Assembly: GCA_900554315.1 (NCBI GenBank)
Contig: USGP01000005.1
Span: 3,050 to 67,049 of the forward strand
DNA: 64,000 nucleotides
Reading direction: 5' to 3'
DNA from: an uncultured Mycoplasmatota bacterium
GTDB lineage: Bacteria > Bacillota_I > Bacilli_A > RF39 > UBA660
Part shown: piece after piece, positions 1 to 64,000 of the stretch
Position numbering within the stretch: position 1 is the stretch's first letter
How the letters are laid out: each line of letters opens with the position of its first letter
Notes under the pieces: generated by a model
Seen by the model: the letters and a program-made list of their open reading frames with translations, nothing else
Database searches by the model: none
What the model was told of the DNA's origin: nothing
Position numbers and translations under genes: made by a program

Positions 1-511
1 TATAACTGAACAATATGATTTAGATGAGTATTTTAAAGATTTGCCGGTTGTTAATAGTGGGATTAGTGGTAATCAAACTTCCAACATATTAGAAGATTTA
101 AAAGACCGTGTATATCAATATAATCCATCTAAGGTATTTTTACTTATTGGTACTAATGATATTCAAGCTAAGGTAGATGAAGATGAAATTATAAATAATA
201 TTGAAGAAATTTTAAAAGAAATTCATGAAAATCGTCCTTATGCTGAACTTTATTTAGAAGCTATTTATCCTGTGGATGAAAGTCGTAGTGGGGCTCAGGA
301 CAGAACCAATGAAGAAATTAAATCTATTAATGATACTCTAGAACAATATTGTAAAAAGAATGATATTACTTTTATTGATACTTATGAATTGTTACTTGAT
401 CCTGAGAGTGATGAAGATGAAATATTTGAAGATTATACAAAAGACGGGTTACATATTACTGATGAAGGGTATGAAGTTATTACCAATGAACTTGAAAAAT
501 ATATGAAATAG
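1..511 (+). CDS. SGNH/GDSL-family hydrolase, 5' end outside window
   Basis: Frame is open to the window edge. NSGISG, GTND and DGLHITDEGY match SGNH blocks II, III and V. Confidence 0.75.
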   Translation, partial: ITEQYDLDEYFKDLPVVNSGISGNQTSNILEDLKDRVYQYNPSKVFLLIGTNDIQAKVDEDEIINNIEEILKEIHENRPYAELYLEAIYPVDESRSGAQDRTNEEIKSINDTLEQYCKKNDITFIDTYELLLDPESDEDEIFEDYTKDGLHITDEGYEVITNELEKYMK

Positions 512-569
512 GTACAATTTTGTATCTATTTTTTTGATTTTATTTTATACTAATAATGGGAGGGATTAT

Positions 570-1478
570 ATGCATAATAAAGTTGTTATTATAGGATGCG
601 GTAATGTTGGTATGAGTTATGCATATGCATTGCTTAATCAACGTACTAGTGTTAATGAATTAGTTTTAATTGATTTAAATAAGAGTAGAGCAGAGGGAGA
701 AGCTATGGATTTAAATCATTGTCTTGCATTTGCTCCTTCAAAGATTGATATTCGATGTGGCGATTATGAAGATTGTGGCGATGCCAAAATTGTTGTTATT
801 GCTGCTGGAGCTAATCAGGAAAAAGGCGAGACAAGAATGGATTTAATTTATAAAAATAGTAAAATTTTTAAATCTATTGTTTCTTCTGTTGTGGATAGTG
901 GATTTAAAGGTATCTTTTTAGTTGCTACTAATCCTGTTGATGTTATGACATATCTTACTTGGAAATATTCTGGATTTGATTATCATAGAGTTTTAGGTAG
1001 TGGTACTAGTTTGGATACATCTAGGTTACGTTACTTAATTGGTGACAAACTTGGAATAGGGCCAAAAAATATTCATGCTTATGTTATTGGTGAGCATGGA
1101 GATAGTGAATTTGTTCCTTGGAGTAATGCTGCAGTTGGGTTACAAAATATTTCTAAATTTATCTCTGTTGAGGATAGAGATAAAATTGCTGATGAAGTTA
1201 AGAATGCAGCTTATCAAATTATTGAACGTAAAGGGGCTACCTATTATGGAATTGGTATGTGTCTTGTTTATATTACCAATGCTATTTTAGGCGATGAAAA
1301 TACTATTATTACTGTTTCTACTTATGATAAAGAAAATGAAGTGTTTATTGGACTTCCTACTATTGTTAATAAACGTGGGGCAAAAGGACGTGTTTTTGTT
1401 GATTTAACTGAAGAAGAAACAGAAAAATTACAACATAGTATTGATGTAATAAAAGATGCTATTGAAAAAGTAAAATAG
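570..1478 (+). CDS. ldh: L-lactate dehydrogenase
   Basis: Rossmann motif GCGNVG. AGANQ..GETR carries the Gln typical of LDH rather than MDH. GEHGDS is present. Start moved to ATG 570, behind a GGGAGGG RBS. Confidence 0.9.
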   Translation: MHNKVVIIGCGNVGMSYAYALLNQRTSVNELVLIDLNKSRAEGEAMDLNHCLAFAPSKIDIRCGDYEDCGDAKIVVIAAGANQEKGETRMDLIYKNSKIFKSIVSSVVDSGFKGIFLVATNPVDVMTYLTWKYSGFDYHRVLGSGTSLDTSRLRYLIGDKLGIGPKNIHAYVIGEHGDSEFVPWSNAAVGLQNISKFISVEDRDKIADEVKNAAYQIIERKGATYYGIGMCLVYITNAILGDENTIITVSTYDKENEVFIGLPTIVNKRGAKGRVFVDLTEEETEKLQHSIDVIKDAIEKVK

Positions 1479-1533
1479 TAACATATTTTTCTTCTTTTTT
1501 CATATATTAGTGATATAGAAAGAGAGGAATCAT

Positions 1534-1794
1534 ATGGAAACTTTAAAAGTTAGCAGTAAGTCTAATCCTAATAGTGTAGCAGGAGCTTTAGCTAATGTTT
1601 TTCGCGAGCAAGGTTCTGCAGAAATACAAGCTGTTGGTGCTGGAGCATTAAATCAAGCAATTAAAGCTGTAGCGATTGCGAGAGGATTTGTAGCACCATC
1701 TGGTAAAAATTTAGTTTGTATTCCTGCCTTTCAGGATATCTCTATTAATGGAGAAGAACGTACTGCTATTAAATTAATTATAGAGACCAAATAG
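1534..1794 (+). CDS. spoVS: Stage V sporulation protein S
   Basis: 86 aa. KVSSKSNPNSVAGALA...AVGAGALNQAIKAVAIARGF is the near-invariant SpoVS sequence. Confidence 0.9.
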   Translation: METLKVSSKSNPNSVAGALANVFREQGSAEIQAVGAGALNQAIKAVAIARGFVAPSGKNLVCIPAFQDISINGEERTAIKLIIETK

Positions 1795-1808
1795 GTCTTT
1801 TTTTTTGC
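1783..1808 (+). terminator. Weak rho-independent terminator after spoVS
   Basis: agacc/ggtct stem followed by a T9 run. Confidence 0.45.
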
Positions 1809-1848
1809 CTTTTGTCATGATAAACTTATAGAAGATGGGAGGGTTTTT

Positions 1849-2961
1849 ATGATTTGTCCTCGTTGTGGTGCTGAAATGAAGCCAGAACAAAGATATTGTA
1901 TGAAATGTGGTGCTCTAAATTATAATCATCCAGATAATCAAAAAATGAAGCAATATATTACCAATGAAGAGTTTGAAAAAGCTAATGAAGAATATCAAGA
2001 GGCTGCAAAAGGTCCTACTAATACTATTGTTATTGGTGGGAAGGTTTATGTGGATGAACCTGCAAAGGATAAAAAATCTTCTTATGTGGATACACGATCT
2101 GCTTTAGGACTACTTACGATTGTAGCTATTGTTATGGCTGTCCTTTGTTATTTTATTTTTCATTTCTCCATCTTATTATCTCTTGTTTTTGCTCTTTGTT
2201 ATTTTATTATTACTTTTTATTTGATTGTAAACAGTTGTATTTATATGAAAGGTGGATATTCTGGTTTTACGCCAATTATTCCTTTTTATAGTCAGTATGC
2301 TTATTATGATATTGCTTTTGGAAATGGATGGTTGTTTTTAATATCATTGATTCCTATTGTTAATATTTTTTATGGTTTATATGCTAATTATAAAATTGGA
2401 AAGGTCTATGGAAAAAGCGGTTGGCTTACTTTGTTTTTCCCTTTTATTTTATTACCTATTATAGCTTTTAGTGATAAAGTTATTTATGATGGAAATGGGA
2501 AAAAATATAAAGAGTATGTCGATAAGGGGAAAAGACGTAATACGGTACTTCCGGCATTTTTGTATTCTGGAATTATGTTTTTTGCCTTTGTGCTTATTGC
2601 AACATTACCTATTATGAATGTTGTTAAAGAAAAATTTTATGAAAATGATGTAAAAAACATTTATCAAATTATAAGAAAAGATGTTGAAGATGGATATTAT
2701 CAATGTGAGGATGGTAATATTAATAGTGATGATGGTACATATTATATTGTTATTGAGGATGCTACAGAGTTAAATACGTTACCAATTCCAGTTCGTTCAT
2801 CTTTAAATGGTGAGCCTATTTCTGGTTACATTCGTATTGATACAGTAAATGGAAAACCTAAATATACTTATGTTATGACTGATGGAGAAAATGTTGTATC
2901 TAATGCATCTATTTATCAAGTGTCTGTGCCAGGTGATGCAATAATTTGTGAAAAGAGTTGA
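1849..2961 (+). CDS. Zinc-ribbon membrane protein with a DUF5684-like multi-TM core
   Basis: N-terminal CPRCG..CMKCG zinc ribbon, several hydrophobic helices, and a soluble C-terminal domain of about 110 aa. Confidence 0.6.
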   Translation: MICPRCGAEMKPEQRYCMKCGALNYNHPDNQKMKQYITNEEFEKANEEYQEAAKGPTNTIVIGGKVYVDEPAKDKKSSYVDTRSALGLLTIVAIVMAVLCYFIFHFSILLSLVFALCYFIITFYLIVNSCIYMKGGYSGFTPIIPFYSQYAYYDIAFGNGWLFLISLIPIVNIFYGLYANYKIGKVYGKSGWLTLFFPFILLPIIAFSDKVIYDGNGKKYKEYVDKGKRRNTVLPAFLYSGIMFFAFVLIATLPIMNVVKEKFYENDVKNIYQIIRKDVEDGYYQCEDGNINSDDGTYYIVIEDATELNTLPIPVRSSLNGEPISGYIRIDTVNGKPKYTYVMTDGENVVSNASIYQVSVPGDAIICEKS

Positions 2962-2986
2962 TAATTTTTTAGAAACATTATATACT
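2958..2986 (+). promoter_or_regulatory. Sigma-A-type promoter of the serS-operon leader
   Basis: TTGATA, 17-nt spacer, TATACT. Confidence 0.55.
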
Positions 2987-2992
2987 ATTAAC

Positions 2993-3176
2993 AAATCGAT
3001 AATTAGAACTAATAATAAGAATCTTTAATGATAGAGAATTCGTGGTTGGTGGAAACGATATTAAACTCTTATTTGTCTACTCTATAGATGGTAATCCCGG
3101 AGAAGTCCGTTACACTTTGAGTTAAATAAAGGATGGTACCGTGCTATTGCACTCCTTGATGGTATCATCCTTTTTT
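2993..3176 (+). promoter_or_regulatory. T-box riboswitch leader (probable Ser specifier UCU)
   Basis: AGAGA bulge, TGGTGGAAA distal-loop motif, and T-box sequence AAGGATGGTACCGTG. Overlaps a terminator (ggatggtacc...ggtatcatcc plus T-run). TCT followed by A at 3076-3079 sits on the 3' side of stem I. Confidence 0.85.
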
Positions 3177-3196
3177 CTATATAAGGTGGTGATTAT

Positions 3197-3694
3197 TTGG
3201 AGAAAAAACTATATATTTTAAAAGATATGGATGATGATTATGATAGAGCTTATCGATTGGTTTCTTATTTGTTTAAGGATAAAAAAGATAAGGCAGGTGA
3301 ACCTTATTTGGGACACTTAATTAGAGTAAGTGATCGTCTTTCAATGGGAGATGCTAAAGTTGCTGCTTTACTTCATGATGTAGTAGAAGATATCGATGAT
3401 ATTTCTTTTGATGATTTAAAAAATTTGGGATTTTCTGAGTCGATTGTTGATATTGTTAAAATTGTTACGAAAGATAAAAGTAAAGGAATTAGTTATCATG
3501 ATTGGATTGGTGAAATTATTGCTACTGGTAATGTAGATGCTATTAAAGTTAAGTATTCAGATATGATGGATAATTTTAGTTTAGATAGACTGAATAAGTT
3601 AGATGAAGAAACAAAGCGTCATTTAATTTCTAAATATAAAGATGAAGTAGAACGACTTAGAAATTATTTGGATAAAAATGAGGTGATGTTATGA
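3197..3694 (+). CDS. HD-domain protein resembling a RelA/SpoT-type (p)ppGpp hydrolase (small alarmone hydrolase)
   Basis: GEPYLGHLIRV...AALLHDVVED...KVKYSDMMDN matches the HD_4 hydrolase pattern. TTG start behind an AAGGTGG RBS. Confidence 0.7.
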   Translation: MEKKLYILKDMDDDYDRAYRLVSYLFKDKKDKAGEPYLGHLIRVSDRLSMGDAKVAALLHDVVEDIDDISFDDLKNLGFSESIVDIVKIVTKDKSKGISYHDWIGEIIATGNVDAIKVKYSDMMDNFSLDRLNKLDEETKRHLISKYKDEVERLRNYLDKNEVML

Positions 3695-4629
3695 TAGATT
3701 TACATTATGATTTACTTTCTATTTTGTATTATAGTTATGTAAAGAATGATTTTAGTTATGTGGAAACGATTCAACAAAGAATAAAAGAGTCTGGTGTTAC
3801 TGGTGTTGTTGCTAATCTTTATTTTATGAATGAGAATGAGATGAAAGAAGAGTTGGGAGAATATTATAAGCCAATTGATGTTGTTGAGATGTTTCGAATA
3901 GCAACTTCTTTATTTCCAAAATATTTTCCTGATTTGGATGTTGTTTACAGTATAGAGGGGTGTGATTATATATCGGGACCCGATCAATTAGAAGAATTAT
4001 ATCATTTAGGTCTTCGTAATATTTTACTAGTGTGGAATAATCCAAATCGATACGGTTCTGGTAATCGTGGAGATTATGGCCTTACTGAATTGGGTAAAGA
4101 ATTTTTAAATAGAGCTATTGACTTGGGAATTTCTATTGATTTATCCCATATGAATCATAAGACTTTTTATGATACAGTTGAGGTTTTAAAAGAGGCTAGG
4201 CGTCATGGTAAAGATGTAGTGGTAATGGCAAGTCATTCCAATTGTTATTCTTTGTGTAATCATCCAAGAAATTTAGATGATAATCAAATATTAGCTTTGA
4301 AGGAGTTCTCACCAATTATTGGACTTGTTTCTTATGGCCCTTTTGTTTCCTCGAATGAGAATATGGAAGAGTTGAAAAAGCAATATGTGATGCATATTCG
4401 ACATGTAAAAGAGTTATTAGGTGTTGATTGTGTTGCTGTTTCTACAGATGATATGAAGTTTGATCCTGAATTTTTAGGAGGAGAGGACGATATACAAGTA
4501 TTTTCTTATCAACGTGTAAGAAATGAAATAGAAATGTTATTAAAGAAAAATGATTTTTCTGATACAGAAATTAATCAAATATTATATCAAAATAGTTATC
4601 AAAAATTATTTAGGAGGTTATTAAAATGA
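3691..4629 (+). CDS. Peptidase M19 (membrane/renal dipeptidase) family protein
   Basis: DLHYDLL, IEGCDYI, DLSH, ASHSN...HPRNLDD and STDDMKFD blocks. ATGA overlap with the upstream gene. Confidence 0.7.
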   Translation: MIDLHYDLLSILYYSYVKNDFSYVETIQQRIKESGVTGVVANLYFMNENEMKEELGEYYKPIDVVEMFRIATSLFPKYFPDLDVVYSIEGCDYISGPDQLEELYHLGLRNILLVWNNPNRYGSGNRGDYGLTELGKEFLNRAIDLGISIDLSHMNHKTFYDTVEVLKEARRHGKDVVVMASHSNCYSLCNHPRNLDDNQILALKEFSPIIGLVSYGPFVSSNENMEELKKQYVMHIRHVKELLGVDCVAVSTDDMKFDPEFLGGEDDIQVFSYQRVRNEIEMLLKKNDFSDTEINQILYQNSYQKLFRRLLK

Positions 4630-5909
4630 TAGATATAAAATTAATTAGAGAAAATAGAGATTTAGTAAAGGAAAATATTAAGAAGAAATTTCAAGATGAA
4701 AAATTACCATTAGTTGATGAAGTTTATGAGATGGATAAAAGAGTACGTGAGGTACAAGTAAAGGCTGATGGTTTAAAAGCTGATAAAAATAAAATGAGTA
4801 GTGAAATTGGCAAACTTATGAAAGAGGGTAAGAAGGATGAGGCTGAAGAAGTAAAACAAAAGATTACTTCTATGGCAGATGAAATTAAGTCTTTAGAGGA
4901 AGAACAGGAAAAACTTTCTCATGATATTCATGAACGTATGATGGTGATTCCTCAAATTATGGATCCTTCTGTTCCAATTGGTAAAGATGATAGTGAAAAT
5001 GTAGAAGTGCAAAGATTTGGTGAACCTGTAGTTCCTGATTATGAAATTCCATATCATGCTGATATTATTGAAAGACTTCATGGTATGGATAAAGAGGCCG
5101 CTGGTAGAACTAGTGGACAAGGATTTTATTATTTACTTGGTGATATTGCTCGTCTACATGAGGCTATGCTTGCTTATGCAAGAGATTTTATGATTGATGC
5201 TGGATTTACTTATGCTATTCCACCATTTATGATTCATAGTGATGTTGTTACCGGTGTTATGTCTTTTCCTGAGATGGAAGCTATGATGTATAAAATTGAA
5301 GGAGAAGATTTATACTTAATCGGTACTTCAGAACATTCTATGATTGGTAAATTTAAAGATCAAATTATTAAAGACAGTGAACTTCCTATTCATATGACAA
5401 GTTATTCACCATGTTTCCGTAAAGAAGGTGGATCTCATGGGTTAGAAGAAAGAGGACTTTATCGTGTTCATCAATTTGAAAAACAAGAGATGATTGTTAT
5501 TTGTGAACCAGAAGAATCTATGGATTGGTATGAGAAAATGTGGAAATTAACAGTTGATTTCTTTAGAAGTTTAGATGTTCCAGTAAGACAACTTGAATGT
5601 TGTAGTGGTGATTTAGCAGATTTGAAAGTTAAGTCATGCGATGTAGAAGCTTGGAGTCCAAGACAAAAGAAATATTTTGAAGTTGGAAGTTGTTCTAATT
5701 TAGGTGATGCACAGGCTAGACGTTTAGGAATTCGTAAGAAAGGTGAAAAAGGAACATATTTCTTACATACTTTAAATAATACTGTTGTTGCCACTCCTAG
5801 AGGATTAATTGCAGTTCTTGAAAATAACTATCAAGAAGATGGTAGTGTTAAGATTCCTAAAGTATTACAGCCTTATATGGGTGGTAAAGAAGTTATTAAA
5901 CCAGAATAA
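4626..5909 (+). CDS. serS: Seryl-tRNA synthetase
   Basis: N-terminal coiled-coil arm and class II motifs (FRKEGGSHG..RGLYRVHQF, NNTVVATPR). Overlaps the upstream stop. Confidence 0.95.
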   Translation: MIDIKLIRENRDLVKENIKKKFQDEKLPLVDEVYEMDKRVREVQVKADGLKADKNKMSSEIGKLMKEGKKDEAEEVKQKITSMADEIKSLEEEQEKLSHDIHERMMVIPQIMDPSVPIGKDDSENVEVQRFGEPVVPDYEIPYHADIIERLHGMDKEAAGRTSGQGFYYLLGDIARLHEAMLAYARDFMIDAGFTYAIPPFMIHSDVVTGVMSFPEMEAMMYKIEGEDLYLIGTSEHSMIGKFKDQIIKDSELPIHMTSYSPCFRKEGGSHGLEERGLYRVHQFEKQEMIVICEPEESMDWYEKMWKLTVDFFRSLDVPVRQLECCSGDLADLKVKSCDVEAWSPRQKKYFEVGSCSNLGDAQARRLGIRKKGEKGTYFLHTLNNTVVATPRGLIAVLENNYQEDGSVKIPKVLQPYMGGKEVIKPE

Positions 5910-5938
5910 AAGAAATATATTTGTATATTTCTTTTTTC
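5909..5938 (+). terminator. Rho-independent terminator of the serS operon
   Basis: Perfect 9-bp stem agaaatata/tatatttct, followed by a T-run. Confidence 0.8.
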
Positions 5939-5965
5939 TTTGTATATATTATTAATGGTGATAGA

Positions 5966-6106
5966 ATGAAAGATGAAAAAAGATGTGAAGTTGTTGCAAA
6001 AGAAAGTGGATTGAAAAATATTCATATTGATAGTAATTCTAAAGAGGGTAAATTATTGGTTGAAGTCGTAGAAAAGGAGTCTAGTATGAAGAAAATAGAA
6101 GAGTGA
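5966..6106 (+). CDS. Small hypothetical protein
   Basis: The ORF-track start at 5921 lies inside the serS terminator, so the internal ATG at 5966 was taken. No recognisable motif. Confidence 0.3.
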   Translation: MKDEKRCEVVAKESGLKNIHIDSNSKEGKLLVEVVEKESSMKKIEE

Positions 6107-6261
6107 TGTTCTTCTTTTTTTTATGCATAAAATTATTAATTGTAGAATTGAATACTTTATTTTATTGATTATCCATGAAATATATGGTACGATTATGATG
6201 TATTAAGATAGGAAAATTGAACCTATCCTAGAACATTATAAAAATAGAAGGAGAGTTTTTT

Positions 6262-7485
6262 ATGGGGTTAATTAAAGCAGCAGTTGGTGCTGTTGGAAGT
6301 ACTTTACATGATCAATGGAAAGAGTATATTCGTTGTGATGATTTAGGACAAGATATTCTAATGAAAAGAGTATCTACTCCTAATGGTATTATTTCAAAAG
6401 ATAGTGCTATTCAAGTAGCACCTGGTCAAATTGCTGTAGTATTTCAAAATGGACAAATTTTAGATGCTACTGCTGAGGAAGGAATCTTTACTTTTGATCA
6501 ATCAACTTCACCATCATTTTTTGCTGGACAATTTGGTGCAGTATTTAAAGAAATGTGGGGAAGATTTACTTATAATGGTGGAACATTTAAGGAACAAGCT
6601 GTATTCTATATCAATGCTAAAGAAATTATGGATAATAAGTTTGGAACACCTGCACCTATTCCTTATCAAGATTGGTCTCATCCAATTCCAAATCAAATGA
6701 CTGGTACTATGAGTCCTTTACGTGTAGAAGTAAAATGTTTTGGTAAGTATACATTTAAGATTAGTGATCCTGCAATATTTATGTCACGTATTGCTGGTAC
6801 TGCTGAAGAATATCGTAAAGATGAGTTATGTGAACAAATGAGATCTGAAGTTATTGGAGCTTTTCAAAATGTATTAAATGAACTTGGTACTTCAGAACAT
6901 AAAGTTCCAGTATTAGAATTACCAAGTAGTACTGATGAAATTAAGAAAGTAATGGATGAAAAAGTTTTTGATCAACCTATTCGTGATAGAGGTCTTAGTC
7001 TTGTAGGATTTGTTGTTGAATCTGTTACTTTAGATGATGAATCTAATAAGAAAATTGATAATTATGAATTATCTTCTAACCAATTTATGCAACAAGGAAC
7101 TCTTGCAGGTGCTTATGCAAATGCTGTTCAAGATGCTGCTAATAATGAAGCAGGAGCGGTTAATGGATTTTTAGGAGTTGGAATGATGAATATGGCTTCT
7201 GGTGGAGTTATGGGTGGTGTTAGTAATGCTGCTATGAGTGGTCAAGGAACAACTACTGCTCAACCTTATAATCCATATGCTAATCAGGCTGCTGAAACAA
7301 TTGCTAATGCTAAAGCGGTTGCTGCTAATCAAGCTGCACAACAAGCTCAAGTTGCTCAACCAGTACAAGGTAGTCAACCAACTGTACAAGGTGCTACGAC
7401 AGGAACTGCTAGTTTTTGTCCAAATTGTGGAACACCAACAAATGGTGGGAACTTCTGTACAAATTGTGGAACAAAATTAAATTAA
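6262..7485 (+). CDS. SPFH-domain protein (YdjI-like) with C-terminal double CxxC zinc ribbon
   Basis: MGLIKAAVGA...DQWKEY N-terminus typical of the YdjI/COG4260 family. Q/A-rich linker. FCPNCG..FCTNCG at the C-terminus. Confidence 0.75.
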   Translation: MGLIKAAVGAVGSTLHDQWKEYIRCDDLGQDILMKRVSTPNGIISKDSAIQVAPGQIAVVFQNGQILDATAEEGIFTFDQSTSPSFFAGQFGAVFKEMWGRFTYNGGTFKEQAVFYINAKEIMDNKFGTPAPIPYQDWSHPIPNQMTGTMSPLRVEVKCFGKYTFKISDPAIFMSRIAGTAEEYRKDELCEQMRSEVIGAFQNVLNELGTSEHKVPVLELPSSTDEIKKVMDEKVFDQPIRDRGLSLVGFVVESVTLDDESNKKIDNYELSSNQFMQQGTLAGAYANAVQDAANNEAGAVNGFLGVGMMNMASGGVMGGVSNAAMSGQGTTTAQPYNPYANQAAETIANAKAVAANQAAQQAQVAQPVQGSQPTVQGATTGTASFCPNCGTPTNGGNFCTNCGTKLN

Positions 7486-7498
7486 ATTAAATTAAAAT

Positions 7499-7527
7499 AA
7501 AAAGGAATCAAAAGATTCCTTTTTTTA
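7499..7527 (+). terminator. Rho-independent terminator
   Basis: aaaggaatc/gattccttt stem followed by a T-run. Confidence 0.8.
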
Positions 7528-7602
7528 ATACTTTTTGTTGTTGTGGCGTGTTTTGTATAAATATTTTTCTATTTGTTCATACTAGGTGTAGAAGGTGATA
7601 AT

Positions 7603-7631
7603 TTGACAAATAGAGGGTTTTCTGGTAAAAT
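7603..7631 (+). promoter_or_regulatory. Sigma-A-type promoter
   Basis: TTGACA, 17-nt spacer, TAAAAT. Confidence 0.55.
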
Positions 7632-7665
7632 ATATAACTGTCACATAAACAGAGAGGTGTTATAC

Positions 7666-8361
7666 ATGTTTTATGATGAAAAACAAGCATTACGTGCTTG
7701 TGAAGAGGAACCATCCCTGATCTTTGAATTAATCAAAGAAGGGTATTATCATTTAGTTGATGAACTTATCTCTAAAAATAAAGTAGATATCAATACAGTG
7801 GATGTTGCCGGTAATGATGTTGTATGTCGTTTGTTAAAAGCAAAACAATATGACTTAGTTATGAAGTTTATTCGTAAACGTAGCTGGAATCCTAACCATC
7901 AAAATTTGGATGGTAATACAATAGGTCATATTTTAGTAAAAGATACTTCAGTATCAGCTTTAAAAATTTTAGAACATTTAACTAGAAGTAAGAGATATCT
8001 ATTAAATATTAAAAACAACAATGGAGAGACAGTTTTAGATAGAGCGGTTCATAATCAGAGTGCTTTTCAAGCATTAAAGATTCTAGAAGAAAAACGTTTT
8101 AATAATATTGATGTATTGTCATTTAAACAGTTATATCAATTATGTATTAAAAATAATTATTATGGTAAATATTCTAAATTAACTAACTTAGAAAATATTG
8201 TTGGTAGTTTAGAGAAAAAAGATGGGTTAGTTCCTAGTATGAGTAAATTATTAGATAATATTGTTGACAATATGGAAGTAATTAAACATGATTTAATGAA
8301 TGGAAAATTTTCTTTATTAGATCAAATGATTAATACTTCGTTAGCGGAAGCTATTGTATAG
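7666..8361 (+). CDS. Ankyrin-repeat protein
   Basis: Repeated G(N/D)..(L/I)H/C.L...-type units (DVAGNDVVCRLLK, LDGNTIGHILVK, NNGETVLDRAVH). No signal peptide. Start at ATG 7666, behind an AGAGAGG RBS. Confidence 0.7.
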   Translation: MFYDEKQALRACEEEPSLIFELIKEGYYHLVDELISKNKVDINTVDVAGNDVVCRLLKAKQYDLVMKFIRKRSWNPNHQNLDGNTIGHILVKDTSVSALKILEHLTRSKRYLLNIKNNNGETVLDRAVHNQSAFQALKILEEKRFNNIDVLSFKQLYQLCIKNNYYGKYSKLTNLENIVGSLEKKDGLVPSMSKLLDNIVDNMEVIKHDLMNGKFSLLDQMINTSLAEAIV

Positions 8362-8430
8362 GAGGAATTTTCCTCTTTTTTGTTTTCTTTTTTTATGTTA
8401 TAATTTTTGGTGATTTGTGAGGTGGTATTT

Positions 8431-9846
8431 ATGCATTTACCAGATTATAAAGAAGCTAGAACTAGAGATATTAGACCTTATAAAAGAATAGAGTTTACGG
8501 AAGATAGTGAAGTAAAAGATAAATATAAGGGTATGACTTTTTATTTGAAAACTTATGGTTGTCAGATGAATGAGCATGATAGTGAAAATATTGAAGCTTT
8601 GCTTGTCTTTTTAGGATTTTCAAAAGTAGATCGTTATGAAGATGCAGATTTAGTACTTTTAAATACTTGTTCTATACGTGAAAATGCTCATAATAAAGCT
8701 TTTGGTATGTTAGGTAGACTTAAACATTTAAAAGAAGAAAAGAAGAATTTAATCGTTGGGCTATGTGGTTGTATGGCACAAGAGAGTGGTGTTGTAGAAA
8801 AAATTCTTCGTGACTATAAATGGGTAAATTTTGTTTTTGGTACTCATAATATGTATCAATTACCTGAGATTATTGATAAAGCGATTGAAGAAAATAAACA
8901 GCAGATTGAAGTTTTTTCTCGTGAGGGAGATTTAATTGAAGGACTTCCTGTACTTCGTGTTAATAATTATAAAGCGTATGTTAATATTATTTATGGTTGC
9001 AATAAGTTTTGTACTTATTGTATTGTGCCTTATACTAGAGGTCGTGAACGTAGTCGTTTAAAAGAAGATGTTTTAGCTGAAGTAAAAAAATTAGTAGATG
9101 ATGGATATAAAGAGGTTACTTTACTTGGTCAAAATGTAAATGCTTATGGTAAAGATATATATGATGATTATACTATGGCTAATTTATTAGAGGATGTAGC
9201 TAAAATGGGAATTCCTAGAATTCGTTTTACAACTTCACATCCATGGGATTTTACAGATGAAATGATAGATGTTATTGCTAAATATCCTAATATTATGCCA
9301 AGTGTTCATTTACCTGTTCAAAGTGGTTCTAGTCGTATTTTAAAATTAATGGGTCGTCGTTATACTAGAGAAAGTTATTTAGAGTTATTCCATAAAATTA
9401 AAGATAAAGTTCCTGGTGTTAGTATTTCTACCGATATTATTGTAGGTTTTCCAGGCGAGACAGAAGAGGATTTTCAAGAAACTTTATCTTTGGTACGAGA
9501 GTGTCAATATGATAATGCTTTTACTTTTGTCTTTTCTAAGAGAGAAGGAACACCAGCTTGTCGTCTAGCAGATCCAGTTTCTCAGGAAGAAAAAGAGGAA
9601 AGACTACAAAGATTGAATGAAGTGGTAAATACTTATTTCTTAGAAAATAATAAAAAGTTAGTAGGAAAAGAAGTAGAAGTATTAGTAGAGGGAATTTCTG
9701 AAAAGAAACATATGTATTATGGATATACAGATACTAATAAATTAATTAATTTTTCTAGTAAAAAGGAACTTACTCCAGGAGATTTGGTTATGGTAAAAGT
9801 TAGTGAAGCTAAGACTTGGAGTTTGGATGGTGAAGCTGTTGAATAA
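8431..9846 (+). CDS. miaB: tRNA-i6A37 methylthiotransferase
   Basis: UPF0004 N-domain with YGCQMN, radical-SAM CNKFCTYC, and a TRAM C-terminus. Confidence 0.92.
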   Translation: MHLPDYKEARTRDIRPYKRIEFTEDSEVKDKYKGMTFYLKTYGCQMNEHDSENIEALLVFLGFSKVDRYEDADLVLLNTCSIRENAHNKAFGMLGRLKHLKEEKKNLIVGLCGCMAQESGVVEKILRDYKWVNFVFGTHNMYQLPEIIDKAIEENKQQIEVFSREGDLIEGLPVLRVNNYKAYVNIIYGCNKFCTYCIVPYTRGRERSRLKEDVLAEVKKLVDDGYKEVTLLGQNVNAYGKDIYDDYTMANLLEDVAKMGIPRIRFTTSHPWDFTDEMIDVIAKYPNIMPSVHLPVQSGSSRILKLMGRRYTRESYLELFHKIKDKVPGVSISTDIIVGFPGETEEDFQETLSLVRECQYDNAFTFVFSKREGTPACRLADPVSQEEKEERLQRLNEVVNTYFLENNKKLVGKEVEVLVEGISEKKHMYYGYTDTNKLINFSSKKELTPGDLVMVKVSEAKTWSLDGEAVE

Positions 9847-10147
9847 GGCAGTGGAGGAAGTAATTTCTGTTATTCAAAAAAGTGATGATTATCAAAAGTG
9901 TCTTGAACTAAAAGAAAAGATGAAGCAAAATAAAGAATTGATGCAGTTAATAGAAAATATTAAAGAAGCTCAAAAAAGATATATTAAGAATGGTTCTCAG
10001 GATAAAAAAGAGATTCAAGTATTGGAAGAAAAATTATCTAATTATCCAATTTATGTTTTGTATCAACAGCATTTAGAAAAAATTAATTCTATGATTTCTT
10101 ATGTTCAGGATGATTTAAATGAATTTTTTACTCAATTATTAAATTAA
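9827..10147 (+). CDS. ricA: YmcA/YlbF-family regulatory protein (RicA-like)
   Basis: Helical YlbF/YmcA-like sequence in the conserved position after miaB, as in B. subtilis ymcB-ymcA. The start is uncertain: ATG 9827 or GTG 9851. Confidence 0.65.
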   Translation: MVKLLNKAVEEVISVIQKSDDYQKCLELKEKMKQNKELMQLIENIKEAQKRYIKNGSQDKKEIQVLEEKLSNYPIYVLYQQHLEKINSMISYVQDDLNEFFTQLLN

Positions 10148-10180
10148 AAAGCCTATGAATGAATTAGTTCATAGGCTTTT
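10146..10180. terminator. Bidirectional terminator between convergent genes
   Basis: gcctatgaa/ttcataggc stem flanked by an A-run and a T-run. Overlaps the last codons of the minus-strand gene. Confidence 0.7.
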
Positions 10181-10791
10181 AATTCTTCTAAAATACGTTC
10201 TTTTGTTTTTTCTATAAATTCTTTTATAAGATAGATATCAAATATGTAATTTTTATCTTGTTTTGAGTTTTCAATAATAATTCCCATTTTATCTATTAAG
10301 ATGTCTAATTTTTCACTTGGAATTTCTGTAATATCTGTTTTAGGAAGTTGAAAATCTTCATAAAATAAAGATAAATCCATGTCATATTCTTCTATTACTT
10401 TTACGTTTAAATTTGTATAGTCAGAATAAATTAAATCTGTTAGCTCTTCTGGGGTCGTTTTTATTATTGTTCCATCTATTAGTTTTATAGAATTACTTTG
10501 TGTTAGATTGGATATAAATTTATCAAACCATAATTTATCTGTAAATAAATGAATATAATATCCTAAATCAAAATCATTTTTATAAAAATTTGGATATTTA
10601 TCTGTAAACATTTTTATATTAGGAACATCTTCTTTTTCGTTATATAAGAAGTGTGATTCTTTTTTTGTTCTTCCTATTTGTTTTGCAATATCTGGAGCAA
10701 TAGAACCCAAATAGTAATCTTTTCTATTATTTATTTTTAGGTATGGTTCTAATACTTTTGCTACTGCTAAATGAATTACTGCTGATGCCAT
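10153..10791 (-). CDS. Hypothetical protein, possibly a zinc-dependent phospholipase C-like metal hydrolase
   Basis: The spacing of AVIHLAVA...GSIAPD...SHF...YYIHLFTD histidine/aspartate residues resembles that fold. The assignment is weak. Confidence 0.5.
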   Translation of the reverse strand: MASAVIHLAVAKVLEPYLKINNRKDYYLGSIAPDIAKQIGRTKKESHFLYNEKEDVPNIKMFTDKYPNFYKNDFDLGYYIHLFTDKLWFDKFISNLTQSNSIKLIDGTIIKTTPEELTDLIYSDYTNLNVKVIEEYDMDLSLFYEDFQLPKTDITEIPSEKLDILIDKMGIIIENSKQDKNYIFDIYLIKEFIEKTKERILEELKAYELIHS

Positions 10792-10881
10792 ATCTTACCT
10801 CCTGTTATAATTTTATAAAAAACCAAATAAATAGTCAAACATATCTTCTTATTTGCATACATTAATTTAGGAGGGGTAGAT

Positions 10882-11412
10882 ATGTCTAGTTATAAAGAAA
10901 TTGTTACCAAAGCTGTTATTGGTAAGGGTAAAAAATTATTTACTACGGAAAATACTATTAAAGTGAGTCATGCTCCATCTACTATTTTAGGATGTTGGGT
11001 TATTAATCATAATTTTCAGGGTGAAAAACAAGGAAATCAGGTTATTATATCTGGTAGTTATGATGTAAATATTTGGTATTCTTATGATGGAGATACAAAG
11101 ACTGATGTTGTTAAAGAGACAAATCGTTATCAAGAAGTTGTTCATATGAGAAATGTGGAGGATGAATCTTCTAATGATGATATTATTGTTCGTAGTTTGA
11201 AGCAACCTACTTGTACTGATATTTCTATTGATGGTGAAGAAATTCATTATACGATAGAAAAAGAGCTGGGTATTGAGTTGGTAGGAGATGTCAAAGTAAA
11301 GATTGATGTGTCTGAAGAAGAAGATCCATGGGATGAAATTGTAGATGAAGATGTTGATGAAGTAAATGATGAAGAATTAGATGATAATTTTATTCAAGAT
11401 GATACTATTTAG
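10882..11412 (+). CDS. cotE: Outer spore coat morphogenetic protein CotE
   Basis: YKEIVTKAVIGKGKK...STILGCWVINH...YDVNIWYSY..TKTDVV and the acidic C-terminal tail parallel B. subtilis CotE. Confidence 0.85.
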   Translation: MSSYKEIVTKAVIGKGKKLFTTENTIKVSHAPSTILGCWVINHNFQGEKQGNQVIISGSYDVNIWYSYDGDTKTDVVKETNRYQEVVHMRNVEDESSNDDIIVRSLKQPTCTDISIDGEEIHYTIEKELGIELVGDVKVKIDVSEEEDPWDEIVDEDVDEVNDEELDDNFIQDDTI

Positions 11413-11435
11413 CACTTTATAGTGCTATTTTTTTT
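11411..11435 (+). terminator. Rho-independent terminator
   Basis: agcact/agtgct stem followed by a T-run. Confidence 0.75.
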
Positions 11436-11512
11436 GACTCTACTAATAGTCGATTGCTTTTTTTTGTTTTTTCATTTATATTGTTGGTAAATATTAATGA
11501 GGAGTGTTGTGT

Positions 11513-11977
11513 ATGAAAAGTCGTAAAGCTATTTTTATTACTATTGCTTTGATATTGGGATTTTTGGCATTTGTCTTTTGGATTTTCTTTGCTGTTATTT
11601 CTTATCGTAGAGCAATTTATGGACTTGAAGGTATTGGTAAATTTTGTGGTAGGGATTCTTATGAATTATATGCTAAAAAAGATGGTGTAAAGTTTTATAC
11701 TGCTTGTTATGATAAGGTAAATGTAGTAGAAGAGAGGTTTATTTTTCATTATAGAAAAGATTTGAAAAAGTATATTCAAGATGGTTCTATTTATGGTATT
11801 TTACAAAAGGCTGATATTTATAAATGGAAATTTAATAACGGAATTCAAACGGATTATACATTTTCAGACTATGATGATATTTCTTTAACGGTTACTAAGT
11901 GTACCGTTGATGGAAAAGATACTTATTATGTTCATGGTAGTCCAAGTAATACTTTTTGTCAGTACTTCTATCAATAG
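11513..11977 (+). CDS. Hypothetical N-terminally anchored membrane protein
   Basis: One N-terminal TM helix and a four-Cys ectodomain. GAGGAG RBS. Confidence 0.6.
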   Translation: MKSRKAIFITIALILGFLAFVFWIFFAVISYRRAIYGLEGIGKFCGRDSYELYAKKDGVKFYTACYDKVNVVEERFIFHYRKDLKKYIQDGSIYGILQKADIYKWKFNNGIQTDYTFSDYDDISLTVTKCTVDGKDTYYVHGSPSNTFCQYFYQ

Positions 11978-12031
11978 TTTACTTCATTTCCTTTTTTTGT
12001 TATAATAACTGACATGTTTGGAGGCAAGTAT

Positions 12032-12862
12032 ATGAAGCCGTTAGAGAAAGATTTAAAGTTTGCTAGATATATATTAGATGATACTGAGGATTGTTTTGAT
12101 ACTTTGGATTCTGATCGTTTATATTTAAGAAGTAATGAACCGTTAGAATTTATTTTTTCTCAGTTTGATTTTTCTTCTAAAGATATTCTTTTGGTACTTG
12201 CTTCTTCTGATCAAGTGTTTTCCTTTTATCAAGATGGGGCAAACTCTGTAGATACTTTTGATATTCATCGGTTAACTGAATATTATTATTATCTTCGGTT
12301 ATGGTGTTTGAGAGAATATCAAAATTCTTTTCCTTATGAGTTTTCTAATAGTTCTTTAAAACAAGTATTATCTTTTACTTTTCCTGATTTTCCAGAAGGA
12401 GTGCAGGCTAAGAAGTTTTGGTCTACTTTATTAACGGAGTATCCTGGATTGATGAGGAGTTCTATGTTTTTTTCACCTATGTCTGCTTCTACTGCCCCTT
12501 TTGAAGGAAAGGAAGAATCGTTATTGGTAGATGTTCCAGATTATCCTTTGTCTTTTAGAGAACAGGACTTTTTTTCCTCTTTTGATTCTAATAGGCAGTA
12601 TGATGTTTGTTTTATGTCTAATGTTTTAGAGTATGCTAGAGGAAATGAGCATAAATTAATGATAGCTAGAGATAATTTAGATAGGGTTTTAAAGTCTGGT
12701 GGTATTGTGATAGTTACTAGATTTATGGATTTGAGTTCTCAGACTAAAGAAAAAGAAAGAAGAATATTTTCTTCTTCTTTTGAATATTATCCTGGTAGAA
12801 AGAGGTCTTGTGAAGGATTTTCTGAGGGATTAGATAGTTATTATGTTTATCGAAAGAAGTAA
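12032..12862 (+). CDS. Hypothetical protein, DUF3419/BtaA-like SAM-dependent transferase fold
   Basis: LVLASSDQVFS...VDTFDI and DVCFMSNVLEY...VLKSGGIVIV resemble class I methyltransferase-fold motifs. Paralog of 45406-46380. Confidence 0.55.
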   Translation: MKPLEKDLKFARYILDDTEDCFDTLDSDRLYLRSNEPLEFIFSQFDFSSKDILLVLASSDQVFSFYQDGANSVDTFDIHRLTEYYYYLRLWCLREYQNSFPYEFSNSSLKQVLSFTFPDFPEGVQAKKFWSTLLTEYPGLMRSSMFFSPMSASTAPFEGKEESLLVDVPDYPLSFREQDFFSSFDSNRQYDVCFMSNVLEYARGNEHKLMIARDNLDRVLKSGGIVIVTRFMDLSSQTKEKERRIFSSSFEYYPGRKRSCEGFSEGLDSYYVYRKK

Positions 12863-12913
12863 AATTTTACTTTTTTTTCGTTTGGTGATATAATCTGTGT
12901 CTCTAGGGGTGAT

Positions 12914-13300
12914 ATGATGGATACTGTAAAAAGATATGATAATTTACCTGATTTTATTGATGTTGCAGTTTTTGAAGTTGAACAGGCTTTTTCTTTGAAT
13001 GAAGTGTGTAGTGAAAGATTTAGAGAAGTATTTACGGATGTTGTGGTTAATGATATTTTATTTCATAGAAGTAATTATAGTGTAGATGGGGAAGATGTAT
13101 ATTCTGTTCGGGGTAATCCTAAATTTGTTAGTCTTAATATTTTAACTGCTTTTAACCGTGCTAACTTATCTCCTATTATGCATTCTGATGCTTCTATTGA
13201 TTTAGTTACGATTCCAATGAATGCGGATACGATTGCCCAGGCTTTGGTTTTAAAGTCAAAATCTATGATTCAGGAAGAATCTAAAAAGTTTATTAGATAG
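12914..13300 (+). CDS. Hypothetical protein
   Basis: ORF with an RBS-like GGGGTG upstream. No recognisable motif. Confidence 0.5.
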   Translation: MMDTVKRYDNLPDFIDVAVFEVEQAFSLNEVCSERFREVFTDVVVNDILFHRSNYSVDGEDVYSVRGNPKFVSLNILTAFNRANLSPIMHSDASIDLVTIPMNADTIAQALVLKSKSMIQEESKKFIR

Positions 13301-13317
13301 CTGTTATCAAAAAAAGG

Positions 13318-13346
13318 TTGACAGCGGTCTTTTTTTTTATTATACT
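13318..13346 (+). promoter_or_regulatory. Consensus sigma-A promoter of rpsP
   Basis: TTGACA, 17-nt spacer, TATACT. Confidence 0.7.
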
Positions 13347-13375
13347 ATATATGCATTAAGAAACGGAGGGATATT

Positions 13376-13651
13376 ATGGCAGTTAAACTTAGATTAACAA
13401 GAATGGGTGCTAAGAAGAAACCTACTTATAGAATTGTTGCTACTGACTCTAGACGTCCTAGAGATGGTCAATATATCGAATTAATTGGTACTTATGCACC
13501 TGTTGGTGAATGCAAAGTAAATATTAACGAAGAAGTAGCTTTAAAATGGTTAAATAATGGAGCTATTCCTACTGATACAGTTAAGAACTTATTTACTAAA
13601 GCTGGAATTATGAAAAAATATGCTGAATCTAAAGAAAAGAAGGATAAGTAA
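13376..13651 (+). CDS. rpsP: 30S ribosomal protein S16
   Basis: [26 protein letters not shown] is the canonical S16 N-terminus. Confidence 0.95.
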
Positions 13652-13653
13652 TT

Positions 13654-13902
13654 ATGGATTTAGTTCAGTTGACTGAGGAAATTGTTAAATCATTAGTGGT
13701 TGATCAAGATGCTGTTAGTGTAAAAGAATTTCCAACAGATGAAGATAATGTTATTTTAATACAAGTAATTGTTGCAGAAGATGACATGGGACGTGTTATT
13801 GGTAAGGGTGGAAGATGTGCGAATGCTATTCGTACTCTTGTACAAGCAAGCAGTGCTTTGAAAGATAACAAGTATGTTAAAATCGATATTGATAAATTTT
13901 AG
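13654..13902 (+). CDS. khpA: KH-domain RNA-binding protein (YlqC/KhpA)
   Basis: GRVIGKGGRCANAIRTLV KH motif. Conserved position after rpsP. Confidence 0.85.
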   Translation: MDLVQLTEEIVKSLVVDQDAVSVKEFPTDEDNVILIQVIVAEDDMGRVIGKGGRCANAIRTLVQASSALKDNKYVKIDIDKF

Positions 13903-13928
13903 AAAGCAATTTTGCTTTCTTTTTTTTT
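13901..13928 (+). terminator. Rho-independent terminator
   Basis: agaaagca/tgctttct stem followed by T8. Confidence 0.8.
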
Positions 13929-13962
13929 CGTCTTGTTATATAATAATTTTGAGGTAAAAGAT

Positions 13963-14679
13963 ATGGAAAAGAAAAATTTAATTATCCCTACTCATGTAGG
14001 AATTATTGTAGATGGTAATGGAAGATGGGCACAGGCTCGTGGACTTAGTAGAAGCGAAGGACATCGTGCTGGGTTTAACAGATTAAAAGAGATATGTATT
14101 TATGCTGGTGATTTGGGTGTTAAATATTTGTCTCTTTATGTATTTTCAACGGAAAACTTTAAGAGAGCAAAACCTGAAGTTGATTTTTTGATGAATTTAT
14201 TTGTAAAGATGTTCCATAAAGAATTTAAAGAGGTAATGGATCGCAATTTTAAGATTGTTTTTTCTGGTAGAAGGGATCCTTTGCCTAAGAAGGTTTTGGA
14301 TGAGATGGATCAAATTACGGAAGAGTCTAAAAATAACACTGGTACTGTTCTTAATTTCTGTCTTAATTATGGTGGACAGACAGAAATGCTTGATATGACG
14401 AAAAAGATTTGTCAGGAAGTTATAGATGGTAAATTAAATATTGAAGATATTTCTTTAGATACTTTACAACATCATTTATATCAAGATTTGCCGCCACTTG
14501 ATTTTGTAATACGTACTAGTGGAGAGCTACGACTTAGTAATTTTATGTTATATCAAGCTAGTTATGCAGAATTTTATTTTCCTAAAATATATTTCCCGGA
14601 TTTTACAGAGCATGATTTTGATGATGCAATCGTAGAATATAATAATAGAAATAGAAGATTTGGAGGTAATGCTTCATGA
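13963..14679 (+). CDS. uppS: Undecaprenyl-diphosphate synthase
   Basis: HVGIIVDGNGRWA, FSTENFKR and IRTSGELRLSNFMLYQ motifs. The ORF-track start lies in the terminator, so ATG 13963 was used. Confidence 0.92.
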   Translation: MEKKNLIIPTHVGIIVDGNGRWAQARGLSRSEGHRAGFNRLKEICIYAGDLGVKYLSLYVFSTENFKRAKPEVDFLMNLFVKMFHKEFKEVMDRNFKIVFSGRRDPLPKKVLDEMDQITEESKNNTGTVLNFCLNYGGQTEMLDMTKKICQEVIDGKLNIEDISLDTLQHHLYQDLPPLDFVIRTSGELRLSNFMLYQASYAEFYFPKIYFPDFTEHDFDDAIVEYNNRNRRFGGNAS

Positions 14680-15476
14680 AAAAAAGAGTATTAAGTGCAA
14701 TTGTTATGATTGCTATCTTTGTTCCAATATTACTTATTGGGGGAATGCCTTTTGCAATTTTTATGACACTACTTGCAACTTTAGGATTATATGAATTAAT
14801 TCATATTCGTGAAAGTAAGAAGGAATTTCCTTTCTTAATGAAAATATTGGCTTATGTTATGGTGGTGTTCTTTTCACTTTCTCATTTTGATTCCATAGAC
14901 TTTACGTATACTATGGATTATAGAGTGATGGCATTTATGATATTTGCCTTTTTATCACCAATGGTATTTTTACATGATTTTAAGAGGTATAATTTAAATG
15001 ATGCATTATTTTTAATTGGTTCTGTATTATTTATTGGGTTAAGTTTTAATTTACTTATTATTTGTCGTAATTATGATATTATGTATATTATTTACTTATT
15101 ACTTATTACTACTATTACAGATACCTTTGCATTATTTACAGGAATGCTTGTTGGTAAACATAAATTATGTCCTGTAGTTTCACCTAATAAGACGGTTGAA
15201 GGGTTACTTGGTGGTACATTTATAGGTACTTTTGTTGCCACTGCTTTTTATACTACTGTTATTGATCCTTCTATGTCTTTACCATTTGTGATTGTTATTA
15301 CAATTATTTTGTCTTTATTAGGACAACTTGGTGATTTGATATTTTCTTCTATTAAAAGATATTATGATAAAAAAGATTTCTCTAATTTAATTCCAGAACA
15401 CGGCGGAATTTTAGATAGATTTGATAGTTTAATATTTGTTGTTTTAGCATTTATTATATTTTCTAGTGTAATGTAA
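14676..15476 (+). CDS. cdsA: Phosphatidate cytidylyltransferase
   Basis: Polytopic protein. SPNKTVEG and GHGGILDRFDS signature. Confidence 0.9.
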   Translation: MKKRVLSAIVMIAIFVPILLIGGMPFAIFMTLLATLGLYELIHIRESKKEFPFLMKILAYVMVVFFSLSHFDSIDFTYTMDYRVMAFMIFAFLSPMVFLHDFKRYNLNDALFLIGSVLFIGLSFNLLIICRNYDIMYIIYLLLITTITDTFALFTGMLVGKHKLCPVVSPNKTVEGLLGGTFIGTFVATAFYTTVIDPSMSLPFVIVITIILSLLGQLGDLIFSSIKRYYDKKDFSNLIPEHGGILDRFDSLIFVVLAFIIFSSVM

Positions 15477-15487
15477 GGAGGCAGCTA

Positions 15488-16540
15488 ATGAATTTTTTAA
15501 TTACTTTATTATTATTTATTGTAATATTAGGTAGTATTGTATTTGTTCATGAGTTTGGTCATTTTATGTTGGCTAAACTTACTGGAGTTTATGTTTATGA
15601 ATTTGCTATTGGTATGGGGCCTAAAATATGGAGTAAAAAAGGTAAGGAAACAGAATATACCTTAAGAGCTATTCCTATTGGTGGTTTCTGTATGATGGCA
15701 GGAGAAGATGTTGAAGATGATGATTTAAAGAAAGTTCCTAAATCTAAGCGATTACAATCTAAAAAGCCTTGGCAAAGATTTTTGATTATGTTTTTTGGAG
15801 CTGGAAATAATTTTATATTTGCTATTTTACTTCTTTTCTTAATAGGTCTTATCTGGGGTGGACCTTCTATGGAACCCGTTGTTACTTCTGTTCTTAAAAA
15901 TTCCGCAGCAGCCACTGCAGGAATTGAGAAGGGAGACCGCATATTAGAAATTAATGGACATTCTATTTCTACAACAGATGATATTAGTTTATACTTAGCA
16001 GTAGCTGATCCAGAAGAGGCTAGTGATATTAAAGTTGAAAAAGATAATGATAAAATAAAAACTTATTCTGTTCAACCTAAAAAGAAAAAAGTTGATGGAC
16101 AAACCACTTATCAATATGGTATTGGAATGGAACAAGAAGTAGAAAAAGGACTTTTTGCAGCAATTGAATTTACTGGTAAAAAGACTGTTTCTATTTTCAA
16201 ACAAATGGGAGTTACCATTGCTTACTTATTTACAGGAGGTATTAGTATTTCTCAGTTGAGTGGTCCTGTTGGGATATTCTCTATTGTTGGAGATCAAAGT
16301 TCTGGTGGGGTTATGAATATTATTTATTTAATTGCTTTTTTAAGTATTAATGTTGGTTTTATTAATTTACTTCCATTACCTGCTTTTGATGGAGGACATA
16401 TTTTGTTTATTATCATTGAGAAAATTAAAGGTTCTCCAGTTAAGCCAGAAACAGAGAATATGATTCATACAATAGGTTTATTTTTATTAATGATCTTAAT
16501 GGTTGTGATTACATTTAATGATATCTTAAGATTATTTTAA
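15488..16540 (+). CDS. rseP: RIP (site-2) zinc metalloprotease
   Basis: HEFGH motif, PDZ segment, and NLLPLPAFDGGH motif. Confidence 0.9.
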   Translation: MNFLITLLLFIVILGSIVFVHEFGHFMLAKLTGVYVYEFAIGMGPKIWSKKGKETEYTLRAIPIGGFCMMAGEDVEDDDLKKVPKSKRLQSKKPWQRFLIMFFGAGNNFIFAILLLFLIGLIWGGPSMEPVVTSVLKNSAAATAGIEKGDRILEINGHSISTTDDISLYLAVADPEEASDIKVEKDNDKIKTYSVQPKKKKVDGQTTYQYGIGMEQEVEKGLFAAIEFTGKKTVSIFKQMGVTIAYLFTGGISISQLSGPVGIFSIVGDQSSGGVMNIIYLIAFLSINVGFINLLPLPAFDGGHILFIIIEKIKGSPVKPETENMIHTIGLFLLMILMVVITFNDILRLF

Positions 16541-16548
16541 TTCAGAAG

Positions 16549-16746
16549 GTGATTGTTTTGAATCCAATTATTTTTCTTATCATATTATTGGTTGTATCTT
16601 TTGTAGTATTCTTTATTTGCTTTTCAAGCGAAAAGAAAGTATTGAAAGATAGTCAAAAAGATAAACCTAAATTAGTGGATGATGTTGGTGTTTTATTTGA
16701 AGAACAAGACAATAAAAAAGATGAGGATGATGTAGAAATTATTTAA
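16549..16746 (+). CDS. Small membrane protein, hypothetical
   Basis: One TM helix followed by a K/D/E-rich tail. The start may instead be TTG 16558. Confidence 0.5.
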   Translation: MIVLNPIIFLIILLVVSFVVFFICFSSEKKVLKDSQKDKPKLVDDVGVLFEEQDNKKDEDDVEII

Positions 16747-16767
16747 GTCACATTAGTGACTTTTTTT
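16745..16767 (+). terminator. Rho-independent terminator
   Basis: aagtcac/gtgactt stem followed by a T-run. Confidence 0.8.
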
Positions 16768-16855
16768 AATGTATGAATAGATAAATATTCCTTTTTTATA
16801 CATATCAAATGTTTTTTTATCCTTTGTGTTATAATATAAATAGAGGAGGTATTCC

Positions 16856-19018
16856 ATGGTAGTTGGTGTTTTAGTACAACTTTCTAGTCAAAATGTAGAT
16901 AAGATTTTTGATTATGCTGTTCCAGATGAATTGTCTTCTTCTATTCAAGAAGGAATTCGTGTACTTGTTCCATTTGGAAAGCAGACATTAGAGGGATTTG
17001 TTTTGGAAATAAAAGATTCTAGTGATATAGAATTAAAAGAAATTATTTCTGTTGTTGATCAAGATATCGTTTTAAATGATGAGTTGTTGCTGTTGGGAAA
17101 AGAAATGCAAAAAGATACATTATCTACTTTGATTAGTACTTATCAGGTTATGTTGCCTAAGGCTTTAAAGGCAAAGGCAGGTAGTTTTGTATCTAAAAAG
17201 TATCATATTTTTTATCAATTGTGTGATTCTACTTATGTAGGAACTTCTCTTCCTCAAAGAAAGATTTTAGAACTGTTTTCTAGTCAAGATACTATTCCAA
17301 GAGAAGAGTTATTATCTATTTCTAGTTCGGCTTTGTCTACTTTGGTGGATAAAAATGTTTTAGTTCCTATTAAAAAAGAAGATTATCGTTTAAAGTATGA
17401 AGTTTTAGAAGATCATAAAAAAGTGTTAACTTCTGCTCAACAGAGTGTTGTAGATGCTGTTATACATGATGAAAAACATCTTCCTTTTTTGTTGTTTGGT
17501 GTTACTGGAAGTGGAAAAACAGAAGTTTATATGCATATTATTGAACATGTATTACAACAAGGAAAAACAGCGATTATTTTGGTGCCGGAAATTAGTTTGA
17601 CTCCACAGATGGTGGAGCAATTTACAAATCGATTTGGAAATCAGATTGCTGCACTTCATTCTGCTTTGTCCGAAGGAGAAAAGTATGATGAATGGAGAAG
17701 AATTGCTAGAGGAGAAGCTAATATTGTGATTGGTGCTCGAAGTGCTATTTTTGCTCCTTTAAAAAATATTGGAGTCATTATTATGGATGAAGAACATAGC
17801 GATTCTTATAAGCAAGGAGATAAGAATCCAAGATATCATGCTAGAGATGTGGCTATTTGGAGAGGAAAGTATCATGCTTGTCCGGTGTTACTGGGAAGTG
17901 CTACTCCATCTTTAGAGTCTATGGCTAGAGCTCAAAAAGGAGTATATCAATTATTAACATTGAAAGAGAGAGTTAATGGTAAAAGTCTACCGAGTGTAGA
18001 AATCATTGATATGAATAGGGAATCTAAACAAAGTAGTTCTCATATTACACAAACATTGTTGATGGAGATTTGTCACTGTATAGAAAAAGAAGAACAAGCT
18101 ATCTTATTTTTAAATCGTAGGGGATTTTCTACTTTTGTAACTTGTAAAAACTGTGCTGAGACAATAAAATGTCCAAATTGTGATATTACATTAACATATC
18201 ATAAGAGTAATCGAATGCTTAGATGTCACTATTGTGGTTATGCTACGCCACTTCCTAAAAAGTGTCCTAATTGTGGAGAAGATGCTTTATCTGATTTGGG
18301 AGTTGGAACTGAAAAAATAGAAGAAGAGTTACATCATTTATTGCCTTCTGCTAGGGTATTAAGAATGGATGTAGATACGACTAGTAGAAAAGGGGCTCAT
18401 AAGAAAATGATTGAAGCTTTTCGAAACCATGAATATGATATTTTACTTGGAACTCAGATTGTTGCTAAAGGATTGGATTTTGAAAATGTTACTTTAGTTG
18501 GTGTTATTAATGCTGATACAAGTTTAAATATCCCTGACTTTAGAAGTAGTGAAAATACATTTTCTCTTTTATCTCAGGTTGCTGGTAGAAGTGGAAGAAG
18601 TGCTAAAGCTGGAAAAGTATATATACAAACTTTTAATCCTGATCATTATGCCATTTCTTATGTAAAACATCATGATTATTTAGGCTTTTATAAAGAAGAA
18701 ATGCAAATACGTAGAAAATTAGGTTACCCACCTTTTTATTATTTATGTTATTTAAAAATTAGTGGTAAAGATATGAATTATATTTTTCAAGAAGCAGTTA
18801 AGATAAAAAGATCTTTAGAAAGAAATTTAGTACATACTACTATTCTTGGACCTACTTCTTTAGCAATATTTAAAGTAAATAATATTTTTCGTTATGGGAT
18901 TATTTTAAAATATAAAAAAGAAGAATCTTTGCGTGTCGTTTTATCTAAAATTCAAAATCATTATAAAACCAATACAAAAATTCGTGTAGATATTGACTTT
19001 AATCCTAGTCATTTTTAA
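16856..19018 (+). CDS. priA: Primosomal replication-restart helicase PriA
   Basis: Walker A GVTGSGKTE, DEEH box, and Cys-rich zinc-binding insert CKNC..CPNC..CHYC..CPNC. Confidence 0.93.
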   Translation: MVVGVLVQLSSQNVDKIFDYAVPDELSSSIQEGIRVLVPFGKQTLEGFVLEIKDSSDIELKEIISVVDQDIVLNDELLLLGKEMQKDTLSTLISTYQVMLPKALKAKAGSFVSKKYHIFYQLCDSTYVGTSLPQRKILELFSSQDTIPREELLSISSSALSTLVDKNVLVPIKKEDYRLKYEVLEDHKKVLTSAQQSVVDAVIHDEKHLPFLLFGVTGSGKTEVYMHIIEHVLQQGKTAIILVPEISLTPQMVEQFTNRFGNQIAALHSALSEGEKYDEWRRIARGEANIVIGARSAIFAPLKNIGVIIMDEEHSDSYKQGDKNPRYHARDVAIWRGKYHACPVLLGSATPSLESMARAQKGVYQLLTLKERVNGKSLPSVEIIDMNRESKQSSSHITQTLLMEICHCIEKEEQAILFLNRRGFSTFVTCKNCAETIKCPNCDITLTYHKSNRMLRCHYCGYATPLPKKCPNCGEDALSDLGVGTEKIEEELHHLLPSARVLRMDVDTTSRKGAHKKMIEAFRNHEYDILLGTQIVAKGLDFENVTLVGVINADTSLNIPDFRSSENTFSLLSQVAGRSGRSAKAGKVYIQTFNPDHYAISYVKHHDYLGFYKEEMQIRRKLGYPPFYYLCYLKISGKDMNYIFQEAVKIKRSLERNLVHTTILGPTSLAIFKVNNIFRYGIILKYKKEESLRVVLSKIQNHYKTNTKIRVDIDFNPSHF

Positions 19019-19061
19019 TAAAATATGTTATTCTTATGTTAATGATAGGAGTGATATTCAT

Positions 19062-19295
19062 ATGGCAGAAAATCGTTTTATTCAATCTAATGATATGGAA
19101 TCTAATAATTCTGTAAATAATGTTAATCAAAAAAATAGTCAAGAATATCAAAATTTGATGGAACATAGTAAAAAGAATTATGATAATTATTGGGATAGTA
19201 ATAGTCCTATTGTTCGTATTGTTTTGATTGTTTTATTTCTTATTATTGTGATTGGATCTGCTTATTTCTTTATTACGTGGTTCCGTCAGTCGTAG
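19062..19295 (+). CDS. Small tail-anchored membrane protein, hypothetical
   Basis: N/Q-rich N-terminus with a single C-terminal TM helix. TAGGAGTG RBS. Confidence 0.5.
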   Translation: MAENRFIQSNDMESNNSVNNVNQKNSQEYQNLMEHSKKNYDNYWDSNSPIVRIVLIVLFLIIVIGSAYFFITWFRQS

Positions 19296-19309
19296 GGGTG
19301 GTGATATAG

Positions 19310-20446
19310 ATGTTTTCTTCTATATTTGAACAAAAAGATGTTCAAGAGTTATTAGCGAAGGTTGCTTCCAATCCTATATATAATGATAAAAAGAAGAAAG
19401 ACTCTATTAATTATGAGAAGTTTTCAGGGTTAGAGCAAACTTATTTTTTGCTTTTTGATGCTTTATTTAAATATCAAATTATTATTGGAGATATAGATTT
19501 ACTTCCTGATTACGTTCATCATTTGGATTTGTTGTGGCATAAGATTGATAATTTTCATGATATTGGAAATGGTGTATCTAAAATATTAGTAAAATTTGTT
19601 TCTAAAAAGTTAGGTTATAAAACTAAAGTAGAAGAACATCGAAGAGAAATTTTAGAATATATTTATCATCAATATATTGAAGAAGGGTATTTATTTCATG
19701 GAGTTTCTTCTTGTTATGTAGATAGTATTCGTAGAGAAGGATTTACTCCACAAAAGTATGTGAACTATTATCCTAGATTTAAAGAATTACAAGAGAAATA
19801 TTCTTCCTTTTTAACAGATATTGATTTTTCACATCAGTATGTATCTTTTACTGATAATTTTGTAATGGCTTGTTATTATGCTACATATTCACCTATTTAT
19901 TTTTCTAATTTATTATGTCCGCCTACGAATAAAAAAGCAGATGTTAATAGTTATGCTAAAAGAGATTATATCGGTTGTTTTAAAGGGCTTCAACATATTT
20001 TAAAAGCGAAGGAAATTGATGAAGAAAGTAGTAGAAAAATAGAATTATTATGTAATGATGAATGGAAGTTGTTAAGACAAAATGAAGCTAAGCCTACTAT
20101 TATGATGGTTAAAAGAAGTGTTTTTTCTAAAAATCAGATTCAGGGTATTTATGAAATGATTTGTGATAAGAATACTGATATTGGGGAGTTGGCTGGTCAG
20201 ATTATGGACTATAAATATGATTCGTTGGCTTGGAATGAATATATTCCAGCTAATATGATTGAGTTTGTTACAATTCCTTATTCTGACTTTGTTGTAGAAA
20301 AAGAGACAGAGCATGTTGATGTAGTATTGCCTACTGTTCGACCTGAAGTTACACCTGAAGATGGAAAAGTTTCTTTCTTAGTTTTACTTGGTTCTGTTTT
20401 TATTTTATTAGGTGTTGTTATTAGTATTGTTATGTTGTATCAGTAG
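19310..20446 (+). CDS. Tail-anchored hypothetical protein with PARP-like H-Y-E motif set
   Basis: LFHGVSS..VDSIRREGF, QYVSFTDNFVMACYY and WNEYI blocks. C-terminal TM helix. GGGGTGG RBS. Confidence 0.65.
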   Translation: MFSSIFEQKDVQELLAKVASNPIYNDKKKKDSINYEKFSGLEQTYFLLFDALFKYQIIIGDIDLLPDYVHHLDLLWHKIDNFHDIGNGVSKILVKFVSKKLGYKTKVEEHRREILEYIYHQYIEEGYLFHGVSSCYVDSIRREGFTPQKYVNYYPRFKELQEKYSSFLTDIDFSHQYVSFTDNFVMACYYATYSPIYFSNLLCPPTNKKADVNSYAKRDYIGCFKGLQHILKAKEIDEESSRKIELLCNDEWKLLRQNEAKPTIMMVKRSVFSKNQIQGIYEMICDKNTDIGELAGQIMDYKYDSLAWNEYIPANMIEFVTIPYSDFVVEKETEHVDVVLPTVRPEVTPEDGKVSFLVLLGSVFILLGVVISIVMLYQ

Positions 20447-20457
20447 AGGTGATTATA

Positions 20458-21408
20458 ATGAATGATATTAGAATAGTTTTTATGGGAACTCCTGATTTTA
20501 GTGTTCCAGTTTTAGAAGGATTAATTGAACATTATCAAGTGGTAGGAGTTGTTTCTCAACCAGATCGTAGAGTTGGAAGAAAACAAGAAGTTGTTTTTAC
20601 TCCTGTAAAAGAAGTTGCTGTTAAACATCATATTCCGGTTTTTCAACCAGAAAAGATTCGAAAAGATTATGATGATATTTTAGCATTACATCCAGATATT
20701 ATTATTACTTGTGCTTATGGTCAGATTATTCCTAAAGCTATTTTAGATTATCCTAAATATGGATGTATTAATGTTCATGCTTCTTTACTTCCTAAATTAA
20801 GAGGTGGAGCTCCATTACATCATTGTATTATAGATGGATATGATAAGACTGGTGTTACTATTATGTATATGGATGAAGCTATGGATAGTGGAGATATTAT
20901 TTCTCAAAAGGAGACTCCTATTACTGATCAAGACACTATGGAGAGTATTCATGATAGACTTCGTGTTATGGGAAGAGATTTATTATTAGAAACATTGCCA
21001 TCTATTTTGAATGGTACTGCTACTCGAATGAAACAAAATGAAGACGAAGTTACTTATGCTTACAATATTAAAAGAGAAGAGGAATATTTAGACTTTACTA
21101 AGACAAGTAGAGAATTATTTAATCAAATCCGTGGACTTTCTCCTATTCCTGGTAGTTCTTGTACTATAGGAGATAAAGATTTTAAAGTTTACATGGCAAG
21201 AATAGAAAAGGTAGATACCAGTAAAAAGATACCAGGGGAAGTTTTACATATATATAAAGATGGTATTGGTATCGCGACAAAAGATTATGAAATTGTTCTT
21301 ACGGATATTAAACCATCAGGAAAAAGAAGGATGCTTGCTAGTAGTTACGTTAACGGTATTCATAAAGAAGATTTTATTGGGAAGGTAGCTTATGGATGGA
21401 AAGAATAA
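20458..21408 (+). CDS. fmt: Methionyl-tRNA formyltransferase
   Basis: IVFMGTPDF, NVHASLLPKLRGGAPL and the C-terminal domain. Confidence 0.93.
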   Translation: MNDIRIVFMGTPDFSVPVLEGLIEHYQVVGVVSQPDRRVGRKQEVVFTPVKEVAVKHHIPVFQPEKIRKDYDDILALHPDIIITCAYGQIIPKAILDYPKYGCINVHASLLPKLRGGAPLHHCIIDGYDKTGVTIMYMDEAMDSGDIISQKETPITDQDTMESIHDRLRVMGRDLLLETLPSILNGTATRMKQNEDEVTYAYNIKREEEYLDFTKTSRELFNQIRGLSPIPGSSCTIGDKDFKVYMARIEKVDTSKKIPGEVLHIYKDGIGIATKDYEIVLTDIKPSGKRRMLASSYVNGIHKEDFIGKVAYGWKE

Positions 21409-22105
21409 AGTAGATTCTGAACAAATTATGAATTTTTTAAAAACTCCTAGAGGAAAAGCTGTTCTTTTCTTTGGAATTTATTTGATTTTTTTTCTTATTT
21501 TAGGAGTTGCTGCTCATGCAAATGGTCAGGGAGATGTTATTGGTAGTACAGATTTAAAGTTAGATTCTCCATCTTATAATATTTCATCTATTCAAAAAGG
21601 TAACTTTGAGTTTTCTTATCAATATAATATCGATGGGGTAGTTACTACTTATAGTGGAACAAAAAATGATAATAAATCTTTATTTAGTGATGGTGTAACT
21701 CAATATTTTCAAAACGATGATTTATATATGAGGAATCAAGATGGTGTTTGGGTAAAATGTGATAATCCTTATCCATTATCTGCTTTAGTAGAATATTCTA
21801 CAATTACTAAAATTTTAAATCAAGCTACTTATGTTTCTAAAACAGAATTAGCAACAGGAGAAAAAACTTTAAGTTATCAAGTTACATCTACTACTTTAGT
21901 AAAAATATTAGAAGGATTGGATGTTGATTTAGATGATCCTGTTAATACTATAGAGTTGACATTGAATAAAGGTGGAGAAGTTGTTGGAATTTCTTATGAT
22001 GTCAGTAGTTATGCTAAATATAGGGGACTTGCTATGAATCAATATCAAATTACTTTAACATACTCTAATTTTGGAAAAGTAGAAGAGATTGAAAATCCAG
22101 TTTAA
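21392..22105 (+). CDS. Hypothetical N-terminally anchored extracytoplasmic protein
   Basis: TM helix at residues about 24-42, then a soluble domain of about 190 aa. GGAAGG RBS. Overlaps the fmt stop. Confidence 0.6.
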   Translation: MDGKNKVDSEQIMNFLKTPRGKAVLFFGIYLIFFLILGVAAHANGQGDVIGSTDLKLDSPSYNISSIQKGNFEFSYQYNIDGVVTTYSGTKNDNKSLFSDGVTQYFQNDDLYMRNQDGVWVKCDNPYPLSALVEYSTITKILNQATYVSKTELATGEKTLSYQVTSTTLVKILEGLDVDLDDPVNTIELTLNKGGEVVGISYDVSSYAKYRGLAMNQYQITLTYSNFGKVEEIENPV

Positions 22106-22131
22106 AAGAAGACTTATTTGGTCTTCTTTTT
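22104..22131 (+). terminator. Rho-independent terminator
   Basis: aaagaagac/gtcttcttt stem followed by a T-run. Confidence 0.8.
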
Positions 22132-22186
22132 GTTATAGTGTTTTTTTACAGTAATTGTTGTATAATATAGATATTGGAGTGATTCG

Positions 22187-23206
22187 ATGAATATATATAA
22201 TTTAACTAGAGAAAAACTAGAAGAATATTTTGTTAATCATGGTTCTAAGAAGTTTCATGCAGATCAATTGTTTTCGTGGTTATATGAAAAGAGAATTTCT
22301 TCTGTTTTAGAAATTACAGATATTAAAAAAGAAATGTTAGAACAATTATCTAAAGACTTTTCTTTTTCTAAATTGAGACTTATTACTGTAGAGAAAGATG
22401 TTGATGTTTGCAAATATTTATTTGAACTTGAGGATGGGGAACATATTGAAGCGGTTTTGATGAAGCATGATTATGGAAATAGTGTTTGTGTGTCTAGTCA
22501 AGTTGGTTGTAATATGGGGTGTAAGTTTTGTGAGTCTGGTAGAAGAAAGAAAGTTCGTAATTTAGAGACTTATGAAATGGTTACACAAATCCTTATGATA
22601 GAGGAAGATTTAGGTGAGAGAATTAGTCATGTTGTTGTAATGGGAATTGGGGAACCTTTTGATAATTATGATAATTTACTTGATTTTTTACGAATTATAA
22701 ACCATCCTAAAGGACTTGCTATTGGTGCTCGTCATATTACAGTTTCTACTTGTGGAATTGTACCCAAAATATTAGAATTTAGTGATTTTCCACTTCAGAT
22801 TAATTTAGCAATTAGTCTTCATGCACCTAATGATGAACTTAGAAATAAGATTATGCCTATTAATAAAGCGTATCCTTTAAAAGAGTTGATTTCTGCTTTA
22901 GAAGTGTATTTAAAAAAGACGAATCGTCGTATTACTTTTGAGTATATTATGTTAGCTGGTGTTAATGATAGTGTTGAATGTGCTAAAGAATTAGTGGATT
23001 TAGTAGGTCATCTAAACTGTTATGTTAATTTAATTCCTTATAATGAGACAAATAATTTGGAATTTAAGAGAAGTAATACTGTTCAAATTATGAAGTTTTA
23101 TGATATACTTAAGAAGAATAGGCTTGGTGTCACAATCAGGAGAGAATTTGGTAGCAAAATTAGTGCTGCTTGTGGACAACTTAGAAGTAAGAAGGAGGAG
23201 TTATGA
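22187..23206 (+). CDS. rlmN: 23S rRNA/tRNA A2503 C2-methyltransferase (radical SAM)
   Basis: CNMGCKFC cluster, MGIGEP motif, and C-terminal GSKISAACGQL. Confidence 0.92.
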   Translation: MNIYNLTREKLEEYFVNHGSKKFHADQLFSWLYEKRISSVLEITDIKKEMLEQLSKDFSFSKLRLITVEKDVDVCKYLFELEDGEHIEAVLMKHDYGNSVCVSSQVGCNMGCKFCESGRRKKVRNLETYEMVTQILMIEEDLGERISHVVVMGIGEPFDNYDNLLDFLRIINHPKGLAIGARHITVSTCGIVPKILEFSDFPLQINLAISLHAPNDELRNKIMPINKAYPLKELISALEVYLKKTNRRITFEYIMLAGVNDSVECAKELVDLVGHLNCYVNLIPYNETNNLEFKRSNTVQIMKFYDILKKNRLGVTIRREFGSKISAACGQLRSKKEEL

Positions 23207-23946
23207 AATCTTTTTATTTAACAGATGCTGGAAAAGTTCGTAGTCATAATGAAGATAGCGTAATTATTGTTAAAAATCAAAATGATGACTACTTAATGGC
23301 TATTGCAGATGGAATGGGGGGACATTCTGCTGGAGAAGTTGCTAGTTCTATTGCGATAGGTTATTTAGGAAAGTATTTTAAAGAAACGTTTTTAAATATG
23401 AGCAAAGTAGATGCTGTTAATTGGATTCGAGATGCATTTAGTGAGATTAATACGCTTATTTTTCAACATGAGAAAACACATCCTGAGAGTAAAGGAATGG
23501 GTACTACTTTAGTACTTGCTATTTTGACAAAAGATTATTTATTATTTGGTAATGTAGGAGATTCTAGTGGCTTCGTTATGAAAGATGATAAACTTCATAA
23601 GGTTACCTATGATCATACCTTAGTTAATTTGTTAGTTAGTGCGGGTGAACTTACCAAAGAAGAAGCTAGTGTTCACCCTAAAAAGAATGTACTTATGAAG
23701 GCACTTGGTGCTGCTACTTCTGTAGAAGTTGATATTTTTGATTGTGATATGGATATTACGGAAATTCTTCTTTCTAGTGATGGGCTTACTAATATGTTAG
23801 ATAAAGATCAAATAGAAAAAGTATTACTTAGTGATTTAGATGTAGAAGATAAAGTAATTCGATTAATACAGAAAGCGAATAATCGTGGGGGTACAGATAA
23901 TATTTCGGTTGCTTATTTAGTTCGTGATGAGGAAGGTGACGAATGA
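23203..23946 (+). CDS. prpC: PP2C-family Ser/Thr phosphatase
   Basis: NEDS...ADGMGGH...GMGTT...SDGL...GGTDNIS motifs. Confidence 0.9.
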   Translation: MKSFYLTDAGKVRSHNEDSVIIVKNQNDDYLMAIADGMGGHSAGEVASSIAIGYLGKYFKETFLNMSKVDAVNWIRDAFSEINTLIFQHEKTHPESKGMGTTLVLAILTKDYLLFGNVGDSSGFVMKDDKLHKVTYDHTLVNLLVSAGELTKEEASVHPKKNVLMKALGAATSVEVDIFDCDMDITEILLSSDGLTNMLDKDQIEKVLLSDLDVEDKVIRLIQKANNRGGTDNISVAYLVRDEEGDE

Positions 23947-25742
23947 TGATTACAAAGGGGCAAAAGATAAATGATCGTTACGAGATTATTCGTTCTATTG
24001 GTGAAGGTGGTATGGCCAATGTTTATCTTGGCTATGATACAATACTAGATCGTAATGTTGCTATTAAGATTTTGCGTGGGGATTTGTCTACAGATGAAAA
24101 GTTTGTTAGACGTTTTCAACGTGAGGCGTTGTCGGCTTCTAGTTTGGCTCATCCTAATATTGTTGAGATGTATGATGTAGGGGAAGATAATGGAATTTAT
24201 TATATTGTTATGGAGTATGTTGAAGGTAAAACGTTAAAGCAATTACTTAAGAAACGTGGTAGTTTGACTTTATCTGAAGCTATTGACATTATGTTGCAAC
24301 TTACTGATGGTATGGCTCATGCTCATGATTCTTATATTATTCATAGAGATTTGAAACCTCAAAATATTATGATTAAGGATGATGGACAAATCAAGATAAC
24401 AGATTTTGGTATTGCTATGGCTTTAAATGCTACCCAACTTACACAGACTAATTCTGTAATGGGGTCTGTTCATTATTTACCACCAGAACAAGCTAGTGGA
24501 AAGGGTTCTACCATTAAAAGTGATATTTATTCTATGGGAATTATTTTTTATGAACTACTTACTGGTAGTTTACCATTTAAAGGAGATAATGCTGTAGAGA
24601 TTGCTTTAAAGCACATGAGAGACCCACTTCCTAGTGTTAGAGAGGATAATCCATCTATTCCACAAAGCATTGAAAATATTATTATGAAAGCGACCGCTAA
24701 GAATCCTAAGAATCGATATGATGATGCTAGACAAATGCATGAGGATTTATTAACGGCATTGGATGATGATCGTATTAATGAACCTCCATATAAATATCCA
24801 TATCCTGAACATGAAAATGATAATACTAAGAATTTGAAAAAAATTGAGGATTTGGAGAAAAATGAGGATGATGATGAAGATCCTATTGCTACTAAGATAG
24901 AGGATAATGGGGATAAAAAACGTAAAAAAATTATTATTATTTTAGCTGTTGTTTTTGCTGTTTTAGTTTTAGGTATTATTACTGTTGCCTTTATAATTCC
25001 AGCAGTAACAGCTAATAAAAATGTTGTTGTTCCTGATTGTCAAGGAATGACGGTTAATAAGTGTGAAAGAAAATTACAAGATGCTGGATTAGAAGTTAGA
25101 ACTAAAATTAAAGAAGTTGCTTCTGAAAAAGTGAAGAAAGGTAGAGTTGTAAAAACAGATCCTGCTAAAGGCAGAAGTATTAAAGAAGGTACTATGGTTA
25201 CTATTTATCGTTCTACTGGAGAAGAAACTTTTGAGATTGAAGATTATACCGGACAGAACTTTATTGAAGTTCAAACAATTTTAGAAACTCAATATGGATT
25301 AGATGTTAGTGTTGAAAAACGTGATGTGGATGCTAGTGATAGAGAATATGATGAACAAGAAATTATTGGTCAATCTTTAGCTGCTGGTAGTGAGGTTAAA
25401 GAAGGAGATTCTATTATTTTATATATTCCAAATATTGTGGAAGTCTTCCCTAGTATGGTAGATGAAGGATGGAGTTTAGCTGATGCAGAAGCTTTCTGTG
25501 ATAAATACGGATTAACAATTCAAGTAAAATATCAAGAAACGACTGGTTATGACGAAGGGAAAATTATAGATCAATCTAGAGCTGCAGGAAGTCCTATTGT
25601 TAAAGGACAAACTCTTACTGTAACGATTGCTCAAAAACCAAAAGAACAATCTAAACCATCTACACCTTCTACAGATGATACTGAAGAGGATGAGGAGGGT
25701 TCTTCTACTACAACACCTACTACACCAACAACGACACGATAG
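23943..25742 (+). CDS. prkC: PASTA-domain Ser/Thr kinase
   Basis: Hanks kinase motifs (GEGGMANVY, HRDLKPQN, DFGIA), a TM helix, three PASTA-like repeats and a T/P-rich tail. Confidence 0.92.
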   Translation: MMITKGQKINDRYEIIRSIGEGGMANVYLGYDTILDRNVAIKILRGDLSTDEKFVRRFQREALSASSLAHPNIVEMYDVGEDNGIYYIVMEYVEGKTLKQLLKKRGSLTLSEAIDIMLQLTDGMAHAHDSYIIHRDLKPQNIMIKDDGQIKITDFGIAMALNATQLTQTNSVMGSVHYLPPEQASGKGSTIKSDIYSMGIIFYELLTGSLPFKGDNAVEIALKHMRDPLPSVREDNPSIPQSIENIIMKATAKNPKNRYDDARQMHEDLLTALDDDRINEPPYKYPYPEHENDNTKNLKKIEDLEKNEDDDEDPIATKIEDNGDKKRKKIIIILAVVFAVLVLGIITVAFIIPAVTANKNVVVPDCQGMTVNKCERKLQDAGLEVRTKIKEVASEKVKKGRVVKTDPAKGRSIKEGTMVTIYRSTGEETFEIEDYTGQNFIEVQTILETQYGLDVSVEKRDVDASDREYDEQEIIGQSLAAGSEVKEGDSIILYIPNIVEVFPSMVDEGWSLADAEAFCDKYGLTIQVKYQETTGYDEGKIIDQSRAAGSPIVKGQTLTVTIAQKPKEQSKPSTPSTDDTEEDEEGSSTTTPTTPTTTR

Positions 25743-25751
25743 GGGGATTAT

Positions 25752-26591
25752 ATGAAAGGACAGATTGTAAAAATTCATAGTGATTTACATTATGTACAAG
25801 CAGATAATCAGGTTTATCCTTGTAAATGTAGAGGTGTGTTTCGTAAAGAAAAAATTCTTCCTTTAGTTGGAGACTATGTAGAATTTGATGATAAGAAAAA
25901 AGTGATTGAAAAAATTTTACCAAGGAAAAATGAATTTTATCGTCCTAAGGTTAGTAATATAGATCAAGCTTTTTTAATTACTAGTTTGGTCTCTCCTGAT
26001 TTTTCTTTGAATTTATTAGACAAATTACTTGTTCTTATGGAGTTACATTCTGTTCGTCCTATTATATGTATTACAAAAAAAGATTTGGTTTCTAGTGATT
26101 TTTCAGAAATAAAAGAAATTTTATCTTATTATGAAAGTATTGGATATCAAGTTGTTTATAATACAGATTTGGATATCATTAAAAAATTATTAAAAGATAA
26201 GACAAGTGTTTTTACAGGACAAACTGGTGCTGGTAAAAGTACTTTGTTAAATAAGTTGAATCCTAATTGGAATTTGGAAACTGGAGAGGTATCTATTGCT
26301 TTAGGACGTGGTAGACATACAACTAGAGTAGTTACTTTATATGAATTATTTGGTGGTAAAGTTATGGACACTCCTGGATTTTCAGCATTGGATTTCCATG
26401 GATATTCGAAAGAAGAGATTCGTGATGCTTTTGTAGAGTTCAAAAGATATCCATGTCCATTTAAGGATTGTTTGCATACGAAAGAAAAAGAATGTGAAGT
26501 AAAAAGAGCAGTTTCTTCTAATAATATAATGAAGAGTAGATATCAAAATTATCTTAGTTTTATTGGAGAGGATGATTCTTATGAAAGTTAG
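25752..26591 (+). CDS. rsgA: Ribosome small-subunit biogenesis GTPase
   Basis: Circularly permuted GTPase (TKKD, GQTGAGKSTL) and a C-terminal zinc motif C..C.H....C. Confidence 0.9.
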   Translation: MKGQIVKIHSDLHYVQADNQVYPCKCRGVFRKEKILPLVGDYVEFDDKKKVIEKILPRKNEFYRPKVSNIDQAFLITSLVSPDFSLNLLDKLLVLMELHSVRPIICITKKDLVSSDFSEIKEILSYYESIGYQVVYNTDLDIIKKLLKDKTSVFTGQTGAGKSTLLNKLNPNWNLETGEVSIALGRGRHTTRVVTLYELFGGKVMDTPGFSALDFHGYSKEEIRDAFVEFKRYPCPFKDCLHTKEKECEVKRAVSSNNIMKSRYQNYLSFIGEDDSYES

Positions 26592-27207
26592 TGCTTCTTT
26601 TTTAAGTAGTTCTAATATTCCTGTTGATTTAAAACGATTAAATGAAACTGATGTTGATTATATTCATGTAGATGTTATGGATGGTAAGTTTGTCCCAAAT
26701 AAGACAATGCCATTTAGTGAAATGAAAAATATTTATAAATATACAGATAAACGATTAGATGTTCATTTAATGGTTGAAGATCCAAGTAAGTATATTCCTT
26801 TATATGCTGAATTAAATACTGAGTACATTACATTTCATGTGGAAACTATAGATCATATTGAGGAAAATTTGGAATTAATAAAAAGTTTTGGTATTAAGTG
26901 TGGGTTAGCAATAAAACCTGATACTCCAGTAAAAAGCTTAGTCCCTTATTTACCTCTTTTGGATTTAATTTTAGTTATGAGTGTTGAGCCTGGTCAAGGT
27001 GGACAAGAATTTATTCCTTTGTCAGAAGCTAAAATTATGGAAGCAAGGGCATTAGTAGAATCTTACCATTCTAAGGCTTTGATTAATGTAGATGGCGGAG
27101 TTGATAATAAAACAAAGAAAATGTGTCAAGATTGTGATATATTGACATCTGGAAGTTATATTATAAAAGCAAAGTCTTTTCAAAATCAAATTGATAGTTT
27201 AAGATAA
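26581..27207 (+). CDS. rpe: Ribulose-phosphate 3-epimerase
   Basis: HVDVMDG, DVHLMV, VMSVEPGQGGQ and VDGG motifs. Confidence 0.92.
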   Translation: MKVSASFLSSSNIPVDLKRLNETDVDYIHVDVMDGKFVPNKTMPFSEMKNIYKYTDKRLDVHLMVEDPSKYIPLYAELNTEYITFHVETIDHIEENLELIKSFGIKCGLAIKPDTPVKSLVPYLPLLDLILVMSVEPGQGGQEFIPLSEAKIMEARALVESYHSKALINVDGGVDNKTKKMCQDCDILTSGSYIIKAKSFQNQIDSLR

Positions 27208-27227
27208 GAATAATTGGGGTGATAAAT

Positions 27228-28640
27228 ATGGATGAACAAAAGCCAGTTGTTAATACTGATAAAGATGTTGTTTCGTCAGAAGATGTTTTAGCAGTTATTA
27301 ATGGTAATCAGGAGGTTTTACAACAACAGATGGAGAAGGCTAAGGAGCTTTCTGCACAAGATGCTTCTATGAATTCTTTGTCTATTGATCAACAAAAGAG
27401 ATTGATGGATGAGCAAAAGAAAAAAGCAGAAGAGGAAGCACGCTTGGCTGCTGAAAGACAGAAAGCTGCGGAAGAAGAGGCTTATCAAAAATTATCTCCT
27501 AAAGAGAGGAGAAAGTATGATAAAGAAAAAGCTAAAAGAGCAAAAGAAGAAGCAAAACGTCAAAAGCAATTAGCACGTAAAGCTGGAAAAAATGTTGCGG
27601 TTGTTGCTAGGCCTGAACCAGCTCCGGTATCCACTTTGGCTACGACACCAGTCTCTAATAATATTACGGCAACAGCTGATGTAAGTGCTACTTCTCCTAT
27701 GGCGTCTAATACCAATGCTTCTTCTACTAATGTTGCAGAAACCCCTTTGACATCTATAGGAAATACTAATTCAAGTGTTGCAGTAACACAATCAAATCCT
27801 GTTCAATCTGCTGCACCAGTATCTAACAATTCAACTCCAGTATCAACACCAACAGCTACCTCCGGTTCTGCACAACCAGTGGTATCAGCTCCTAATGCAG
27901 TTTCTTCTACAACATCAGGAACTTCTAATTCTGGAGAAACTACACCAGTTGCTTCTAGTTCTCCAATAACTGCTGCAACTACTACAACTGTAGATAGTTC
28001 TGGTACTACTTCTGAAACTACTCCAGCACCTGATACTACATCTACTGATACCAAAGAAGAAGGTAAAGGTGGAAAAAAGAGAAAGAAGAAAGAAAGTAAT
28101 TTAAAATATTATTTAACTTTTATCTTTTTGGCTTTACTAATATGGATGATTGTTTTTTTACCGGATATTAGTAATTTTGTATCTAATTATTTACAGAAGA
28201 AACAACAAGAAGCTCAACCTGAAATTACTACTGGTAAGTTAGTTTGCGAAATGAATACTAATGATGCTACATTAGATTATAATTATAAAGCTGTTTTTGA
28301 TTTTGAGGATAGCTTAATGAAAAAATTAACTTATACTACGACTGTGAAAGGTGATCCAAGTTTGGATGCCGTTGCTTTGTCGGGAATGGATTCATCTTGT
28401 AATCTATTACAAACACATGTTCTTAATATGAATGGTGTTGAGGTTAATTGTGATTTACAAGAAGGTACTTTTGTTAATGAACAAATCTTAGATTATGAAT
28501 TGATTAATCGTGAGGAGTTAACTACGGCTTATTTAGAAGCTGGTGGTACTTATCCAGATTATCAATATAATCAGTATATTGATGAAATAGAAAAGCAAAT
28601 GAATGCAAGTAATTATACTTGTAAGAAAGAAAGTAGTTGA
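27228..28640 (+). CDS. Bitopic membrane protein: K/E-rich coil, S/T/P/A low-complexity tail, TM helix, four-Cys C-terminal domain
   Basis: No signal peptide. KGGKKRKKKES precedes the single TM helix. Paralog of the next gene. Confidence 0.65.
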   Translation: MDEQKPVVNTDKDVVSSEDVLAVINGNQEVLQQQMEKAKELSAQDASMNSLSIDQQKRLMDEQKKKAEEEARLAAERQKAAEEEAYQKLSPKERRKYDKEKAKRAKEEAKRQKQLARKAGKNVAVVARPEPAPVSTLATTPVSNNITATADVSATSPMASNTNASSTNVAETPLTSIGNTNSSVAVTQSNPVQSAAPVSNNSTPVSTPTATSGSAQPVVSAPNAVSSTTSGTSNSGETTPVASSSPITAATTTTVDSSGTTSETTPAPDTTSTDTKEEGKGGKKRKKKESNLKYYLTFIFLALLIWMIVFLPDISNFVSNYLQKKQQEAQPEITTGKLVCEMNTNDATLDYNYKAVFDFEDSLMKKLTYTTTVKGDPSLDAVALSGMDSSCNLLQTHVLNMNGVEVNCDLQEGTFVNEQILDYELINREELTTAYLEAGGTYPDYQYNQYIDEIEKQMNASNYTCKKESS

Positions 28641-28650
28641 GGTGATTAAA

Positions 28651-29604
28651 ATGAATTCAGAAAAAGATAATGTTGAATTATTAGGAAGTCCAACTACTAC
28701 TAATGAGAATACTTCTTCAGTGGCAAATCCTTCTACTTCAACAGAAGTTTTAGGAGCACCAACAGGAGCTGGTACTAATCCTGTTGATTCTACTATCAAT
28801 CAGACAGCTAGTACTTCTACAAATACAGTTTCTAATGAAGTGGCTAATTCTGCTGCGCCATCTCATATTTCACCGTTAGTTGCTAAACCTACTATTTCTG
28901 GTACGACAGCTAATTCTCCTAGAATTAATCCTTCTGATACGATGGCAAGTTATACTTCTCATGCTCCACAGACTCCTTTGCATGTTGAAAAGACAAAAGA
29001 TGAAATATCTAATAATGGTGGTAGTGTTGCTCCACCAATAAAGGTTGATGATTCTACTACACAACCTAAAGGTAAACCTTTGAATCCTATTGTTTTGATT
29101 ATTGTTTTTGTTATTATTTTAGGTACAGTAATTTTACTTCCATATTCTAAGGATTTATTTGGCAATATATTTTCTAATGATACCGCTACAGATGAAGAAA
29201 AAGTAACAAATGGTTCATTAGTTTGTACGTTAGAGAATACAGATGATGATAATAATAGTTTCGAATATACAGAAACTTATACGTTTACTAATTCTGAAGT
29301 AGATACGTTAGAACATGAGGAGTTAATTCAAGGAGATGCTGATTTCTTGAATGAAAGAAATGATAGATGTCAATTATTAAAACAAAATGCATCTTCTATT
29401 GAAGGGGTAGAGATTAACTGTGATTTGAATACTAGCAATATGGTAGAAACACAAAAGTTTAATTTGGCCCGAGTAGATTTTGACCAACTTTCTACTGCTT
29501 TTATGGAAGCAGGAGGAGTTTATCCAAATGCTGAGGCTGGAGATTCTTATACTGAAGTTCAACATTCTATGGAAATAGCTGGATATACTTGCGAGGTAAA
29601 ATAA
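28651..29604 (+). CDS. Bitopic membrane protein, paralog of 27228-28640
   Basis: Same architecture. The C-terminal domain aligns with all four Cys conserved (LVC, C.LL, V(E)(V/I)NCDL, YTC). GAGGTG RBS. Confidence 0.65.
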   Translation: MNSEKDNVELLGSPTTTNENTSSVANPSTSTEVLGAPTGAGTNPVDSTINQTASTSTNTVSNEVANSAAPSHISPLVAKPTISGTTANSPRINPSDTMASYTSHAPQTPLHVEKTKDEISNNGGSVAPPIKVDDSTTQPKGKPLNPIVLIIVFVIILGTVILLPYSKDLFGNIFSNDTATDEEKVTNGSLVCTLENTDDDNNSFEYTETYTFTNSEVDTLEHEELIQGDADFLNERNDRCQLLKQNASSIEGVEINCDLNTSNMVETQKFNLARVDFDQLSTAFMEAGGVYPNAEAGDSYTEVQHSMEIAGYTCEVK

Positions 29605-29701
29605 TTTACTGAGTTTACATTTTTTACAATTGGTAATTATTGTCAATGTATTGTAAATTCTTTGTAAATATGATATATTCATATTCACAAGGAGTTTTTT
29701 T

Positions 29702-30382
29702 ATGAAAAGATTTAGTTATATCCTGAGTTCTATTTTAATTATAGGGATAATTAGTTATTTTGTAGTTGATGGTATTCAAAGTATGAAGTTAACTACAATT
29801 TCTACAGATCTTGATGTTAAAAATATTAATACTTCTGAGTTATTAGAATATGGTGATAGTCAAGATAAAGAGAAAAATGACAATGAAACAACAGATGAAG
29901 TAGAAGAAGATACAACTGAAGAAGAAAATATAGAAGAAGAAAAAAATGAAAAGACAAAAGCTGTAAAAGAAGAAACTACTGAGCCAGTAGAAACTAGTTC
30001 AGTTTCTAATGAACCAGTTATAGTGAATGATGTTTTAGAAACACAGATTGGTAGTTTGAGTGGATATGGACCTGATTGTGCAGGTTGCAGTGGATATCTT
30101 GCTAGTGGAAGATATGTTGGTAATGGTAATATTACTTACTATGATTCACAATATGGTAATGTACGTATTTTGTCGGGAGATAGTAGTTATCCTTTCGGAA
30201 CAATCGTTAGAGTAAAAAATTCTAAGTTTAGTGAGTTTATTGGTATTGTTTTAGATAGAGGGGGAGCAGTAGGTTTTGGAAAAAGTCATTTGTTTGATTT
30301 GTTATTTGCAACCTCAGATGAGGCTCGTACTAACGCTGTTTCTTATAATACAACTTTTGAAATTTTAAGATATGGATATTAG
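29702..30382 (+). CDS. 3D-domain (DPBB-fold) secreted cell-wall-associated protein
   Basis: N-terminal TM/signal segment, acidic linker, and YGPDCAGCSG...GTIVRV...VLDRGGAVG...DLLF, typical of 3D/YuiC-like domains. Confidence 0.7.
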   Translation: MKRFSYILSSILIIGIISYFVVDGIQSMKLTTISTDLDVKNINTSELLEYGDSQDKEKNDNETTDEVEEDTTEEENIEEEKNEKTKAVKEETTEPVETSSVSNEPVIVNDVLETQIGSLSGYGPDCAGCSGYLASGRYVGNGNITYYDSQYGNVRILSGDSSYPFGTIVRVKNSKFSEFIGIVLDRGGAVGFGKSHLFDLLFATSDEARTNAVSYNTTFEILRYGY

Positions 30383-30405
30383 GAATAGTTTTATTCCTTT
30401 TTTTT
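30381..30405 (+). terminator. Rho-independent terminator
   Basis: aggaata/tattcct stem followed by T7. Confidence 0.8.
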
Positions 30406-30452
30406 ATGTTTTATGATAAAATGGTTTTGCTATACAAGATGGAGGTATTTTG

Positions 30453-32609
30453 ATGAATGAATTTATTATTAAAGAAATAGCCAATAATTTAAATATTACG
30501 GATAAACAAGTAGAGGTTGTTTTGTCTATGTTAGCTGAAGGAAATACTGTTCCTTTTATTGCTAGATATAGAAAAGAGGCAACTGGTGCTTTGGATGAAG
30601 AAACGATTCGTTCTATTAATGAAGTTTATGAGTATCAAGTTAATTTGTTAAAACGTAAAGAAGATGTTATTCGTTTAATAGATGAGAAAGGAATGCTTAC
30701 AGATGAATTAAAAAATTCTATTATGAATTGTACTAAATTAGTAGAAGTTGAAGATTTGTATCGTCCTTATAAAGAAAAGAAAAAGACAAAGGCAACAGAA
30801 GCAATAGCTTTAGGTCTAGAACCACTTGCTAAAATGATGATGAGTTTTCCAACAACTGGAAGTTTGGAAGAGATGACTAGTAAATTTGTAAAAGATAAAG
30901 TGAAAAATGTGGAAGAAGCTATTACTGGTGCTAAATACATTATTGCTGAATGGATTAGTGATAATGCTAGTTATCGTAAATGGATTCGTAGTTATTTTTA
31001 CAAAAATGGAATTATTACATCTAAGATTAAGAAAAATGCAGAAGATGAGAATAAAGTGTATGAGATGTATTATGATTATAATGAACCAGTAAAATGGATT
31101 AAACCTCATCGTATTTTGGCTTTAAATCGTGGTGAAAAAGAAAAAGTATTAACAGTTTCTATTGATGTGGATAAAGATGGGATTCTTTCTTATTTGGAAA
31201 AGAAATTAATTAAAAATGAAAAGTCTTTTGTGGTAGATAGTATTAAAGAAGCCATTGAAGATTCTTATAAAAGATTAATTGCTCCTTCTATTGAAAGAGA
31301 AATTAGAGCAGAGCTTTCTGAAAAAGGTGAAGAAGCTGCTATTGATAATTTTGGTAAAAATTTAGAGGCTTTACTTTTAACTCCTCCTATGAAAGAACAA
31401 GTTGTACTTGCTTTTGATCCGGGTTTTGTTAATGGTTGTAAATTAGCTGTTGTAGATAAAAACGGTAAATATTTAGATTCTACAGTTATTAAACCATTTT
31501 TGAATAGTAATAGTGAGGATAGAATTCGTTTGTCTAAAGAGGTAGTTGTACAATTAATAAAAAAATATCATGTTGATATTATTGCTATTGGTAATGGTAC
31601 AGCTTCTCGTGAGTCTGAGAAATTTTGTGCTGATATGATAAAAGAATACAATTTGGATTGTAAGTATGTTATTGTTTCTGAAGCAGGTGCTTCTATTTAC
31701 AGTGCTTCTCCAATTGCGGCAGAAGAATTTCCTGATTTAGCAATTGAAAAACGTAGTGCTGTAAGTATTGGTCGTAGACTTCAAGATCCTCTTGCAGAAC
31801 TTGTTAAAATACCACCAGAAGGAATTGGAGTAGGGCTTTACCAACATGATGTTAGTCAAAAGAAACTTTCTAGTTCTTTGGATTTTGTTGTAGAAAAGTG
31901 TGTTAATAGTGTAGGAGTTAATGTTAATACTGCTTCTAGTTCTTTACTTAGTTATGTTTCTGGTCTTACAAAGAAAGCTTGCCAAAAATTAATTGAGTAT
32001 CGTGAAAAGGTTGGTAAGATTGTTTCTCGTGATGAAATTAGAAAGAAAAAGTTACTTACGGACAAAGCTTATGAACAAGCTATTGGTTTCTTACGAATTT
32101 CTGATGGGGATAATGCTTTAGATAAAACAGCAATTCATCCAGAAAGTTATAGTATTGCGGAAGCACTACTTAAAGATTTGGGATTTACTATTAATGATAT
32201 TGGTAGTCAAGAATTAATTGATGCTTTAAATAAAATTGATGTAGGAGAATATCAAGAAAAGTTAAATACTGATCAATATACTTTAGAAGATGTTATTTTG
32301 TCTTTAAAGAAACCTAATTTAGACCCTAGAGATGAAATGCCACAACCATTACTTAGAAGTGATATTTTGGATATTAAAGATTTGACTGTAGGTATGAAGT
32401 TACAAGGAACGGTTCGTAATGTAGTTGATTTTGGAGCATTTATTGATATTGGACTTCATAATGATGGACTCGCTCATATTTCTAAACTTACAGATAAATA
32501 TATTAAACATCCTAGTGAAGTTGTTAGTGTTGGAGATATCGTAGATTGCTATGTAGATGATATTAATTTAGAAAAAGGAAAGGTTAGCTTGAGTTTACTA
32601 CCTCGCTAA
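30453..32609 (+). CDS. tex: Tex-like transcription accessory protein (S1 domain)
   Basis: VPFIARYRKE N-terminus, YqgF-like core, HhH region, and C-terminal S1 domain GTVRNVVDFGAFIDIG. Confidence 0.92.
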   Translation: MNEFIIKEIANNLNITDKQVEVVLSMLAEGNTVPFIARYRKEATGALDEETIRSINEVYEYQVNLLKRKEDVIRLIDEKGMLTDELKNSIMNCTKLVEVEDLYRPYKEKKKTKATEAIALGLEPLAKMMMSFPTTGSLEEMTSKFVKDKVKNVEEAITGAKYIIAEWISDNASYRKWIRSYFYKNGIITSKIKKNAEDENKVYEMYYDYNEPVKWIKPHRILALNRGEKEKVLTVSIDVDKDGILSYLEKKLIKNEKSFVVDSIKEAIEDSYKRLIAPSIEREIRAELSEKGEEAAIDNFGKNLEALLLTPPMKEQVVLAFDPGFVNGCKLAVVDKNGKYLDSTVIKPFLNSNSEDRIRLSKEVVVQLIKKYHVDIIAIGNGTASRESEKFCADMIKEYNLDCKYVIVSEAGASIYSASPIAAEEFPDLAIEKRSAVSIGRRLQDPLAELVKIPPEGIGVGLYQHDVSQKKLSSSLDFVVEKCVNSVGVNVNTASSSLLSYVSGLTKKACQKLIEYREKVGKIVSRDEIRKKKLLTDKAYEQAIGFLRISDGDNALDKTAIHPESYSIAEALLKDLGFTINDIGSQELIDALNKIDVGEYQEKLNTDQYTLEDVILSLKKPNLDPRDEMPQPLLRSDILDIKDLTVGMKLQGTVRNVVDFGAFIDIGLHNDGLAHISKLTDKYIKHPSEVVSVGDIVDCYVDDINLEKGKVSLSLLPR

Positions 32610-32634
32610 TCTTTTTTTGTATACTAAATGATTC

Positions 32635-32664
32635 TTGATTAAATTATGTAAAATAGGGTATAAT
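32635..32664 (+). promoter_or_regulatory. Putative sigma-A promoter of the first surface-protein gene
   Basis: TTGATT, 18-nt spacer, TATAAT. Confidence 0.45.
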
Positions 32665-32692
32665 TATAAGTAATAATAGAGGAGTTGTTACT

Positions 32693-34207
32693 ATGAAGAA
32701 GCGGTATTTTTTTATTGCTCTAGCTATTATAGCTTTAACTGTTTCTGGAATATTGGTAATTAATAAAGAGAGTTATGCGGATAAAAGTTATCAGAGTGAT
32801 TTATGTCCAACTCAATTACATGTAACCTTTGGAAATAAAGAAGATTCTTTCATTAATAGTGAAAAAAATAAAATTACAATACCATCTCTAATTTATCATG
32901 ATGCCAATAATAATCGTATCTTTGCTGGAGATTTAAGATATTTATATTATTATAAATATTATGATGATCAACATAATGTTTATTATGATGCTAACTGTGA
33001 AGACACATATATGTTTAATAATTCAAGGAAACAGTCTATTTTGATGGGATATTTGATTAATACAGTTGATTTTTCTTCTTTTGAAGGAGAAAATGATTAT
33101 TATAAGCAAATTTTAATTTTATGGGCAATGGATCGTTTGGCTGGATTTGATGATGATATAAATTATATATATAGTAATGGTGATGTTTATGAGGCACCTG
33201 TAGATTCAACTTATGATGATAAGTATAATAGTTTTGGTTTTAAAAATGAATGGAAATATGTTAATAACTTATCTGCTGGAGATAAAAAATTACTAAAAAC
33301 TTCTTTTGTAGGAGAAAAAATGTTGCAATATCTTCATACTTGGGATGAATATGTAAGTTGGTATTTAAATGATGCGAGTGTTGAATTGGATGCTATTAAT
33401 CTAGATGATATCAGTTATCATGTAACGAATGATTATGTAGAGACAGGGTTAATCATTCCTACTAGTACAGGTAAAATCTATTCTGATAAATTTAGCGGTT
33501 ATACAGTGAATGTTCAAAGTCCGATGGTTGTTGTGGATAAGAATGGAAAAGAAAAAAATGAATTTAAATCTGGAGAAGGTTTTAGGGTTAGAGTTCCTAT
33601 TTCTGAGATTATAGGTAATAGTTTAGATTATTCTATTAATATATCTGCAAATTTTTCTTTTCCTACAGTGACCATTTATAATTCTCGTGGAGTAGCATGC
33701 AGATATGAATTTCCTTCTCAACAAGTCCAAGCTTTATATCAACAATTGTCAACATCGGCCTATATTTCTACATGTAATTCTATTGAAACTTTAAATGATA
33801 CGCTGTTATTTCAATTTAGTCAAAGGATTGGGACTTTAAATGTTAAAGTAATCGACTCTTCTACTGGTAATAATTTAAGTAAAGCAGAAGTAACTGTTTA
33901 TGATTTGAAGGGTAACGAAGTATATAAATATGAAACTACTGATAAAGAATTAAATATTACCTTACCAGTAGGTGAATATATCGTTAAACAAACAGTAACC
34001 CCCCCAAATTATGAAGCACAAACGATTCAAATGAGAGTAGATGTTACAGAAGAAGGCATAGCTAATGCTGTTTTGGAAAATGCTCCTCTTGTTAATGTTC
34101 CGAATACGGCTATGACAACAGGTGTTTATGTTATCATTGGTGGTTTACTTGCAATAGCTGGTGGTATGATTGTTGGAATTACATTTAAAAAAAGAAAATC
34201 TATTTAG
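32693..34207 (+). CDS. Surface protein family member 1: signal peptide, unknown ~370-aa domain, CnaB/SpaA-like domain, VPNTA sorting signal
   Basis: INKESYA cleavage-like site. GEYIVKQTVTPPNYE prealbumin-fold motif. VPNTAM, hydrophobic stretch, then KKRKSI. Confidence 0.8.
   Translation: MKKRYFFIALAIIALTVSGILVINKESYADKSYQSDLCPTQLHVTFGNKEDSFINSEKNKITIPSLIYHDANNNRIFAGDLRYLYYYKYYDDQHNVYYDANCEDTYMFNNSRKQSILMGYLINTVDFSSFEGENDYYKQILILWAMDRLAGFDDDINYIYSNGDVYEAPVDSTYDDKYNSFGFKNEWKYVNNLSAGDKKLLKTSFVGEKMLQYLHTWDEYVSWYLNDASVELDAINLDDISYHVTNDYVETGLIIPTSTGKIYSDKFSGYTVNVQSPMVVVDKNGKEKNEFKSGEGFRVRVPISEIIGNSLDYSINISANFSFPTVTIYNSRGVACRYEFPSQQVQALYQQLSTSAYISTCNSIETLNDTLLFQFSQRIGTLNVKVIDSSTGNNLSKAEVTVYDLKGNEVYKYETTDKELNITLPVGEYIVKQTVTPPNYEAQTIQMRVDVTEEGIANAVLENAPLVNVPNTAMTTGVYVIIGGLLAIAGGMIVGITFKKRKSI
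33815..34164 (+). repeat. Copy 1 of a ~350-bp conserved 3' module (CnaB-like domain plus sorting signal)
   Basis: Alignable base for base with 36931-37280 and 40184-40533. Most differences are at third codon positions. Confidence 0.85.
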
Positions 34208-34217
34208 GGGGTGAACT

Positions 34218-35657
34218 ATGAAAAAGAAATATGTTGTTATTACCGTTAGTATTTTATTTGCTGTAGTTGCGGTTTTCTTATTGATTCAAAAGGATAGTTA
34301 TGCTGAGGATTATGATCCTACTTGTCCTGAGTATATTTCTGTTGAAGAATCTGATGAACAGTTGGGACTTATAAAAACAGATTATGAACAGATTTTGCTT
34401 CCTAAAGAAGTTATTGTTAAGAATAGAGGAACCATTTACGATAATTTGGCAATTTTAGTGAGAAGAGGTTTAGGTGGTAGACAATTTTATAATACTGATG
34501 TAAATGAAGTAATAGAGTCTATTCCTAATATTAGTTCTGATGATTATGAAAATCGTTATTATAAACAAATTATTTTCTGGTGGATTGGTGATTTGTTAGA
34601 AGGATATGACAATAATTTTAATTATCTTAATGGTAGAAAAGTTAATATAGAATCTGATTCTTCTGATAAATATAATTCAAATGGTGATTATAAATTTGAT
34701 AATAATTTGTCTGCATTGGAGAAAAAAGCAATTTTAGAATCAAAATATGGTGATAAAATAGCTCGGGCTATAGAACAATATTTTGAATTTTCTGATTGGT
34801 ATGAAGACTATCGTTATTCTGATGATGAAATTCCTGATTTTGTTATGGATGATATTGATATGAGCCATATTCATTATTATGCAACAGATGATTATATAGA
34901 AACAGATTTAATTTTTCCTACTGTAACCCAAGTATATTCTCCAGCTTTTAATTACTATACTGTGGATGTTAATGATGGTATTACTGTTTTAAATCAAAAC
35001 AATAATGTTACAAATGAATTTAAAAGTAGTGAAGGATTTAAACTGCGTATTCCTTTTTCTAAAATAGATGATAATTTAGCTTTGGAGTTCTCTGTTCAAG
35101 GAATTTCTCGTTATAATGAATATCAATATTATCATAATAAGCAAACTCATAGTAATCCTGTTCCTTATGATAGTTCTATTCATGAAAATTTAGTTCCAAA
35201 TGGAGTGTTGATGAGATGTGGTTCTTATGATGAAGAATTATTTATTCCTTTAGATATTAGTTATACTGAATCTATTGGTAATTTGAATATCAAAGTAATA
35301 GATGCTTCTACAGGAGATTTATTACCAAGTGCTGAGGTAACTGTCTTTGATGATAAAGATAATGAGGTTTATCGTCAAACTACTACTAAGAAGGAAATTA
35401 ACTTAAAATTACCAGAAGGAGAATATCTTATTAAGCAAACGGTTACTCCTCTAAATTATGAATCTATTACGATTCAAAAAAGAGTAACAGTTGAAACGGA
35501 TGATACTGCAGAAGCAGTATTAGAAAATGTGCCATTGGTAGATGTACCTGATACAGGTATGAATATAATTATTTTTGATATTATCGGTGGGTTAATTCTT
35601 GTCGCAGCGGGGATTCTTGTTGTAATTACTTTAAGAAAGAAAAGATTGCAAGGGTAA
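34218..35657 (+). CDS. Surface protein family member 2 (divergent), VPDTG sorting signal
   Basis: Same architecture. Starts 10 bp after member 1. VPDTGM, hydrophobic stretch, then RKKRLQG. Confidence 0.8.
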   Translation: MKKKYVVITVSILFAVVAVFLLIQKDSYAEDYDPTCPEYISVEESDEQLGLIKTDYEQILLPKEVIVKNRGTIYDNLAILVRRGLGGRQFYNTDVNEVIESIPNISSDDYENRYYKQIIFWWIGDLLEGYDNNFNYLNGRKVNIESDSSDKYNSNGDYKFDNNLSALEKKAILESKYGDKIARAIEQYFEFSDWYEDYRYSDDEIPDFVMDDIDMSHIHYYATDDYIETDLIFPTVTQVYSPAFNYYTVDVNDGITVLNQNNNVTNEFKSSEGFKLRIPFSKIDDNLALEFSVQGISRYNEYQYYHNKQTHSNPVPYDSSIHENLVPNGVLMRCGSYDEELFIPLDISYTESIGNLNIKVIDASTGDLLPSAEVTVFDDKDNEVYRQTTTKKEINLKLPEGEYLIKQTVTPLNYESITIQKRVTVETDDTAEAVLENVPLVDVPDTGMNIIIFDIIGGLILVAAGILVVITLRKKRLQG

Positions 35658-35730
35658 GGATTGTTGAAACGGTCTTTTCTTTTTTTCTCTTTTTGTGATA
35701 TATTATTGTTTATAATAGGAGAGTTGAGCT

Positions 35731-37323
35731 ATGGTAAATAAAAAAAGATATGGTATTGTTATTGTTTCAGTAATTATGTTAATGATTGCTGGTGTATTAA
35801 TGATTAATAAGGATAGTTATGCTATCGGTGTAAATCCTAATTATGGCTATAGTTGTCCTAAATATTTACTTCCTAATAGCGTTCCTGAAGAGGTATCTTA
35901 TATTAAGAATGGTAATAATAAGATTACTTTACCTGATTGGACTTATGATACTCTTGAAAGAACAGGCTTGCCTTCATTTATGGATGATTTTACTGTTTTT
36001 GTTTTTAATGCTCATTATTTTGATAAAGTTGAAGCTGATTATAATGGAAGAACTAATCCTTATTATCAAATTAATGATAGTGGTTCTTTAAAACCAACGG
36101 GTAATCATGATGTTTTATTGGGGTATTTGGTTAATATACCTAAATTTAGTTCTGATGTTGAGAAGAACTATTATTATCAACAACTTTTAATTTTTTGGGC
36201 TATGGATCGTATGATGGGATTTGATGATGATAAGAATTATTATGTTATAGGTGATGAAGATAATTTTGAGTTTATTGAATTACCTAAAGATAATTCTTAT
36301 GAAGATAAATATTTGATAGAAGATGTATCAGATGGTGATGATCATGCAATACAATATACTTGGAAGTATATTAATAATTTATCTGCTGGCGATAAAGAGA
36401 TGATAAAAAATTCTGATGTTGGAGATCAAATGTTAGATTACTTGGAAACTTGGGATAAATATGTTGATTGGTATTATAATAGTCAGGGTAATTTGAATGT
36501 AGAGCTTAATAATATTAGTCAATCTGATATATCTTATCATGTTACAAATGACTATATAGAAACACAATTAATTCGTCCTAATAGTGTGGGAAAGGCTTAT
36601 GAAGACCAATTGAAGTCTTATACCGTTAAGGTTTCTAGCCCTTTAGTGGTAGTAGATAGTAATGGTACTGAACAGACAAAGTTTTCTGCTGGTCAAGGTT
36701 TTAAAGTACGTATTCCAATCTCTGAAATTGAGAATAATAATATAGATTATTCTATTGAAATAAATGCAGATTATGAATTTCAGACAACAATGATTTATAA
36801 TGGACATAATCTGGAGAGAATAGAACTGTCTGATGAAGAACGACTTTATTTTTATGCCTTCACTGCATTTATTGGAGCACAAAAAGGTTGTAGTTCTACA
36901 GAGACTGCACATGATTCTATTACATTGAATTTTAGTCAGAAGATTGGTGATTTAAATGTTAAAGTAATTGATTCTTCGACTGGTAATAATTTAAGTAAGG
37001 CAGAAGTTACTATTTATGATTTAAAAGGGAACGAAGTGTATAAGTATGAAACTACAGATAGTGAATTAAATATCACGTTACCTGTTGGAGAATATATTGT
37101 TAAGCAGACGGTAACACCTCCAAATTATGAAGCACAAACAGTTCAGATGCGGGTTGATGTTACAGAATCTGGTGAGGCTCATGCTGTATTAGAGAATGCC
37201 CCACTTGTTAATGTACCAGATACGGCTATGAATTCTGTTATCTTTATAGTTATCGGTGGATTAATTGTCATTGCTGGTGGAATCTTGTTAGTTACTAATC
37301 TTAGAAAGAAAAAAGTAAGTTAA
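35731..37323 (+). CDS. Surface protein family member 3, VPDTA sorting signal
   Basis: Same architecture. VPDTAM, hydrophobic stretch, then RKKKVS. Confidence 0.8.
   Translation: MVNKKRYGIVIVSVIMLMIAGVLMINKDSYAIGVNPNYGYSCPKYLLPNSVPEEVSYIKNGNNKITLPDWTYDTLERTGLPSFMDDFTVFVFNAHYFDKVEADYNGRTNPYYQINDSGSLKPTGNHDVLLGYLVNIPKFSSDVEKNYYYQQLLIFWAMDRMMGFDDDKNYYVIGDEDNFEFIELPKDNSYEDKYLIEDVSDGDDHAIQYTWKYINNLSAGDKEMIKNSDVGDQMLDYLETWDKYVDWYYNSQGNLNVELNNISQSDISYHVTNDYIETQLIRPNSVGKAYEDQLKSYTVKVSSPLVVVDSNGTEQTKFSAGQGFKVRIPISEIENNNIDYSIEINADYEFQTTMIYNGHNLERIELSDEERLYFYAFTAFIGAQKGCSSTETAHDSITLNFSQKIGDLNVKVIDSSTGNNLSKAEVTIYDLKGNEVYKYETTDSELNITLPVGEYIVKQTVTPPNYEAQTVQMRVDVTESGEAHAVLENAPLVNVPDTAMNSVIFIVIGGLIVIAGGILLVTNLRKKKVS
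36931..37280 (+). repeat. Copy 2 of the ~350-bp conserved 3' module
   Basis: See copy 1. Confidence 0.85.
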
Positions 37324-37350
37324 AGAATTGAATATTTCAATTCTTTTTTT
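37322..37350 (+). terminator. Rho-independent terminator
   Basis: agaattgaa/ttcaattct stem followed by T7. Confidence 0.8.
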
Positions 37351-37436
37351 GTCAAATTGGACATTTTTCTTCTTTATATATATTTATTTATAAGTTTTAT
37401 GATGTTATATTGATAATAGAAAAGGATAGATGATTT

Positions 37437-38921
37437 ATGAGAAAAATGTGGTTATTCTTAATTGTGGTTGCTTTCTTTTTTATAATTCCTTCTTTTTCTG
37501 CATCTGCAGAAAGAGGTGTGTATGATGAAGAAAGTTTAAGAGAGGCAATTGCTGCTGGTGGTACTGTTTATTTAGGAACTGATATTGAAGTGACTTCCCC
37601 TATTGAAATTACAAAAGACGTTCAAATTTATGGGGATTACAATAAAATATATTCTAATGAATATAATTCTATTTTTATTGTTAAAGATGGAACTGCTATT
37701 TTTAAAGAGCTGGATGTTGAATCTGAAAAAAATCCTTTGGTTGTTTATGATGGCGAAGTTCTTATGGATAATAGTTATATTGTCAGTTATAATTCTAGTC
37801 CTATTGTTTTATATAACGGTAAGTTTATAGTTGGTAATGAGGGATTATATTTGAATTCTTATAATCCTTATATTACTTTTCCTGATAATCCTAATGGGAA
37901 AATAGATATTGATTTATATGGTGATATTGATTTTTATACTGATGTAGAAGTTTCTTTTTATATCAATCCTAATGCTCCTGAAATTAATATTCAAAATATT
38001 AATAATGAATATAAATTTAGTTTTAGTCAAAATAAATTAAAGTTTGATGGCGATTATTATACTTTATATTCTAATGAGGTTAGTGATGAAAATAGAATAT
38101 CTATTGATGGTCATAAATATACTCATTTTTATACTGCAACTACAGAGGATGAATTTATAAATTATATTAATCAAAATAAGTCTGTTTGGTTAGGTGCTGA
38201 TATTACTTTAACAAAACCTCTTACTATTAAAGATAAGTCTTCTATTATATTTGGTGATGGTTGGGCTATTCGTCAAAATGATGGAGCAACTTTTAGTATT
38301 ACTGGTGATAGTAATATCATTATTAATGGTACTTGGTTTATTGGATTAGGACAATTAGAAATTAATGATGGTGCTGTTGTTACTTATGATGACATGGAAA
38401 CATTTGATAATCCTAGTACGTTAAATCTTAATGGTGGTACTTTAATTATTAAAGAAATGAGATTGTATAAAGATTTTAATATTAATATTCATAAAGGATT
38501 TAACACTATTACTAATGGAGCAGTTTTAGTATTAGAAAATCAAGAGCCTATTCAGTCTTGGCTTGGAGCAAAGTTAAATATTAATATTGATAATAATGTT
38601 ATTCAATTAAGATTATCATCAGAAAATTCTATTAATAAAATGGCTTTAAATGGTCAAAGGATTTTAGTGGATTTGGAAGATAAAACGAATAATTCTAAAG
38701 TAACAATGGAATCTAATCCTGTAGATTGTTGTGATGTTAGTATTGATGGAGAAGAGTCCTTTGTTGGCGATAAGGAAAAATGTAGAGTTTCCAATCCTGA
38801 GATTGTAGAAGTTCCTAATACATCTTTATTTTCTACAATGTTTACATATTCTGGAATTACTTTAATTATTGTAGGAGTTGGAGATATTTTAGTTAATTTA
38901 AAAAGAAGAAAAGAAAATTAA
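37437..38921 (+). CDS. Secreted protein with internally duplicated beta-helix-like module and VPNTS sorting signal
   Basis: Signal peptide ending SASA. Two related modules (EESLREAIAAGGTVYLGTDIEVTSPIEITKD and EDEFINYINQNKSVWLGADITLTKPLTIKD). VPNTSL, hydrophobic stretch, then KRRKEN. Confidence 0.75.
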   Translation: MRKMWLFLIVVAFFFIIPSFSASAERGVYDEESLREAIAAGGTVYLGTDIEVTSPIEITKDVQIYGDYNKIYSNEYNSIFIVKDGTAIFKELDVESEKNPLVVYDGEVLMDNSYIVSYNSSPIVLYNGKFIVGNEGLYLNSYNPYITFPDNPNGKIDIDLYGDIDFYTDVEVSFYINPNAPEINIQNINNEYKFSFSQNKLKFDGDYYTLYSNEVSDENRISIDGHKYTHFYTATTEDEFINYINQNKSVWLGADITLTKPLTIKDKSSIIFGDGWAIRQNDGATFSITGDSNIIINGTWFIGLGQLEINDGAVVTYDDMETFDNPSTLNLNGGTLIIKEMRLYKDFNINIHKGFNTITNGAVLVLENQEPIQSWLGAKLNINIDNNVIQLRLSSENSINKMALNGQRILVDLEDKTNNSKVTMESNPVDCCDVSIDGEESFVGDKEKCRVSNPEIVEVPNTSLFSTMFTYSGITLIIVGVGDILVNLKRRKEN

Positions 38922-38955
38922 AAAGAATTTCTGGTTGTTAGAAATTCTTTTTTTG
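38922..38955 (+). terminator. Rho-independent terminator
   Basis: aaagaatttct/agaaattcttt stem followed by a T-run. Confidence 0.8.
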
Positions 38956-39004
38956 ATAAAAATATAAATTCAGTGTATAATTATAAATAATAGAGGTGTT
39001 GCTT

Positions 39005-40576
39005 GTGAGGAAAGTGAAAAGAAAAAATATTATTATTGGGTTTGCTATTTTTGCTATTATTATATCTGGTATATTGATGATTAATAAATCTAGTTATGCA
39101 TATTTACCTATTGGTGGCGATTCTTGTGCTCGTGAGCTGAGAATGTTGACTGGTGATAAAGAAGAAGTATATGTTAAGGATGCAAATAATCGAATAGATT
39201 TGCCATATGGTAGATTTTATACTGATGTTATTCCAGAATCTTCCTTTTTATCTAGTTATCGAATGTTTGTAGGTAATGCACATATTTTTGATAAATATTA
39301 TGAAAATTATTATGGAGATGAACATTTTTCTTATCGAAGTCCAGACTATTTCAGAAAATCTTATTTATCTTCTTATTTAATGAATTATTTAGTTAATGAT
39401 ACTTATTTTAGTGATGATGAAAATGAAGATGATTATTATAAACAATTATTGGTTTTGTGGGCAATAGATAGAGTTGCTGGTTTTTCTGATGATATAAACT
39501 ATATTTATGATTATGATGTTGATGATATTGTAGAAGCTCCTGTAGATACTCAATATGATGATAAATATGAAATTGATAGGTATGATTATGATGAAGATGA
39601 TTATCATACTTATTATTATTGGAAATATGCTAATAATTTGTCAGCAGGGGATAAGAAATTATTGAAGAAGTCTAAGTATGGAGATAAGATGTTAGAGTAT
39701 CTTGATACTTGGGAAGATTATGTTACTTGGTATGTTGATCAAAATCGTAAGGTAGAATTAGATCCTTTAACACAAAGTGATATTAGTTATCGTGTTACTA
39801 ATGAGTATGTCGAAACCGGTTTAATTACTCCTACCAGTACTGGAAAAGTTTATTCTGATAAATTTAGTGGTTATACAGTAGATGTTGAAAGTCCAATGGT
39901 TGTCGTAAATAAAAATGGAGAAGAAGAAACTTCTTTTGATGCTGGAGAGAGTTTTAGAGTACGAATTCCTATTTCAGAAATTGAAAATAAAACACTTGAT
40001 TATTCTATTCATATTAATGGAGAATTTGAGTTTGATGCTTTGCAATTATATACAGGTTTGGAACCGACGAGATATGAAGAACCTTCTGCAGGTAGAATGT
40101 GGTTGTATGATTATTTAGAATATAGTGCTGTTACAAGGAATTGTAAAATAATCCAGACGTTAGATGCAGATTTAAATTTAGAGTTTAGTCAGAGAATTGG
40201 TAATTTAAATGTTAAAGTTATTGATTCTTCTACTGGTAATAATTTAAGTAGAGCAGAAGTTACTATTTATGATTTAAAAGGTAACGAAGTATATAAATAT
40301 GAAACTACTGATAGTGAATTAAATATTACTTTACCAGTAGGCGAATATATCGTTAAACAAACAGTAACTCCTCCAAATTATGAAGCACAAACAATTCAGA
40401 TGCGGGTAGATGTTACAGAAGATGGAACAGTTAATGCGGTATTAGAAAATGCACCTTTGATTGATGTACCAGATACAGCAATGAATTCTATTATCTTTGT
40501 GATTATTGGTGGATTGATCGTTATTGCTGGTGGACTATTGTTATTTACTAATTTAAGAAAAAGAAAAGTAAATTAA
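39005..40576 (+). CDS. Surface protein family member 4, VPDTA sorting signal
   Basis: Same architecture. GTG 39005 was chosen because it aligns with the ATG of member 1 behind the shared AATAGAGG RBS. VPDTAM, hydrophobic stretch, then RKRKVN. Confidence 0.8.
   Translation: MRKVKRKNIIIGFAIFAIIISGILMINKSSYAYLPIGGDSCARELRMLTGDKEEVYVKDANNRIDLPYGRFYTDVIPESSFLSSYRMFVGNAHIFDKYYENYYGDEHFSYRSPDYFRKSYLSSYLMNYLVNDTYFSDDENEDDYYKQLLVLWAIDRVAGFSDDINYIYDYDVDDIVEAPVDTQYDDKYEIDRYDYDEDDYHTYYYWKYANNLSAGDKKLLKKSKYGDKMLEYLDTWEDYVTWYVDQNRKVELDPLTQSDISYRVTNEYVETGLITPTSTGKVYSDKFSGYTVDVESPMVVVNKNGEEETSFDAGESFRVRIPISEIENKTLDYSIHINGEFEFDALQLYTGLEPTRYEEPSAGRMWLYDYLEYSAVTRNCKIIQTLDADLNLEFSQRIGNLNVKVIDSSTGNNLSRAEVTIYDLKGNEVYKYETTDSELNITLPVGEYIVKQTVTPPNYEAQTIQMRVDVTEDGTVNAVLENAPLIDVPDTAMNSIIFVIIGGLIVIAGGLLLFTNLRKRKVN
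40184..40533 (+). repeat. Copy 3 of the ~350-bp conserved 3' module
   Basis: See copy 1. Confidence 0.85.
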
Positions 40577-40600
40577 AAGAGTTGAAAACAACTCTTTTTT
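40575..40600. terminator. Bidirectional terminator between convergent genes
   Basis: aaaagagttg/caactctttt perfect stem. Confidence 0.8.
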
Positions 40601-40601
40601 A

Positions 40602-41282
40602 TTATTTATATTTGTGACATTCAATTATAAAATTACTATTTTTTGTTTGTTTTATTATTTTTATATATTTATATTTACCAAACCGTCTAATACTAAAAAC
40701 GTCATTTTCTTTTAATTGATAAGAATTGTTTTTTAATATGTCATAGTTTAATATAATTTCTTTATTTTTCATTTTTTCTATTACGTTTGGTCTACTTGTC
40801 TGTATTAATCTAGCAATTACTGTATCAATTCTTAGACTGGATGTAATGATTTCTATTTTTTTGTATTCCTTTTTATAATCTCTTAGTGTGTCTAATGGAA
40901 CTTCTTTTAATTCTATATTTGTATTTTTTATTCTTAATAGATTGCTTTTTATGAATGGCGCAATTTGTTCTAATACATAAATATAATAATGGTTGTTATT
41001 TATAATGATATCTCCAAATAATTCACTTGTAATATTTAAAGAAAATACTGTACCTAATATTTCTCTATGTTCTAGTGGTGTTTTTGATATGATTTCATAC
41101 AAAATTATTCTTGGTTTATTGGTCGTGTAAAAAATATTTTTTTCACTTTCTGGATATGGCATATATATTTGATAAGCATCTTTTTTTAGTTTCTTTTTTA
41201 ATTCTAGTTGCTCTTTTGGATCTAGAAAAAATGTAGGCTGGTTGTGTTTTAATTTGTTTAGACTTTTTTCTATTGTATACAT
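40602..41282 (-). CDS. ylmH: YlmH-like S4-domain RNA-binding protein
   Basis: C-terminal S4-like LRIDTVIARLIQTSRPNV...G, with size and layout of YlmH. Confidence 0.7.
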   Translation of the reverse strand: MYTIEKSLNKLKHNQPTFFLDPKEQLELKKKLKKDAYQIYMPYPESEKNIFYTTNKPRIILYEIISKTPLEHREILGTVFSLNITSELFGDIIINNNHYYIYVLEQIAPFIKSNLLRIKNTNIELKEVPLDTLRDYKKEYKKIEIITSSLRIDTVIARLIQTSRPNVIEKMKNKEIILNYDILKNNSYQLKENDVFSIRRFGKYKYIKIIKQTKNSNFIIECHKYK

Positions 41283-41353
41283 AGGGTTACTCCTTTTTCT
41301 GTCTATTATTATAACAAATATTATGGTATAATTTAAATACTTATGGTGGTAAT

Positions 41354-42388
41354 ATGAATGATGTAGTAGAAAAACTTTTAACTTGGTATGTTAACAATAA
41401 AAGAAATCTTCCTTGGAGACAAGATAAAAATCCTTATCATGTTTGGATATCAGAAATTATGTTGCAGCAGACTAGGATTGAAGCTGTTCTCTCTTATTAT
41501 GAGAGATTTATGAAAGAGTTGCCTGATATTTCTTCTTTAGCAAGAGTGGATGAAGATAAGTTGTTAAAATTGTGGCAAGGTTTAGGATATTATAATCGGG
41601 CAAGAAACTTGAAAAAGGCTGCTATACAAATTATGGAACAATATGATAGTAAGTTTCCAACTACTTATGATGAAATTATTCACTTGCCTGGAATTGGTGA
41701 GTATACAGCTAGTGCTATTAGTTCTATTTGTTTTGGAGAACAAGAAGTTACTGTTGATGGTAATGTGATGAGAGTATTTACAAGATTTTATAATGATGAG
41801 TCTAATATTTCTAAGGCAAGTACGAAGAAGGTGATTCATGATCAGTTGCTTTCTTTGTCAGTTTCTGATTTTGGTCTTTTTAATGAGGCAATGATGGAAT
41901 TGGGAGAAAGAGTTTGTATTCCTAATGGAATGCCTAAGTGTGATGTTTGTCCTTTACAAGAAAAGTGTGAGGCTTATCATAATGAAAATTATTATTTATT
42001 TCCTGTGAAGGATGAAAAAAGGCCAAAAGAAGAAGTGGATATGACTGTTTTAATTTTTATTTGGAATAAAAAAACAATTGTTCAGAAGAGACAGCGTGTT
42101 GGTCTTCTTCATAATTTATATGAGTTTCCTAATGTGGATGGTAAATTATCTTCTGAAGATGTGTTTGAATATGGAAAAAAGTTTGGTACTGTTGAGCGTG
42201 TTTCTATAAGTATTTTTTATACACATGTTTTTACTCATAAAAAATGGAAGATGCAATCATATTTTGTATTTATGAAGAATGTTAATTGTCCAAATTTGTT
42301 TTCTAGTATATCTTCTATTGAAGATGATTTTGCTATACCTACGGCATTTAGTCCGTTTTTATATGTATTGAAGGAGGAGTTGAAATGA
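41354..42388 (+). CDS. mutY: A/G-specific adenine DNA glycosylase
   Basis: LPWR...PYHVWISEIMLQQT, HhH-GPD LPGIGEYTA, 4Fe-4S C..C.L...C, and a NUDIX-like C-terminus. Confidence 0.9.
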   Translation: MNDVVEKLLTWYVNNKRNLPWRQDKNPYHVWISEIMLQQTRIEAVLSYYERFMKELPDISSLARVDEDKLLKLWQGLGYYNRARNLKKAAIQIMEQYDSKFPTTYDEIIHLPGIGEYTASAISSICFGEQEVTVDGNVMRVFTRFYNDESNISKASTKKVIHDQLLSLSVSDFGLFNEAMMELGERVCIPNGMPKCDVCPLQEKCEAYHNENYYLFPVKDEKRPKEEVDMTVLIFIWNKKTIVQKRQRVGLLHNLYEFPNVDGKLSSEDVFEYGKKFGTVERVSISIFYTHVFTHKKWKMQSYFVFMKNVNCPNLFSSISSIEDDFAIPTAFSPFLYVLKEELK

Positions 42389-43140
42389 AAATTGTATCAT
42401 GGAATGTTGCAGGGATTAGAGCATGTTTAAAAAAAGGATTAGCTGATTTTTTTCAGAATGTGGATGCTGATGTTTTTTGTATGCAAGAAGTAAAAGCAAC
42501 AGAAGATCAATTTGATTTTAGACCTGATGGATATCAGATGTACTTATATTCAGCTGTTAGAAAAGGATATTCTGGTACTTGTGTTTATACCCGAAAAAAG
42601 CCTATTTCTGTTTTTTATGGTATTGGAGATTCGGAGTATGATGATGAAGGTCGTAATATTACGTTGGAATTTGAAAATTTTTATCTTGTTAATTGTTATG
42701 TGCCTAATGTCAAACGTGGATTAGAGAGAATGGAATCTCGTATGCGTTATGAAGATTTATTTTTATCTTATATTAAAAAATTGGAGGAGAAAAAGCCTGT
42801 TATTTTTTGTGGAGATATGAATGTTGCTCATGAAGTGATTGATATTAAAAATGCAAAATCTAATATAGGAAATGCTGGTTTTACATATGAAGAACGTGGA
42901 AAATTTAGTGATATGTTAAGTGTTGGTTTTGTTGATACTTTTCGTTATTTATATCCTGATAAATCTGATTGTTATACTTGGTGGAGTTATCGAAAAGGAG
43001 TTAGAGAAAAAAATATTGGATGGAGGATTGATTATTTTGTAGTATCAAAATCTTTTATTTCTAACGTAGAAGATAGTGTTATTTATGCTGATGTTTTAGG
43101 TAGTGATCATTGTCCAATTGGTCTTATAATAAAGGAGTAA
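42385..43140 (+). CDS. xth: Exodeoxyribonuclease III
   Basis: MKIVSWNV.G.R, QEVK, GDMNVAH and SDHCP motifs. Confidence 0.92.
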   Translation: MKIVSWNVAGIRACLKKGLADFFQNVDADVFCMQEVKATEDQFDFRPDGYQMYLYSAVRKGYSGTCVYTRKKPISVFYGIGDSEYDDEGRNITLEFENFYLVNCYVPNVKRGLERMESRMRYEDLFLSYIKKLEEKKPVIFCGDMNVAHEVIDIKNAKSNIGNAGFTYEERGKFSDMLSVGFVDTFRYLYPDKSDCYTWWSYRKGVREKNIGWRIDYFVVSKSFISNVEDSVIYADVLGSDHCPIGLIIKE

Positions 43141-43142
43141 GT

Positions 43143-44888
43143 ATGAAAGAATTTTGGGGTAATTTAAAATTTGCTTGGCAATATACAAAAGATTTTAAAA
43201 AGCAATTAATTTTATATTTAATATGTAATGCTTTAATTATTGCGGTTAGTATTGCTCTTCCCATGATTAGTGCAAGAATTATCATTTATTTAACAGATAG
43301 TATGTTCTATCAATTATTAGGAATGGCTATTGTCTATACTATATTGCAAATACTATTTAATTTTATTAATTATGCTTGTAGTTATTTTTCACAGATTATT
43401 TATAGAGAAAGTTTTATTCGTGTTCAAACAGAGCTTGGTAAAGAAATTATGAAGTTAGAAACTAGTGTTATCGATAAAAATGGTTCTGGTGTATTTATTC
43501 AAAGACTTACTAATGATACTAGTAGATTAGCTGATATTTTTAATGTATTAAGTATATATTTATCAAGAATTCTTACTAATATCGGTATCTTTTTTGCTGT
43601 TCTTATTATTAATGTATGGGCATTTTTATACTTGGTTGTTATGGTTAGTATTTTATTTGTCATTGAAAGAAGAAGAGTTAAGTATTTAAATGAGTATGAT
43701 AAGAAGTTTCGTAAAGAAAGTGAAAAAGTTTCTGGATTTGTTGGAGAAATTGTTCGAGGAATTCGTGATATTAAACTATTGCATGCTGAGGATAGTTTTA
43801 CAAATGAATTATATGAAGATGTTAAAAAATTAAATTCTATGCGTTATGAGATGAATTCTGTTAATCGTAATTATCGTTTATTACGAGGTAATAGTCATGA
43901 TATTTTTGATTTGGGTATGATAGTTTTATTAGTTTATCTTATTGTAGAAGGAAATTTGGCTGTTGCGAATGCTCTAGTTATTTATAATTATGTTGGAAGA
44001 GTAGCTTCTATTATTGATTGGGTTGGTATTTTGGTTGAAAAAGTAAAAGATTTTAATTTGTCTGGTAGTCGTATTTTTGCAATTATGAAGAATGATGAAT
44101 TCAAAAAAGAAAAATTTGGTACAAAACATTTAGATCATGTGAATGGAGATTTTTCTTTTTCTCATGTTGATTTTCATTATGATACAGATGAGAAGAAAGT
44201 ACTTGATGATTTGAGTTTTGAAGTTCATGCTAATGAAACTGTTGCTTTTGTTGGAAAAAGTGGAGCAGGGAAAAGTACTATTTTTAGTTTGTTATGTAAA
44301 ATGTATAATGTAAATCGTGGATGTATTACGATTGATGGAATTGATATTAATGAATTAGACCAGGATAGTATTCGTAGTAATATTACGGTTATCAGTCAAA
44401 ATCCTTATATTTTTCATTTAACGATACGAGAAAATTTACAACTTGTTTCTCCTTCTATGACAGAAGAAGAGATGGTTCGTGCTTGCAAGTTAGCTTGCAT
44501 CCATGATTTTATTATGAGTTTGCCTGATGGATATGATACTGTTATTGGCGAAGGTGGCGTTAATTTGTCTGGTGGTCAAAGACAAAGACTTGCTATTGCT
44601 AGAGCATTTTTGCAAAAAACGGAAATTATTTTGTTTGATGAGGCAACTTCAGCATTAGATAATGAGACACAAAAAGAGATTCAAAAAGCTATTCATAATT
44701 TACAAAAAGATTATACTATTTTGATAATTGCCCATCGACTTAGTACTATTATTGATAGTGATAGGATTCTATTTATTGAAAGTGGTAAAGTTATTGGAGA
44801 AGGAAGTCATAAAAATCTTTTAAAAACTTGTAAATCATATAAGGAATTATATGAGGCAGAATTAAAGAATCAAAAGAAGGTGATATGA
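43143..44888 (+). CDS. ABC exporter, fused permease/ATPase
   Basis: Six-TM domain, then Walker A GKSGAGKST, signature LSGGQRQR, and Walker B ILFDEATS. Confidence 0.9.
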   Translation: MKEFWGNLKFAWQYTKDFKKQLILYLICNALIIAVSIALPMISARIIIYLTDSMFYQLLGMAIVYTILQILFNFINYACSYFSQIIYRESFIRVQTELGKEIMKLETSVIDKNGSGVFIQRLTNDTSRLADIFNVLSIYLSRILTNIGIFFAVLIINVWAFLYLVVMVSILFVIERRRVKYLNEYDKKFRKESEKVSGFVGEIVRGIRDIKLLHAEDSFTNELYEDVKKLNSMRYEMNSVNRNYRLLRGNSHDIFDLGMIVLLVYLIVEGNLAVANALVIYNYVGRVASIIDWVGILVEKVKDFNLSGSRIFAIMKNDEFKKEKFGTKHLDHVNGDFSFSHVDFHYDTDEKKVLDDLSFEVHANETVAFVGKSGAGKSTIFSLLCKMYNVNRGCITIDGIDINELDQDSIRSNITVISQNPYIFHLTIRENLQLVSPSMTEEEMVRACKLACIHDFIMSLPDGYDTVIGEGGVNLSGGQRQRLAIARAFLQKTEIILFDEATSALDNETQKEIQKAIHNLQKDYTILIIAHRLSTIIDSDRILFIESGKVIGEGSHKNLLKTCKSYKELYEAELKNQKKVI

Positions 44889-45373
44889 TGCAGTATATTT
44901 ATCGGTTGGCAAAAATGAATGATTTGGATTCTATTATGTCTATGGTAGAAGATAGAATTCAGTGGTTTAAGAATAAAGATATTTTTCAGTGGCGATTATA
45001 TCTTAAGCATCATCCTGTTGAGGAATGGAAACGGGCTATTCGTAATTGTGAACTATATGTTGTTGTTTTGAAAGATGAAGTTTTAGGCTGTATTCAGTTT
45101 CAATATTATGATCCGGAATTTTGGGATAATAGCAGAAATCTTTATATTAAGAAATTATGTACTAGAGTTGGTACTGACAAACTTGGTCGCTATTTAATTG
45201 AAAAGGCTATAGAAAAAGCTCATCAAGAAAATATTTCTAAAATTCGCTTGGATTGTACTAATTTAAACGAAAAATTAAATTCTATTTATGAAAGTTATGG
45301 TTTTCATGTTGTAAGAAAGGGATTTCATAATCGTTATACATATGCTTATTGTTTGCGTGAAATGCAATTATGA
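44885..45373 (+). CDS. GNAT-family N-acetyltransferase
   Basis: Size and the ...G.G.YL...A...A......I.LD pattern (VGTDKLGRYLIEKAIEKA). Overlaps the ABC gene stop. Confidence 0.7.
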   Translation: MMQYIYRLAKMNDLDSIMSMVEDRIQWFKNKDIFQWRLYLKHHPVEEWKRAIRNCELYVVVLKDEVLGCIQFQYYDPEFWDNSRNLYIKKLCTRVGTDKLGRYLIEKAIEKAHQENISKIRLDCTNLNEKLNSIYESYGFHVVRKGFHNRYTYAYCLREMQL

Positions 45374-45405
45374 TGTAAGATAATGTTTTATATGGGGGAA
45401 TGTTG

Positions 45406-46380
45406 ATGGAGTTTCAGGATATATTAGAAGATACTATGCGTGAGTGTCGTGGAGAATTTTTGGAATATGATTATCAAGGATTTTTTAAGATTTATCCTTT
45501 TACGACAGAAAATATCGATGGTTATATGCATAATTTTGATGTGTTTGGTAAGAAAAGTTTAACGGTAGGATCTTCTGGTGATCAAGTTATTAATTTAGCG
45601 ATGCGCGGTTGTCTTGACCAGACTGTTATAGATGTATGTCCGAATACAAAGTTTTATTTTTATTTAAAAAAAGCTGGTCTGTTAGAACTTGATTATTCTG
45701 AATTTCTACAGTTTTTTCGCTTTCGTAATTATCCTATGTTATTTAAAGAAAATTCCTCGGTTTTTTCATCAGAATTATATGATAAATTAAAAAATACTTT
45801 ATATGATTTAGATAAGGATTCTTTTACATTTTGGGATACTTTATTTTATGATGTTAATCATGAGTTGTTACATCGGCGATTGTTCTGGGGAGATGAGTAT
45901 CAAAATAAAGTCTTATGTCATATCAATACTTATTTACAAAATCCAGAAAATTATGAACAAGCAAAATTAGCAATCGCTGATGTTGATCCTAGTTTTATTT
46001 TTTCTGATTTAACAGATATGAAATATGATGCTAGTAATTTAGAGGAGTATGATTTTATTAATTTGTCTAATTTAGGTACTTGGTGGTCTCTTAATACTAC
46101 AAAACGAGTAGTAGATTCTTTGTCTTCTCATTTAAAGGATGATGGAAATCTTTTAATTTGTTATTTATATGATACAACAGAGTCCAGTCCTTATTCTCAT
46201 GATTATCATAATATTTATGATGTGTCAAAATGTAGATTGTTTTTTGCTCCGCACTATAGTTATTTATATAGTTTTCCTGGAATTGAGGGAATTATGAAGA
46301 ATAATGATTATGCTAGAGATTCTGTTATGGTATATCAGAAAGGTGGTAAATATGGACAAAATAGAAAATATTATTCGTAA
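45406..46380 (+). CDS. Hypothetical protein, DUF3419/BtaA-like SAM-dependent transferase fold
   Basis: LTVGSSGDQVINL...VIDVCPNT and DFINLSNL...HLKDDGNLLICY. Paralog of 12032-12862. Confidence 0.55.
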   Translation: MEFQDILEDTMRECRGEFLEYDYQGFFKIYPFTTENIDGYMHNFDVFGKKSLTVGSSGDQVINLAMRGCLDQTVIDVCPNTKFYFYLKKAGLLELDYSEFLQFFRFRNYPMLFKENSSVFSSELYDKLKNTLYDLDKDSFTFWDTLFYDVNHELLHRRLFWGDEYQNKVLCHINTYLQNPENYEQAKLAIADVDPSFIFSDLTDMKYDASNLEEYDFINLSNLGTWWSLNTTKRVVDSLSSHLKDDGNLLICYLYDTTESSPYSHDYHNIYDVSKCRLFFAPHYSYLYSFPGIEGIMKNNDYARDSVMVYQKGGKYGQNRKYYS

Positions 46381-46600
46381 TACAAATGATAAAAATGCTG
46401 ATAAAATTAATTGGACAAAGGCTTGGAGTAGTAAGTATCCAATATTAGGTACCTATCAGGATGTTGTTGATGTTTCAAAATACGGTAAACAGATTAGAGA
46501 AATGTTTGAAGATATTGAACATACTTATCATTTTAGTAAATTGGATTCTATGTTGGTATTGAAAGATATTTTAGCGCAAGAATGGAAAAAATATAAATAA
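46352..46600 (+). CDS. Small hypothetical protein
   Basis: AAGGTGG RBS. Overlaps the upstream gene by 29 nt. Confidence 0.45.
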   Translation: MDKIENIIRNTNDKNADKINWTKAWSSKYPILGTYQDVVDVSKYGKQIREMFEDIEHTYHFSKLDSMLVLKDILAQEWKKYK

Positions 46601-46638
46601 TTTTTATGTTTTGTGATATAGTTTATATAGGTGATAAT

Positions 46639-47124
46639 ATGAGAAGGGATAAAAATAATTATTATTTAGATATAGCGGAACAAGTTTTAGAAAGAGGAAC
46701 TTGTATTAGACGAAATTTTGGGGCATTAATTGTTAATAATGATGAGATTGTTTCTACTGGATATGTTGGAGCTCCACGTGGTAGAAAAAATTGTTGTGAT
46801 CTAAAGTATTGTACAAGAGAGAAATTGCATGTTCCTAGGGGTGAGCGTTATGAACTATGTCGTAGTGTTCATGCTGAACAAAATGCTATTATCAGTGCAA
46901 GAAGAAAAGATATGATTGGGGCTACTTTATATTTAGTTGGAATTAATTATAAAGATGGAAGCTATGTGGAAAATGCTAGACCTTGTGCTTTGTGTAAACG
47001 TATGATTATTAATGCTGGTATTAAAGAAGTTATTGTTCGTAATACGAAGGATAAATATGAAATAATTGATGTTTCTGAATTTATTGATAATGATGAAACT
47101 TTAGAAGGAGTATTAGGATATTAA
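46639..47124 (+). CDS. dCMP/deoxycytidylate deaminase (ComEB-like)
   Basis: HAEQNAI and PCALCKRMIINAGI zinc motifs. Confidence 0.85.
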   Translation: MRRDKNNYYLDIAEQVLERGTCIRRNFGALIVNNDEIVSTGYVGAPRGRKNCCDLKYCTREKLHVPRGERYELCRSVHAEQNAIISARRKDMIGATLYLVGINYKDGSYVENARPCALCKRMIINAGIKEVIVRNTKDKYEIIDVSEFIDNDETLEGVLGY

Positions 47125-47146
47125 TACTTTTTCTTTTGCTCTTTAC

Positions 47147-47166
47147 ATATACCCCCTCTAGGTATA
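47147..47166 (+). promoter_or_regulatory. Putative CsoR operator
   Basis: ATATACCCCCTCTAGGTATA is a GC-cored pseudo-palindrome (ATACC...GGTAT) overlapping the promoter upstream of csoR. It resembles known Firmicute CsoR boxes. Confidence 0.65.
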
Positions 47167-47185
47167 AAATTAATTTGGTGATGTT

Positions 47186-47464
47186 ATGAAGAAGACAATG
47201 AGGAGTGAAGAAGATAAGAAAATATTGAAAAATCGTTTGAACCGAATTTCTGGTCAGATTGATGGAGTAAAAAAGATGATAGACGATAATCGCTATTGTG
47301 ATGATGTTTTGACACAGTTATCTGCTATTGAAAAGGCGGTTAAAAGTTTATCTTTTGTTATTTTAGAAAAACATATGTATTCTTGTATTAAAAATGATGT
47401 TCAAAGAGGTAATACAGAAGTAGTTGATGAGCTTATGAAGTTATTTAGGAGGTATCAGTCATGA
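47186..47464 (+). CDS. csoR: Copper-sensing repressor CsoR
   Basis: RLNRISGQIDGVKKMI..RYC.DVLTQ and the HMYSC Cys/His ligand pattern. Confidence 0.88.
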   Translation: MKKTMRSEEDKKILKNRLNRISGQIDGVKKMIDDNRYCDDVLTQLSAIEKAVKSLSFVILEKHMYSCIKNDVQRGNTEVVDELMKLFRRYQS

Positions 47465-49635
47465 AAAAAGTACAATTAAAAGTAGAAGGTATGACTTGTA
47501 GTGCTTGCTCTAATGGACTAGAAAAGTATTTATTAAAACAAAAAGGAATTTCTTCTGCTTCTGTTAATTTGATTTTAGGAATGGTAAGTGTGGAATATGA
47601 AAATTTGACTATTGTGGATATAGAAAAATATATTTCACAAGCTGGATTTCGTAGTGTCGGTGAATATTCTTATTCTGATGATAGTGTAATCTATCGTGTG
47701 AAAAAAAGAAATTTAATTATATTTGGTGTTTTATTGATATTTTTTATGTATATTTCTATGGGACATATGTTGTCATTACCAGAATTGTTTTCTTATTCTA
47801 CTTATCCAGTTTTTTATAGTTTGTTACTTCTTGGATTATGTATTTTATTTTTACTTTATGGTTTTGATATTTTAAAAAGTGGTGTTATTAATCTTGTTCA
47901 TCGTATGCCTAATATGGATACTTTGGTGTTATTTAGTGTATTATTTAGTTTTGGCTATAGTTTATATGGATTTGTAGAAATATGTATGGGTAATACATTG
48001 TATCTGCATCAGTTATATTTTGAATCTGTGTGTATGGTTTTATATTTTGTGAAGTTGGGAAGACTTTTAGAAAATATTAGTAAGAAAAAAACTACTTCTA
48101 CTATCCAAAATTTAGTTACTATTACACCTAAACTTGCTTATAAGAAAAAAGGTGATAAGGTTGTTGCGGTTACTTTAGATGAAATAAATGTGGATGATAT
48201 TTTAGTTTGTAGGCCTCATGAAAAATTTGCTGTTGATGGTGAAGTAGTTGATGGAGAAAGTTATGCAGATGAATCTTTTATTACAGGGGAAAGTGCTCCT
48301 GTGATGAAGCAAAACGGTAGTCTGGTTTTGGCTGGTTCTATGAATTATGATGGTGTGATTTGTTATCAGGCTAAAAAAATAGGAAAAGATTCTACTGTTT
48401 CTAATATTGTAAGTATGGTGGTTGAATCGTTAAATAAAAAGAATAAAATAGAACGTTTGGCAGATAAAATTAGTAGTTATTTTGTACCATTTATTTTTAT
48501 CATTGCAATTTTGACTTTTGTGCTTAAGTTGCTACTTAGTTTTTCATTTTTATCAGGTTTTCAATCTTTTGTTACTGTTTTGGTCATTGCTTGTCCATGT
48601 GCTCTTGGTTTAGCAGTACCTCTTGTTATTAGTGTTAGTTATGGACTTTGTGCCAAAAAAGGAATTGTTGTAAAATCTGGTGATGTATTAGAACAAATGA
48701 GACAAGTAGATAAGGTTATTTTTGATAAGACAGGAACGTTAACTTATGGGAAATTGGCTGTTTATCAAACATATTCTTATGCTGAATCCACCTATTCTTT
48801 ATTAAAGATTGTTCGTAGTTTGGAAAGTAATTCTACTCACCCTATCGCAACTGCTTTTTCTAAAGATGATTTACTTTCTGTTCAAGATTTTCGAGAATTA
48901 TCTGGTATGGGTATTACTGGTACTGTAGATGGAAATACTTATTATGTCGGTAATTTAAAATTAGTTAAAAAATTAGGATTACGCCAATCTCATAAGAAAG
49001 ATTACGAAGAGTTACTTTCTCATGGTTGTAGTATTTTATATGTTATGAATGAAGAAAAAATCTTAGGTTTAATTGGTGTTTGTGATACTATTCGTGAAGA
49101 TATGAAAAATGTTATCTTACAGTTAAAAAGTATGGATATTACGCCGGTCATGTTAACGGGAGATAATCTAGAGGTTGCTAGAAGCGTTGCAAAAGAAGTT
49201 GGTATTGAGGAAATCCATGCTGATGTCTTACCTAAGGATAAAGCATCTATTATTAAGGGTTATATAGCTGCTGGTAATAAAGTAGTGATGGTAGGTGATG
49301 GCGTCAATGATGCGGTTGCTTTAGTGGAAGCAACTGTTGGTATTAGTATATCTAGTGGTACAGATGTTGCGAATGATGCTAGTGATGTTGTTCTTATGAA
49401 TCATAATTTATCTAATTTAATTGATTTTATTACTATTAGTAAAAAATCTTATAAAGTAATTGTTGAAAATTTGTTTTGGGCATTTTTCTATAATGTTTGT
49501 ATGATTCCTATTGCAGCAGGTCTTTTAGAAAATTTTGGCGTTGTGCTTAATCCAATGCTTGCTAGTGTTTGTATGACAATTAGTAGTTTGACAGTAGTGT
49601 TTAATTCTTTAAGGTTAAAGTGGATGGTGAAATAA
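47461..49635 (+). CDS. copA: Cu(I)-exporting P1B-type ATPase
   Basis: N-terminal HMA GMTCSACS, CPC in the TM region, DKTGT, and GDGVNDA. Confidence 0.93.
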   Translation: MKKVQLKVEGMTCSACSNGLEKYLLKQKGISSASVNLILGMVSVEYENLTIVDIEKYISQAGFRSVGEYSYSDDSVIYRVKKRNLIIFGVLLIFFMYISMGHMLSLPELFSYSTYPVFYSLLLLGLCILFLLYGFDILKSGVINLVHRMPNMDTLVLFSVLFSFGYSLYGFVEICMGNTLYLHQLYFESVCMVLYFVKLGRLLENISKKKTTSTIQNLVTITPKLAYKKKGDKVVAVTLDEINVDDILVCRPHEKFAVDGEVVDGESYADESFITGESAPVMKQNGSLVLAGSMNYDGVICYQAKKIGKDSTVSNIVSMVVESLNKKNKIERLADKISSYFVPFIFIIAILTFVLKLLLSFSFLSGFQSFVTVLVIACPCALGLAVPLVISVSYGLCAKKGIVVKSGDVLEQMRQVDKVIFDKTGTLTYGKLAVYQTYSYAESTYSLLKIVRSLESNSTHPIATAFSKDDLLSVQDFRELSGMGITGTVDGNTYYVGNLKLVKKLGLRQSHKKDYEELLSHGCSILYVMNEEKILGLIGVCDTIREDMKNVILQLKSMDITPVMLTGDNLEVARSVAKEVGIEEIHADVLPKDKASIIKGYIAAGNKVVMVGDGVNDAVALVEATVGISISSGTDVANDASDVVLMNHNLSNLIDFITISKKSYKVIVENLFWAFFYNVCMIPIAAGLLENFGVVLNPMLASVCMTISSLTVVFNSLRLKWMVK

Positions 49636-50027
49636 TGAATATAAAGTTTAATCGATTAATTCCAGAACTTAGTGTTTCTGATATTAATAAAAGCAAAGAA
49701 TTTTATTTATCTTTAGGTTTTTCTATTGTTTATGAAAGGGTAGAGGATAAATTTTGTTTTTTAGAGTTGGATGGTAATCAACTTATGATTGAAGAGATTA
49801 ATGATCATTGGAATACTGGAGATTTGGAATATCCTTTTGGTAGAGGTGTTAATTTTAGTATGGAAGTTGATGATATTAATTCCTTATATGAGAAAGTAAA
49901 GCGTATGAAGTATCCTATCTTTCGAGAATTACAAGTGGACTCTTATCAAGTTGGAGATAAAGAGTGTTTAGATCAACAATTTTTAATTCAAGATTTAGAT
50001 GGTTATTTATTAAGATTTATACATTAG
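49635..50027 (+). CDS. VOC (glyoxalase/bleomycin-resistance) family protein
   Basis: LIPELSVSDINKSKEFY..LGF... beta-alpha-beta-beta-beta module. TAATG overlap with copA. Confidence 0.7.
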   Translation: MNIKFNRLIPELSVSDINKSKEFYLSLGFSIVYERVEDKFCFLELDGNQLMIEEINDHWNTGDLEYPFGRGVNFSMEVDDINSLYEKVKRMKYPIFRELQVDSYQVGDKECLDQQFLIQDLDGYLLRFIH

Positions 50028-50040
50028 AAAGGGTGATATT

Positions 50041-50253
50041 ATGTTTAAGAAAATTCGAAAAACAATCGAAATTGAAGGAATGCATTGTGAAGGATGTGTT
50101 AATCGAGTTACTAATGTTTTATCTTCTATACCTGGAGTTAAGAAATGTGATGTTAGTTTAGAAGATAAAAAGGCTGATTTGATCTTATCTAAAGAGGTAG
50201 ATGATTCTGTTTTCCGTGAAAGAATTGAAAGCATAGGTTTTCAAATGAAATAA
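50041..50253 (+). CDS. copZ: Copper chaperone CopZ
   Basis: 70 aa HMA domain with GMHCEGC. Confidence 0.88.
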   Translation: MFKKIRKTIEIEGMHCEGCVNRVTNVLSSIPGVKKCDVSLEDKKADLILSKEVDDSVFRERIESIGFQMK

Positions 50254-50296
50254 AATGTGTTATAATGATGGCGCCAAAACATTTGGGGGTGTTATT

Positions 50297-50644
50297 ATGA
50301 AAAAAGAAATTCCTACTGTACTTAATTCTAGTCAACAAAGAAGAGTTAATTATATAAAAGCTTTAATTTGGAATCAGTATGAACAAAAAGGAAAAGAATG
50401 TTCTTCCAATCAAGTTGATCAAGTTTATGAACGATTGCAACAAGATGGACTTTTCTTTGGAAACCAAGATGTTTTGCATAAAGCACAATTGGAAGAGTAT
50501 ACAGGAGTTGGTTCTCAGTTATTAATACGTACATCATGGGATGTTATTGATCCTATTGTGTATGCTGCTTCAACAACTGAGAGTGTTGGAAAACAAATGC
50601 AATATGAAATAGGTGCAAGATTACATCATGTATTTCATAAATAA
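50297..50644 (+). CDS. Hypothetical protein
   Basis: GGGGG RBS. No recognisable motif. Confidence 0.5.
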   Translation: MKKEIPTVLNSSQQRRVNYIKALIWNQYEQKGKECSSNQVDQVYERLQQDGLFFGNQDVLHKAQLEEYTGVGSQLLIRTSWDVIDPIVYAASTTESVGKQMQYEIGARLHHVFHK

Positions 50645-50653
50645 AAAGTAATA

Positions 50654-51145
50654 TCAATGGATATTACTTTTTATTTGACTATATTTTTCTATTAAAATTT
50701 TTTCAATCCCTTTTTTACAATTTGCTGGGGAGGTACTCGGTAGAGAAATATCTTCTATCTTTGTTTTTGAATATAGATATTTTTTATATAATTGGTGGGC
50801 TTTTGTACCTGTTGTAAATATGGTTTTTATTTTTGAATTCTTTAAAATTGGAGTTAAATCGTTGGGAATAGCATTCTTTATAGATGCATCACTAGAAGAA
50901 TTTATCTCACATTCTTTTATTACATCATATAAGGCAATATGATATTTTTTTAAAAATTCTTTTTTGTCTTCTATGTTGGAACCTATTTTTTCTTCAAATA
51001 CTTTTTCCAGTGTGCTCCAAAATCTATTTTTTGGATGGCCATAGTAGAAACCAATTTCTCTTGATTTTACAGAAGGAATACTTCCTAGTATTAATACTTG
51101 AGAATCTTTATCATAAATTGGTTTTAGAGTATGAGTTACTTTCAT
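50654..51145 (-). CDS. UDG-superfamily DNA glycosylase (deoxyinosine/hypoxanthine glycosylase-like)
   Basis: LILGSIPSVKSREIGFYYGHPKNRFW matches the family-6 style motif. Confidence 0.65.
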   Translation of the reverse strand: MKVTHTLKPIYDKDSQVLILGSIPSVKSREIGFYYGHPKNRFWSTLEKVFEEKIGSNIEDKKEFLKKYHIALYDVIKECEINSSSDASIKNAIPNDLTPILKNSKIKTIFTTGTKAHQLYKKYLYSKTKIEDISLPSTSPANCKKGIEKILIEKYSQIKSNIH

Positions 51146-51155
51146 GATATTACCT

Positions 51156-52400
51156 TCATTCTTTAGGATTGTGTATTGTTGTGATAGTATAGTTCGAGAA
51201 GTCTAGTGATGATATAAACTTTTTAAACTCTTCATAATTTAATTGCTCTATATCTTCTACGGTATCTAAATATGGATGGTCATATTCTAGAATATTTTCT
51301 AATAGGGGAGCTGTAATAGAAGATAAATTTTCTTCTCTTAATATAATATTTACTATTGTTCTTTTTTTATCTATTTCAAATAATTCTTTATCAAATTGAA
51401 TATTTTTAAACGCTTTTATAATTTCTTCTTTTAATTTTTCTTCTTGCGTCGTATAACTTCCGATAGAAATTAATAAAAAATTATCTATTTTTCTGTTGGA
51501 ACGATTAATACCTGTTGTTATTATTTTCTCTTTCGTTAACCGATTATATAAAGGGGAAGATGATCCTGTGTTTGCATCTATAAAAGGACTTAAATAAAAA
51601 TCTAACTTTAATTGTTCTTGTGTTGTTAAATGGTGGATTGGAACTTTGTAAGTTACTTCTAAATAAGGAGTAGGAGTAGGAAATATTACTTCACCATATT
51701 TTTTTACTACTTCATTTGGTTCTTTTACTTCTATTTTTTGGACTGTATGTTTTGGAAAAGTTAAATGCTTCATTTCTTCTTTTATTGTTTTTATTACTTT
51801 TTCTTTTTGAAAGTTACCAGCTATTAAAATAAATTGATTGTTAGGTTGATAGAATGTTTCATAACATAATTTTAAATTTTCTATTGTTGTATTTTTGACT
51901 TCTTCAATAGTACCTCCTGTACTTCTAAATTTAATGTTATGTAGACAGTTATCTAATATTTTTATACTTTCATGAAAAAACTTATTGTTTTCTTTTCCTC
52001 TTAATTCTTGATAGATTGGATTTTTTAATTTTTCTAAATTTTCTTCTGTAAATACTGGATTGTATACACTTTTTAGTATTGTTTTGATTCCATCTTCTAC
52101 GTTTTCTACTGTTTCGAAGAAATATCTAGTATGATTTTTGGCAGTGATTGCGTTGGTACTCATTTCTTTTTTACCAAGAATATCTAAGAAATTCCCGTAT
52201 TTATTACATTCAACTAAGAAGTGTTCTAATATATGAGCTAATCCGTCTTGGAAATGTACTTCTTTGCCATCAATGATAAAATCTTTTGTTGCTCCACCAA
52301 ATTTTGTGATAAATTGAAAAACTGTAGTATGTTTTCTTTTGTCTTGATATAAATAAACTGTTAATCCATTTTCTAATGTAATTGTTTCTAACTTATTCAT
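51156..52400 (-). CDS. M16-family zinc peptidase (active subunit)
   Basis: Inverted zinc motif HILEH (HxxEH). Confidence 0.8.
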   Translation of the reverse strand: MNKLETITLENGLTVYLYQDKRKHTTVFQFITKFGGATKDFIIDGKEVHFQDGLAHILEHFLVECNKYGNFLDILGKKEMSTNAITAKNHTRYFFETVENVEDGIKTILKSVYNPVFTEENLEKLKNPIYQELRGKENNKFFHESIKILDNCLHNIKFRSTGGTIEEVKNTTIENLKLCYETFYQPNNQFILIAGNFQKEKVIKTIKEEMKHLTFPKHTVQKIEVKEPNEVVKKYGEVIFPTPTPYLEVTYKVPIHHLTTQEQLKLDFYLSPFIDANTGSSSPLYNRLTKEKIITTGINRSNRKIDNFLLISIGSYTTQEEKLKEEIIKAFKNIQFDKELFEIDKKRTIVNIILREENLSSITAPLLENILEYDHPYLDTVEDIEQLNYEEFKKFISSLDFSNYTITTIHNPKE

Positions 52401-53646
52401 GGCTTTTCTCCTTTAAAAAATAAATTGTATCTAGTTGTAGTTTATCCATAAAGTTGTATACATCTTCGGCTGTTTTTTCTTTTAATTTTTCATATCTTTC
52501 TTGCTCTGTATCATCAATGCCTAAGACTTTGTTAATTTTATCATTTAATATGTCATATTTATTATCTAGACTTCTTATTAGATCAATTCTTCTTCTATTT
52601 TTTATTTTTTCAATCAGAGGCGTTATCATATCTTTATCTTTTAGGCTGTCCATCACTTCTAATATTTTTTCTTGCGTTATATCTTTGTTTTTGGGATTGA
52701 TATATGCAGTTATTTTTAATAGCCCATAATTAGGATAATAATTTACTGCTGAAGAATAGATTAAGTTGTTTTCATGTCTTAATTTTTTACTTAATAATCT
52801 GGAAGATTGAGATGATAGTAGACTTTGAATTAATCCTAGCATAATAGAATCTTCTTTTTGCATATTTTTTACTTTGTATATGAAAGATAGAGCTGAGTCT
52901 TTAAATTCTTTTTCTTCTACTATTTCTTGTGGTTTCTCTTTATTTGGTTTTAGATAATGTATATAGTCTGTTGTTAAAGTTAAATTTTCTTTTATAGGAA
53001 AATATTTTTTTATAATGGGATTTATTTTTTCTTCTTTTATATTTCCCATGATAAATATAATAGGGGTATTATTTATAATTCTTTGTTCATAATATTCAAA
53101 TAGATTTTTGGGGGTTATTTCTTCTATTAATTCTTTATGTGCTTTTAAATCTCTTGAAAAAATACCGTCTGTGTCTATTAGTTTAGCTATTGTGTAGTTC
53201 AAATATGGTTTAAATGATTTTTCTTGGCTATTCATTCGTAATTTTAAATTTTCTTTTTCTCTATTTACTTCAAACGAATCAAAATATTGGTTTACTGTTT
53301 TTGGATGATAAATAGCATTGCTAAATAGTTGAATTTGTTTTTCTATTACATCTTGTTTTAATGATTGTTCATCAGGAATTACAAGTTTAAAATTAATACA
53401 AGCTGTTGTTCCAATCGTGATTTGATTTGCAAAATAGGATAGAATGTAGTTTTCTTTTAATGCTTTTTGAAATTCTCCTTCTGTTGGATATTGTTCTGTC
53501 ATATACATTAACATTTGTGGAATAAGTATTTCTTTTGCTAGATCTTTTATTTCTTCTTGATAAGGATATATTGCGTGTATTTGGATCGTTTGAAAATTAT
53601 CATTTTTTATTATAATGGGATTATTTTTTATTGTTATTGTTTTCAT
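52393..53646 (-). CDS. M16-family peptidase-like protein lacking HxxEH (non-catalytic partner)
   Basis: Similar size and overlapping gene pair. No HxxEH motif found. Confidence 0.65.
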   Translation of the reverse strand: MKTITIKNNPIIIKNDNFQTIQIHAIYPYQEEIKDLAKEILIPQMLMYMTEQYPTEGEFQKALKENYILSYFANQITIGTTACINFKLVIPDEQSLKQDVIEKQIQLFSNAIYHPKTVNQYFDSFEVNREKENLKLRMNSQEKSFKPYLNYTIAKLIDTDGIFSRDLKAHKELIEEITPKNLFEYYEQRIINNTPIIFIMGNIKEEKINPIIKKYFPIKENLTLTTDYIHYLKPNKEKPQEIVEEKEFKDSALSFIYKVKNMQKEDSIMLGLIQSLLSSQSSRLLSKKLRHENNLIYSSAVNYYPNYGLLKITAYINPKNKDITQEKILEVMDSLKDKDMITPLIEKIKNRRRIDLIRSLDNKYDILNDKINKVLGIDDTEQERYEKLKEKTAEDVYNFMDKLQLDTIYFLKEKSHE

Positions 53647-53714
53647 AGCTACCTTCTTTCTAAGACCATTTTATCATATCTTTATTTTATGTTATACTTT
53701 TTTTAGGAGGATGT

Positions 53715-54110
53715 ATGAAAGTAATTACTATTAAACAACCTTTTGCTAGTTTAATTGCTGAAGGATATAAAAAATATGAGTTTCGTACTTGGAAGACAAA
53801 ATATAGGGGAGATATTTTGATTCATGCTGGTAAAGGGATTGATAAGGCAGCTATGAAGAAGTTTGAAGCTTTCAATCTTACTTATCCAACGGGATGTATT
53901 ATTGCCAAAGCTAGGTTATCGGATTGTGTTTTTATTGATTCTGATATGAAACAAAAATTAAAACAAGAAAACAGTTTGGTCTATTCTGGTGTAGTTAATG
54001 ATGATGATTGGGAAGGTTTTGGTTTTTATTTAGAAAATATTGAAAAAATAGATCCTATTTCTATCAATGGAAAACTTAGTTTATGGGATTATCCCTATGA
54101 AGAAAAGTAG
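53715..54110 (+). CDS. ASCH-domain protein
   Basis: MKVITIKQPFASLIAEGYKKYEFRTW...ILIHAG is a typical ASCH/PUA-like N-terminus. Confidence 0.75.
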   Translation: MKVITIKQPFASLIAEGYKKYEFRTWKTKYRGDILIHAGKGIDKAAMKKFEAFNLTYPTGCIIAKARLSDCVFIDSDMKQKLKQENSLVYSGVVNDDDWEGFGFYLENIEKIDPISINGKLSLWDYPYEEK

Positions 54111-54143
54111 TTTTTTGCTATAATATTATAAAGGAGGAATATT

Positions 54144-54401
54144 ATGAAGTGTCCAGTTTGTAAAGATGTTACTTTATTAATGTCTGAAAAAAAGGGAGTT
54201 GAAATTGATTACTGCCCTGAATGTCGAGGAATTTGGCTTGATCGAGGAGAACTTGAAAAGTTGGTTGAAAAAGAAGAAAAAACATATCGTGATGTGAAAA
54301 AAGAATATGAAGAGGAAGAACATTATGAACATAAAAAATACCCTAAAAAGAGAAAAGAATCTTTTTTAGGAGAAGTATTTGATCTTTTTGGTGGAGATTA
54401 A
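54144..54401 (+). CDS. Zinc-ribbon protein (COG3809-like)
   Basis: CPVC...CPECRGIWLDRGELEKL, followed by a charged tail. Confidence 0.7.
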   Translation: MKCPVCKDVTLLMSEKKGVEIDYCPECRGIWLDRGELEKLVEKEEKTYRDVKKEYEEEEHYEHKKYPKKRKESFLGEVFDLFGGD

Positions 54402-54511
54402 AAACTGCGTGATGTAGTTTTTTTTTACAGTATTTAACATTTGTTTTTGGCTTGCTTCTAGAAAAAAATAAATTCTTGTTTTATACTCTTTATAGAGTAG
54501 GGTGATTCTTT

Positions 54512-55033
54512 ATGATATTTAGTGTGTTAGCTTTTACTGCATTGGTTATTAGTGTTTGTATTAAAGAAAGAAAAAAATCATTATTTGTACAGTCTTTAGA
54601 TTGTATTTTTGAGGCATTGTACAATTTTTATATTTATGCTTATACAGGTGCGGTATTAAGTTTAGTAAATTTTATACGTAGTTTTTTATTTATCAATAAG
54701 GATGATTTTAGTAAAAAATTTTATTTAGGTTTATTAATATTATTTGAAAGTGTTATTCTTATTAATTGTATTATGACTTGGGATGGTGTTGTTTCTTTAC
54801 TTCCAACGATTGGTTCTTTAATTCGTACTTATTGTTTGTGGCAGACGGATATGCGATTTGTACGTTTGTCTGGCATTACGACTGGTGTTTTTTATGGAGC
54901 ATATTATTTATATTATCAGAGTCCATTACTTGTTATAGGGGAGACGACTTTAATTTTTGCTGGTATGTATGCTGTTTGGAAACATGATGTGAAAGATAAA
55001 TTCTTTCAACATAAATTACAAGAGCAAAATTAG
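54512..55033 (+). CDS. YgjV-like inner membrane protein
   Basis: About 5 TM helices. Size and repeat layout resemble the YgjV family. The assignment is weak. Confidence 0.5.
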   Translation: MIFSVLAFTALVISVCIKERKKSLFVQSLDCIFEALYNFYIYAYTGAVLSLVNFIRSFLFINKDDFSKKFYLGLLILFESVILINCIMTWDGVVSLLPTIGSLIRTYCLWQTDMRFVRLSGITTGVFYGAYYLYYQSPLLVIGETTLIFAGMYAVWKHDVKDKFFQHKLQEQN

Positions 55034-55063
55034 AAAAGATCTTGCGAAACAAGATCTTTTTTT
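55034..55063 (+). terminator. Rho-independent terminator
   Basis: aaagatcttg/caagatcttt stem followed by a T-run. Confidence 0.8.
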
Positions 55064-55144
55064 GATTTTTATGAAGTAATTTTTTTTTAACAATTTTTTA
55101 GTTTTATGGTACAATTATGTCAGAATAAATAATAAGGTGATAGT

Positions 55145-55825
55145 ATGAGATTACAATGTGAAAGTGTTGCTAATAAGGTTATGTTTCAGTTAGATAAGTT
55201 GGAAAATGAATTTTCACAAGATGAACTTAATCAAATAACAGAAATTGTTATTGATTATGATGAAGAAGAAAATAATGCGGCTCTTATTGCGGATGTTTTA
55301 CTTTTTCAAAATTTATTTAGTTTAACGATTCGTAATGGCTTTTTATATAATGATGATTTACTTCATTTGATAAAGTTAAAAAAATTAAAAGCTATTAGTT
55401 TTCATAATTGTAAGTTTGAAAATTCTAATTTGGTTGCATTATTTTCGGTTAGTAATTTATCTCTTGTTCATTGTGATATTTATAATTATTCCTTTATTTC
55501 TGTTTTGGGTGAGTTAGAATCTTTAACTATTGTAAGTGGTAAGATAAAAGTTCGTTCTTTGAATGAGTTAGAACAATTGAGGTATTTACAGTTATCTTAT
55601 TCAGAAATATTAGGAAGTCCAGATTTAATTTCTACGAAGATTGAAGAATTATATATTGATCATTCTAATTTGGTTGATTTATCTTTTTTAAAGAACTTTA
55701 AAAATCTTCGTAAACTGGGTGTGGATGAAAGTCAATATCGGGAAAATAAATTGTTATTAGATGATCTTATTCAACATGATGTTTTGGTTTTAGAAGATAA
55801 TTTGATAGAGATTCGTGGTGAGTGA
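55145..55825 (+). CDS. Leucine-rich-repeat protein, no signal peptide
   Basis: Tandem units of about 22 aa with the L..L.L..C/N.I pattern (LKAISFHNCKF, LSLVHCDIY, LESLTIVSGKI, LRYLQLSYSEI, IEELYIDHSNL, LRKLGVDES). Confidence 0.7.
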   Translation: MRLQCESVANKVMFQLDKLENEFSQDELNQITEIVIDYDEEENNAALIADVLLFQNLFSLTIRNGFLYNDDLLHLIKLKKLKAISFHNCKFENSNLVALFSVSNLSLVHCDIYNYSFISVLGELESLTIVSGKIKVRSLNELEQLRYLQLSYSEILGSPDLISTKIEELYIDHSNLVDLSFLKNFKNLRKLGVDESQYRENKLLLDDLIQHDVLVLEDNLIEIRGE

Positions 55826-55826
55826 T

Positions 55827-57917
55827 ATGAATTATAGTTATGCATATAAATATACATTTGGTGATGGAGATTATTTTGATGTTGATAGTGTTAATGATTT
55901 CTGTATGCGCCACCCTTATGTGAATAAATTGGTTGAGGTTGCGAATACTAGAGGAATTTCTTCTTCTGATTTAAAACGATTAGATCCATCTATTATGATA
56001 AGAATTGCTGGAGGGTATGATAAGTATCGTTTAGAACATGCTCCTCAATCTCAAGATTATTTATATTCTTCTGTTATTTATACTAGAAATGAAGCAATTA
56101 AAATTGTTGAAGAGATGGAAAAAATCGAGTCTGGTATTAGATCTAATTGGAGTGATTTACAAAAGGTTATTTATGTTTATGATTCTTTAAAATCTGGAGT
56201 GTTATATGATCCTAAATACGAAGAAAAATCATCTGATGAAATTCGAAGTTTAAGAGGATTAATTACCAAACAAACAGTGTGTGCTGGTTATTCATTGATG
56301 TTTAAAGAAATGATGGATCGATTGAATATTCCTTGTCAATATGTAGAGGGACGTACTGAAAAAGGAACAGGTCATGCTTGGAATCTTGTTACGATAGATG
56401 GAAAATTATATCCTGTTGATGTTACTTTTGATAATTCTAGATATCAGGCTGGTTTCGATTCTACCTATTATTTTTTAGGACAAAATGTTGAGTCTTTTGC
56501 TAAAAATCATCGTCCACGTTCTTATGAGCCAGTTCAGGATTATCGTCATACACTTTCACAAATTAATTTAGATTTAATTCGTCAAATTTCTTCACAGTTT
56601 GATAGATCGAAAACTTACACTAATAGTACCTATCTTATAGCTCGTCAGGATGGTTCTCAATTTGTAATTTCTCAAGTTGGTAATTTTATTGCTGATGGTT
56701 ATAAACTTAATCGATATTATTATTGTGATGTTTTACCTGATGGAACATTAAAAAATCCACAAATTTTCTTTAGTGAAAGTAATGTTATGGGATATAAAAA
56801 GAATCGAGATTTTGGTAAAAAGGTTCCTACTGGTTATGGAAATGTTTTATTTAATATTGTTTTCTCTAAAGAAAATATACAAGATTCTATTGATCGAGAT
56901 ACTATGTTTTTGGGAAATGTTACTAAAAAATCTTCCAGCAATCATAGTGAAGTTGTACAGAGCGTATCTGAAATCGAAAAGCCTGATGATTTGTTAACTC
57001 ATCGTAGAGATAATATTCGAGTTTTTAAAAGAAGTGATGGTACTAGTTTTATTGCAGAAAGAAGGACTTTTACTCAAAAACCTTGTGGATTCGATATATA
57101 TAAATATGATATTTTTGAAATGGTGTTAGAAGATAATAAATATGTATTAAAGAAAAATACAGTATTTACAGAAAGAGACTTTTTTAATGATCCTAGATTA
57201 GATATGGTGGATGTGTTCTTAAGTAGAGCAAGATTGGATAGAAAAGTTAATGAAGCTGGTAGTTATATTGGTTATTATGCAAGTGATAATCATAAGTATT
57301 ATAATCCAGATTTAGTTGATTATTTTGATACTTCTAAGCGTATTAATGTAGATGATTTGGTTGATTCTATAGAACCAAAGCCTCTTCCTACTTTTGATGA
57401 GATAAAGAATTTAGCTTCTCAATATGAGATATTTACTATATCTGGTAATCCTTTGGAGGAAGATTTTTCTAAATATAAAATTCGTGATATTAAAACGAAG
57501 GAAGTAGAGGAAAATCCGGAAATTGTTGAGAAAGCTATGTTTGCTAATATGTGGTTAACTGCTGCTGGTGTTAATTGGACTGCTGGTGATAAAAGAGTTG
57601 GAGATGTTTATGCTTTTAACTCTTCTGCAGAAGAAATTTATCATTCTATATGTCAAGATATGACAAAACAAGTAGAGCAAGATGGGGTTATTGATACTGT
57701 TGGTATTTTTCGTGATATTAGTTCTCATTCTTTATATAAATATAATCAAGAAATTGTTGCTAATTTGTTTAGAACGCCTACTCAAGTACAATTCATTAAT
57801 GATTTGGCACTTCGTTCTGTTGGTAAAAGCTCACAATCTAAAGTTCCAGAACCATTATATTCTGTTGGATATGCTAGTAATTTAGCTTATTCTGTAAATA
57901 ATCATGTTCAAAAATAG
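55827..57917 (+). CDS. Large transglutaminase-like (papain-fold Cys-His-Asp) protein
   Basis: Core CAGYSLMF...GHAWNLV...YPVDVT. ATG lies 1 nt after the LRR gene stop, behind GGTGAG. Confidence 0.75.
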   Translation: MNYSYAYKYTFGDGDYFDVDSVNDFCMRHPYVNKLVEVANTRGISSSDLKRLDPSIMIRIAGGYDKYRLEHAPQSQDYLYSSVIYTRNEAIKIVEEMEKIESGIRSNWSDLQKVIYVYDSLKSGVLYDPKYEEKSSDEIRSLRGLITKQTVCAGYSLMFKEMMDRLNIPCQYVEGRTEKGTGHAWNLVTIDGKLYPVDVTFDNSRYQAGFDSTYYFLGQNVESFAKNHRPRSYEPVQDYRHTLSQINLDLIRQISSQFDRSKTYTNSTYLIARQDGSQFVISQVGNFIADGYKLNRYYYCDVLPDGTLKNPQIFFSESNVMGYKKNRDFGKKVPTGYGNVLFNIVFSKENIQDSIDRDTMFLGNVTKKSSSNHSEVVQSVSEIEKPDDLLTHRRDNIRVFKRSDGTSFIAERRTFTQKPCGFDIYKYDIFEMVLEDNKYVLKKNTVFTERDFFNDPRLDMVDVFLSRARLDRKVNEAGSYIGYYASDNHKYYNPDLVDYFDTSKRINVDDLVDSIEPKPLPTFDEIKNLASQYEIFTISGNPLEEDFSKYKIRDIKTKEVEENPEIVEKAMFANMWLTAAGVNWTAGDKRVGDVYAFNSSAEEIYHSICQDMTKQVEQDGVIDTVGIFRDISSHSLYKYNQEIVANLFRTPTQVQFINDLALRSVGKSSQSKVPEPLYSVGYASNLAYSVNNHVQK

Positions 57918-57927
57918 AGGTGGTAAA

Positions 57928-59001
57928 ATGGAAAAGTTTTATTTGGAAATTCCTAGTTTGGGTAGGAAAGAAGATGCAATTGATTATATTCAAGAATTTC
58001 ATCAGTATCATTCAGCTATTAATGGTGTTGGTGGTCTAGATCGATATATAGAAGATTATGCTGGTTGGTTGGAAAAGTTGAAGCAAGATGCTACTCGAAT
58101 TCCTAATGAGAAAAAGGTTCCAGCAAAAACGTATTTTTTGGTTAGACAAAATGATTGCAAAATTGTTGGTATGATTAATATTCGTTTGACATTAAATGAA
58201 CATTTGAAGAAGTTTGGAGGTCATATTGGATATAGTATTCGACCAACAGAACGAGGAAAGGGATATAATAAAATAAATTTATATTTAGGATTAAAAATAT
58301 GTCAGTCTCATGGCATATCTAAAGTTTTGATGGATGCAGATACAAATAATCCAGCATCATGGAAGACTATGGAAGCTTTGGGTGGTGTTTTTGTTAGGGA
58401 ATACTATGATGATGAAGAAGCAAATTGTTATGTTAAAGATTATGAAATAAATGTGGATCAGAGTTTACATGATTATGCACCTATTTATGAAAAAATGATA
58501 TATTATGAAGATGAGGAAGTTTTTTCTTCTTCTCATATTTCTTTTGTGAAGCTTCAACATTCCTTGGTTGATGAGTATGTTAGGATGGTAAATGATCCAG
58601 ATGTTAATAAGTTTATTTCTAAGCATTCTATTACTTATTCTATGGAAGCAGAAAAAGAGTGGATTCAGAAAAAATTAGATTCTAAAGCAACTATCTATTC
58701 TATGCTAGAAAAGAATAGTCATAGGTTTATTGGAAATATTGAACTAATGAGAGTTGAAAATCAAGAAGGAGAGTTGGGTATTTGTATTACTCCTCTTATG
58801 CAAAATAAACATTATGGACGGGAAGCATTAACAGCATTTGTCAATTATTGTTTTGAAACATTTCATTTAAATCGCATATATTTAAAAGCTTATAGTCATA
58901 ATAAAAGAGCAATTCATGTTTATCAATTAGTAGGATTTCAAATGTATCAAGAGTCATCTGATGAGGTTTGTATGGAGATTAGAAAAAATAATGCAAAATA
59001 A
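57928..59001 (+). CDS. Fused double GNAT acetyltransferase
   Basis: N-terminal half is COG3981-like (GHIGYSIRPTERGKGY). C-terminal half is RimJ/RimL-like (GICITP..QNKHYGREAL). Confidence 0.75.
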   Translation: MEKFYLEIPSLGRKEDAIDYIQEFHQYHSAINGVGGLDRYIEDYAGWLEKLKQDATRIPNEKKVPAKTYFLVRQNDCKIVGMINIRLTLNEHLKKFGGHIGYSIRPTERGKGYNKINLYLGLKICQSHGISKVLMDADTNNPASWKTMEALGGVFVREYYDDEEANCYVKDYEINVDQSLHDYAPIYEKMIYYEDEEVFSSSHISFVKLQHSLVDEYVRMVNDPDVNKFISKHSITYSMEAEKEWIQKKLDSKATIYSMLEKNSHRFIGNIELMRVENQEGELGICITPLMQNKHYGREALTAFVNYCFETFHLNRIYLKAYSHNKRAIHVYQLVGFQMYQESSDEVCMEIRKNNAK

Positions 59002-59641
59002 AATCGTTATTTTTGATTGGGGTGGCGTTATACTACATACTTATCCTGATTCTAATAGTGATAGAGATGCTATTGTTAGAACGATTCAGCATTTTCAATC
59101 TTCTTTTAGTTCAGAAGAGGCTTGGAATCTTTATCGTGATACATTGAGAGATGAAAATAATGTTATCATTAGTGTTCAAAATGATGAAGAAAGTAAGAAA
59201 AAGTGGGTTCAAAGAATTTGTAATGCTGGTAATTTTCATACTTCTATGGATGAATTTAGTAATGTGTTTAGTGCTGAATATTTAAAAACAGATTATTATC
59301 AAGATGTTGTTCATTATATTTATTCTTTAAAAGACAAATGTAAAATTGGTTTGTTTTCTGATTTGATTTATGCCTGTTATCCTGCTTTAGCTAAACAGTT
59401 AGATTTATCTAGTTTTGATTATGTTTGGTTATCTTATATGACTCACAGTCATAAAAGTAGTGAGGATGCTTTTAGCCTGGTGGAACAGGATTTACAATTA
59501 AATCCTAAAGATATTATGTTTATTGATGATACTTCTATAAATATAGAAAATGCTGCTAAAAGAGGGTGGAATACTTGCCAGGCTAAAGGATATGAGCTTG
59601 ATAAGATTCAGAAATCAATCTCTGAATTTTTAGGTTTGTAA
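58991..59641 (+). CDS. HAD-superfamily hydrolase
   Basis: Motif I IVIFDWGGV and motif IV FIDDTSINIENA. Confidence 0.75.
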   Translation: MQNKIVIFDWGGVILHTYPDSNSDRDAIVRTIQHFQSSFSSEEAWNLYRDTLRDENNVIISVQNDEESKKKWVQRICNAGNFHTSMDEFSNVFSAEYLKTDYYQDVVHYIYSLKDKCKIGLFSDLIYACYPALAKQLDLSSFDYVWLSYMTHSHKSSEDAFSLVEQDLQLNPKDIMFIDDTSINIENAAKRGWNTCQAKGYELDKIQKSISEFLGL

Positions 59642-59651
59642 TTCTTCTAAA

Positions 59652-59680
59652 TTGACAAATCTTTGATATTGTGTTATTAT
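59652..59680 (+). promoter_or_regulatory. Near-consensus sigma-A promoter of the Thr-rich mini-cistron
   Basis: TTGACA, 17-nt spacer, TATTAT, with TG at the extended -10 position. Confidence 0.6.
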
Positions 59681-59709
59681 TTAATTACTTTTTGAAAGGG
59701 AGAATTTTT

Positions 59710-59793
59710 ATGTTAAGCAATCAATTGACGACAACTGTTTATACGACAAAAAAATCAATTATTTCGATTGATTGTTTTAGCATTGTTAAATAA
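59710..59793 (+). CDS. 27-aa Thr-rich micro-ORF (MLSNQLTTTVYTTKKSIISIDCFSIVK)
   Basis: AAAGGGAG RBS 7 nt upstream. Has its own promoter and terminator. Not in the ORF track because it is too short. Confidence 0.4.
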   Translation: MLSNQLTTTVYTTKKSIISIDCFSIVK

Positions 59794-59825
59794 AGTATAA
59801 GTAAGAATATTTATATTGTTATTAC

Positions 59826-59858
59826 AAAGTCTATTACAATCCAGTAATAGACTTTTTT
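59826..59858 (+). terminator. Rho-independent terminator after the micro-ORF
   Basis: Perfect 10-bp stem agtctattac/gtaatagact followed by a T-run. Confidence 0.8.
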
Positions 59859-59893
59859 GTAAATTTTGTTGTAGATGATGATATAATATTAAT

Positions 59894-60101
59894 ATAAAGA
59901 CTATGATATAGGACATGATATTTGAGTATTTATTTTTTAGAGAGTTATCGGTTGGTGTAAGATAATAAATAAACTTAATTATTACTACCTATTAAGTTGC
60001 TTAGGAAACTAAGATCCGTAGAAATACGGTTATCATAAATTAAGTAAAAAAAAGGATGGTACCGTCTATGATAGACTCCTAGAAGGTATCATCTTTTTTG
60101 T
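59894..60101 (+). promoter_or_regulatory. T-box riboswitch leader (probable Thr specifier ACU or ACC)
   Basis: Extended -10 TGaTATAAT at 59879-59887. AGAGT and TGGTGTAAG stem I motifs. ACTACC at 59984-59989. T-box AAGGATGGTACCGTC overlaps a terminator gatggtacc...ggtatcatc plus T-run. Confidence 0.85.
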
Positions 60102-60117
60102 TTAAGGAGATGGTTAA

Positions 60118-60162
60118 ATGACGGAAAGTGATACGATGAACTCCCATTCAAAAAGTAAATAA
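60118..60162 (+). other. 14-codon micro-ORF behind a strong SD, between the T-box terminator and thrS
   Basis: AAGGAGA, 7 nt, ATG. Encodes MTESDTMNSHSKSK then a stop. In a different frame from thrS. Confidence 0.3.
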
Positions 60163-60179
60163 AAGAAAGAAGGAAAAGT

Positions 60180-61715
60180 ATGTTAAATGAAAAAGGTGCC
60201 GAATTACTAAAAAGGGTAATTCAAAATAAATATAAAGATATCAGTTTAGATAGTTTATATGCTGATGATAATGAATTTTATTATGAATTTAAGATTCATG
60301 AAGTGATTAGTGAAAATGATTTTGGAAATTTGGAAGAAGAAATTCAAAAATTAGATTCTAGTATTTATGTTAAGCTTTTAAGAGTTAGTGGTGTATATTA
60401 TGAAGGAAAAGCTGATAATGAGATGATTACTAGAATTTCTGGGAAATGTTTTTCTAGTTTGGATGAGTTAGAGAAGTATTCTGAATTCTTAAAAGAGGCA
60501 AAGGAACGAGATCATAGAAAAATTGGTCAAGAGTTAGATTTATTTTGTTTTTCTGATTATGTTGGAGCAGGGCTTCCTTTGTATACTCCTAGAGGTACTA
60601 TTGTAAAAGATGAGTTACAAAAAGAGATTGAAAGAGTCTGTCGTCAATATGGATTTCAGAAAGTTAGTTGCCCTTCTCTTGCAGATATTTCATTATTTGA
60701 AACTTCAGGTCATGCTCAAAAATTTGATGATGAGTTATTTCGAGTAGAGTCTCCTAAAGGTCATCATTTTGTTTTAAAACCTGTTCAGTGCCCACATCAT
60801 ACTCAAATTTATGCTTCTAAAATAAGAAGTTATAAAGATTTACCGATTCGTTATATGGAAAGTGATAAACAATATCGAGCTGAACTTCCTGGAGCGGTAG
60901 GCGGTCTTTCTCGTGTTTATGCTATTACTGTTGAAGATGGACATTCTTTTTGTAGAGTTGATCAAGTAAAAGAAGAAGTTAAAAATATGTGTAATTTAAT
61001 TAAAGATTTTTATTCTAGGATGGGATTATGGGATAATCACTGGGTATCTTTATCTGTTAGAGATTATCAACATCCAGAAAAATATATTGGAAGCTCAGAA
61101 GATTGGGATGTCTGTGAGAAAATGTTAGAGGAAGTATCTTTAGAATTAGGGTTAGATGCAAAAAAATGTGAAGGGGAAGCTGCTTTGTATGGCCCTAAGT
61201 TGGATTTTATGTTTCAAGATGCTTTAGGTAGAGATATTCAAATACCAACTGTGCAATTGGATTTTGCCATGCCAAAAAGATTTGGATTATCTTATATTGA
61301 TGAGAATGGTGAAAAACAAACTCCAGTTATGGTTCATAGAGCAGTTTTAGGTTCTTATGAAAGGTTTTTAGTCTTATTATTAGAACAATTTAAAGGTGTT
61401 CTACCTGTTTGGTTATCACCAGTTCAAGTAAATATTGTACCAGTTAATATGAAGTATCATGATGAGTATTGCAGGAAGTTAAAACAGATTTTATTAAAGG
61501 AAGATATTCGTGCTGAATATGATGACTCTAAACAACAGATGAACAAAAAGATTAGACAAAGTAATGTTATGAAAAATCCATTCACTGTTATTATTGGTGA
61601 TAAGGAACGAGACGATAATTTAGTTAGTTATCGTCGCTATGGTAGTGAAGAAACTCATACACTTTCACTTGATGATTTTATTTCATTTATAAAAGAAGAG
61701 ATTCAAAAAAGATAA
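60180..61715 (+). CDS. thrS: Threonyl-tRNA synthetase, N-terminally truncated form (no TGS domain, degenerate editing domain)
   Basis: RDHRKIGQELDLF, class II catalytic core and anticodon-binding domain are intact. Only about 105 aa precede RDHRKIG. Confidence 0.9.
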   Translation: MLNEKGAELLKRVIQNKYKDISLDSLYADDNEFYYEFKIHEVISENDFGNLEEEIQKLDSSIYVKLLRVSGVYYEGKADNEMITRISGKCFSSLDELEKYSEFLKEAKERDHRKIGQELDLFCFSDYVGAGLPLYTPRGTIVKDELQKEIERVCRQYGFQKVSCPSLADISLFETSGHAQKFDDELFRVESPKGHHFVLKPVQCPHHTQIYASKIRSYKDLPIRYMESDKQYRAELPGAVGGLSRVYAITVEDGHSFCRVDQVKEEVKNMCNLIKDFYSRMGLWDNHWVSLSVRDYQHPEKYIGSSEDWDVCEKMLEEVSLELGLDAKKCEGEAALYGPKLDFMFQDALGRDIQIPTVQLDFAMPKRFGLSYIDENGEKQTPVMVHRAVLGSYERFLVLLLEQFKGVLPVWLSPVQVNIVPVNMKYHDEYCRKLKQILLKEDIRAEYDDSKQQMNKKIRQSNVMKNPFTVIIGDKERDDNLVSYRRYGSEETHTLSLDDFISFIKEEIQKR

Positions 61716-61742
61716 AAGGATTTTAAAATTAAAATCCTTTTT
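61715..61742 (+). terminator. Rho-independent terminator of thrS
   Basis: aaaggatttt/aaaatccttt stem. Confidence 0.75.
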
Positions 61743-61790
61743 GTATGGAATTTATTCATTTTGTGTTACAATTTTTTTAGAGGTGTAATT

Positions 61791-62687
61791 ATGAAAAATT
61801 ATTATATTGATCTTGGATCATCTACAATTAAAGTTTATTGTTATGAAAAGGAGTTAAAACTTGTAGAGGAACATTCTATTTACTTTAAAAATGATTTTGA
61901 TGCAGAAAAGGGGATTAGTAAAAATAACTTACAAGAGTTATGTAATTACTTTGAAGAATTAAAGAATAAATATCATTTAAAATATTATAATACACATATT
62001 TTTGTTACAGGAATTTTTAGAAATTTAATACCAGAGAGAAAACAAGATTTGGTTAAATTATTTAATGAAAAGTTTGATTTACATTTTAATATTATTAGTC
62101 ATGGTATTGAAAATTATTATCTAGCAAAAGCAATGGAAAATGATTATAATGGAAAGAAAGTTTTAATTATTAATATGGGTGGAAAAACTACAGAGCTAGT
62201 AACTTTTGTAGGAGATAAAATTACAGATACTAAAAATTTGACTATTGGTGTTGCTGATTTATTAAATCATTTTGATAAAGTAAATGAAAAATATAGTGGT
62301 GATACTGTAGAAGATATGGAGGAATTTGTTTCTGAAAAATTACAAAAGTTAGAATTGGATAAGGATTATGATTGTGCTATTTTTACTGGTGGAGAAGAAC
62401 GATTCGAATTGTTAACAAAATTTAATTTGGTTGAAAATACATTATTTCATGATCATATCCATAGATATATGGTTAGTTTAGATGATTATGTTGAAGGAAC
62501 TAAAAGAGTATTTTATGATATTTCTCTTGAAGAATTATATGATTTAATGCCATCTAACCCAAAATGGATGGATGGGGCCAGAAGTGGAGCTATTATACCG
62601 TTAGTATTATTTAGAAAAGCTAATGTTAAGTGGATTATTCCATCTGATTTAAATTTAATTAATGGAGTTATTAATGATTTAAAATAA
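61791..62687 (+). CDS. Ppx/GppA-like ASKHA-fold phosphatase (N-terminal two domains only)
   Basis: YIDLGSSTIKV, ISHGIENYYL and LIINMGGKTTELV match the Ppx/GppA phosphate-binding motifs. Confidence 0.55.
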   Translation: MKNYYIDLGSSTIKVYCYEKELKLVEEHSIYFKNDFDAEKGISKNNLQELCNYFEELKNKYHLKYYNTHIFVTGIFRNLIPERKQDLVKLFNEKFDLHFNIISHGIENYYLAKAMENDYNGKKVLIINMGGKTTELVTFVGDKITDTKNLTIGVADLLNHFDKVNEKYSGDTVEDMEEFVSEKLQKLELDKDYDCAIFTGGEERFELLTKFNLVENTLFHDHIHRYMVSLDDYVEGTKRVFYDISLEELYDLMPSNPKWMDGARSGAIIPLVLFRKANVKWIIPSDLNLINGVINDLK

Positions 62688-62777
62688 GGATTTATAAAAG
62701 TCCTTTTTTTAATGTCCTTTTAAATGTTTATTTCTTTTATATATGTTATATTATTTTAAGATAGGTGTGTGTGCTAT

Positions 62778-63038
62778 ATGAAAGTTTTTATGAAAAAAGG
62801 AGAGCATCAGTCTCTAGTTTTTGGTATTGTTTTCACTTTATTATTCTTATTTGTTTCTATATATTTATTGTATTCTTATTTTGTATCAGAATGCTTTCTA
62901 GATACTTTTTCCCAAGATGGAACTAAGTTTGTTTTTGGAATCTTTTTTTCATTCTTTGACTTAATCTTTTTAATATATTTATTTAAATCTCCCAAAAAAT
63001 ATACAGCCGTATTAATTTCTAAAAGTATCATGGAATGA
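62778..63038 (+). CDS. Small two-TM membrane protein, hypothetical
   Basis: Hydrophobic ORF. Start at ATG 62778, behind TAGGTG. Confidence 0.4.
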   Translation: MKVFMKKGEHQSLVFGIVFTLLFLFVSIYLLYSYFVSECFLDTFSQDGTKFVFGIFFSFFDLIFLIYLFKSPKKYTAVLISKSIME

Positions 63039-63122
63039 TTGTTTGTGATATGGCTTTTGAGGTAACGAAAAAAAAGAAGAGAAGTTATGATTTAATCCCA
63101 GCAAGATTTTCTTGTTTTACAT

Positions 63123-63434
63123 ATGAAGATAATGATTAGTTTTGCTAATAAATATTTTGATGAAAAACAACCTTGGATTCTTGCTAAAACTGATATTAAC
63201 GAATGCAATCATATTTTATTTAGCTGTGTAAATATTATCTATAATATTAATGCTTTGTTAAAACCATATTTGCCTTTTTCTTGTGAAAAGGTAGAAAATT
63301 ATTTAGGATGTCAGAATTTTCAGTGGAAATATGAAAGTATCTCTACAGTTTCTATCAAAAAAGACATTCAACCATTATACGAAAGATATGATAAAAGTGT
63401 TATTGCTTTTGAAAGGGAAAAATTAAAAAAATAG
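63123..63434 (+). pseudogene. Remnant of a methionyl-tRNA synthetase gene (anticodon-binding domain fragment only)
   Basis: ANKYFDEKQPWILAK...LLKPYLPFSCEKV...IQPLYERYD matches the C-terminal helical domain of MetRS. No catalytic domain lies upstream in any frame. Confidence 0.6.
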
Positions 63435-63580
63435 TGTGTTTACTTTTATCTGATTTGTAATTGATATTTTCTAGATGTTAAATTTATATTCATTTTTTAA
63501 ATATTTTAAAAAATAGTATTTTGTAGTAAAATTAGAATGTGTTTGATTTTATAAAATTATATATGAAATAGGTGGTAATT

Positions 63581-64000
63581 ATGGATAATATTCCTAAAGT
63601 AGATATTAATGATATTAATTTAGAGAATGTTTTTCTTCATTATACTAGTAGAGATAATATTCATAGTATATTTAAAAATGGATTGGAGCCTAGGATTGGT
63701 GAAAATTCTAAAGGATTAGAACAAACTAAAAAGGTGTTTTTTACGATTGGGGAGAAGAATGCACTTATTATCATGGATGTATGGCTAAAATGGTTAACGT
63801 CTATACCTAAAAACAAATATATTTATCAGTTAGGTGCCTATTTTTTGAGACAATCCTATTTTCCTAAATTTATTTATGATATAATTTTTAAATTTTATCA
63901 TCATAGTAATAAAAAGTTTATTATGGCTTGTAATACTTTAAAAGAAATATTGGATAATAGTTGCTATCTTGTGTTGAATTTAGAAGAAAATGTGGATTAT
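63581..64000 (+). CDS. Hypothetical protein, 3' end outside window
   Basis: AGGTGG RBS. 140 codons open to the window edge. The N-terminal FLHYTSRDNIHSIFKNGLEP block resembles the 19310 protein. Confidence 0.6.
   Translation, partial: MDNIPKVDINDINLENVFLHYTSRDNIHSIFKNGLEPRIGENSKGLEQTKKVFFTIGEKNALIIMDVWLKWLTSIPKNKYIYQLGAYFLRQSYFPKFIYDIIFKFYHHSNKKFIMACNTLKEILDNSCYLVLNLEENVDY

Follow-up and report, generated by a model that had tools for sequence, protein, structure and literature searches.

ADP-ribosyltransferases (ARTs) share a core built on a split beta-sheet of six strands, most of which lead into a helix; the NAD+ cleft lies between the two sheets (PMC8120803). Active ARTs that lack a catalytic glutamate have been described, including Tpt1 (H-H-h), PARP10 (H-Y-I) and PARP16 (H-Y-Y) (PMC8120803, PMC7955679). 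Tpt1, also known as KptA (PF01885), is a divergent member of the superfamily. PARP16 (ARTD15; PDB 4F0D) is a eukaryotic mono-ART of the ER in which a helical extension is followed by the ART domain and a TM tail anchor (PMC10450202). Pseudo-ARTs are also well known, such as PARP13 (Y-Y-V), TASOR and the ART domain of LRRC9, which have degenerate triads and were recognised by remote methods only (PMC7955679).

Here we describe a 378-aa protein from uncultured gut Bacilli, encoded in the window (the whole stretch of 64,000 nucleotides that was analysed). It is the founder of a new lineage-restricted family and does not have the PARP-type H-Y-E triad. Our preferred reading, to which we give a probability of roughly 40%, is that its core derives from an ART domain and has preserved a ligand site of nucleotide type.

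A housekeeping operon with a co-inherited partner gene

The gene and its immediate neighbours are arranged as follows:

16856 to 19018, + strand: priA, with Pfam PriA domains; upstream neighbour, in the same predicted transcription unit
19062 to 19295, + strand: small tail-anchored partner ORF, 77 aa from the ATG at 19062
19310 to 20446, + strand: main gene, 378 aa, tail-anchored, of an unannotated family
20449 to 21408, + strand: fmt (methionyl-tRNA formyltransferase), with Pfam Formyl_trans_N and Formyl_trans_C; downstream neighbour

The preliminary description of this locus, made from the DNA alone, had the reading frame, the peptide blocks quoted from it and the small ORF ahead of it right, as well as both flanking genes. 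The start of fmt lies 3-12 nt beyond the stop of the main gene, and an RBS-like AGGAGTGA precedes the partner ORF. The sole terminator-like hairpin on the + strand between 16400 and 27500 is at 16745-16762, upstream of priA. A promoter scan was uninformative: in DNA this rich in AT, the counts equalled those expected from shuffled sequence. The order priA, small ORF, main gene, fmt is kept in 38 of the 41 named loci and in metagenome contigs, at identities down to 24%. The surroundings are those of a housekeeping operon (priA-fmt-rlmN-stp-pknB) and not of a toxin, defence or mobile element.

The 77-aa partner has a polar, disordered N-terminus and a TM helix with a conserved G..YY. In the 38 of 41 related loci where it is found directly upstream of the main gene, it has a conserved juxtamembrane motif in common (N.KN..EF..LM..S..K.D.YWD.NNP..RI). 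It gave no significant family match. A downstream 236-aa protein was considered as a third component and set aside, being more widespread than the main gene (82/301 vs 50/301 genomes).

The usual gene between priA and fmt in Bacillota is def, which encodes peptide deformylase. The partner and main gene do lie between priA and fmt, as the preliminary description had it; its further statement that the pair replaces def holds only in part. The genome does have a normal def (PF01327, E=1.2e-41), at another site (contig C4:28817-29317). In eight genomes of the same family that lack the main gene, varied genes follow priA, def never does (0/8), and fmt adjoins priA in one, which means that this lineage has no fixed priA-def-fmt background. 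The main protein was also rejected as a deformylase analogue, given the genuine def and the lack of a PF01327 match. It has genomic position in common with peptide deformylase and no sequence similarity, and it is without conserved Cys/His metal ligands beyond H130.

A new family with fifteen invariant residues

The family falls into 67 clusters at 90% identity and is covered by 189 representatives at 50%, with no Pfam match in any of them. It is limited to a single GTDB family of gut Bacilli with reduced genomes (Ca. Faecimonas and relatives), and the gene is present in 50 of the 301 genomes of the order. In the closest pairs dN/dS is 0.06-0.09, indicating strong purifying selection. The protein itself matched no family in Pfam, NCBIfam, PHROG or PADLOC, and the same searches with its core, the partner, a paralog and a mini-ORF returned sub-threshold noise only (DUF7743, E=0.034; SspB, E=0.0025 in a small library; phrog_28670). 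With hmmscan (E up to 5), no ART family recurred among 86 family members; the commonest match was DUF2157, which stems from the TM helix. Long multidomain members (574-805 aa) contained no informative fused domain in a Pfam scan.

An AlphaFold model of the full-length protein (pLDDT 85, pTM 0.80) has helices at residues 2-124 and an alpha/beta core at 127-327. The parts of the gene referred to below are:

19310 to 19621, + strand: N-terminal all-helical extension, residues 1-104 (model secondary structure)
19622 to 20314, + strand: alpha/beta core, residues 105-335; putative divergent ART-like domain with helical insertions
19664 to 19750, + strand: beta1-alpha1 block, residues 119-147
19841 to 19894, + strand: beta2-alpha2 block, residues 178-195
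20096 to 20116, + strand: beta3 strand, ending in K268 (39/42 orthologs) and R269 (42/42)
20225 to 20266, + strand: third block of the preliminary description, LAWNEYIPANMIEF, residues 306-319; two short strands
20306 to 20356, + strand: acidic linker, residues 333-349 (pLDDT <50)
20357 to 20440, + strand: C-terminal TM helix, residues 350-377

The assignment as a tail-anchored protein with a cytoplasmic domain was borne out by the model, in which residues 350-377 form a single helix. Only 1-4 residues follow this helix in the protein and its relatives, and there is no signal peptide, because the N-terminus is not hydrophobic. The linker ahead of the helix is modelled as disordered and varies in length and sequence among relatives.

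Conservation was assessed in 42 syntenic orthologs, with identity down to 24%, and in a wider set of 86 members that includes divergent paralogous branches. Fifteen residues are invariant across the orthologs. Twelve are cytoplasmic (K54, Y119, Y122, G126, Y127, H130, Y150, T181, D182, Y190, P195 and R269) and three are glycines of the TM helix (G352, G361 and G368). K54 lies in the N-terminal extension, where Y24, K27, D50 and K78 are near-invariant. The beta1-alpha1 block holds Y119, Y122, G126, Y127 and H130, alongside position 131 (G, S or A), S133, I140, G144, F145 and P147. His130 is kept in 42/42 orthologs; after H130-G comes F, V or I and, one position on, Ser (33/42). At the His130 position 34 of the 86 wider members, from the divergent paralogous branches, have Y, R, C, F or K. 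The beta2-alpha2 block follows the pattern V-[S/Y/T]-F-T181-D182-x-F-x-x-A-x-Y-Y190-[AS]-x-x-S-P195, with T181, D182, Y190 and P195 as its invariant positions. Between R269 and G352 nothing is invariant in the 42 orthologs, and the protein therefore has no conserved beta5 catalytic residue. Judged from sequence, an invariant set that includes His130, Asp182, Arg269, Lys54 and five tyrosines would be typical of a ligand or active site and not of a decayed pseudoenzyme.

The preliminary description had proposed a canonical PARP-like H-Y-E enzyme with the triad H130 (CAT, 19697-19699), Y177 (TAT, 19838-19840) and E310 (GAA, 20237-20239), the codons being placed correctly. In this one sequence, three blocks do resemble PARP1 LWHGSR, GIYFAD..S..Y and LLYNEYIVY, and H130 is invariant in the orthologs. 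The first block is conserved; the second is so at T181, D182 and Y190, with Tyr at position 177 in only 5 of 86 members. At position 179, the structural equivalent of the PARP beta2 Tyr, Ser (24), Tyr (6), Thr (5) and other residues occur. The likeness of the third block (LAWNEYIP) to PARP1 LLYNEYIV is confined to the sequence from the window. This block is the least conserved in the core, with hydrophobic I312 alone kept, and Glu310 occurs in 7/42 orthologs and 10/86 members and varies within the genus, where congeners at 60-76% identity have K, D, L or Q. The PARP profile (PF00644) matched neither the protein (hmmscan, E up to 1), nor its 86 relatives, nor a six-frame translation of its own genome, and is found in 0/401 genomes of the phylum. 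Alignment with PARP1 by hhalign was non-significant (P ~0.1), the comparator being a single verified PARP1 ART sequence of low power. A canonical H-Y-E enzyme is therefore highly improbable, and that part of the preliminary description falls. Since no beta5 glutamate is conserved, the protein would at best be an 'H-x-h' type, like Tpt1 or the Glu-less mono-ART PARPs.

The hhalign path to PARP1 pairs H130 with H862, 'VSFTD' with 'IYFAD' and Y190 with Y907. The second tyrosine of PARP1 thus has an invariant equivalent in Y190, whereas the Tyr896 equivalent is variable, the Glu988 equivalent is absent, and the inserts and domain context differ.

Resemblance to the NAD+-binding lobe of Tpt1

Neither phmmer nor a profile search against PDB sequences found a match. 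Foldseek with the full-length model returned long-helix noise only from the PDB and BFVD (PaxB, P450, bestrophin), and trimming to the core (pLDDT 92.5, pTM 0.86) was necessary. With the trimmed core, 47 of the top 50 PDB matches were chains of ART entries, all of them sub-threshold: nothing fell below E 0.5, the best E was 0.56 and TM-scores were 0.26-0.43. Four ART clades are represented, namely Rhs TreX/TreTu complexes, PltA with pertussis S1, Tpt1, and tankyrase 1/2, together with only two non-ART proteins. Tankyrase chains make up most of this weak list (26-39% identity over ~40 columns, 17-22% over ~80). The best local superposition was on Tpt1 (8tfi), with an rmsd of 1.7 A over 61 columns and 23% identity. 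Comparison with ART and PARP folds, which the preliminary description had named as the way to check its proposal, thus gave nothing significant for the whole domain and a weak list that is nearly all ART.

Tpt1 also gave the best profile-profile match, to its C-terminal NAD+-binding lobe. In hhalign, the ortholog profile was compared with a Tpt1 profile of 123 sequences. The beta1-alpha1 block (GYLFHG..S...I...GF.P) matched the HG[ST] motif of the Tpt1 NAD lobe with P=1.1e-7 (probability 94%), and the whole core matched with P=1.3e-5 (probability 80%), Tpt1 having been picked as comparator only after inspection of the Foldseek list. Six control profiles, reversed or unrelated, gave P>=0.03. 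The matched pair is 'GYLFHGVSSCYVDSIRREGFTP' (residues 124-149) and 'YLYHGTARRFLKSIQEKGLLP' in Tpt1. From this sequence match, the beta1-alpha1 block appears to be a genuine ART-type 'hhHG..S...I...G[FL]xP' unit.

The score rests wholly on that one block of ~30 residues, and is unchanged when the other blocks are permuted. In native order the alignment is colinear to the Tpt1 C-terminus, pairing 'YVSFTDN' with 'YVHLSDD' (beta2), 'PTIMMVKR' with 'PILLKIEA' (beta3) and 'IPANMIEF' with 'IPSKYMTI'. Blocks 2-4 are each non-significant alone; the beta3 strand falls on the Tpt1 strand 'KPILLKIEA' with P=0.086, and the path that sets beta2-alpha2 on PARP 'YFAD...S..Y' and Tpt1 'VHLSDD...A' adds no score. 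Because the colinear score is no higher than that of block 1 alone, colinearity is not independent evidence. The N-terminal 104 residues are not similar to the Tpt1 N-lobe (P=0.5). As a bridge between the two families, a mini-ORF (L021, L033) was tried and rejected as too weak (P=0.015 to the core, P=0.012 to Tpt1).

Both families are without a catalytic glutamate. PF01885 matches neither the protein nor the 86 members, and by whole domain they do not belong to Tpt1. Unlike Tpt1, the protein has no winged-helix N-lobe and no R-H-R-R catalytic tetrad (PMC8120803), with neither Arg nor His at the positions aligned to the tetrad. Where Tpt1 has the second His of H-H-h (VHLS), the new family has S, Y or T, and a hydrophobic residue stands in for the Thr of HGT. 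The protein is further set apart from Tpt1 by its TM anchor, by an N-domain that is helical and unrelated, and by helical insertions totalling ~120 residues.

These results also bear on the reading that the protein is not ART-related at all, in which a novel alpha/beta fold with a convergent beta1-alpha1 likeness would serve a function unrelated to NAD+. Every whole-domain search was non-significant, the hhalign signal is limited to ~30 residues, and the long Foldseek alignments have an rmsd of 12-13 A, all of which would fit such a fold. The helical insertions amount to more than half of the modelled 'core', and the model has five strands against the six of an ART core. Against it, four independent ART clades and only two non-ART proteins populate the Foldseek list, the Tpt1 motif match is specific relative to controls, and the remaining blocks are colinear, with secondary-structure elements in matching order. 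The order of elements, beta-alpha-beta-alpha-beta-alpha-beta-beta, fits the ART core (PMC8120803). We regard an unrelated fold as rather unlikely, and ART homology of the whole domain as fairly probable; the looser claim of a remote ART-superfamily-like fold survives.

A putative ligand site at the inner face of the membrane

In architecture the closest described protein is PARP16. Both have N-terminal helices, an ART-type core and a single C-terminal TM anchor in the same order, with the catalytic side cytoplasmic, and they are of similar size (322 aa vs 378 aa). PARP16 likewise lacks the catalytic Glu, and its motif II 'YLT' compares with 'SFT', 'YFT' or 'YLT' in the new family (PMC10450202, PMC7955679). 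However, PARP16 is a true member of PF00644, unlike the protein described here. PARP16 is absent from the top 50 Foldseek matches of the core, and it has no small tail-anchored partner gene. The likeness holds as an architectural analogy only, and would most simply be explained as convergent architecture.

We propose that the protein faces the cytoplasm from its tail anchor and that its central alpha/beta domain derives from the ART superfamily fold and has diverged very far, being closest in sequence to the Tpt1/KptA NAD+-binding lobe. It would keep the His-Gly unit of beta1, the Thr-Asp past beta2 and the Tyr on the next helix, the beta5 Glu not being conserved. The 12 invariant cytoplasmic residues may surround a ligand cleft where strands beta1, beta2 and beta3 have their C-terminal ends, and this cleft may bind NAD+ or a nucleotide related to it at the membrane's inner face; for NAD+ itself we would put this somewhat short of an even chance. 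Any transfer reaction would be Glu-independent, with assistance from the substrate or, as in Tpt1, from Arg/Lys, and catalysis is in our view rather doubtful. The 77-aa partner could associate through the Gly-rich TM helix of the main protein.

A more specific version is a bacterial counterpart of PARP16, a tail-anchored ART-fold enzyme without the Glu and with an unprecedented site made of His, Thr-Asp, Tyr and Lys/Arg, which would transfer ADP-ribose from NAD+ onto a membrane-proximal target in a housekeeping role. The 77-aa subunit would then dock through a glycine-zipper TM helix and control the enzyme. The acceptor might be a phosphorylated lipid or cell-envelope precursor, a protein associated with the membrane or, on the model of Tpt1, the end of a nucleic acid. 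We consider this version a long shot.

It is also conceivable, though unlikely, that the protein is an ART-derived pseudoenzyme or scaffold that has lost NAD+ use and acts with its small partner as a membrane adaptor, recruiting or organising a cytoplasmic component. PARP13, TASOR and LRRC9 provide precedents (PMC7955679), and some paralogous branches have Y for the beta1 His, as in PARP13. No conserved beta5 catalytic residue is present, the position equivalent to the beta2 Tyr/His is variable, and the canonical H-x-[S/T] motif, which in PARPs contacts the NAD+ ribose, is not matched exactly, the family reading H-G-[F/V/I]-S with the His replaced in 34/86 wider members. The gene shows no association with macrodomain erasers, and its own genome encodes none. 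A membrane complex is suggested by the three invariant glycines of the TM helix and by co-inheritance of the partner. However, 12 polar or aromatic cytoplasmic residues invariant down to 24% identity are more than scaffolds usually keep. Known pseudo-ARTs have lost the His, which is kept in 42/42 syntenic orthologs together with a rich invariant polar set, and their taxa and architectures are unrelated.

For mutagenesis, the correction of the triad makes H130, D182, Y190, R269 and K54 the candidates rather than Y177 and E310. Either way, the family merits definition as a DUF: should the ART reading fail, there would still be a confidently folded, strongly constrained domain to which neither the PDB nor Pfam offers a relative. 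If the ART-like reading is true, the family would be an undescribed branch of the ADP-ribosyltransferase superfamily with a strictly conserved, non-canonical residue set that lacks the catalytic Glu. It would combine a tail-anchored topology so far known from eukaryotic PARP16 with a co-inherited small membrane partner. As a counterpart of PARP16 it would be a new catalytic ART clade, with a housekeeping rather than a conflict role for ADP-ribosylation. More broadly, the ART-like reading would mean an endogenous, membrane-associated, NAD+-dependent function in poorly known uncultured Bacilli of the human and animal gut.

Gene X, its neighbours and the position of def

Gene X and a small tail-anchored partner (the small ORF) lie between priA and fmt, with the following features on the forward strand:

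16745-16762 (+): terminator-like hairpin, 5' of priA, the sole plus-strand example within 16400-27500
16856-19018 (+): priA (Pfam match)
19062-19295 (+): small ORF, 77 aa, with AGGAGTGA upstream
19310-20446 (+): X, ORF of 378 aa, with the Shine-Dalgarno-like GGTGGTGA upstream of its ATG
20449-21408 (+): fmt (Pfam match)
21392-22105 (+): protein of ~236-237 aa, 3' of fmt, no family match, TM helix at its N-terminus

The X start follows the small ORF stop by 14 nt, and 2-11 nt separate X from fmt, depending on the fmt start. The listed fmt start is a GTG at 20449; the in-frame ATG at 20458, which is preceded by AGGTGA (20445-20450) and gives the usual MNDIRIVFMGTPDF N-terminus, is more likely from the sequence, leaving an 11-nt gap from the X stop. 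The genes priA, small ORF, X, fmt, the 236-aa protein gene, rlmN, stp and pknB look like a single tightly packed predicted transcription unit, since the only plus-strand hairpin lies 5' of priA. Between rseP and priA, a 65-aa ORF (16549-16746, +) that has a TM helix at its N-terminus and an acidic tail terminates in this hairpin, and similar ORFs of 52-73 aa occupy the same slot in loci L014 and L016.

The order priA, small ORF, X, fmt, ~236-aa protein, rlmN, PP2C phosphatase, PASTA kinase, rsgA repeats on metagenome contigs where X is just 29-35% identical, and the same arrangement holds for 38 of the 41 named Bacilli loci, the small ORF being absent from three. Common to the small ORFs is the core N.KN..EF..LM..S..K.D.YWD.NNP..RI, after which comes a TM helix containing G..YY. 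The ~236-237-aa gene takes the rsmB/sun slot of the Bacillus priA-def-fmt-rsmB-rlmN array; its homologs (226-262 aa) hold the same slot in related loci. It was rejected as an X-specific partner because its family is commoner than X, with members in 82 of the order's 301 sampled genomes.

The X pair had been thought to replace def. It does sit between priA and fmt in this sub-clade, but def lies elsewhere in the lineage: a standard PF01327 gene, the sole peptide deformylase gene in the window's own genome, is retained away from fmt on contig C4 (locus L001, 28817-29317). In eight same-family genomes without X, assorted genes lie 3' of priA, with fmt directly adjacent in one and def directly after priA in none. 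Gene order around priA is labile in this GTDB family, as priA's downstream neighbour differs nearly every time among the eight. Because def is kept on C4 and none of the eight shows priA-def, we read the locus as one where def is elsewhere and a sub-clade has the X pair.

Extent and conservation of the family

X has no match in Pfam, NCBIfam, PHROGs or PADLOC, nor in sequence to any PDB chain. Clustering at 90% left 67 relatives, and an exhaustive search with clustering at 50% gave 189 representatives, nearly all of ~380 aa and none carrying a Pfam domain. Gut samples from humans, chickens, rabbits and mice, and from the rumen, supplied the named relatives, as MAGs carrying the label Candidatus Faecimonas, 'uncultured Bacilli' or 'Mycoplasmatota'; the window's organism has a 1.28 Mb genome. 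All 21 genomes of the genus carry X, which occurs in 50 of 301 sampled genomes of the order, all in one GTDB family (16 of 127 genera), and dN/dS between the closest ortholog pairs is 0.06-0.09. X is a real, constrained gene confined to one lineage.

Several related proteins were also observed. A 365-aa protein from a Candidatus Magasanikbacteria MAG (L061:3806-4903, +), with 25% identity over X residues 65-269, unrelated context and no Pfam match, was the sole non-Bacilli relative in the named-genome scan, and could represent horizontal spread of the core domain or bin contamination. Contig C12 of the window's own genome encodes a soluble 581-aa protein paralogous to the X core (L062:4785-6530, -; E=3e-34 to the family profile) with the motifs GYYFHAxNS, TTPD and SPEWF. 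This paralog lacks a TM helix, is much extended at its C-terminus and has a DUF4116 repeat that scores near the threshold. It neighbours two bitopic membrane proteins and one with a Tim44-like domain, and other genomes of the genus have long paralogs of this sort. Two Ca. Faecimonas-like MAGs (L021:3218-3676 and L033:3232-3714, both +) have an extra ORF of 152-160 aa inserted 5' of the small ORF, with 'PKFLFHGSPK' and 'AVFLTSSFIIASAYA' resembling the first two conserved blocks of X. This ORF has no Pfam or PHROG match and aligns weakly in hhalign (P=0.015 to X, 0.012 to Tpt1); it might represent the X fold in a minimal, free-standing form.

The preliminary description saw in X a PARP-like H-Y-E ADP-ribosyltransferase (ART), and its codons are exact: CAT for His130 (19697-19699), TAT for Tyr177 (19838-19840) and GAA for Glu310 (20237-20239). 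As a conserved triad, it holds for His130 but not for the other two. Of 86 diverse representatives of the family, 52 have His at position 130 (18 have Tyr), 5 have Tyr at position 177 and 10 have Glu at position 310. Restriction to 42 syntenic orthologs (the window plus 41 loci, identity down to 24%) alters the outcome for His alone, which is found in 42/42. Position 310 is K in 14, E in 7, D in 5, L in 4 and others in the rest, differing even between congeners at 60-76% identity; the 'NEY' third block was thus a chance resemblance in the window's sequence. Tyr177 was the wrong residue: the conserved Tyr is Y190, thirteen residues on, and position 179, equivalent to the PARP Tyr, is S in 24 orthologs, Y in 6 and T in 5. 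Invariant in the 42 are K54, Y119, Y122, G126, Y127, H130, Y150, T181, D182, Y190, P195 and R269, and G352, G361 and G368 in the TM helix, with none between 269 and 352.

Proposed relationship to the ADP-ribosyltransferase superfamily

A full-length AlphaFold2 model (26-sequence alignment; pLDDT 85, pTM 0.80) contains:

residues 2-124: helical N-terminal region
residues 127-132, 178-181, 263-268, 306-308, 317-321: five short strands, interleaved with helices
residues 333-349: disordered linker
residues 350-377: TM helix

Foldseek found nothing for this model in PDB or BFVD. The core alone (residues 105-335), re-predicted with 111 sequences (pLDDT 92.5, pTM 0.86), also had no significant PDB match (best E 0.56). 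Chains from ART entries nevertheless make up 47 of the top 50 matches, all sub-significant. They include Tpt1 (8tfi; rmsd 1.7 A and 23% identity across 61 columns), tankyrase 1/2 PARP domains by the dozen (26-39% identical across ~40 columns), E. coli PltA, pertussis S1, and two Rhs ART-toxin complexes (TreX, TreTu) in which the matched chain may not be the toxin itself; TreX is an ART (PMC11606950). The only others are D-Ala-D-Ala ligase (two entries) and JetABC. Matches within one family are not independent, but four unrelated ART clades fill four of six structural clusters, for which chance would be a very unlikely origin.

Profile comparison by hhalign with Tpt1 (123 sequences) gave P 7.8e-4 (probability 25%) for the 86-member core, 1.3e-5 (80%) for the 42-ortholog core and 1.1e-7 (94%) for the beta1-alpha1 block around H130 alone (block 1, residues 118-149). 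Six profiles served as controls (Tpt1 in reverse, Fmt and PriA of the same loci in both directions, and the small ORF) and gave P>=0.03. When the four conserved blocks were concatenated, all 24 orders scored equally (39.2-39.9), and therefore the Tpt1 score derives wholly from block 1. In native order the alignment runs colinearly to the Tpt1 end with no score gain, pairing YVSFTDN with YVHLSDD, PTIMMVKR with PILLKIEA and IPANMIEF with IPSKYMTI. Alone, block 3 is placed colinearly (P=0.086), and blocks 2 and 4 have no match to Tpt1. Against PARP1 (one ART sequence, identical to PDB chains) the expected path was followed, yet non-significantly (P ~0.1), and the Pfam PARP model had no match in any of 401 genomes of the phylum, the window's own among them. 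Of the three blocks originally described, block 1 and part of block 2 (beta2-alpha2) exceed chance, but the rest does not.

The ART core has six strands, mostly each followed by a helix, and its conserved His, in an H-x-[S/T] motif, contacts the proximal ribose (PMC8120803). X fits the beta1-alpha1 unit well, but with H-G-[FVI]-S in place of H-G-[ST], and its Thr-Asp after beta2 and Tyr on the next helix pair with D899 and Y907 of PARP1 in the alignment path. At the third ART position H-Y-E enzymes have Glu, the H-H-h group of Tpt1 and DUF952 has a hydrophobic residue, and Tpt1 catalysis depends on a separate R-H-R-R tetrad (PMC8120803). Unlike H-Y-E ARTs, X has no conserved beta5 residue, and unlike Tpt1 it has neither the tetrad nor the N-lobe. 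ARTs without the Glu can be active (PARP10, H-Y-I; PARP16, H-Y-Y; Tpt1, H-H-h), and PARP13 (Y-Y-V) is dead (PMC7955679). PARP16 has a helical extension, an ART domain and a C-terminal TM tail anchor (PMC10450202), a domain order identical to that of X, which is most simply convergent architecture.

Possible function of X

The invariant His, Asp, Arg, Lys and Tyr residues sit at or beside the C-terminal ends of beta1, beta2 and beta3, and so dense a set there favours a preserved, putative ligand-binding or active site over decay to a pseudoenzyme. The remote ART similarity makes NAD+ the putative ligand; binding of NAD+ or a nucleotide is a tentative prediction, a little short of even odds, and transferase activity is rather unlikely. 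The distribution of macrodomain 'erasers' does not follow that of X (10 of 43 genomes with X and 41 of 258 without it), and the window's own genome has none, which gives no support for a reversible ADP-ribosylation circuit. The preliminary reading is partly supported: X is tail-anchored, paired and remotely ART-like, but not a PARP-like H-Y-E enzyme, and a canonical H-Y-E enzyme is highly improbable. We put descent of the whole core from an ART at about 0.6-0.65. The X family is previously undescribed, and is best assigned to the ART superfamily as a variant that lies inside it or at its margin.

Follow-up and report, generated by a model that had tools for sequence, protein, structure and literature searches.

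Four divergent TIE-type proteins and an unrelated surface protein share a predicted V-P-x-T sorting signal in an uncultured gut Bacillota bacterium

Introduction

The closest described systems are the Class II thioester domain (TED) proteins termed TIE (Miller, Banfield and Schwarz-Linek, 2018, PMC6194298). BaTIE (BasC/BA5258) from Bacillus anthracis, SaTIE and EfmTIE86 share one order of parts, namely a signal peptide, a TED with its β-sandwich, CnaB and a sorting signal, and the bond-forming Cys ([YFL]C-Phi-zeta) and Gln (Phi-Q-zeta-Phi-Phi) are described as the sole universally conserved TED residues (PMC6194298).

Published sortase signals with valine at position 1 include VPDTG of Streptococcus pneumoniae RrgC, VPPTG of S. 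pyogenes Cpa and VPETG (PMC5640630, PMC3019223). All three have Gly as their last residue and come from pilus operons that encode sortases of their own; Cpa is itself a TED-bearing adhesin and a substrate of the class B sortase Spy0129. Substrates of class D sortases carry LPNTA, LPDTA or LPDTS, with Asp or Asn at position 3, and NCBIfam pairs the LPxTATN signal (NF058670) with a class D sortase (SrtD, NF058671).

Here, we analyzed a 64-kb stretch of DNA (64,000 nucleotides, hereafter the window) from an uncultured, walled, spore-forming human-gut Bacillota bacterium related to the GTDB order RF39. Members of RF39 are predicted to be walled and to sporulate, and only RFN20 and ML615J-28 were singled out as lacking srtA/B (PMC10868615). 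Wall and spore genes in the window encode CotE, UppS and a PASTA kinase.

Results

A resident array of five genes

ORF calling recovered, with exact plus-strand coordinates, the five-gene set originally claimed at 32693-40576:

32693..34207, + strand: paralog 1, 504 aa (ORF call; Pfam SpaA E 3.9e-9)
32693-32779: paralog 1 signal peptide, aa 1-29
32780-33826: paralog 1 TED-like head, aa 30-378, with the TQxxPhiW-type motif YYKQILILW (Gln = Gln139)
32804-32806 and 33773-33775: new Cys38 and new Cys361 of paralog 1
33833-34081: paralog 1 SpaA/CnaB domain, aa 381-463
34097-34111: paralog 1 VPNTA, aa 469-473, then TM and KKRKSI
34218..35657, + strand: paralog 2, 479 aa (ORF call; SpaA E 4.1e-7), with exactly two Cys, 36 and 334
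35544-35558: paralog 2 VPDTG, aa 443-447, then TM and RKKRLQG
35731..37323, + strand: paralog 3, 530 aa (ORF call; SpaA E 2.3e-10), with two Cys, 42 and 387
37213-37227: paralog 3 VPDTA, aa 495-499, then TM and RKKKVS
37437..38921, + strand: gene of the unrelated fifth family (the fifth protein below), 494 aa (ORF call; no Pfam family)
38811-38825: fifth protein VPNTS, aa 459-463, then TM and KRRKEN
38996..40576, + strand: paralog 5, 526 aa from a GTG start (523 aa in the database call; SpaA E 2e-10), with two Cys, 44 and 383
40466-40480: paralog 5 VPDTA, aa 491-495, then TM and RKRKVN
40575..40598: terminator-like end of the array, a perfect 10-bp inverted repeat with T-runs on both strands (consensus scan)

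Each N-terminus has a K/R-rich n-region and then a hydrophobic stretch, which closes with IN/QK(E/D/S)SYA in the four paralogs and with SFSASA in the fifth protein; the translations thus bear out the signal-peptide-like N-termini proposed for all five ORFs and the conserved ...SYA end proposed for four. The inverted repeat lies between gene 5 and a convergent ylmH-like gene, and the scan that detected it, based on consensus only, found 3 sites against 1.4 expected. The locus had been described as an island; its GC content equals that of the surroundings, and its synteny is conserved in other strains. The array is a resident paralog array and not an obvious insertion. A protein identical to paralog 1 is encoded on at least 20 metagenome contigs.

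The heads are divergent Class II thioester domains

The N-terminal region of the four paralogs, about 350 aa long, is a divergent Class II TED, as in BaTIE. Using Foldseek, an AF2 model of paralog 1 (pLDDT 83, pTM 0.74) matched BaTIE (6fwv, E 1.2e-13) and the EfmTIE86 TED (6fwy, E 2.8e-7). A family profile searched against PDB sequences likewise retrieved 6fwv (E 1.4e-19) in an alignment that covers the TED part, from BaTIE chain residue 84 to 339, including the Class II β-sandwich. Among 1.84 billion representatives, a TED-only profile gave 122 matches, and the remote ones bear Pfam TED PF08341 together with the canonical YC-Phi-zeta, TQxxPhiW and YQR-T motifs; hmmsearch connected the family to proteins passing or approaching PF08341 at E 1.8e-9 to 2.2e-7. 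Comparison of the window clade with the canonical clade, the sister clade carrying Pfam TED, by hhalign returned a probability of 100 and an E-value of 1.4e-41. The Pfam TED model PF08341 itself had no match in the window proteins at E<=1.

The original prediction had left this region in an unassigned family, a claim that fails: the profile and structure searches it proposed matched a well-characterised adhesin family, an outcome that it had itself counted against the idea. Its conserved blocks are real but map onto known parts of the TED fold. YYKQ(I/L)L..LW corresponds to the TED TQxx-Phi-W motif, while DISY.VTN.Y.ET and F(R/K)VRIPISEI form part of the Class II β-sandwich and can be aligned to BaTIE. 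Across the family, the helix motif reads YY(K/T/Q/S)Q(I/L)..(L/W)W, with an invariant Gln and a Trp conserved in at least 90% of sequences, placed at +5 in the window copies versus +4 in the canonical motif. The domain proposed to follow the head is present in all four paralogs, where Pfam SpaA PF17802 scored above its 23.1-bit cut-off (E 4e-7 to 2e-10). The four paralogs have the TIE-type architecture, with a TED followed by CnaB/SpaA and a sorting signal.

Replacement of the cross-linking residues

Alignment columns show that the residues of both cross-links, Cys and Gln of the thioester and Lys and Glu of the isopeptide, are replaced in the window clade. Five key columns read Cys, no canonical Cys, Cys, Val and Gln in all 18 window-type sequences. 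The canonical thioester column holds Cys in 0/18 of these and in most of 75 canonical relatives, whereas the two new Cys are invariant in the window type (18/18) and found in 0/75 relatives. The thioester Gln column varies in the window type, with Gln in 4 of 18 (MAFFT column), and the only Gln conserved across 69 family sequences are the TQ-motif Gln and Gln433. The bond-forming Cys/Gln pair of TEDs is lacking from window-type sequences. In the SpaA domain, Val occupies the isopeptide Lys column and Gln the Glu column in 18/18, with Asn kept; window-type domains lack the Lys-Asn/Asp pair with catalytic Glu/Asp, unlike most relatives, which keep K, E and N. Most of the 75 relatives retain Cys, Gln, Lys and Glu, the full set being present in 54. 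Gln in place of Glu in G.Y..KQ and the conserved pair of Cys had been noticed earlier, and this Gln and both Cys proved invariant in 69 members; new to that account are that the thioester and isopeptide residues are lost, that position 5 is variable and that there is a VP[DN]LG sub-clade.

Compared with BaTIE, the window clade keeps the TQxxPhiW helix motif as YY(K/T/Q/S)Q...W, but the positions of Cys71 and Gln266 are not Cys or Gln, the isopeptide Lys and catalytic Glu have become Val and Gln, and two additional invariant Cys are present. The window paralogs also have one stalk domain instead of three, VP[DN]Tx in place of LPATG, their own insert following the TQ helix and, ahead of the second Cys, an additional helix. 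Since the thioester residues are replaced, binding by the heads is probably non-covalent. The two new Cys probably form a disulfide, predicted to staple the N-terminal strand to the P/Q hairpin region. Cys38 falls in a lower-confidence part of the AF2 model.

The sister clade consists of TED proteins of uncultured gut Bacilli (among them P0143, P0266 and L042:8410-9957), one cluster belonging to Candidatus Onthousia faecavium, with 27-31% full-length identity to the window paralogs. Both groups share the ...SYA signal-peptide end, the GY.D..NY ... NNLS..DK insert, a single SpaA domain and a VP[DN]Tx tail, and in L042 also the same neighbourhood. The sister clade, however, keeps the Cys and Gln that form the thioester as well as the isopeptide Lys, Glu and Asn, lacks the new Cys, and has a sortase gene directly after its genes, which the window array lacks.

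A common V-P-x-T tail on two unrelated families

The predicted tripartite tail was confirmed on all five ORFs: VPNTA, VPDTG, VPDTA, VPNTS and VPDTA, in gene order, each precede a hydrophobic segment of about 22 residues and a K/R cluster, so that every ORF combines a signal peptide with the layout of a cell-wall sorting signal (Pro at position 2, Thr at position 4, hydrophobic segment, basic tail). When the window was translated in six frames and stop-free stretches of 90 aa or longer were kept (22,477 residues), VP[DN]T appeared five times, always in these tails, a confinement that is not due to chance. The layout is conserved in 69 homologs of the paralog family and 11 of the fifth family, with V and P invariant and T nearly invariant across two unrelated protein families, which supports the original view of a shared processing signal rather than shared ancestry.

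Curated models did not reach their cut-offs on the tails: PF00746 scored 15.0-16.6 bits (cut-off 20), TIGR01167 10-12.7 bits (15.9) and NF058670, the LPxTATN signal and top sub-threshold NCBIfam signal-model match, 15.5-18.3 bits (32). In 16 of 117 family members (14%; the VP[DN]LG sub-clade), Leu takes the place of the scissile Thr, and the 101 VP[DN]T tails have at position 5 N (27), A (27), M (19), L (18), G (4) or S (4). With Leu in place of Thr and Gly at position 5 in 4/101, the classical Thr-Gly sortase reaction cannot be assumed. Describing Val at position 1 as non-canonical was an overstatement, given the precedents of RrgC, Cpa and pilus islet 2 and the V-P-x-T signal of 55 of the 75 canonical relatives in this TED branch. 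The tails resemble those precedents in Val-Pro at positions 1-2 and Thr at 4, but position 5 is here mostly N, A, M or L, and both a pilin motif and an adjacent sortase are lacking.

Sortase genes adjoin the tail in relatives

As originally stated, no sortase gene was found in the window, whether ORFs of 150 aa or longer were scanned with Pfam and NCBIfam or the sequence was searched with a TLxTC regular expression or phmmer, the last queried with S. aureus SrtA and a lineage sortase. For four ORFs between 22187 and 27207, domain assignments were the precomputed Pfam calls of matching strain-contig genes; three ORFs at 41354-43140 and one at 30450-32609 were covered by the sequence searches (regular expression and phmmer) only. 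Around 32 related window-type loci, the search reached up to 10 kb from each and covered about 460 kb in total, again with no sortase found.

The coupling of signal and sortase genes is seen in relatives only. Canonical-clade genes with VP[DN]T tails have a PF04203 sortase gene immediately downstream, overlapping or at most 60 bp away; in loci L033-L037, the gene with the VP[DN]Tx tail directly precedes a PF04203 gene, the same order holds in 14/14 metagenome scan loci having upstream DNA, and the pair recurs at loci around two sister-clade proteins. This arrangement in the sister clade supports the proposed reading of the tail as a sorting signal. In L042, the pair lies downstream of rlmN-prpC-prkC-rsgA-rpe, whose products share 53-74% aa identity (71-74% for the first three) with those of window positions 22166-27207; by this conserved gene order, the L042 pair and the window array share one chromosomal neighbourhood.

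The linked sortase is small and falls under every class cut-off, including class D. It scored 27-35 bits on NF033746 (cut-off 165), 40-42 bits on NF058671 ("class D sortase, LPxTATN-specific"; 140) and 36-52 bits on the class C model (160), the last being as good as or better than class D. Its closest PDB structure is the Ebp pilus class C sortase. The protein ends about 16 residues past the catalytic Cys, a stretch with no conserved Arg, and its gene adjoins LtaS, with no recognised sporulation gene beside it.

Proposed anchoring of the five proteins and alternative readings

The reading that we consider reasonably probable is that all five are surface proteins with a common VPxT signal, four of them TIE-type without cross-links, anchored by a sortase. 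They would be exported via their Sec signal peptides and retained by the hydrophobic segment near the C-terminus together with the K/R stop-transfer tail; a membrane sortase whose gene lies at another site in the genome would then cut after the Thr of V-P-[D/N]-T and join them to peptidoglycan. In the four paralogs, the TED fold would form a distal head on one CnaB/SpaA stalk domain, and the fifth would be a β-solenoid-like protein with the same sorting signal. The cognate sortase may belong to the small subfamily below the class cut-offs that is gene-linked to this signal in relatives. Alternatively, the hydrophobic segment and K/R cluster could be a permanent membrane anchor, with VP[DN]T as a conserved juxtamembrane linker and no processing. 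The failure to find a sortase in the window or near the 32 related loci, the sub-threshold LPXTG scores and the Leu in 14% of the family are consistent with this, but we regard it as unlikely: the motif keeps a constant distance to the TM on two unrelated families and a wide TED branch, relatives show tight coupling to sortase genes (14/14 scan loci and two sister-clade protein loci), and a mere linker would not be expected to hold V-P invariant in 69 sequences whose heads fall to about 30% identity.

Attachment to the forespore or spore envelope by a class D, sporulation-linked sortase, as for B. anthracis BasH/BasI (LPNTA) or B. subtilis YhcR/YfkN, is quite unlikely as well, despite the spore-forming host, CotE in the same window, predicted sporulation in RF39, Asp/Asn at position 3 and Ala/Ser at position 5 in 4/5 window tails. 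LPxTATN is the top NCBIfam match of the tails and NF058671 a best match of the linked sortase, but both lie far under cut-off (15-18 versus 32 bits and 40-42 versus 140 bits), class C fits equally or better by model and by closest solved structure, and the sortase gene sits beside LtaS, not a recognised sporulation gene. Class D substrates have Leu at position 1 and Ala/Ser at position 5; here, Val is invariant, and across the family position 5 shows no constraint, with N, A, M, L, G or S. The resemblance of the linked sortase to the Ebp enzyme also bears on whether the proteins are pilus subunits, a tip adhesin with shaft or base pilins joined by a class C/B pilus sortase, as are Cpa and RrgC. 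Signals of the V-P-x-T-G type are most familiar from pilins, adhesins at pilus tips can carry TED heads, and the CnaB part of the model brought up many pilins in Foldseek. We nevertheless consider this highly improbable, as the pilin-motif-like [WYF]xPK[NDGSTH] is found in 0/5 proteins, each paralog has a single stalk domain without isopeptide Lys and Glu, all four are head-plus-stalk with no distinct shaft or base pilin, and neither the array nor its immediate flanks contain a pilus sortase. PEP-CTERM-type signals, VPDSG-CTERM among them, show this tripartite arrangement too, and a non-sortase enzyme (XrtG-like exosortase, rhombosortase-like or another membrane protease) might read a V-P-[D/N] core, the only invariant part of a motif with T or L at position 4 and a free position 5. 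This, too, has little probability: the tails matched no such family in NCBIfam at E<=1, no exosortase-like gene was seen among the scanned window ORFs, and the gene consistently adjacent in relatives encodes a PF04203 sortase.

The fifth protein and divergence of the heads

Behind its signal peptide, the fifth protein has an all-β, solenoid-like body of two similar halves, each opening with E(E/D)..(R/I)..I...G/K (at about aa 31 and aa 236), and a C-terminal module bearing C431, C432 and C449. A Pfam search assigned it to no family, and only 11 homologs were found in 5.8 billion clusters; homolog tails include VPDTG, VPSTS and VPPTS, with V459, P460 and T462 invariant. Foldseek gave no significant match for its AF2 model (pLDDT 85); the best was the binding region of the Limosilactobacillus reuteri SRRP (5nxk, E 0.012, TM about 0.2), followed by β-helix enzymes and tailspikes, also non-significant. 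The likeness to SRRP and right-handed β-solenoids lies in the predicted all-β solenoid-like fold of a wall-anchored protein, but the SRRP match is not significant and the fifth protein has no sequence family.

Among the paralogs, the heads diverge much faster (31-52% identity) than the stalks and tails (59-87%), that of paralog 2 being the most divergent, with 31-35% identity to the others. Together with a paralog 1/3 chimera present in one strain, these fast-diverging heads fit a diversifying adhesin repertoire.

A five-gene array encodes secreted proteins with a common C-terminal tail

ORF listing of the window recovered five consecutive forward-strand genes whose coordinates match the original prediction exactly:

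32693-40576, + strand: five-gene array encoding paralog 1 (504 aa), paralog 2 (479 aa), paralog 3 (530 aa), the gene 4 protein (494 aa) and paralog 5 (526 aa)
37437-38921, + strand: gene 4, encoding a protein unrelated to the four paralogs

All five proteins carry the predicted signal-peptide-like N-terminus, with a basic n-region and a hydrophobic core that ends in INK(E/D/S)SYA or IQKDSYA in the four paralogs and in SFSASA in the gene 4 protein. The shared tripartite tail was likewise confirmed, comprising VPNTA, VPDTG, VPDTA, VPNTS or VPDTA, then ~22 hydrophobic residues and a K/R cluster. In the 22,477 residues covered by all stop-free stretches of the window (90 aa or longer), VP[DN]T was seen only five times, always in the array tails. 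Pfam analysis detected a SpaA domain (PF17802) in the four paralogs; Pfam and NCBIfam searches of the five proteins otherwise returned only sub-threshold anchor matches and did not report a thioester domain (TED). An exact look-up of a 523-aa form of paralog 5 found no database record.

The same five-gene array recurs, 97-99% identical, on human-gut contigs, of which those shown reach 222 kb and those on record up to ~310 kb. Since its GC content (0.27-0.29) is the same as that of the flanks and synteny is conserved, we rejected a horizontally acquired island. A promoter scan was uninformative (68 sites versus 68.7 expected).

Only 11 homologs of the gene 4 protein were found, with VPDTG, VPSTS and VPPTS tails, and a fold search with this protein gave no significant match. 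It consists of two similar halves, with opening helix motifs EESLREAIAAGGTVYLGTDIEVTSPIEI at ~aa 31 and EDEFINYINQNKSVWLGADITLTKPLTI at ~aa 236, and has a conserved cysteine pair (C431 and C449) directly before the sorting signal.

The paralog heads are divergent thioester domains

The N-terminal heads of the four paralogs had been assigned to no family, a view that structural and profile comparisons did not bear out. Paralog 1 was modelled with AlphaFold2 from a 69-sequence alignment (pLDDT 83, pTM 0.74), and the best Foldseek matches of the model in the PDB were the TIE adhesin (TED plus isopeptide domain) of B. anthracis (6fwv, E 1.2e-13) and the thioester domain of E. faecium TIE86 (6fwy, E 2.8e-7), followed by pilins, which matched through the CnaB part. 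The family profile searched against PDB sequences also retrieved 6fwv (E 1.4e-19), in an alignment spanning the TQ helix, the Class II β-sandwich and the first isopeptide domain. A head-only profile matched just 122 proteins among 1.84 billion representatives, its remote matches carrying the Pfam TED (PF08341) and the textbook motifs IYC(I/L)E, Y(L/I/M)TQ...WW and (D/E)YQR(T/A). Using hhalign, the window clade, comprising relatives of the four paralogs, aligned with a canonical sister clade of gut Bacilli TED proteins at probability 100 (E 1.4e-41). The conserved blocks previously listed as unassigned therefore belong to a known fold: YYKQ..LW is the TQxx-Phi-W helix of the TED, whereas DISY.VTN.Y.ET and F(R/K)VRIPISEI are strands of the Class II sandwich. 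The four paralogs share the architecture of TIE proteins (PMC6194298).

Both cross-links are lost and a cysteine pair is gained

We compared individual residues in a 17-sequence alignment and in a 93-sequence alignment of 18 window-clade and 75 canonical sequences. Both the two conserved cysteines and the Glu-to-Gln replacement in the CnaB domain noted in the original prediction held in 18 of 18 window-clade sequences.

Residues at the cross-link and new cysteine positions (window clade, n = 18; canonical relatives, n = 75)
Thioester Cys: absent in 18/18 of the window clade; Cys in most canonical relatives
Thioester Gln: not conserved in the window clade (Gln in 4/18); Gln in most canonical relatives
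Isopeptide Lys: Val in 18/18 of the window clade; Lys in most canonical relatives
Catalytic Glu: Gln in 18/18 of the window clade; Glu in most canonical relatives
New N-terminal Cys (Cys38 of paralog 1): Cys in 18/18 of the window clade; absent from canonical relatives, which have Leu, Ala, Val or Ile
New Cys before the last head strand (Cys361 of paralog 1): Cys in 18/18 of the window clade; absent from canonical relatives

Cys38 aligns with the Leu of SLPE in the N-terminal strand of the canonical clade, and Cys361 lies just ahead of the last long strand of the head, preceded by a clade-specific helix. Paralogs 2, 3 and 5 contain exactly these two new cysteines and no others, and a predicted disulfide would join Cys38 and Cys361. 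Three relatives (P0146, P0159 and P0160) have lost the thioester pair alone. What is new here is that the clade lost both autocatalytic cross-links in concert and gained a cysteine pair. With thioester and isopeptide residues lost together and a cysteine pair gained, the clade constitutes a natural experiment on TIE proteins that bears on the purpose of the cross-links.

Heads diverge faster than stalks and tails

Between paralogs, the heads are 31-52% identical and the stalks and tails 59-87% identical. In another strain, a related protein encoded on a 405,814-bp metagenome contig (P0036) is identical to paralog 1 over its N-terminal ~170 residues and matches paralog 3 over the remainder. It looks recombinant, having perhaps arisen through a deletion spanning paralog 2 (compare window 32693-37323), and points to recombination among the paralogs, either within strains or between them. 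Because the heads diverge more than the stalks and tails and P0036 is a paralog 1/3 chimera, the array would represent a recombining, diversifying set of adhesins.

A V-P-x-T variant of the sorting signal

The tails of the array proteins are very probably sortase-type sorting signals of a V-P-x-T variant, and for these proteins we infer cleavage, wall linkage and a ligand. The earlier reading is partly supported, standing as to the tail and its sortase-type signal and falling as to the unassigned domain, a TED derivative. Among 117 family tails, the first four residues are VPDT in 98, VPDL in nine, VPNL in seven and VPNT in three; position 5, after Thr, is occupied by N (27), A (27), M (19), L (18), G (4) or S (4). 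In a VP[DN]LG sub-clade (loci L003, L004, L005, L007, L009, L011, L012, L014, L015, L018 and L021), Leu replaces the presumed scissile Thr and is followed by Gly in 15 of 16 tails. Given this sub-clade and the free position 5, the enzyme may not follow the classical T|G reaction.

Val at position 1 had been regarded as non-canonical. It has precedents in VPDTG of RrgC (PMC5640630), in VPPTG of the thioester adhesin Cpa, which is processed by the class B sortase Spy0129 (PMC3019223), and in VPETG, which a pilus islet 2 study mentions (PMC3178606). It is also widespread on this TED branch: in a loose xPxTx search of the tails of the 75 canonical TED relatives, position 1 was V in 55 cases and never L. 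No relevant paper turned up when the literature was searched for sorting signals reading VPDTA, VPNTA, VPNTG or VPDTS. Anchor models score below threshold on the tails (PF00746, 15-16.6 versus 20 bits; NF058670, 'LPxTATN sorting signal', 15.5-18.3 versus 32 bits). A whole branch of TED proteins carries V-P-x-T-x instead of LPXTG and is missed by standard LPXTG models, so that surface-protein censuses of gut metagenomes will undercount such proteins.

A divergent sortase is linked to related genes

As predicted, none of the window ORFs encodes a sortase, according to a TLxTC regular expression, Pfam/NCBIfam and phmmer. Nor did the surroundings of the 32 window-type loci, out to 10 kb, contain one, and a search of the window and 37 loci with the TLxTC expression and with phmmer, using the lineage sortase and S. 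aureus SrtA as queries, found sortases only at sister-clade loci. There, a PF04203 sortase gene overlaps the P0143 and P0266 genes or starts at most 60 bp after them, followed by genes for an unknown protein of 197-201 aa and LtaS. Scanning metagenomes with the lineage sortase yielded 15 loci. In all 14 that have upstream DNA, the gene preceding the sortase encodes a protein whose C-terminus carries VP[DN]T(K/N/S), or TPDTS in one case, ahead of a TM segment and a basic tail.

Linked sortases and a neighbouring adhesin gene
L033:11466-12089, L035:11598-12191, L042:9935-10609 and L038-L049: linked sortase, 197-224 aa
L042:15897-19412: gene 5 kb downstream of the TED-sortase pair, encoding a 1171-aa protein that combines one TED with nine SpaA domains and ends in a VPNTS tail

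The linked sortase has the catalytic His (MAHSGD) and Cys in TL(I/S)TC, and falls below every class cut-off (best matches: NF058671, 'class D, LPxTATN-specific', 40-42 versus 140 bits; class C, 36-52 versus 160 bits). Its closest solved structure is a class C sortase, and all PDB alignments end at the Cys. The protein itself ends ~16 residues further on (…TCTHDDLTKQS(I/V)YIFEQTNE), where the conserved Arg of other sortases is absent. A Lys-Gln pair may occupy the position expected for that Arg. Also new is that, in an uncultured gut lineage, V-P-x-T-x signals are paired with a sortase subfamily below all curated class cut-offs. The enzyme could be of use as a sortase of relaxed P1' specificity, should it prove active.

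At L042, the TED-sortase pair and the 1171-aa protein lie downstream of rlmN-PP2C-PASTA kinase-rsgA-rpe, genes 53-74% identical to those at 22166-27207 of the window (71-74% for the first three). The pair shares its chromosomal neighbourhood with the window array. The 1171-aa protein, from a relative, is a long-stalked form of this type of adhesin.

We consider improbable a joint reading in which the head carries a new Cys-based reactive centre and is anchored by a hitherto unclassified type of sortase. The head may then not be a dead TED, its Cys-Gln warhead having been exchanged for a centre formed by the two new cysteines beside the retained TQxxPhiW Gln. Such a centre might be a redox-active disulfide, able to form mixed disulfides with thiols of the host or of mucus, or else a thioester involving Gln139. 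The sortase may recognize V-P-[D/N]-[T/L], place no requirement on Gly and work without the canonical C-terminal Arg. If true, such a centre would represent new chemistry for covalent bacterial adhesion.

Host lineage and neighbouring genes

RF39-like Bacilli, though uncultured, are frequent inhabitants of the human gut, and to our knowledge almost nothing is known about their attachment; the array and its relatives provide a defined adhesin repertoire for them. The family is small and confined to metagenomes (147 clusters among 5.8 billion), and the species representatives that carry it are labelled 'uncultured Bacilli', 'Mycoplasmatota' and Candidatus Faecimonas gallistercoris. The last corresponds to GTDB genus CAG-877, order RF39, family CAG-611 (PMC8035907).

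Further window features
10882-11412, + strand: CotE, outer-spore-coat morphogenetic protein (PF10628, E 3.5e-51)
27219-30382, + strand: three conserved ORFs (473, 333 and 226 aa) between rpe and tex, assigned to no family
55145-57917, + strand: LRR protein (internalin-like, weak), then a 700-aa transglutaminase-core protein
7573-8361, + strand: ankyrin-repeat protein (Ank_4, E 2.9e-8)

CotE in a 29% GC genome with 'Mycoplasmatota'- or RF39-labelled relatives is direct evidence that the lineage keeps endospore coat genes. Together with the window genes for undecaprenyl-diphosphate synthase (UppS), CdsA, RseP and a PASTA kinase, its gene content indicates that the host is a walled spore-former, in agreement with the prediction that RF39 is walled and sporulating (PMC10868615). 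The same study names only RFN20 and ML615J-28, and not RF39, as lacking srtA/B. A wall-less Mollicute host was rejected given the presence of CotE, UppS and the PASTA kinase.

Collinearity with other strains (L027, L028 and L030; 97-99% identity from 22693) stops abruptly at ~40562, 14 bp before the gene 5 stop codon, at either a rearrangement breakpoint at the array end or an assembly join. Beyond this point, the window has a ylmH-like gene (- strand) followed by two + strand ORFs whose sequences read as mutY-like and xth-like; in the other strains, a Crp-like HTH gene comes next, then nrdD, nrdG and dut. Unannotated ORFs upstream of the array, including those at 27219-30382, gave no informative NCBIfam match, and none is sortase-like. 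The three ORFs at 27219-30382 are syntenic in every array-carrying strain; the first two overlap by 38 bp, and the product of the third has a TM segment at its N-terminus, an acidic linker and, at its C-terminus, a domain that contains Cys (GYGPDCAGCSG). The LRR and transglutaminase-core proteins are possibly another surface or host-interaction pair, the latter matching the Mycoplasma 'MAG6410 family transglutaminase-related lipoprotein' model at E 6e-26, below its cut-off. Ankyrin-repeat proteins, of which the window encodes one, are uncommon in Bacillota.
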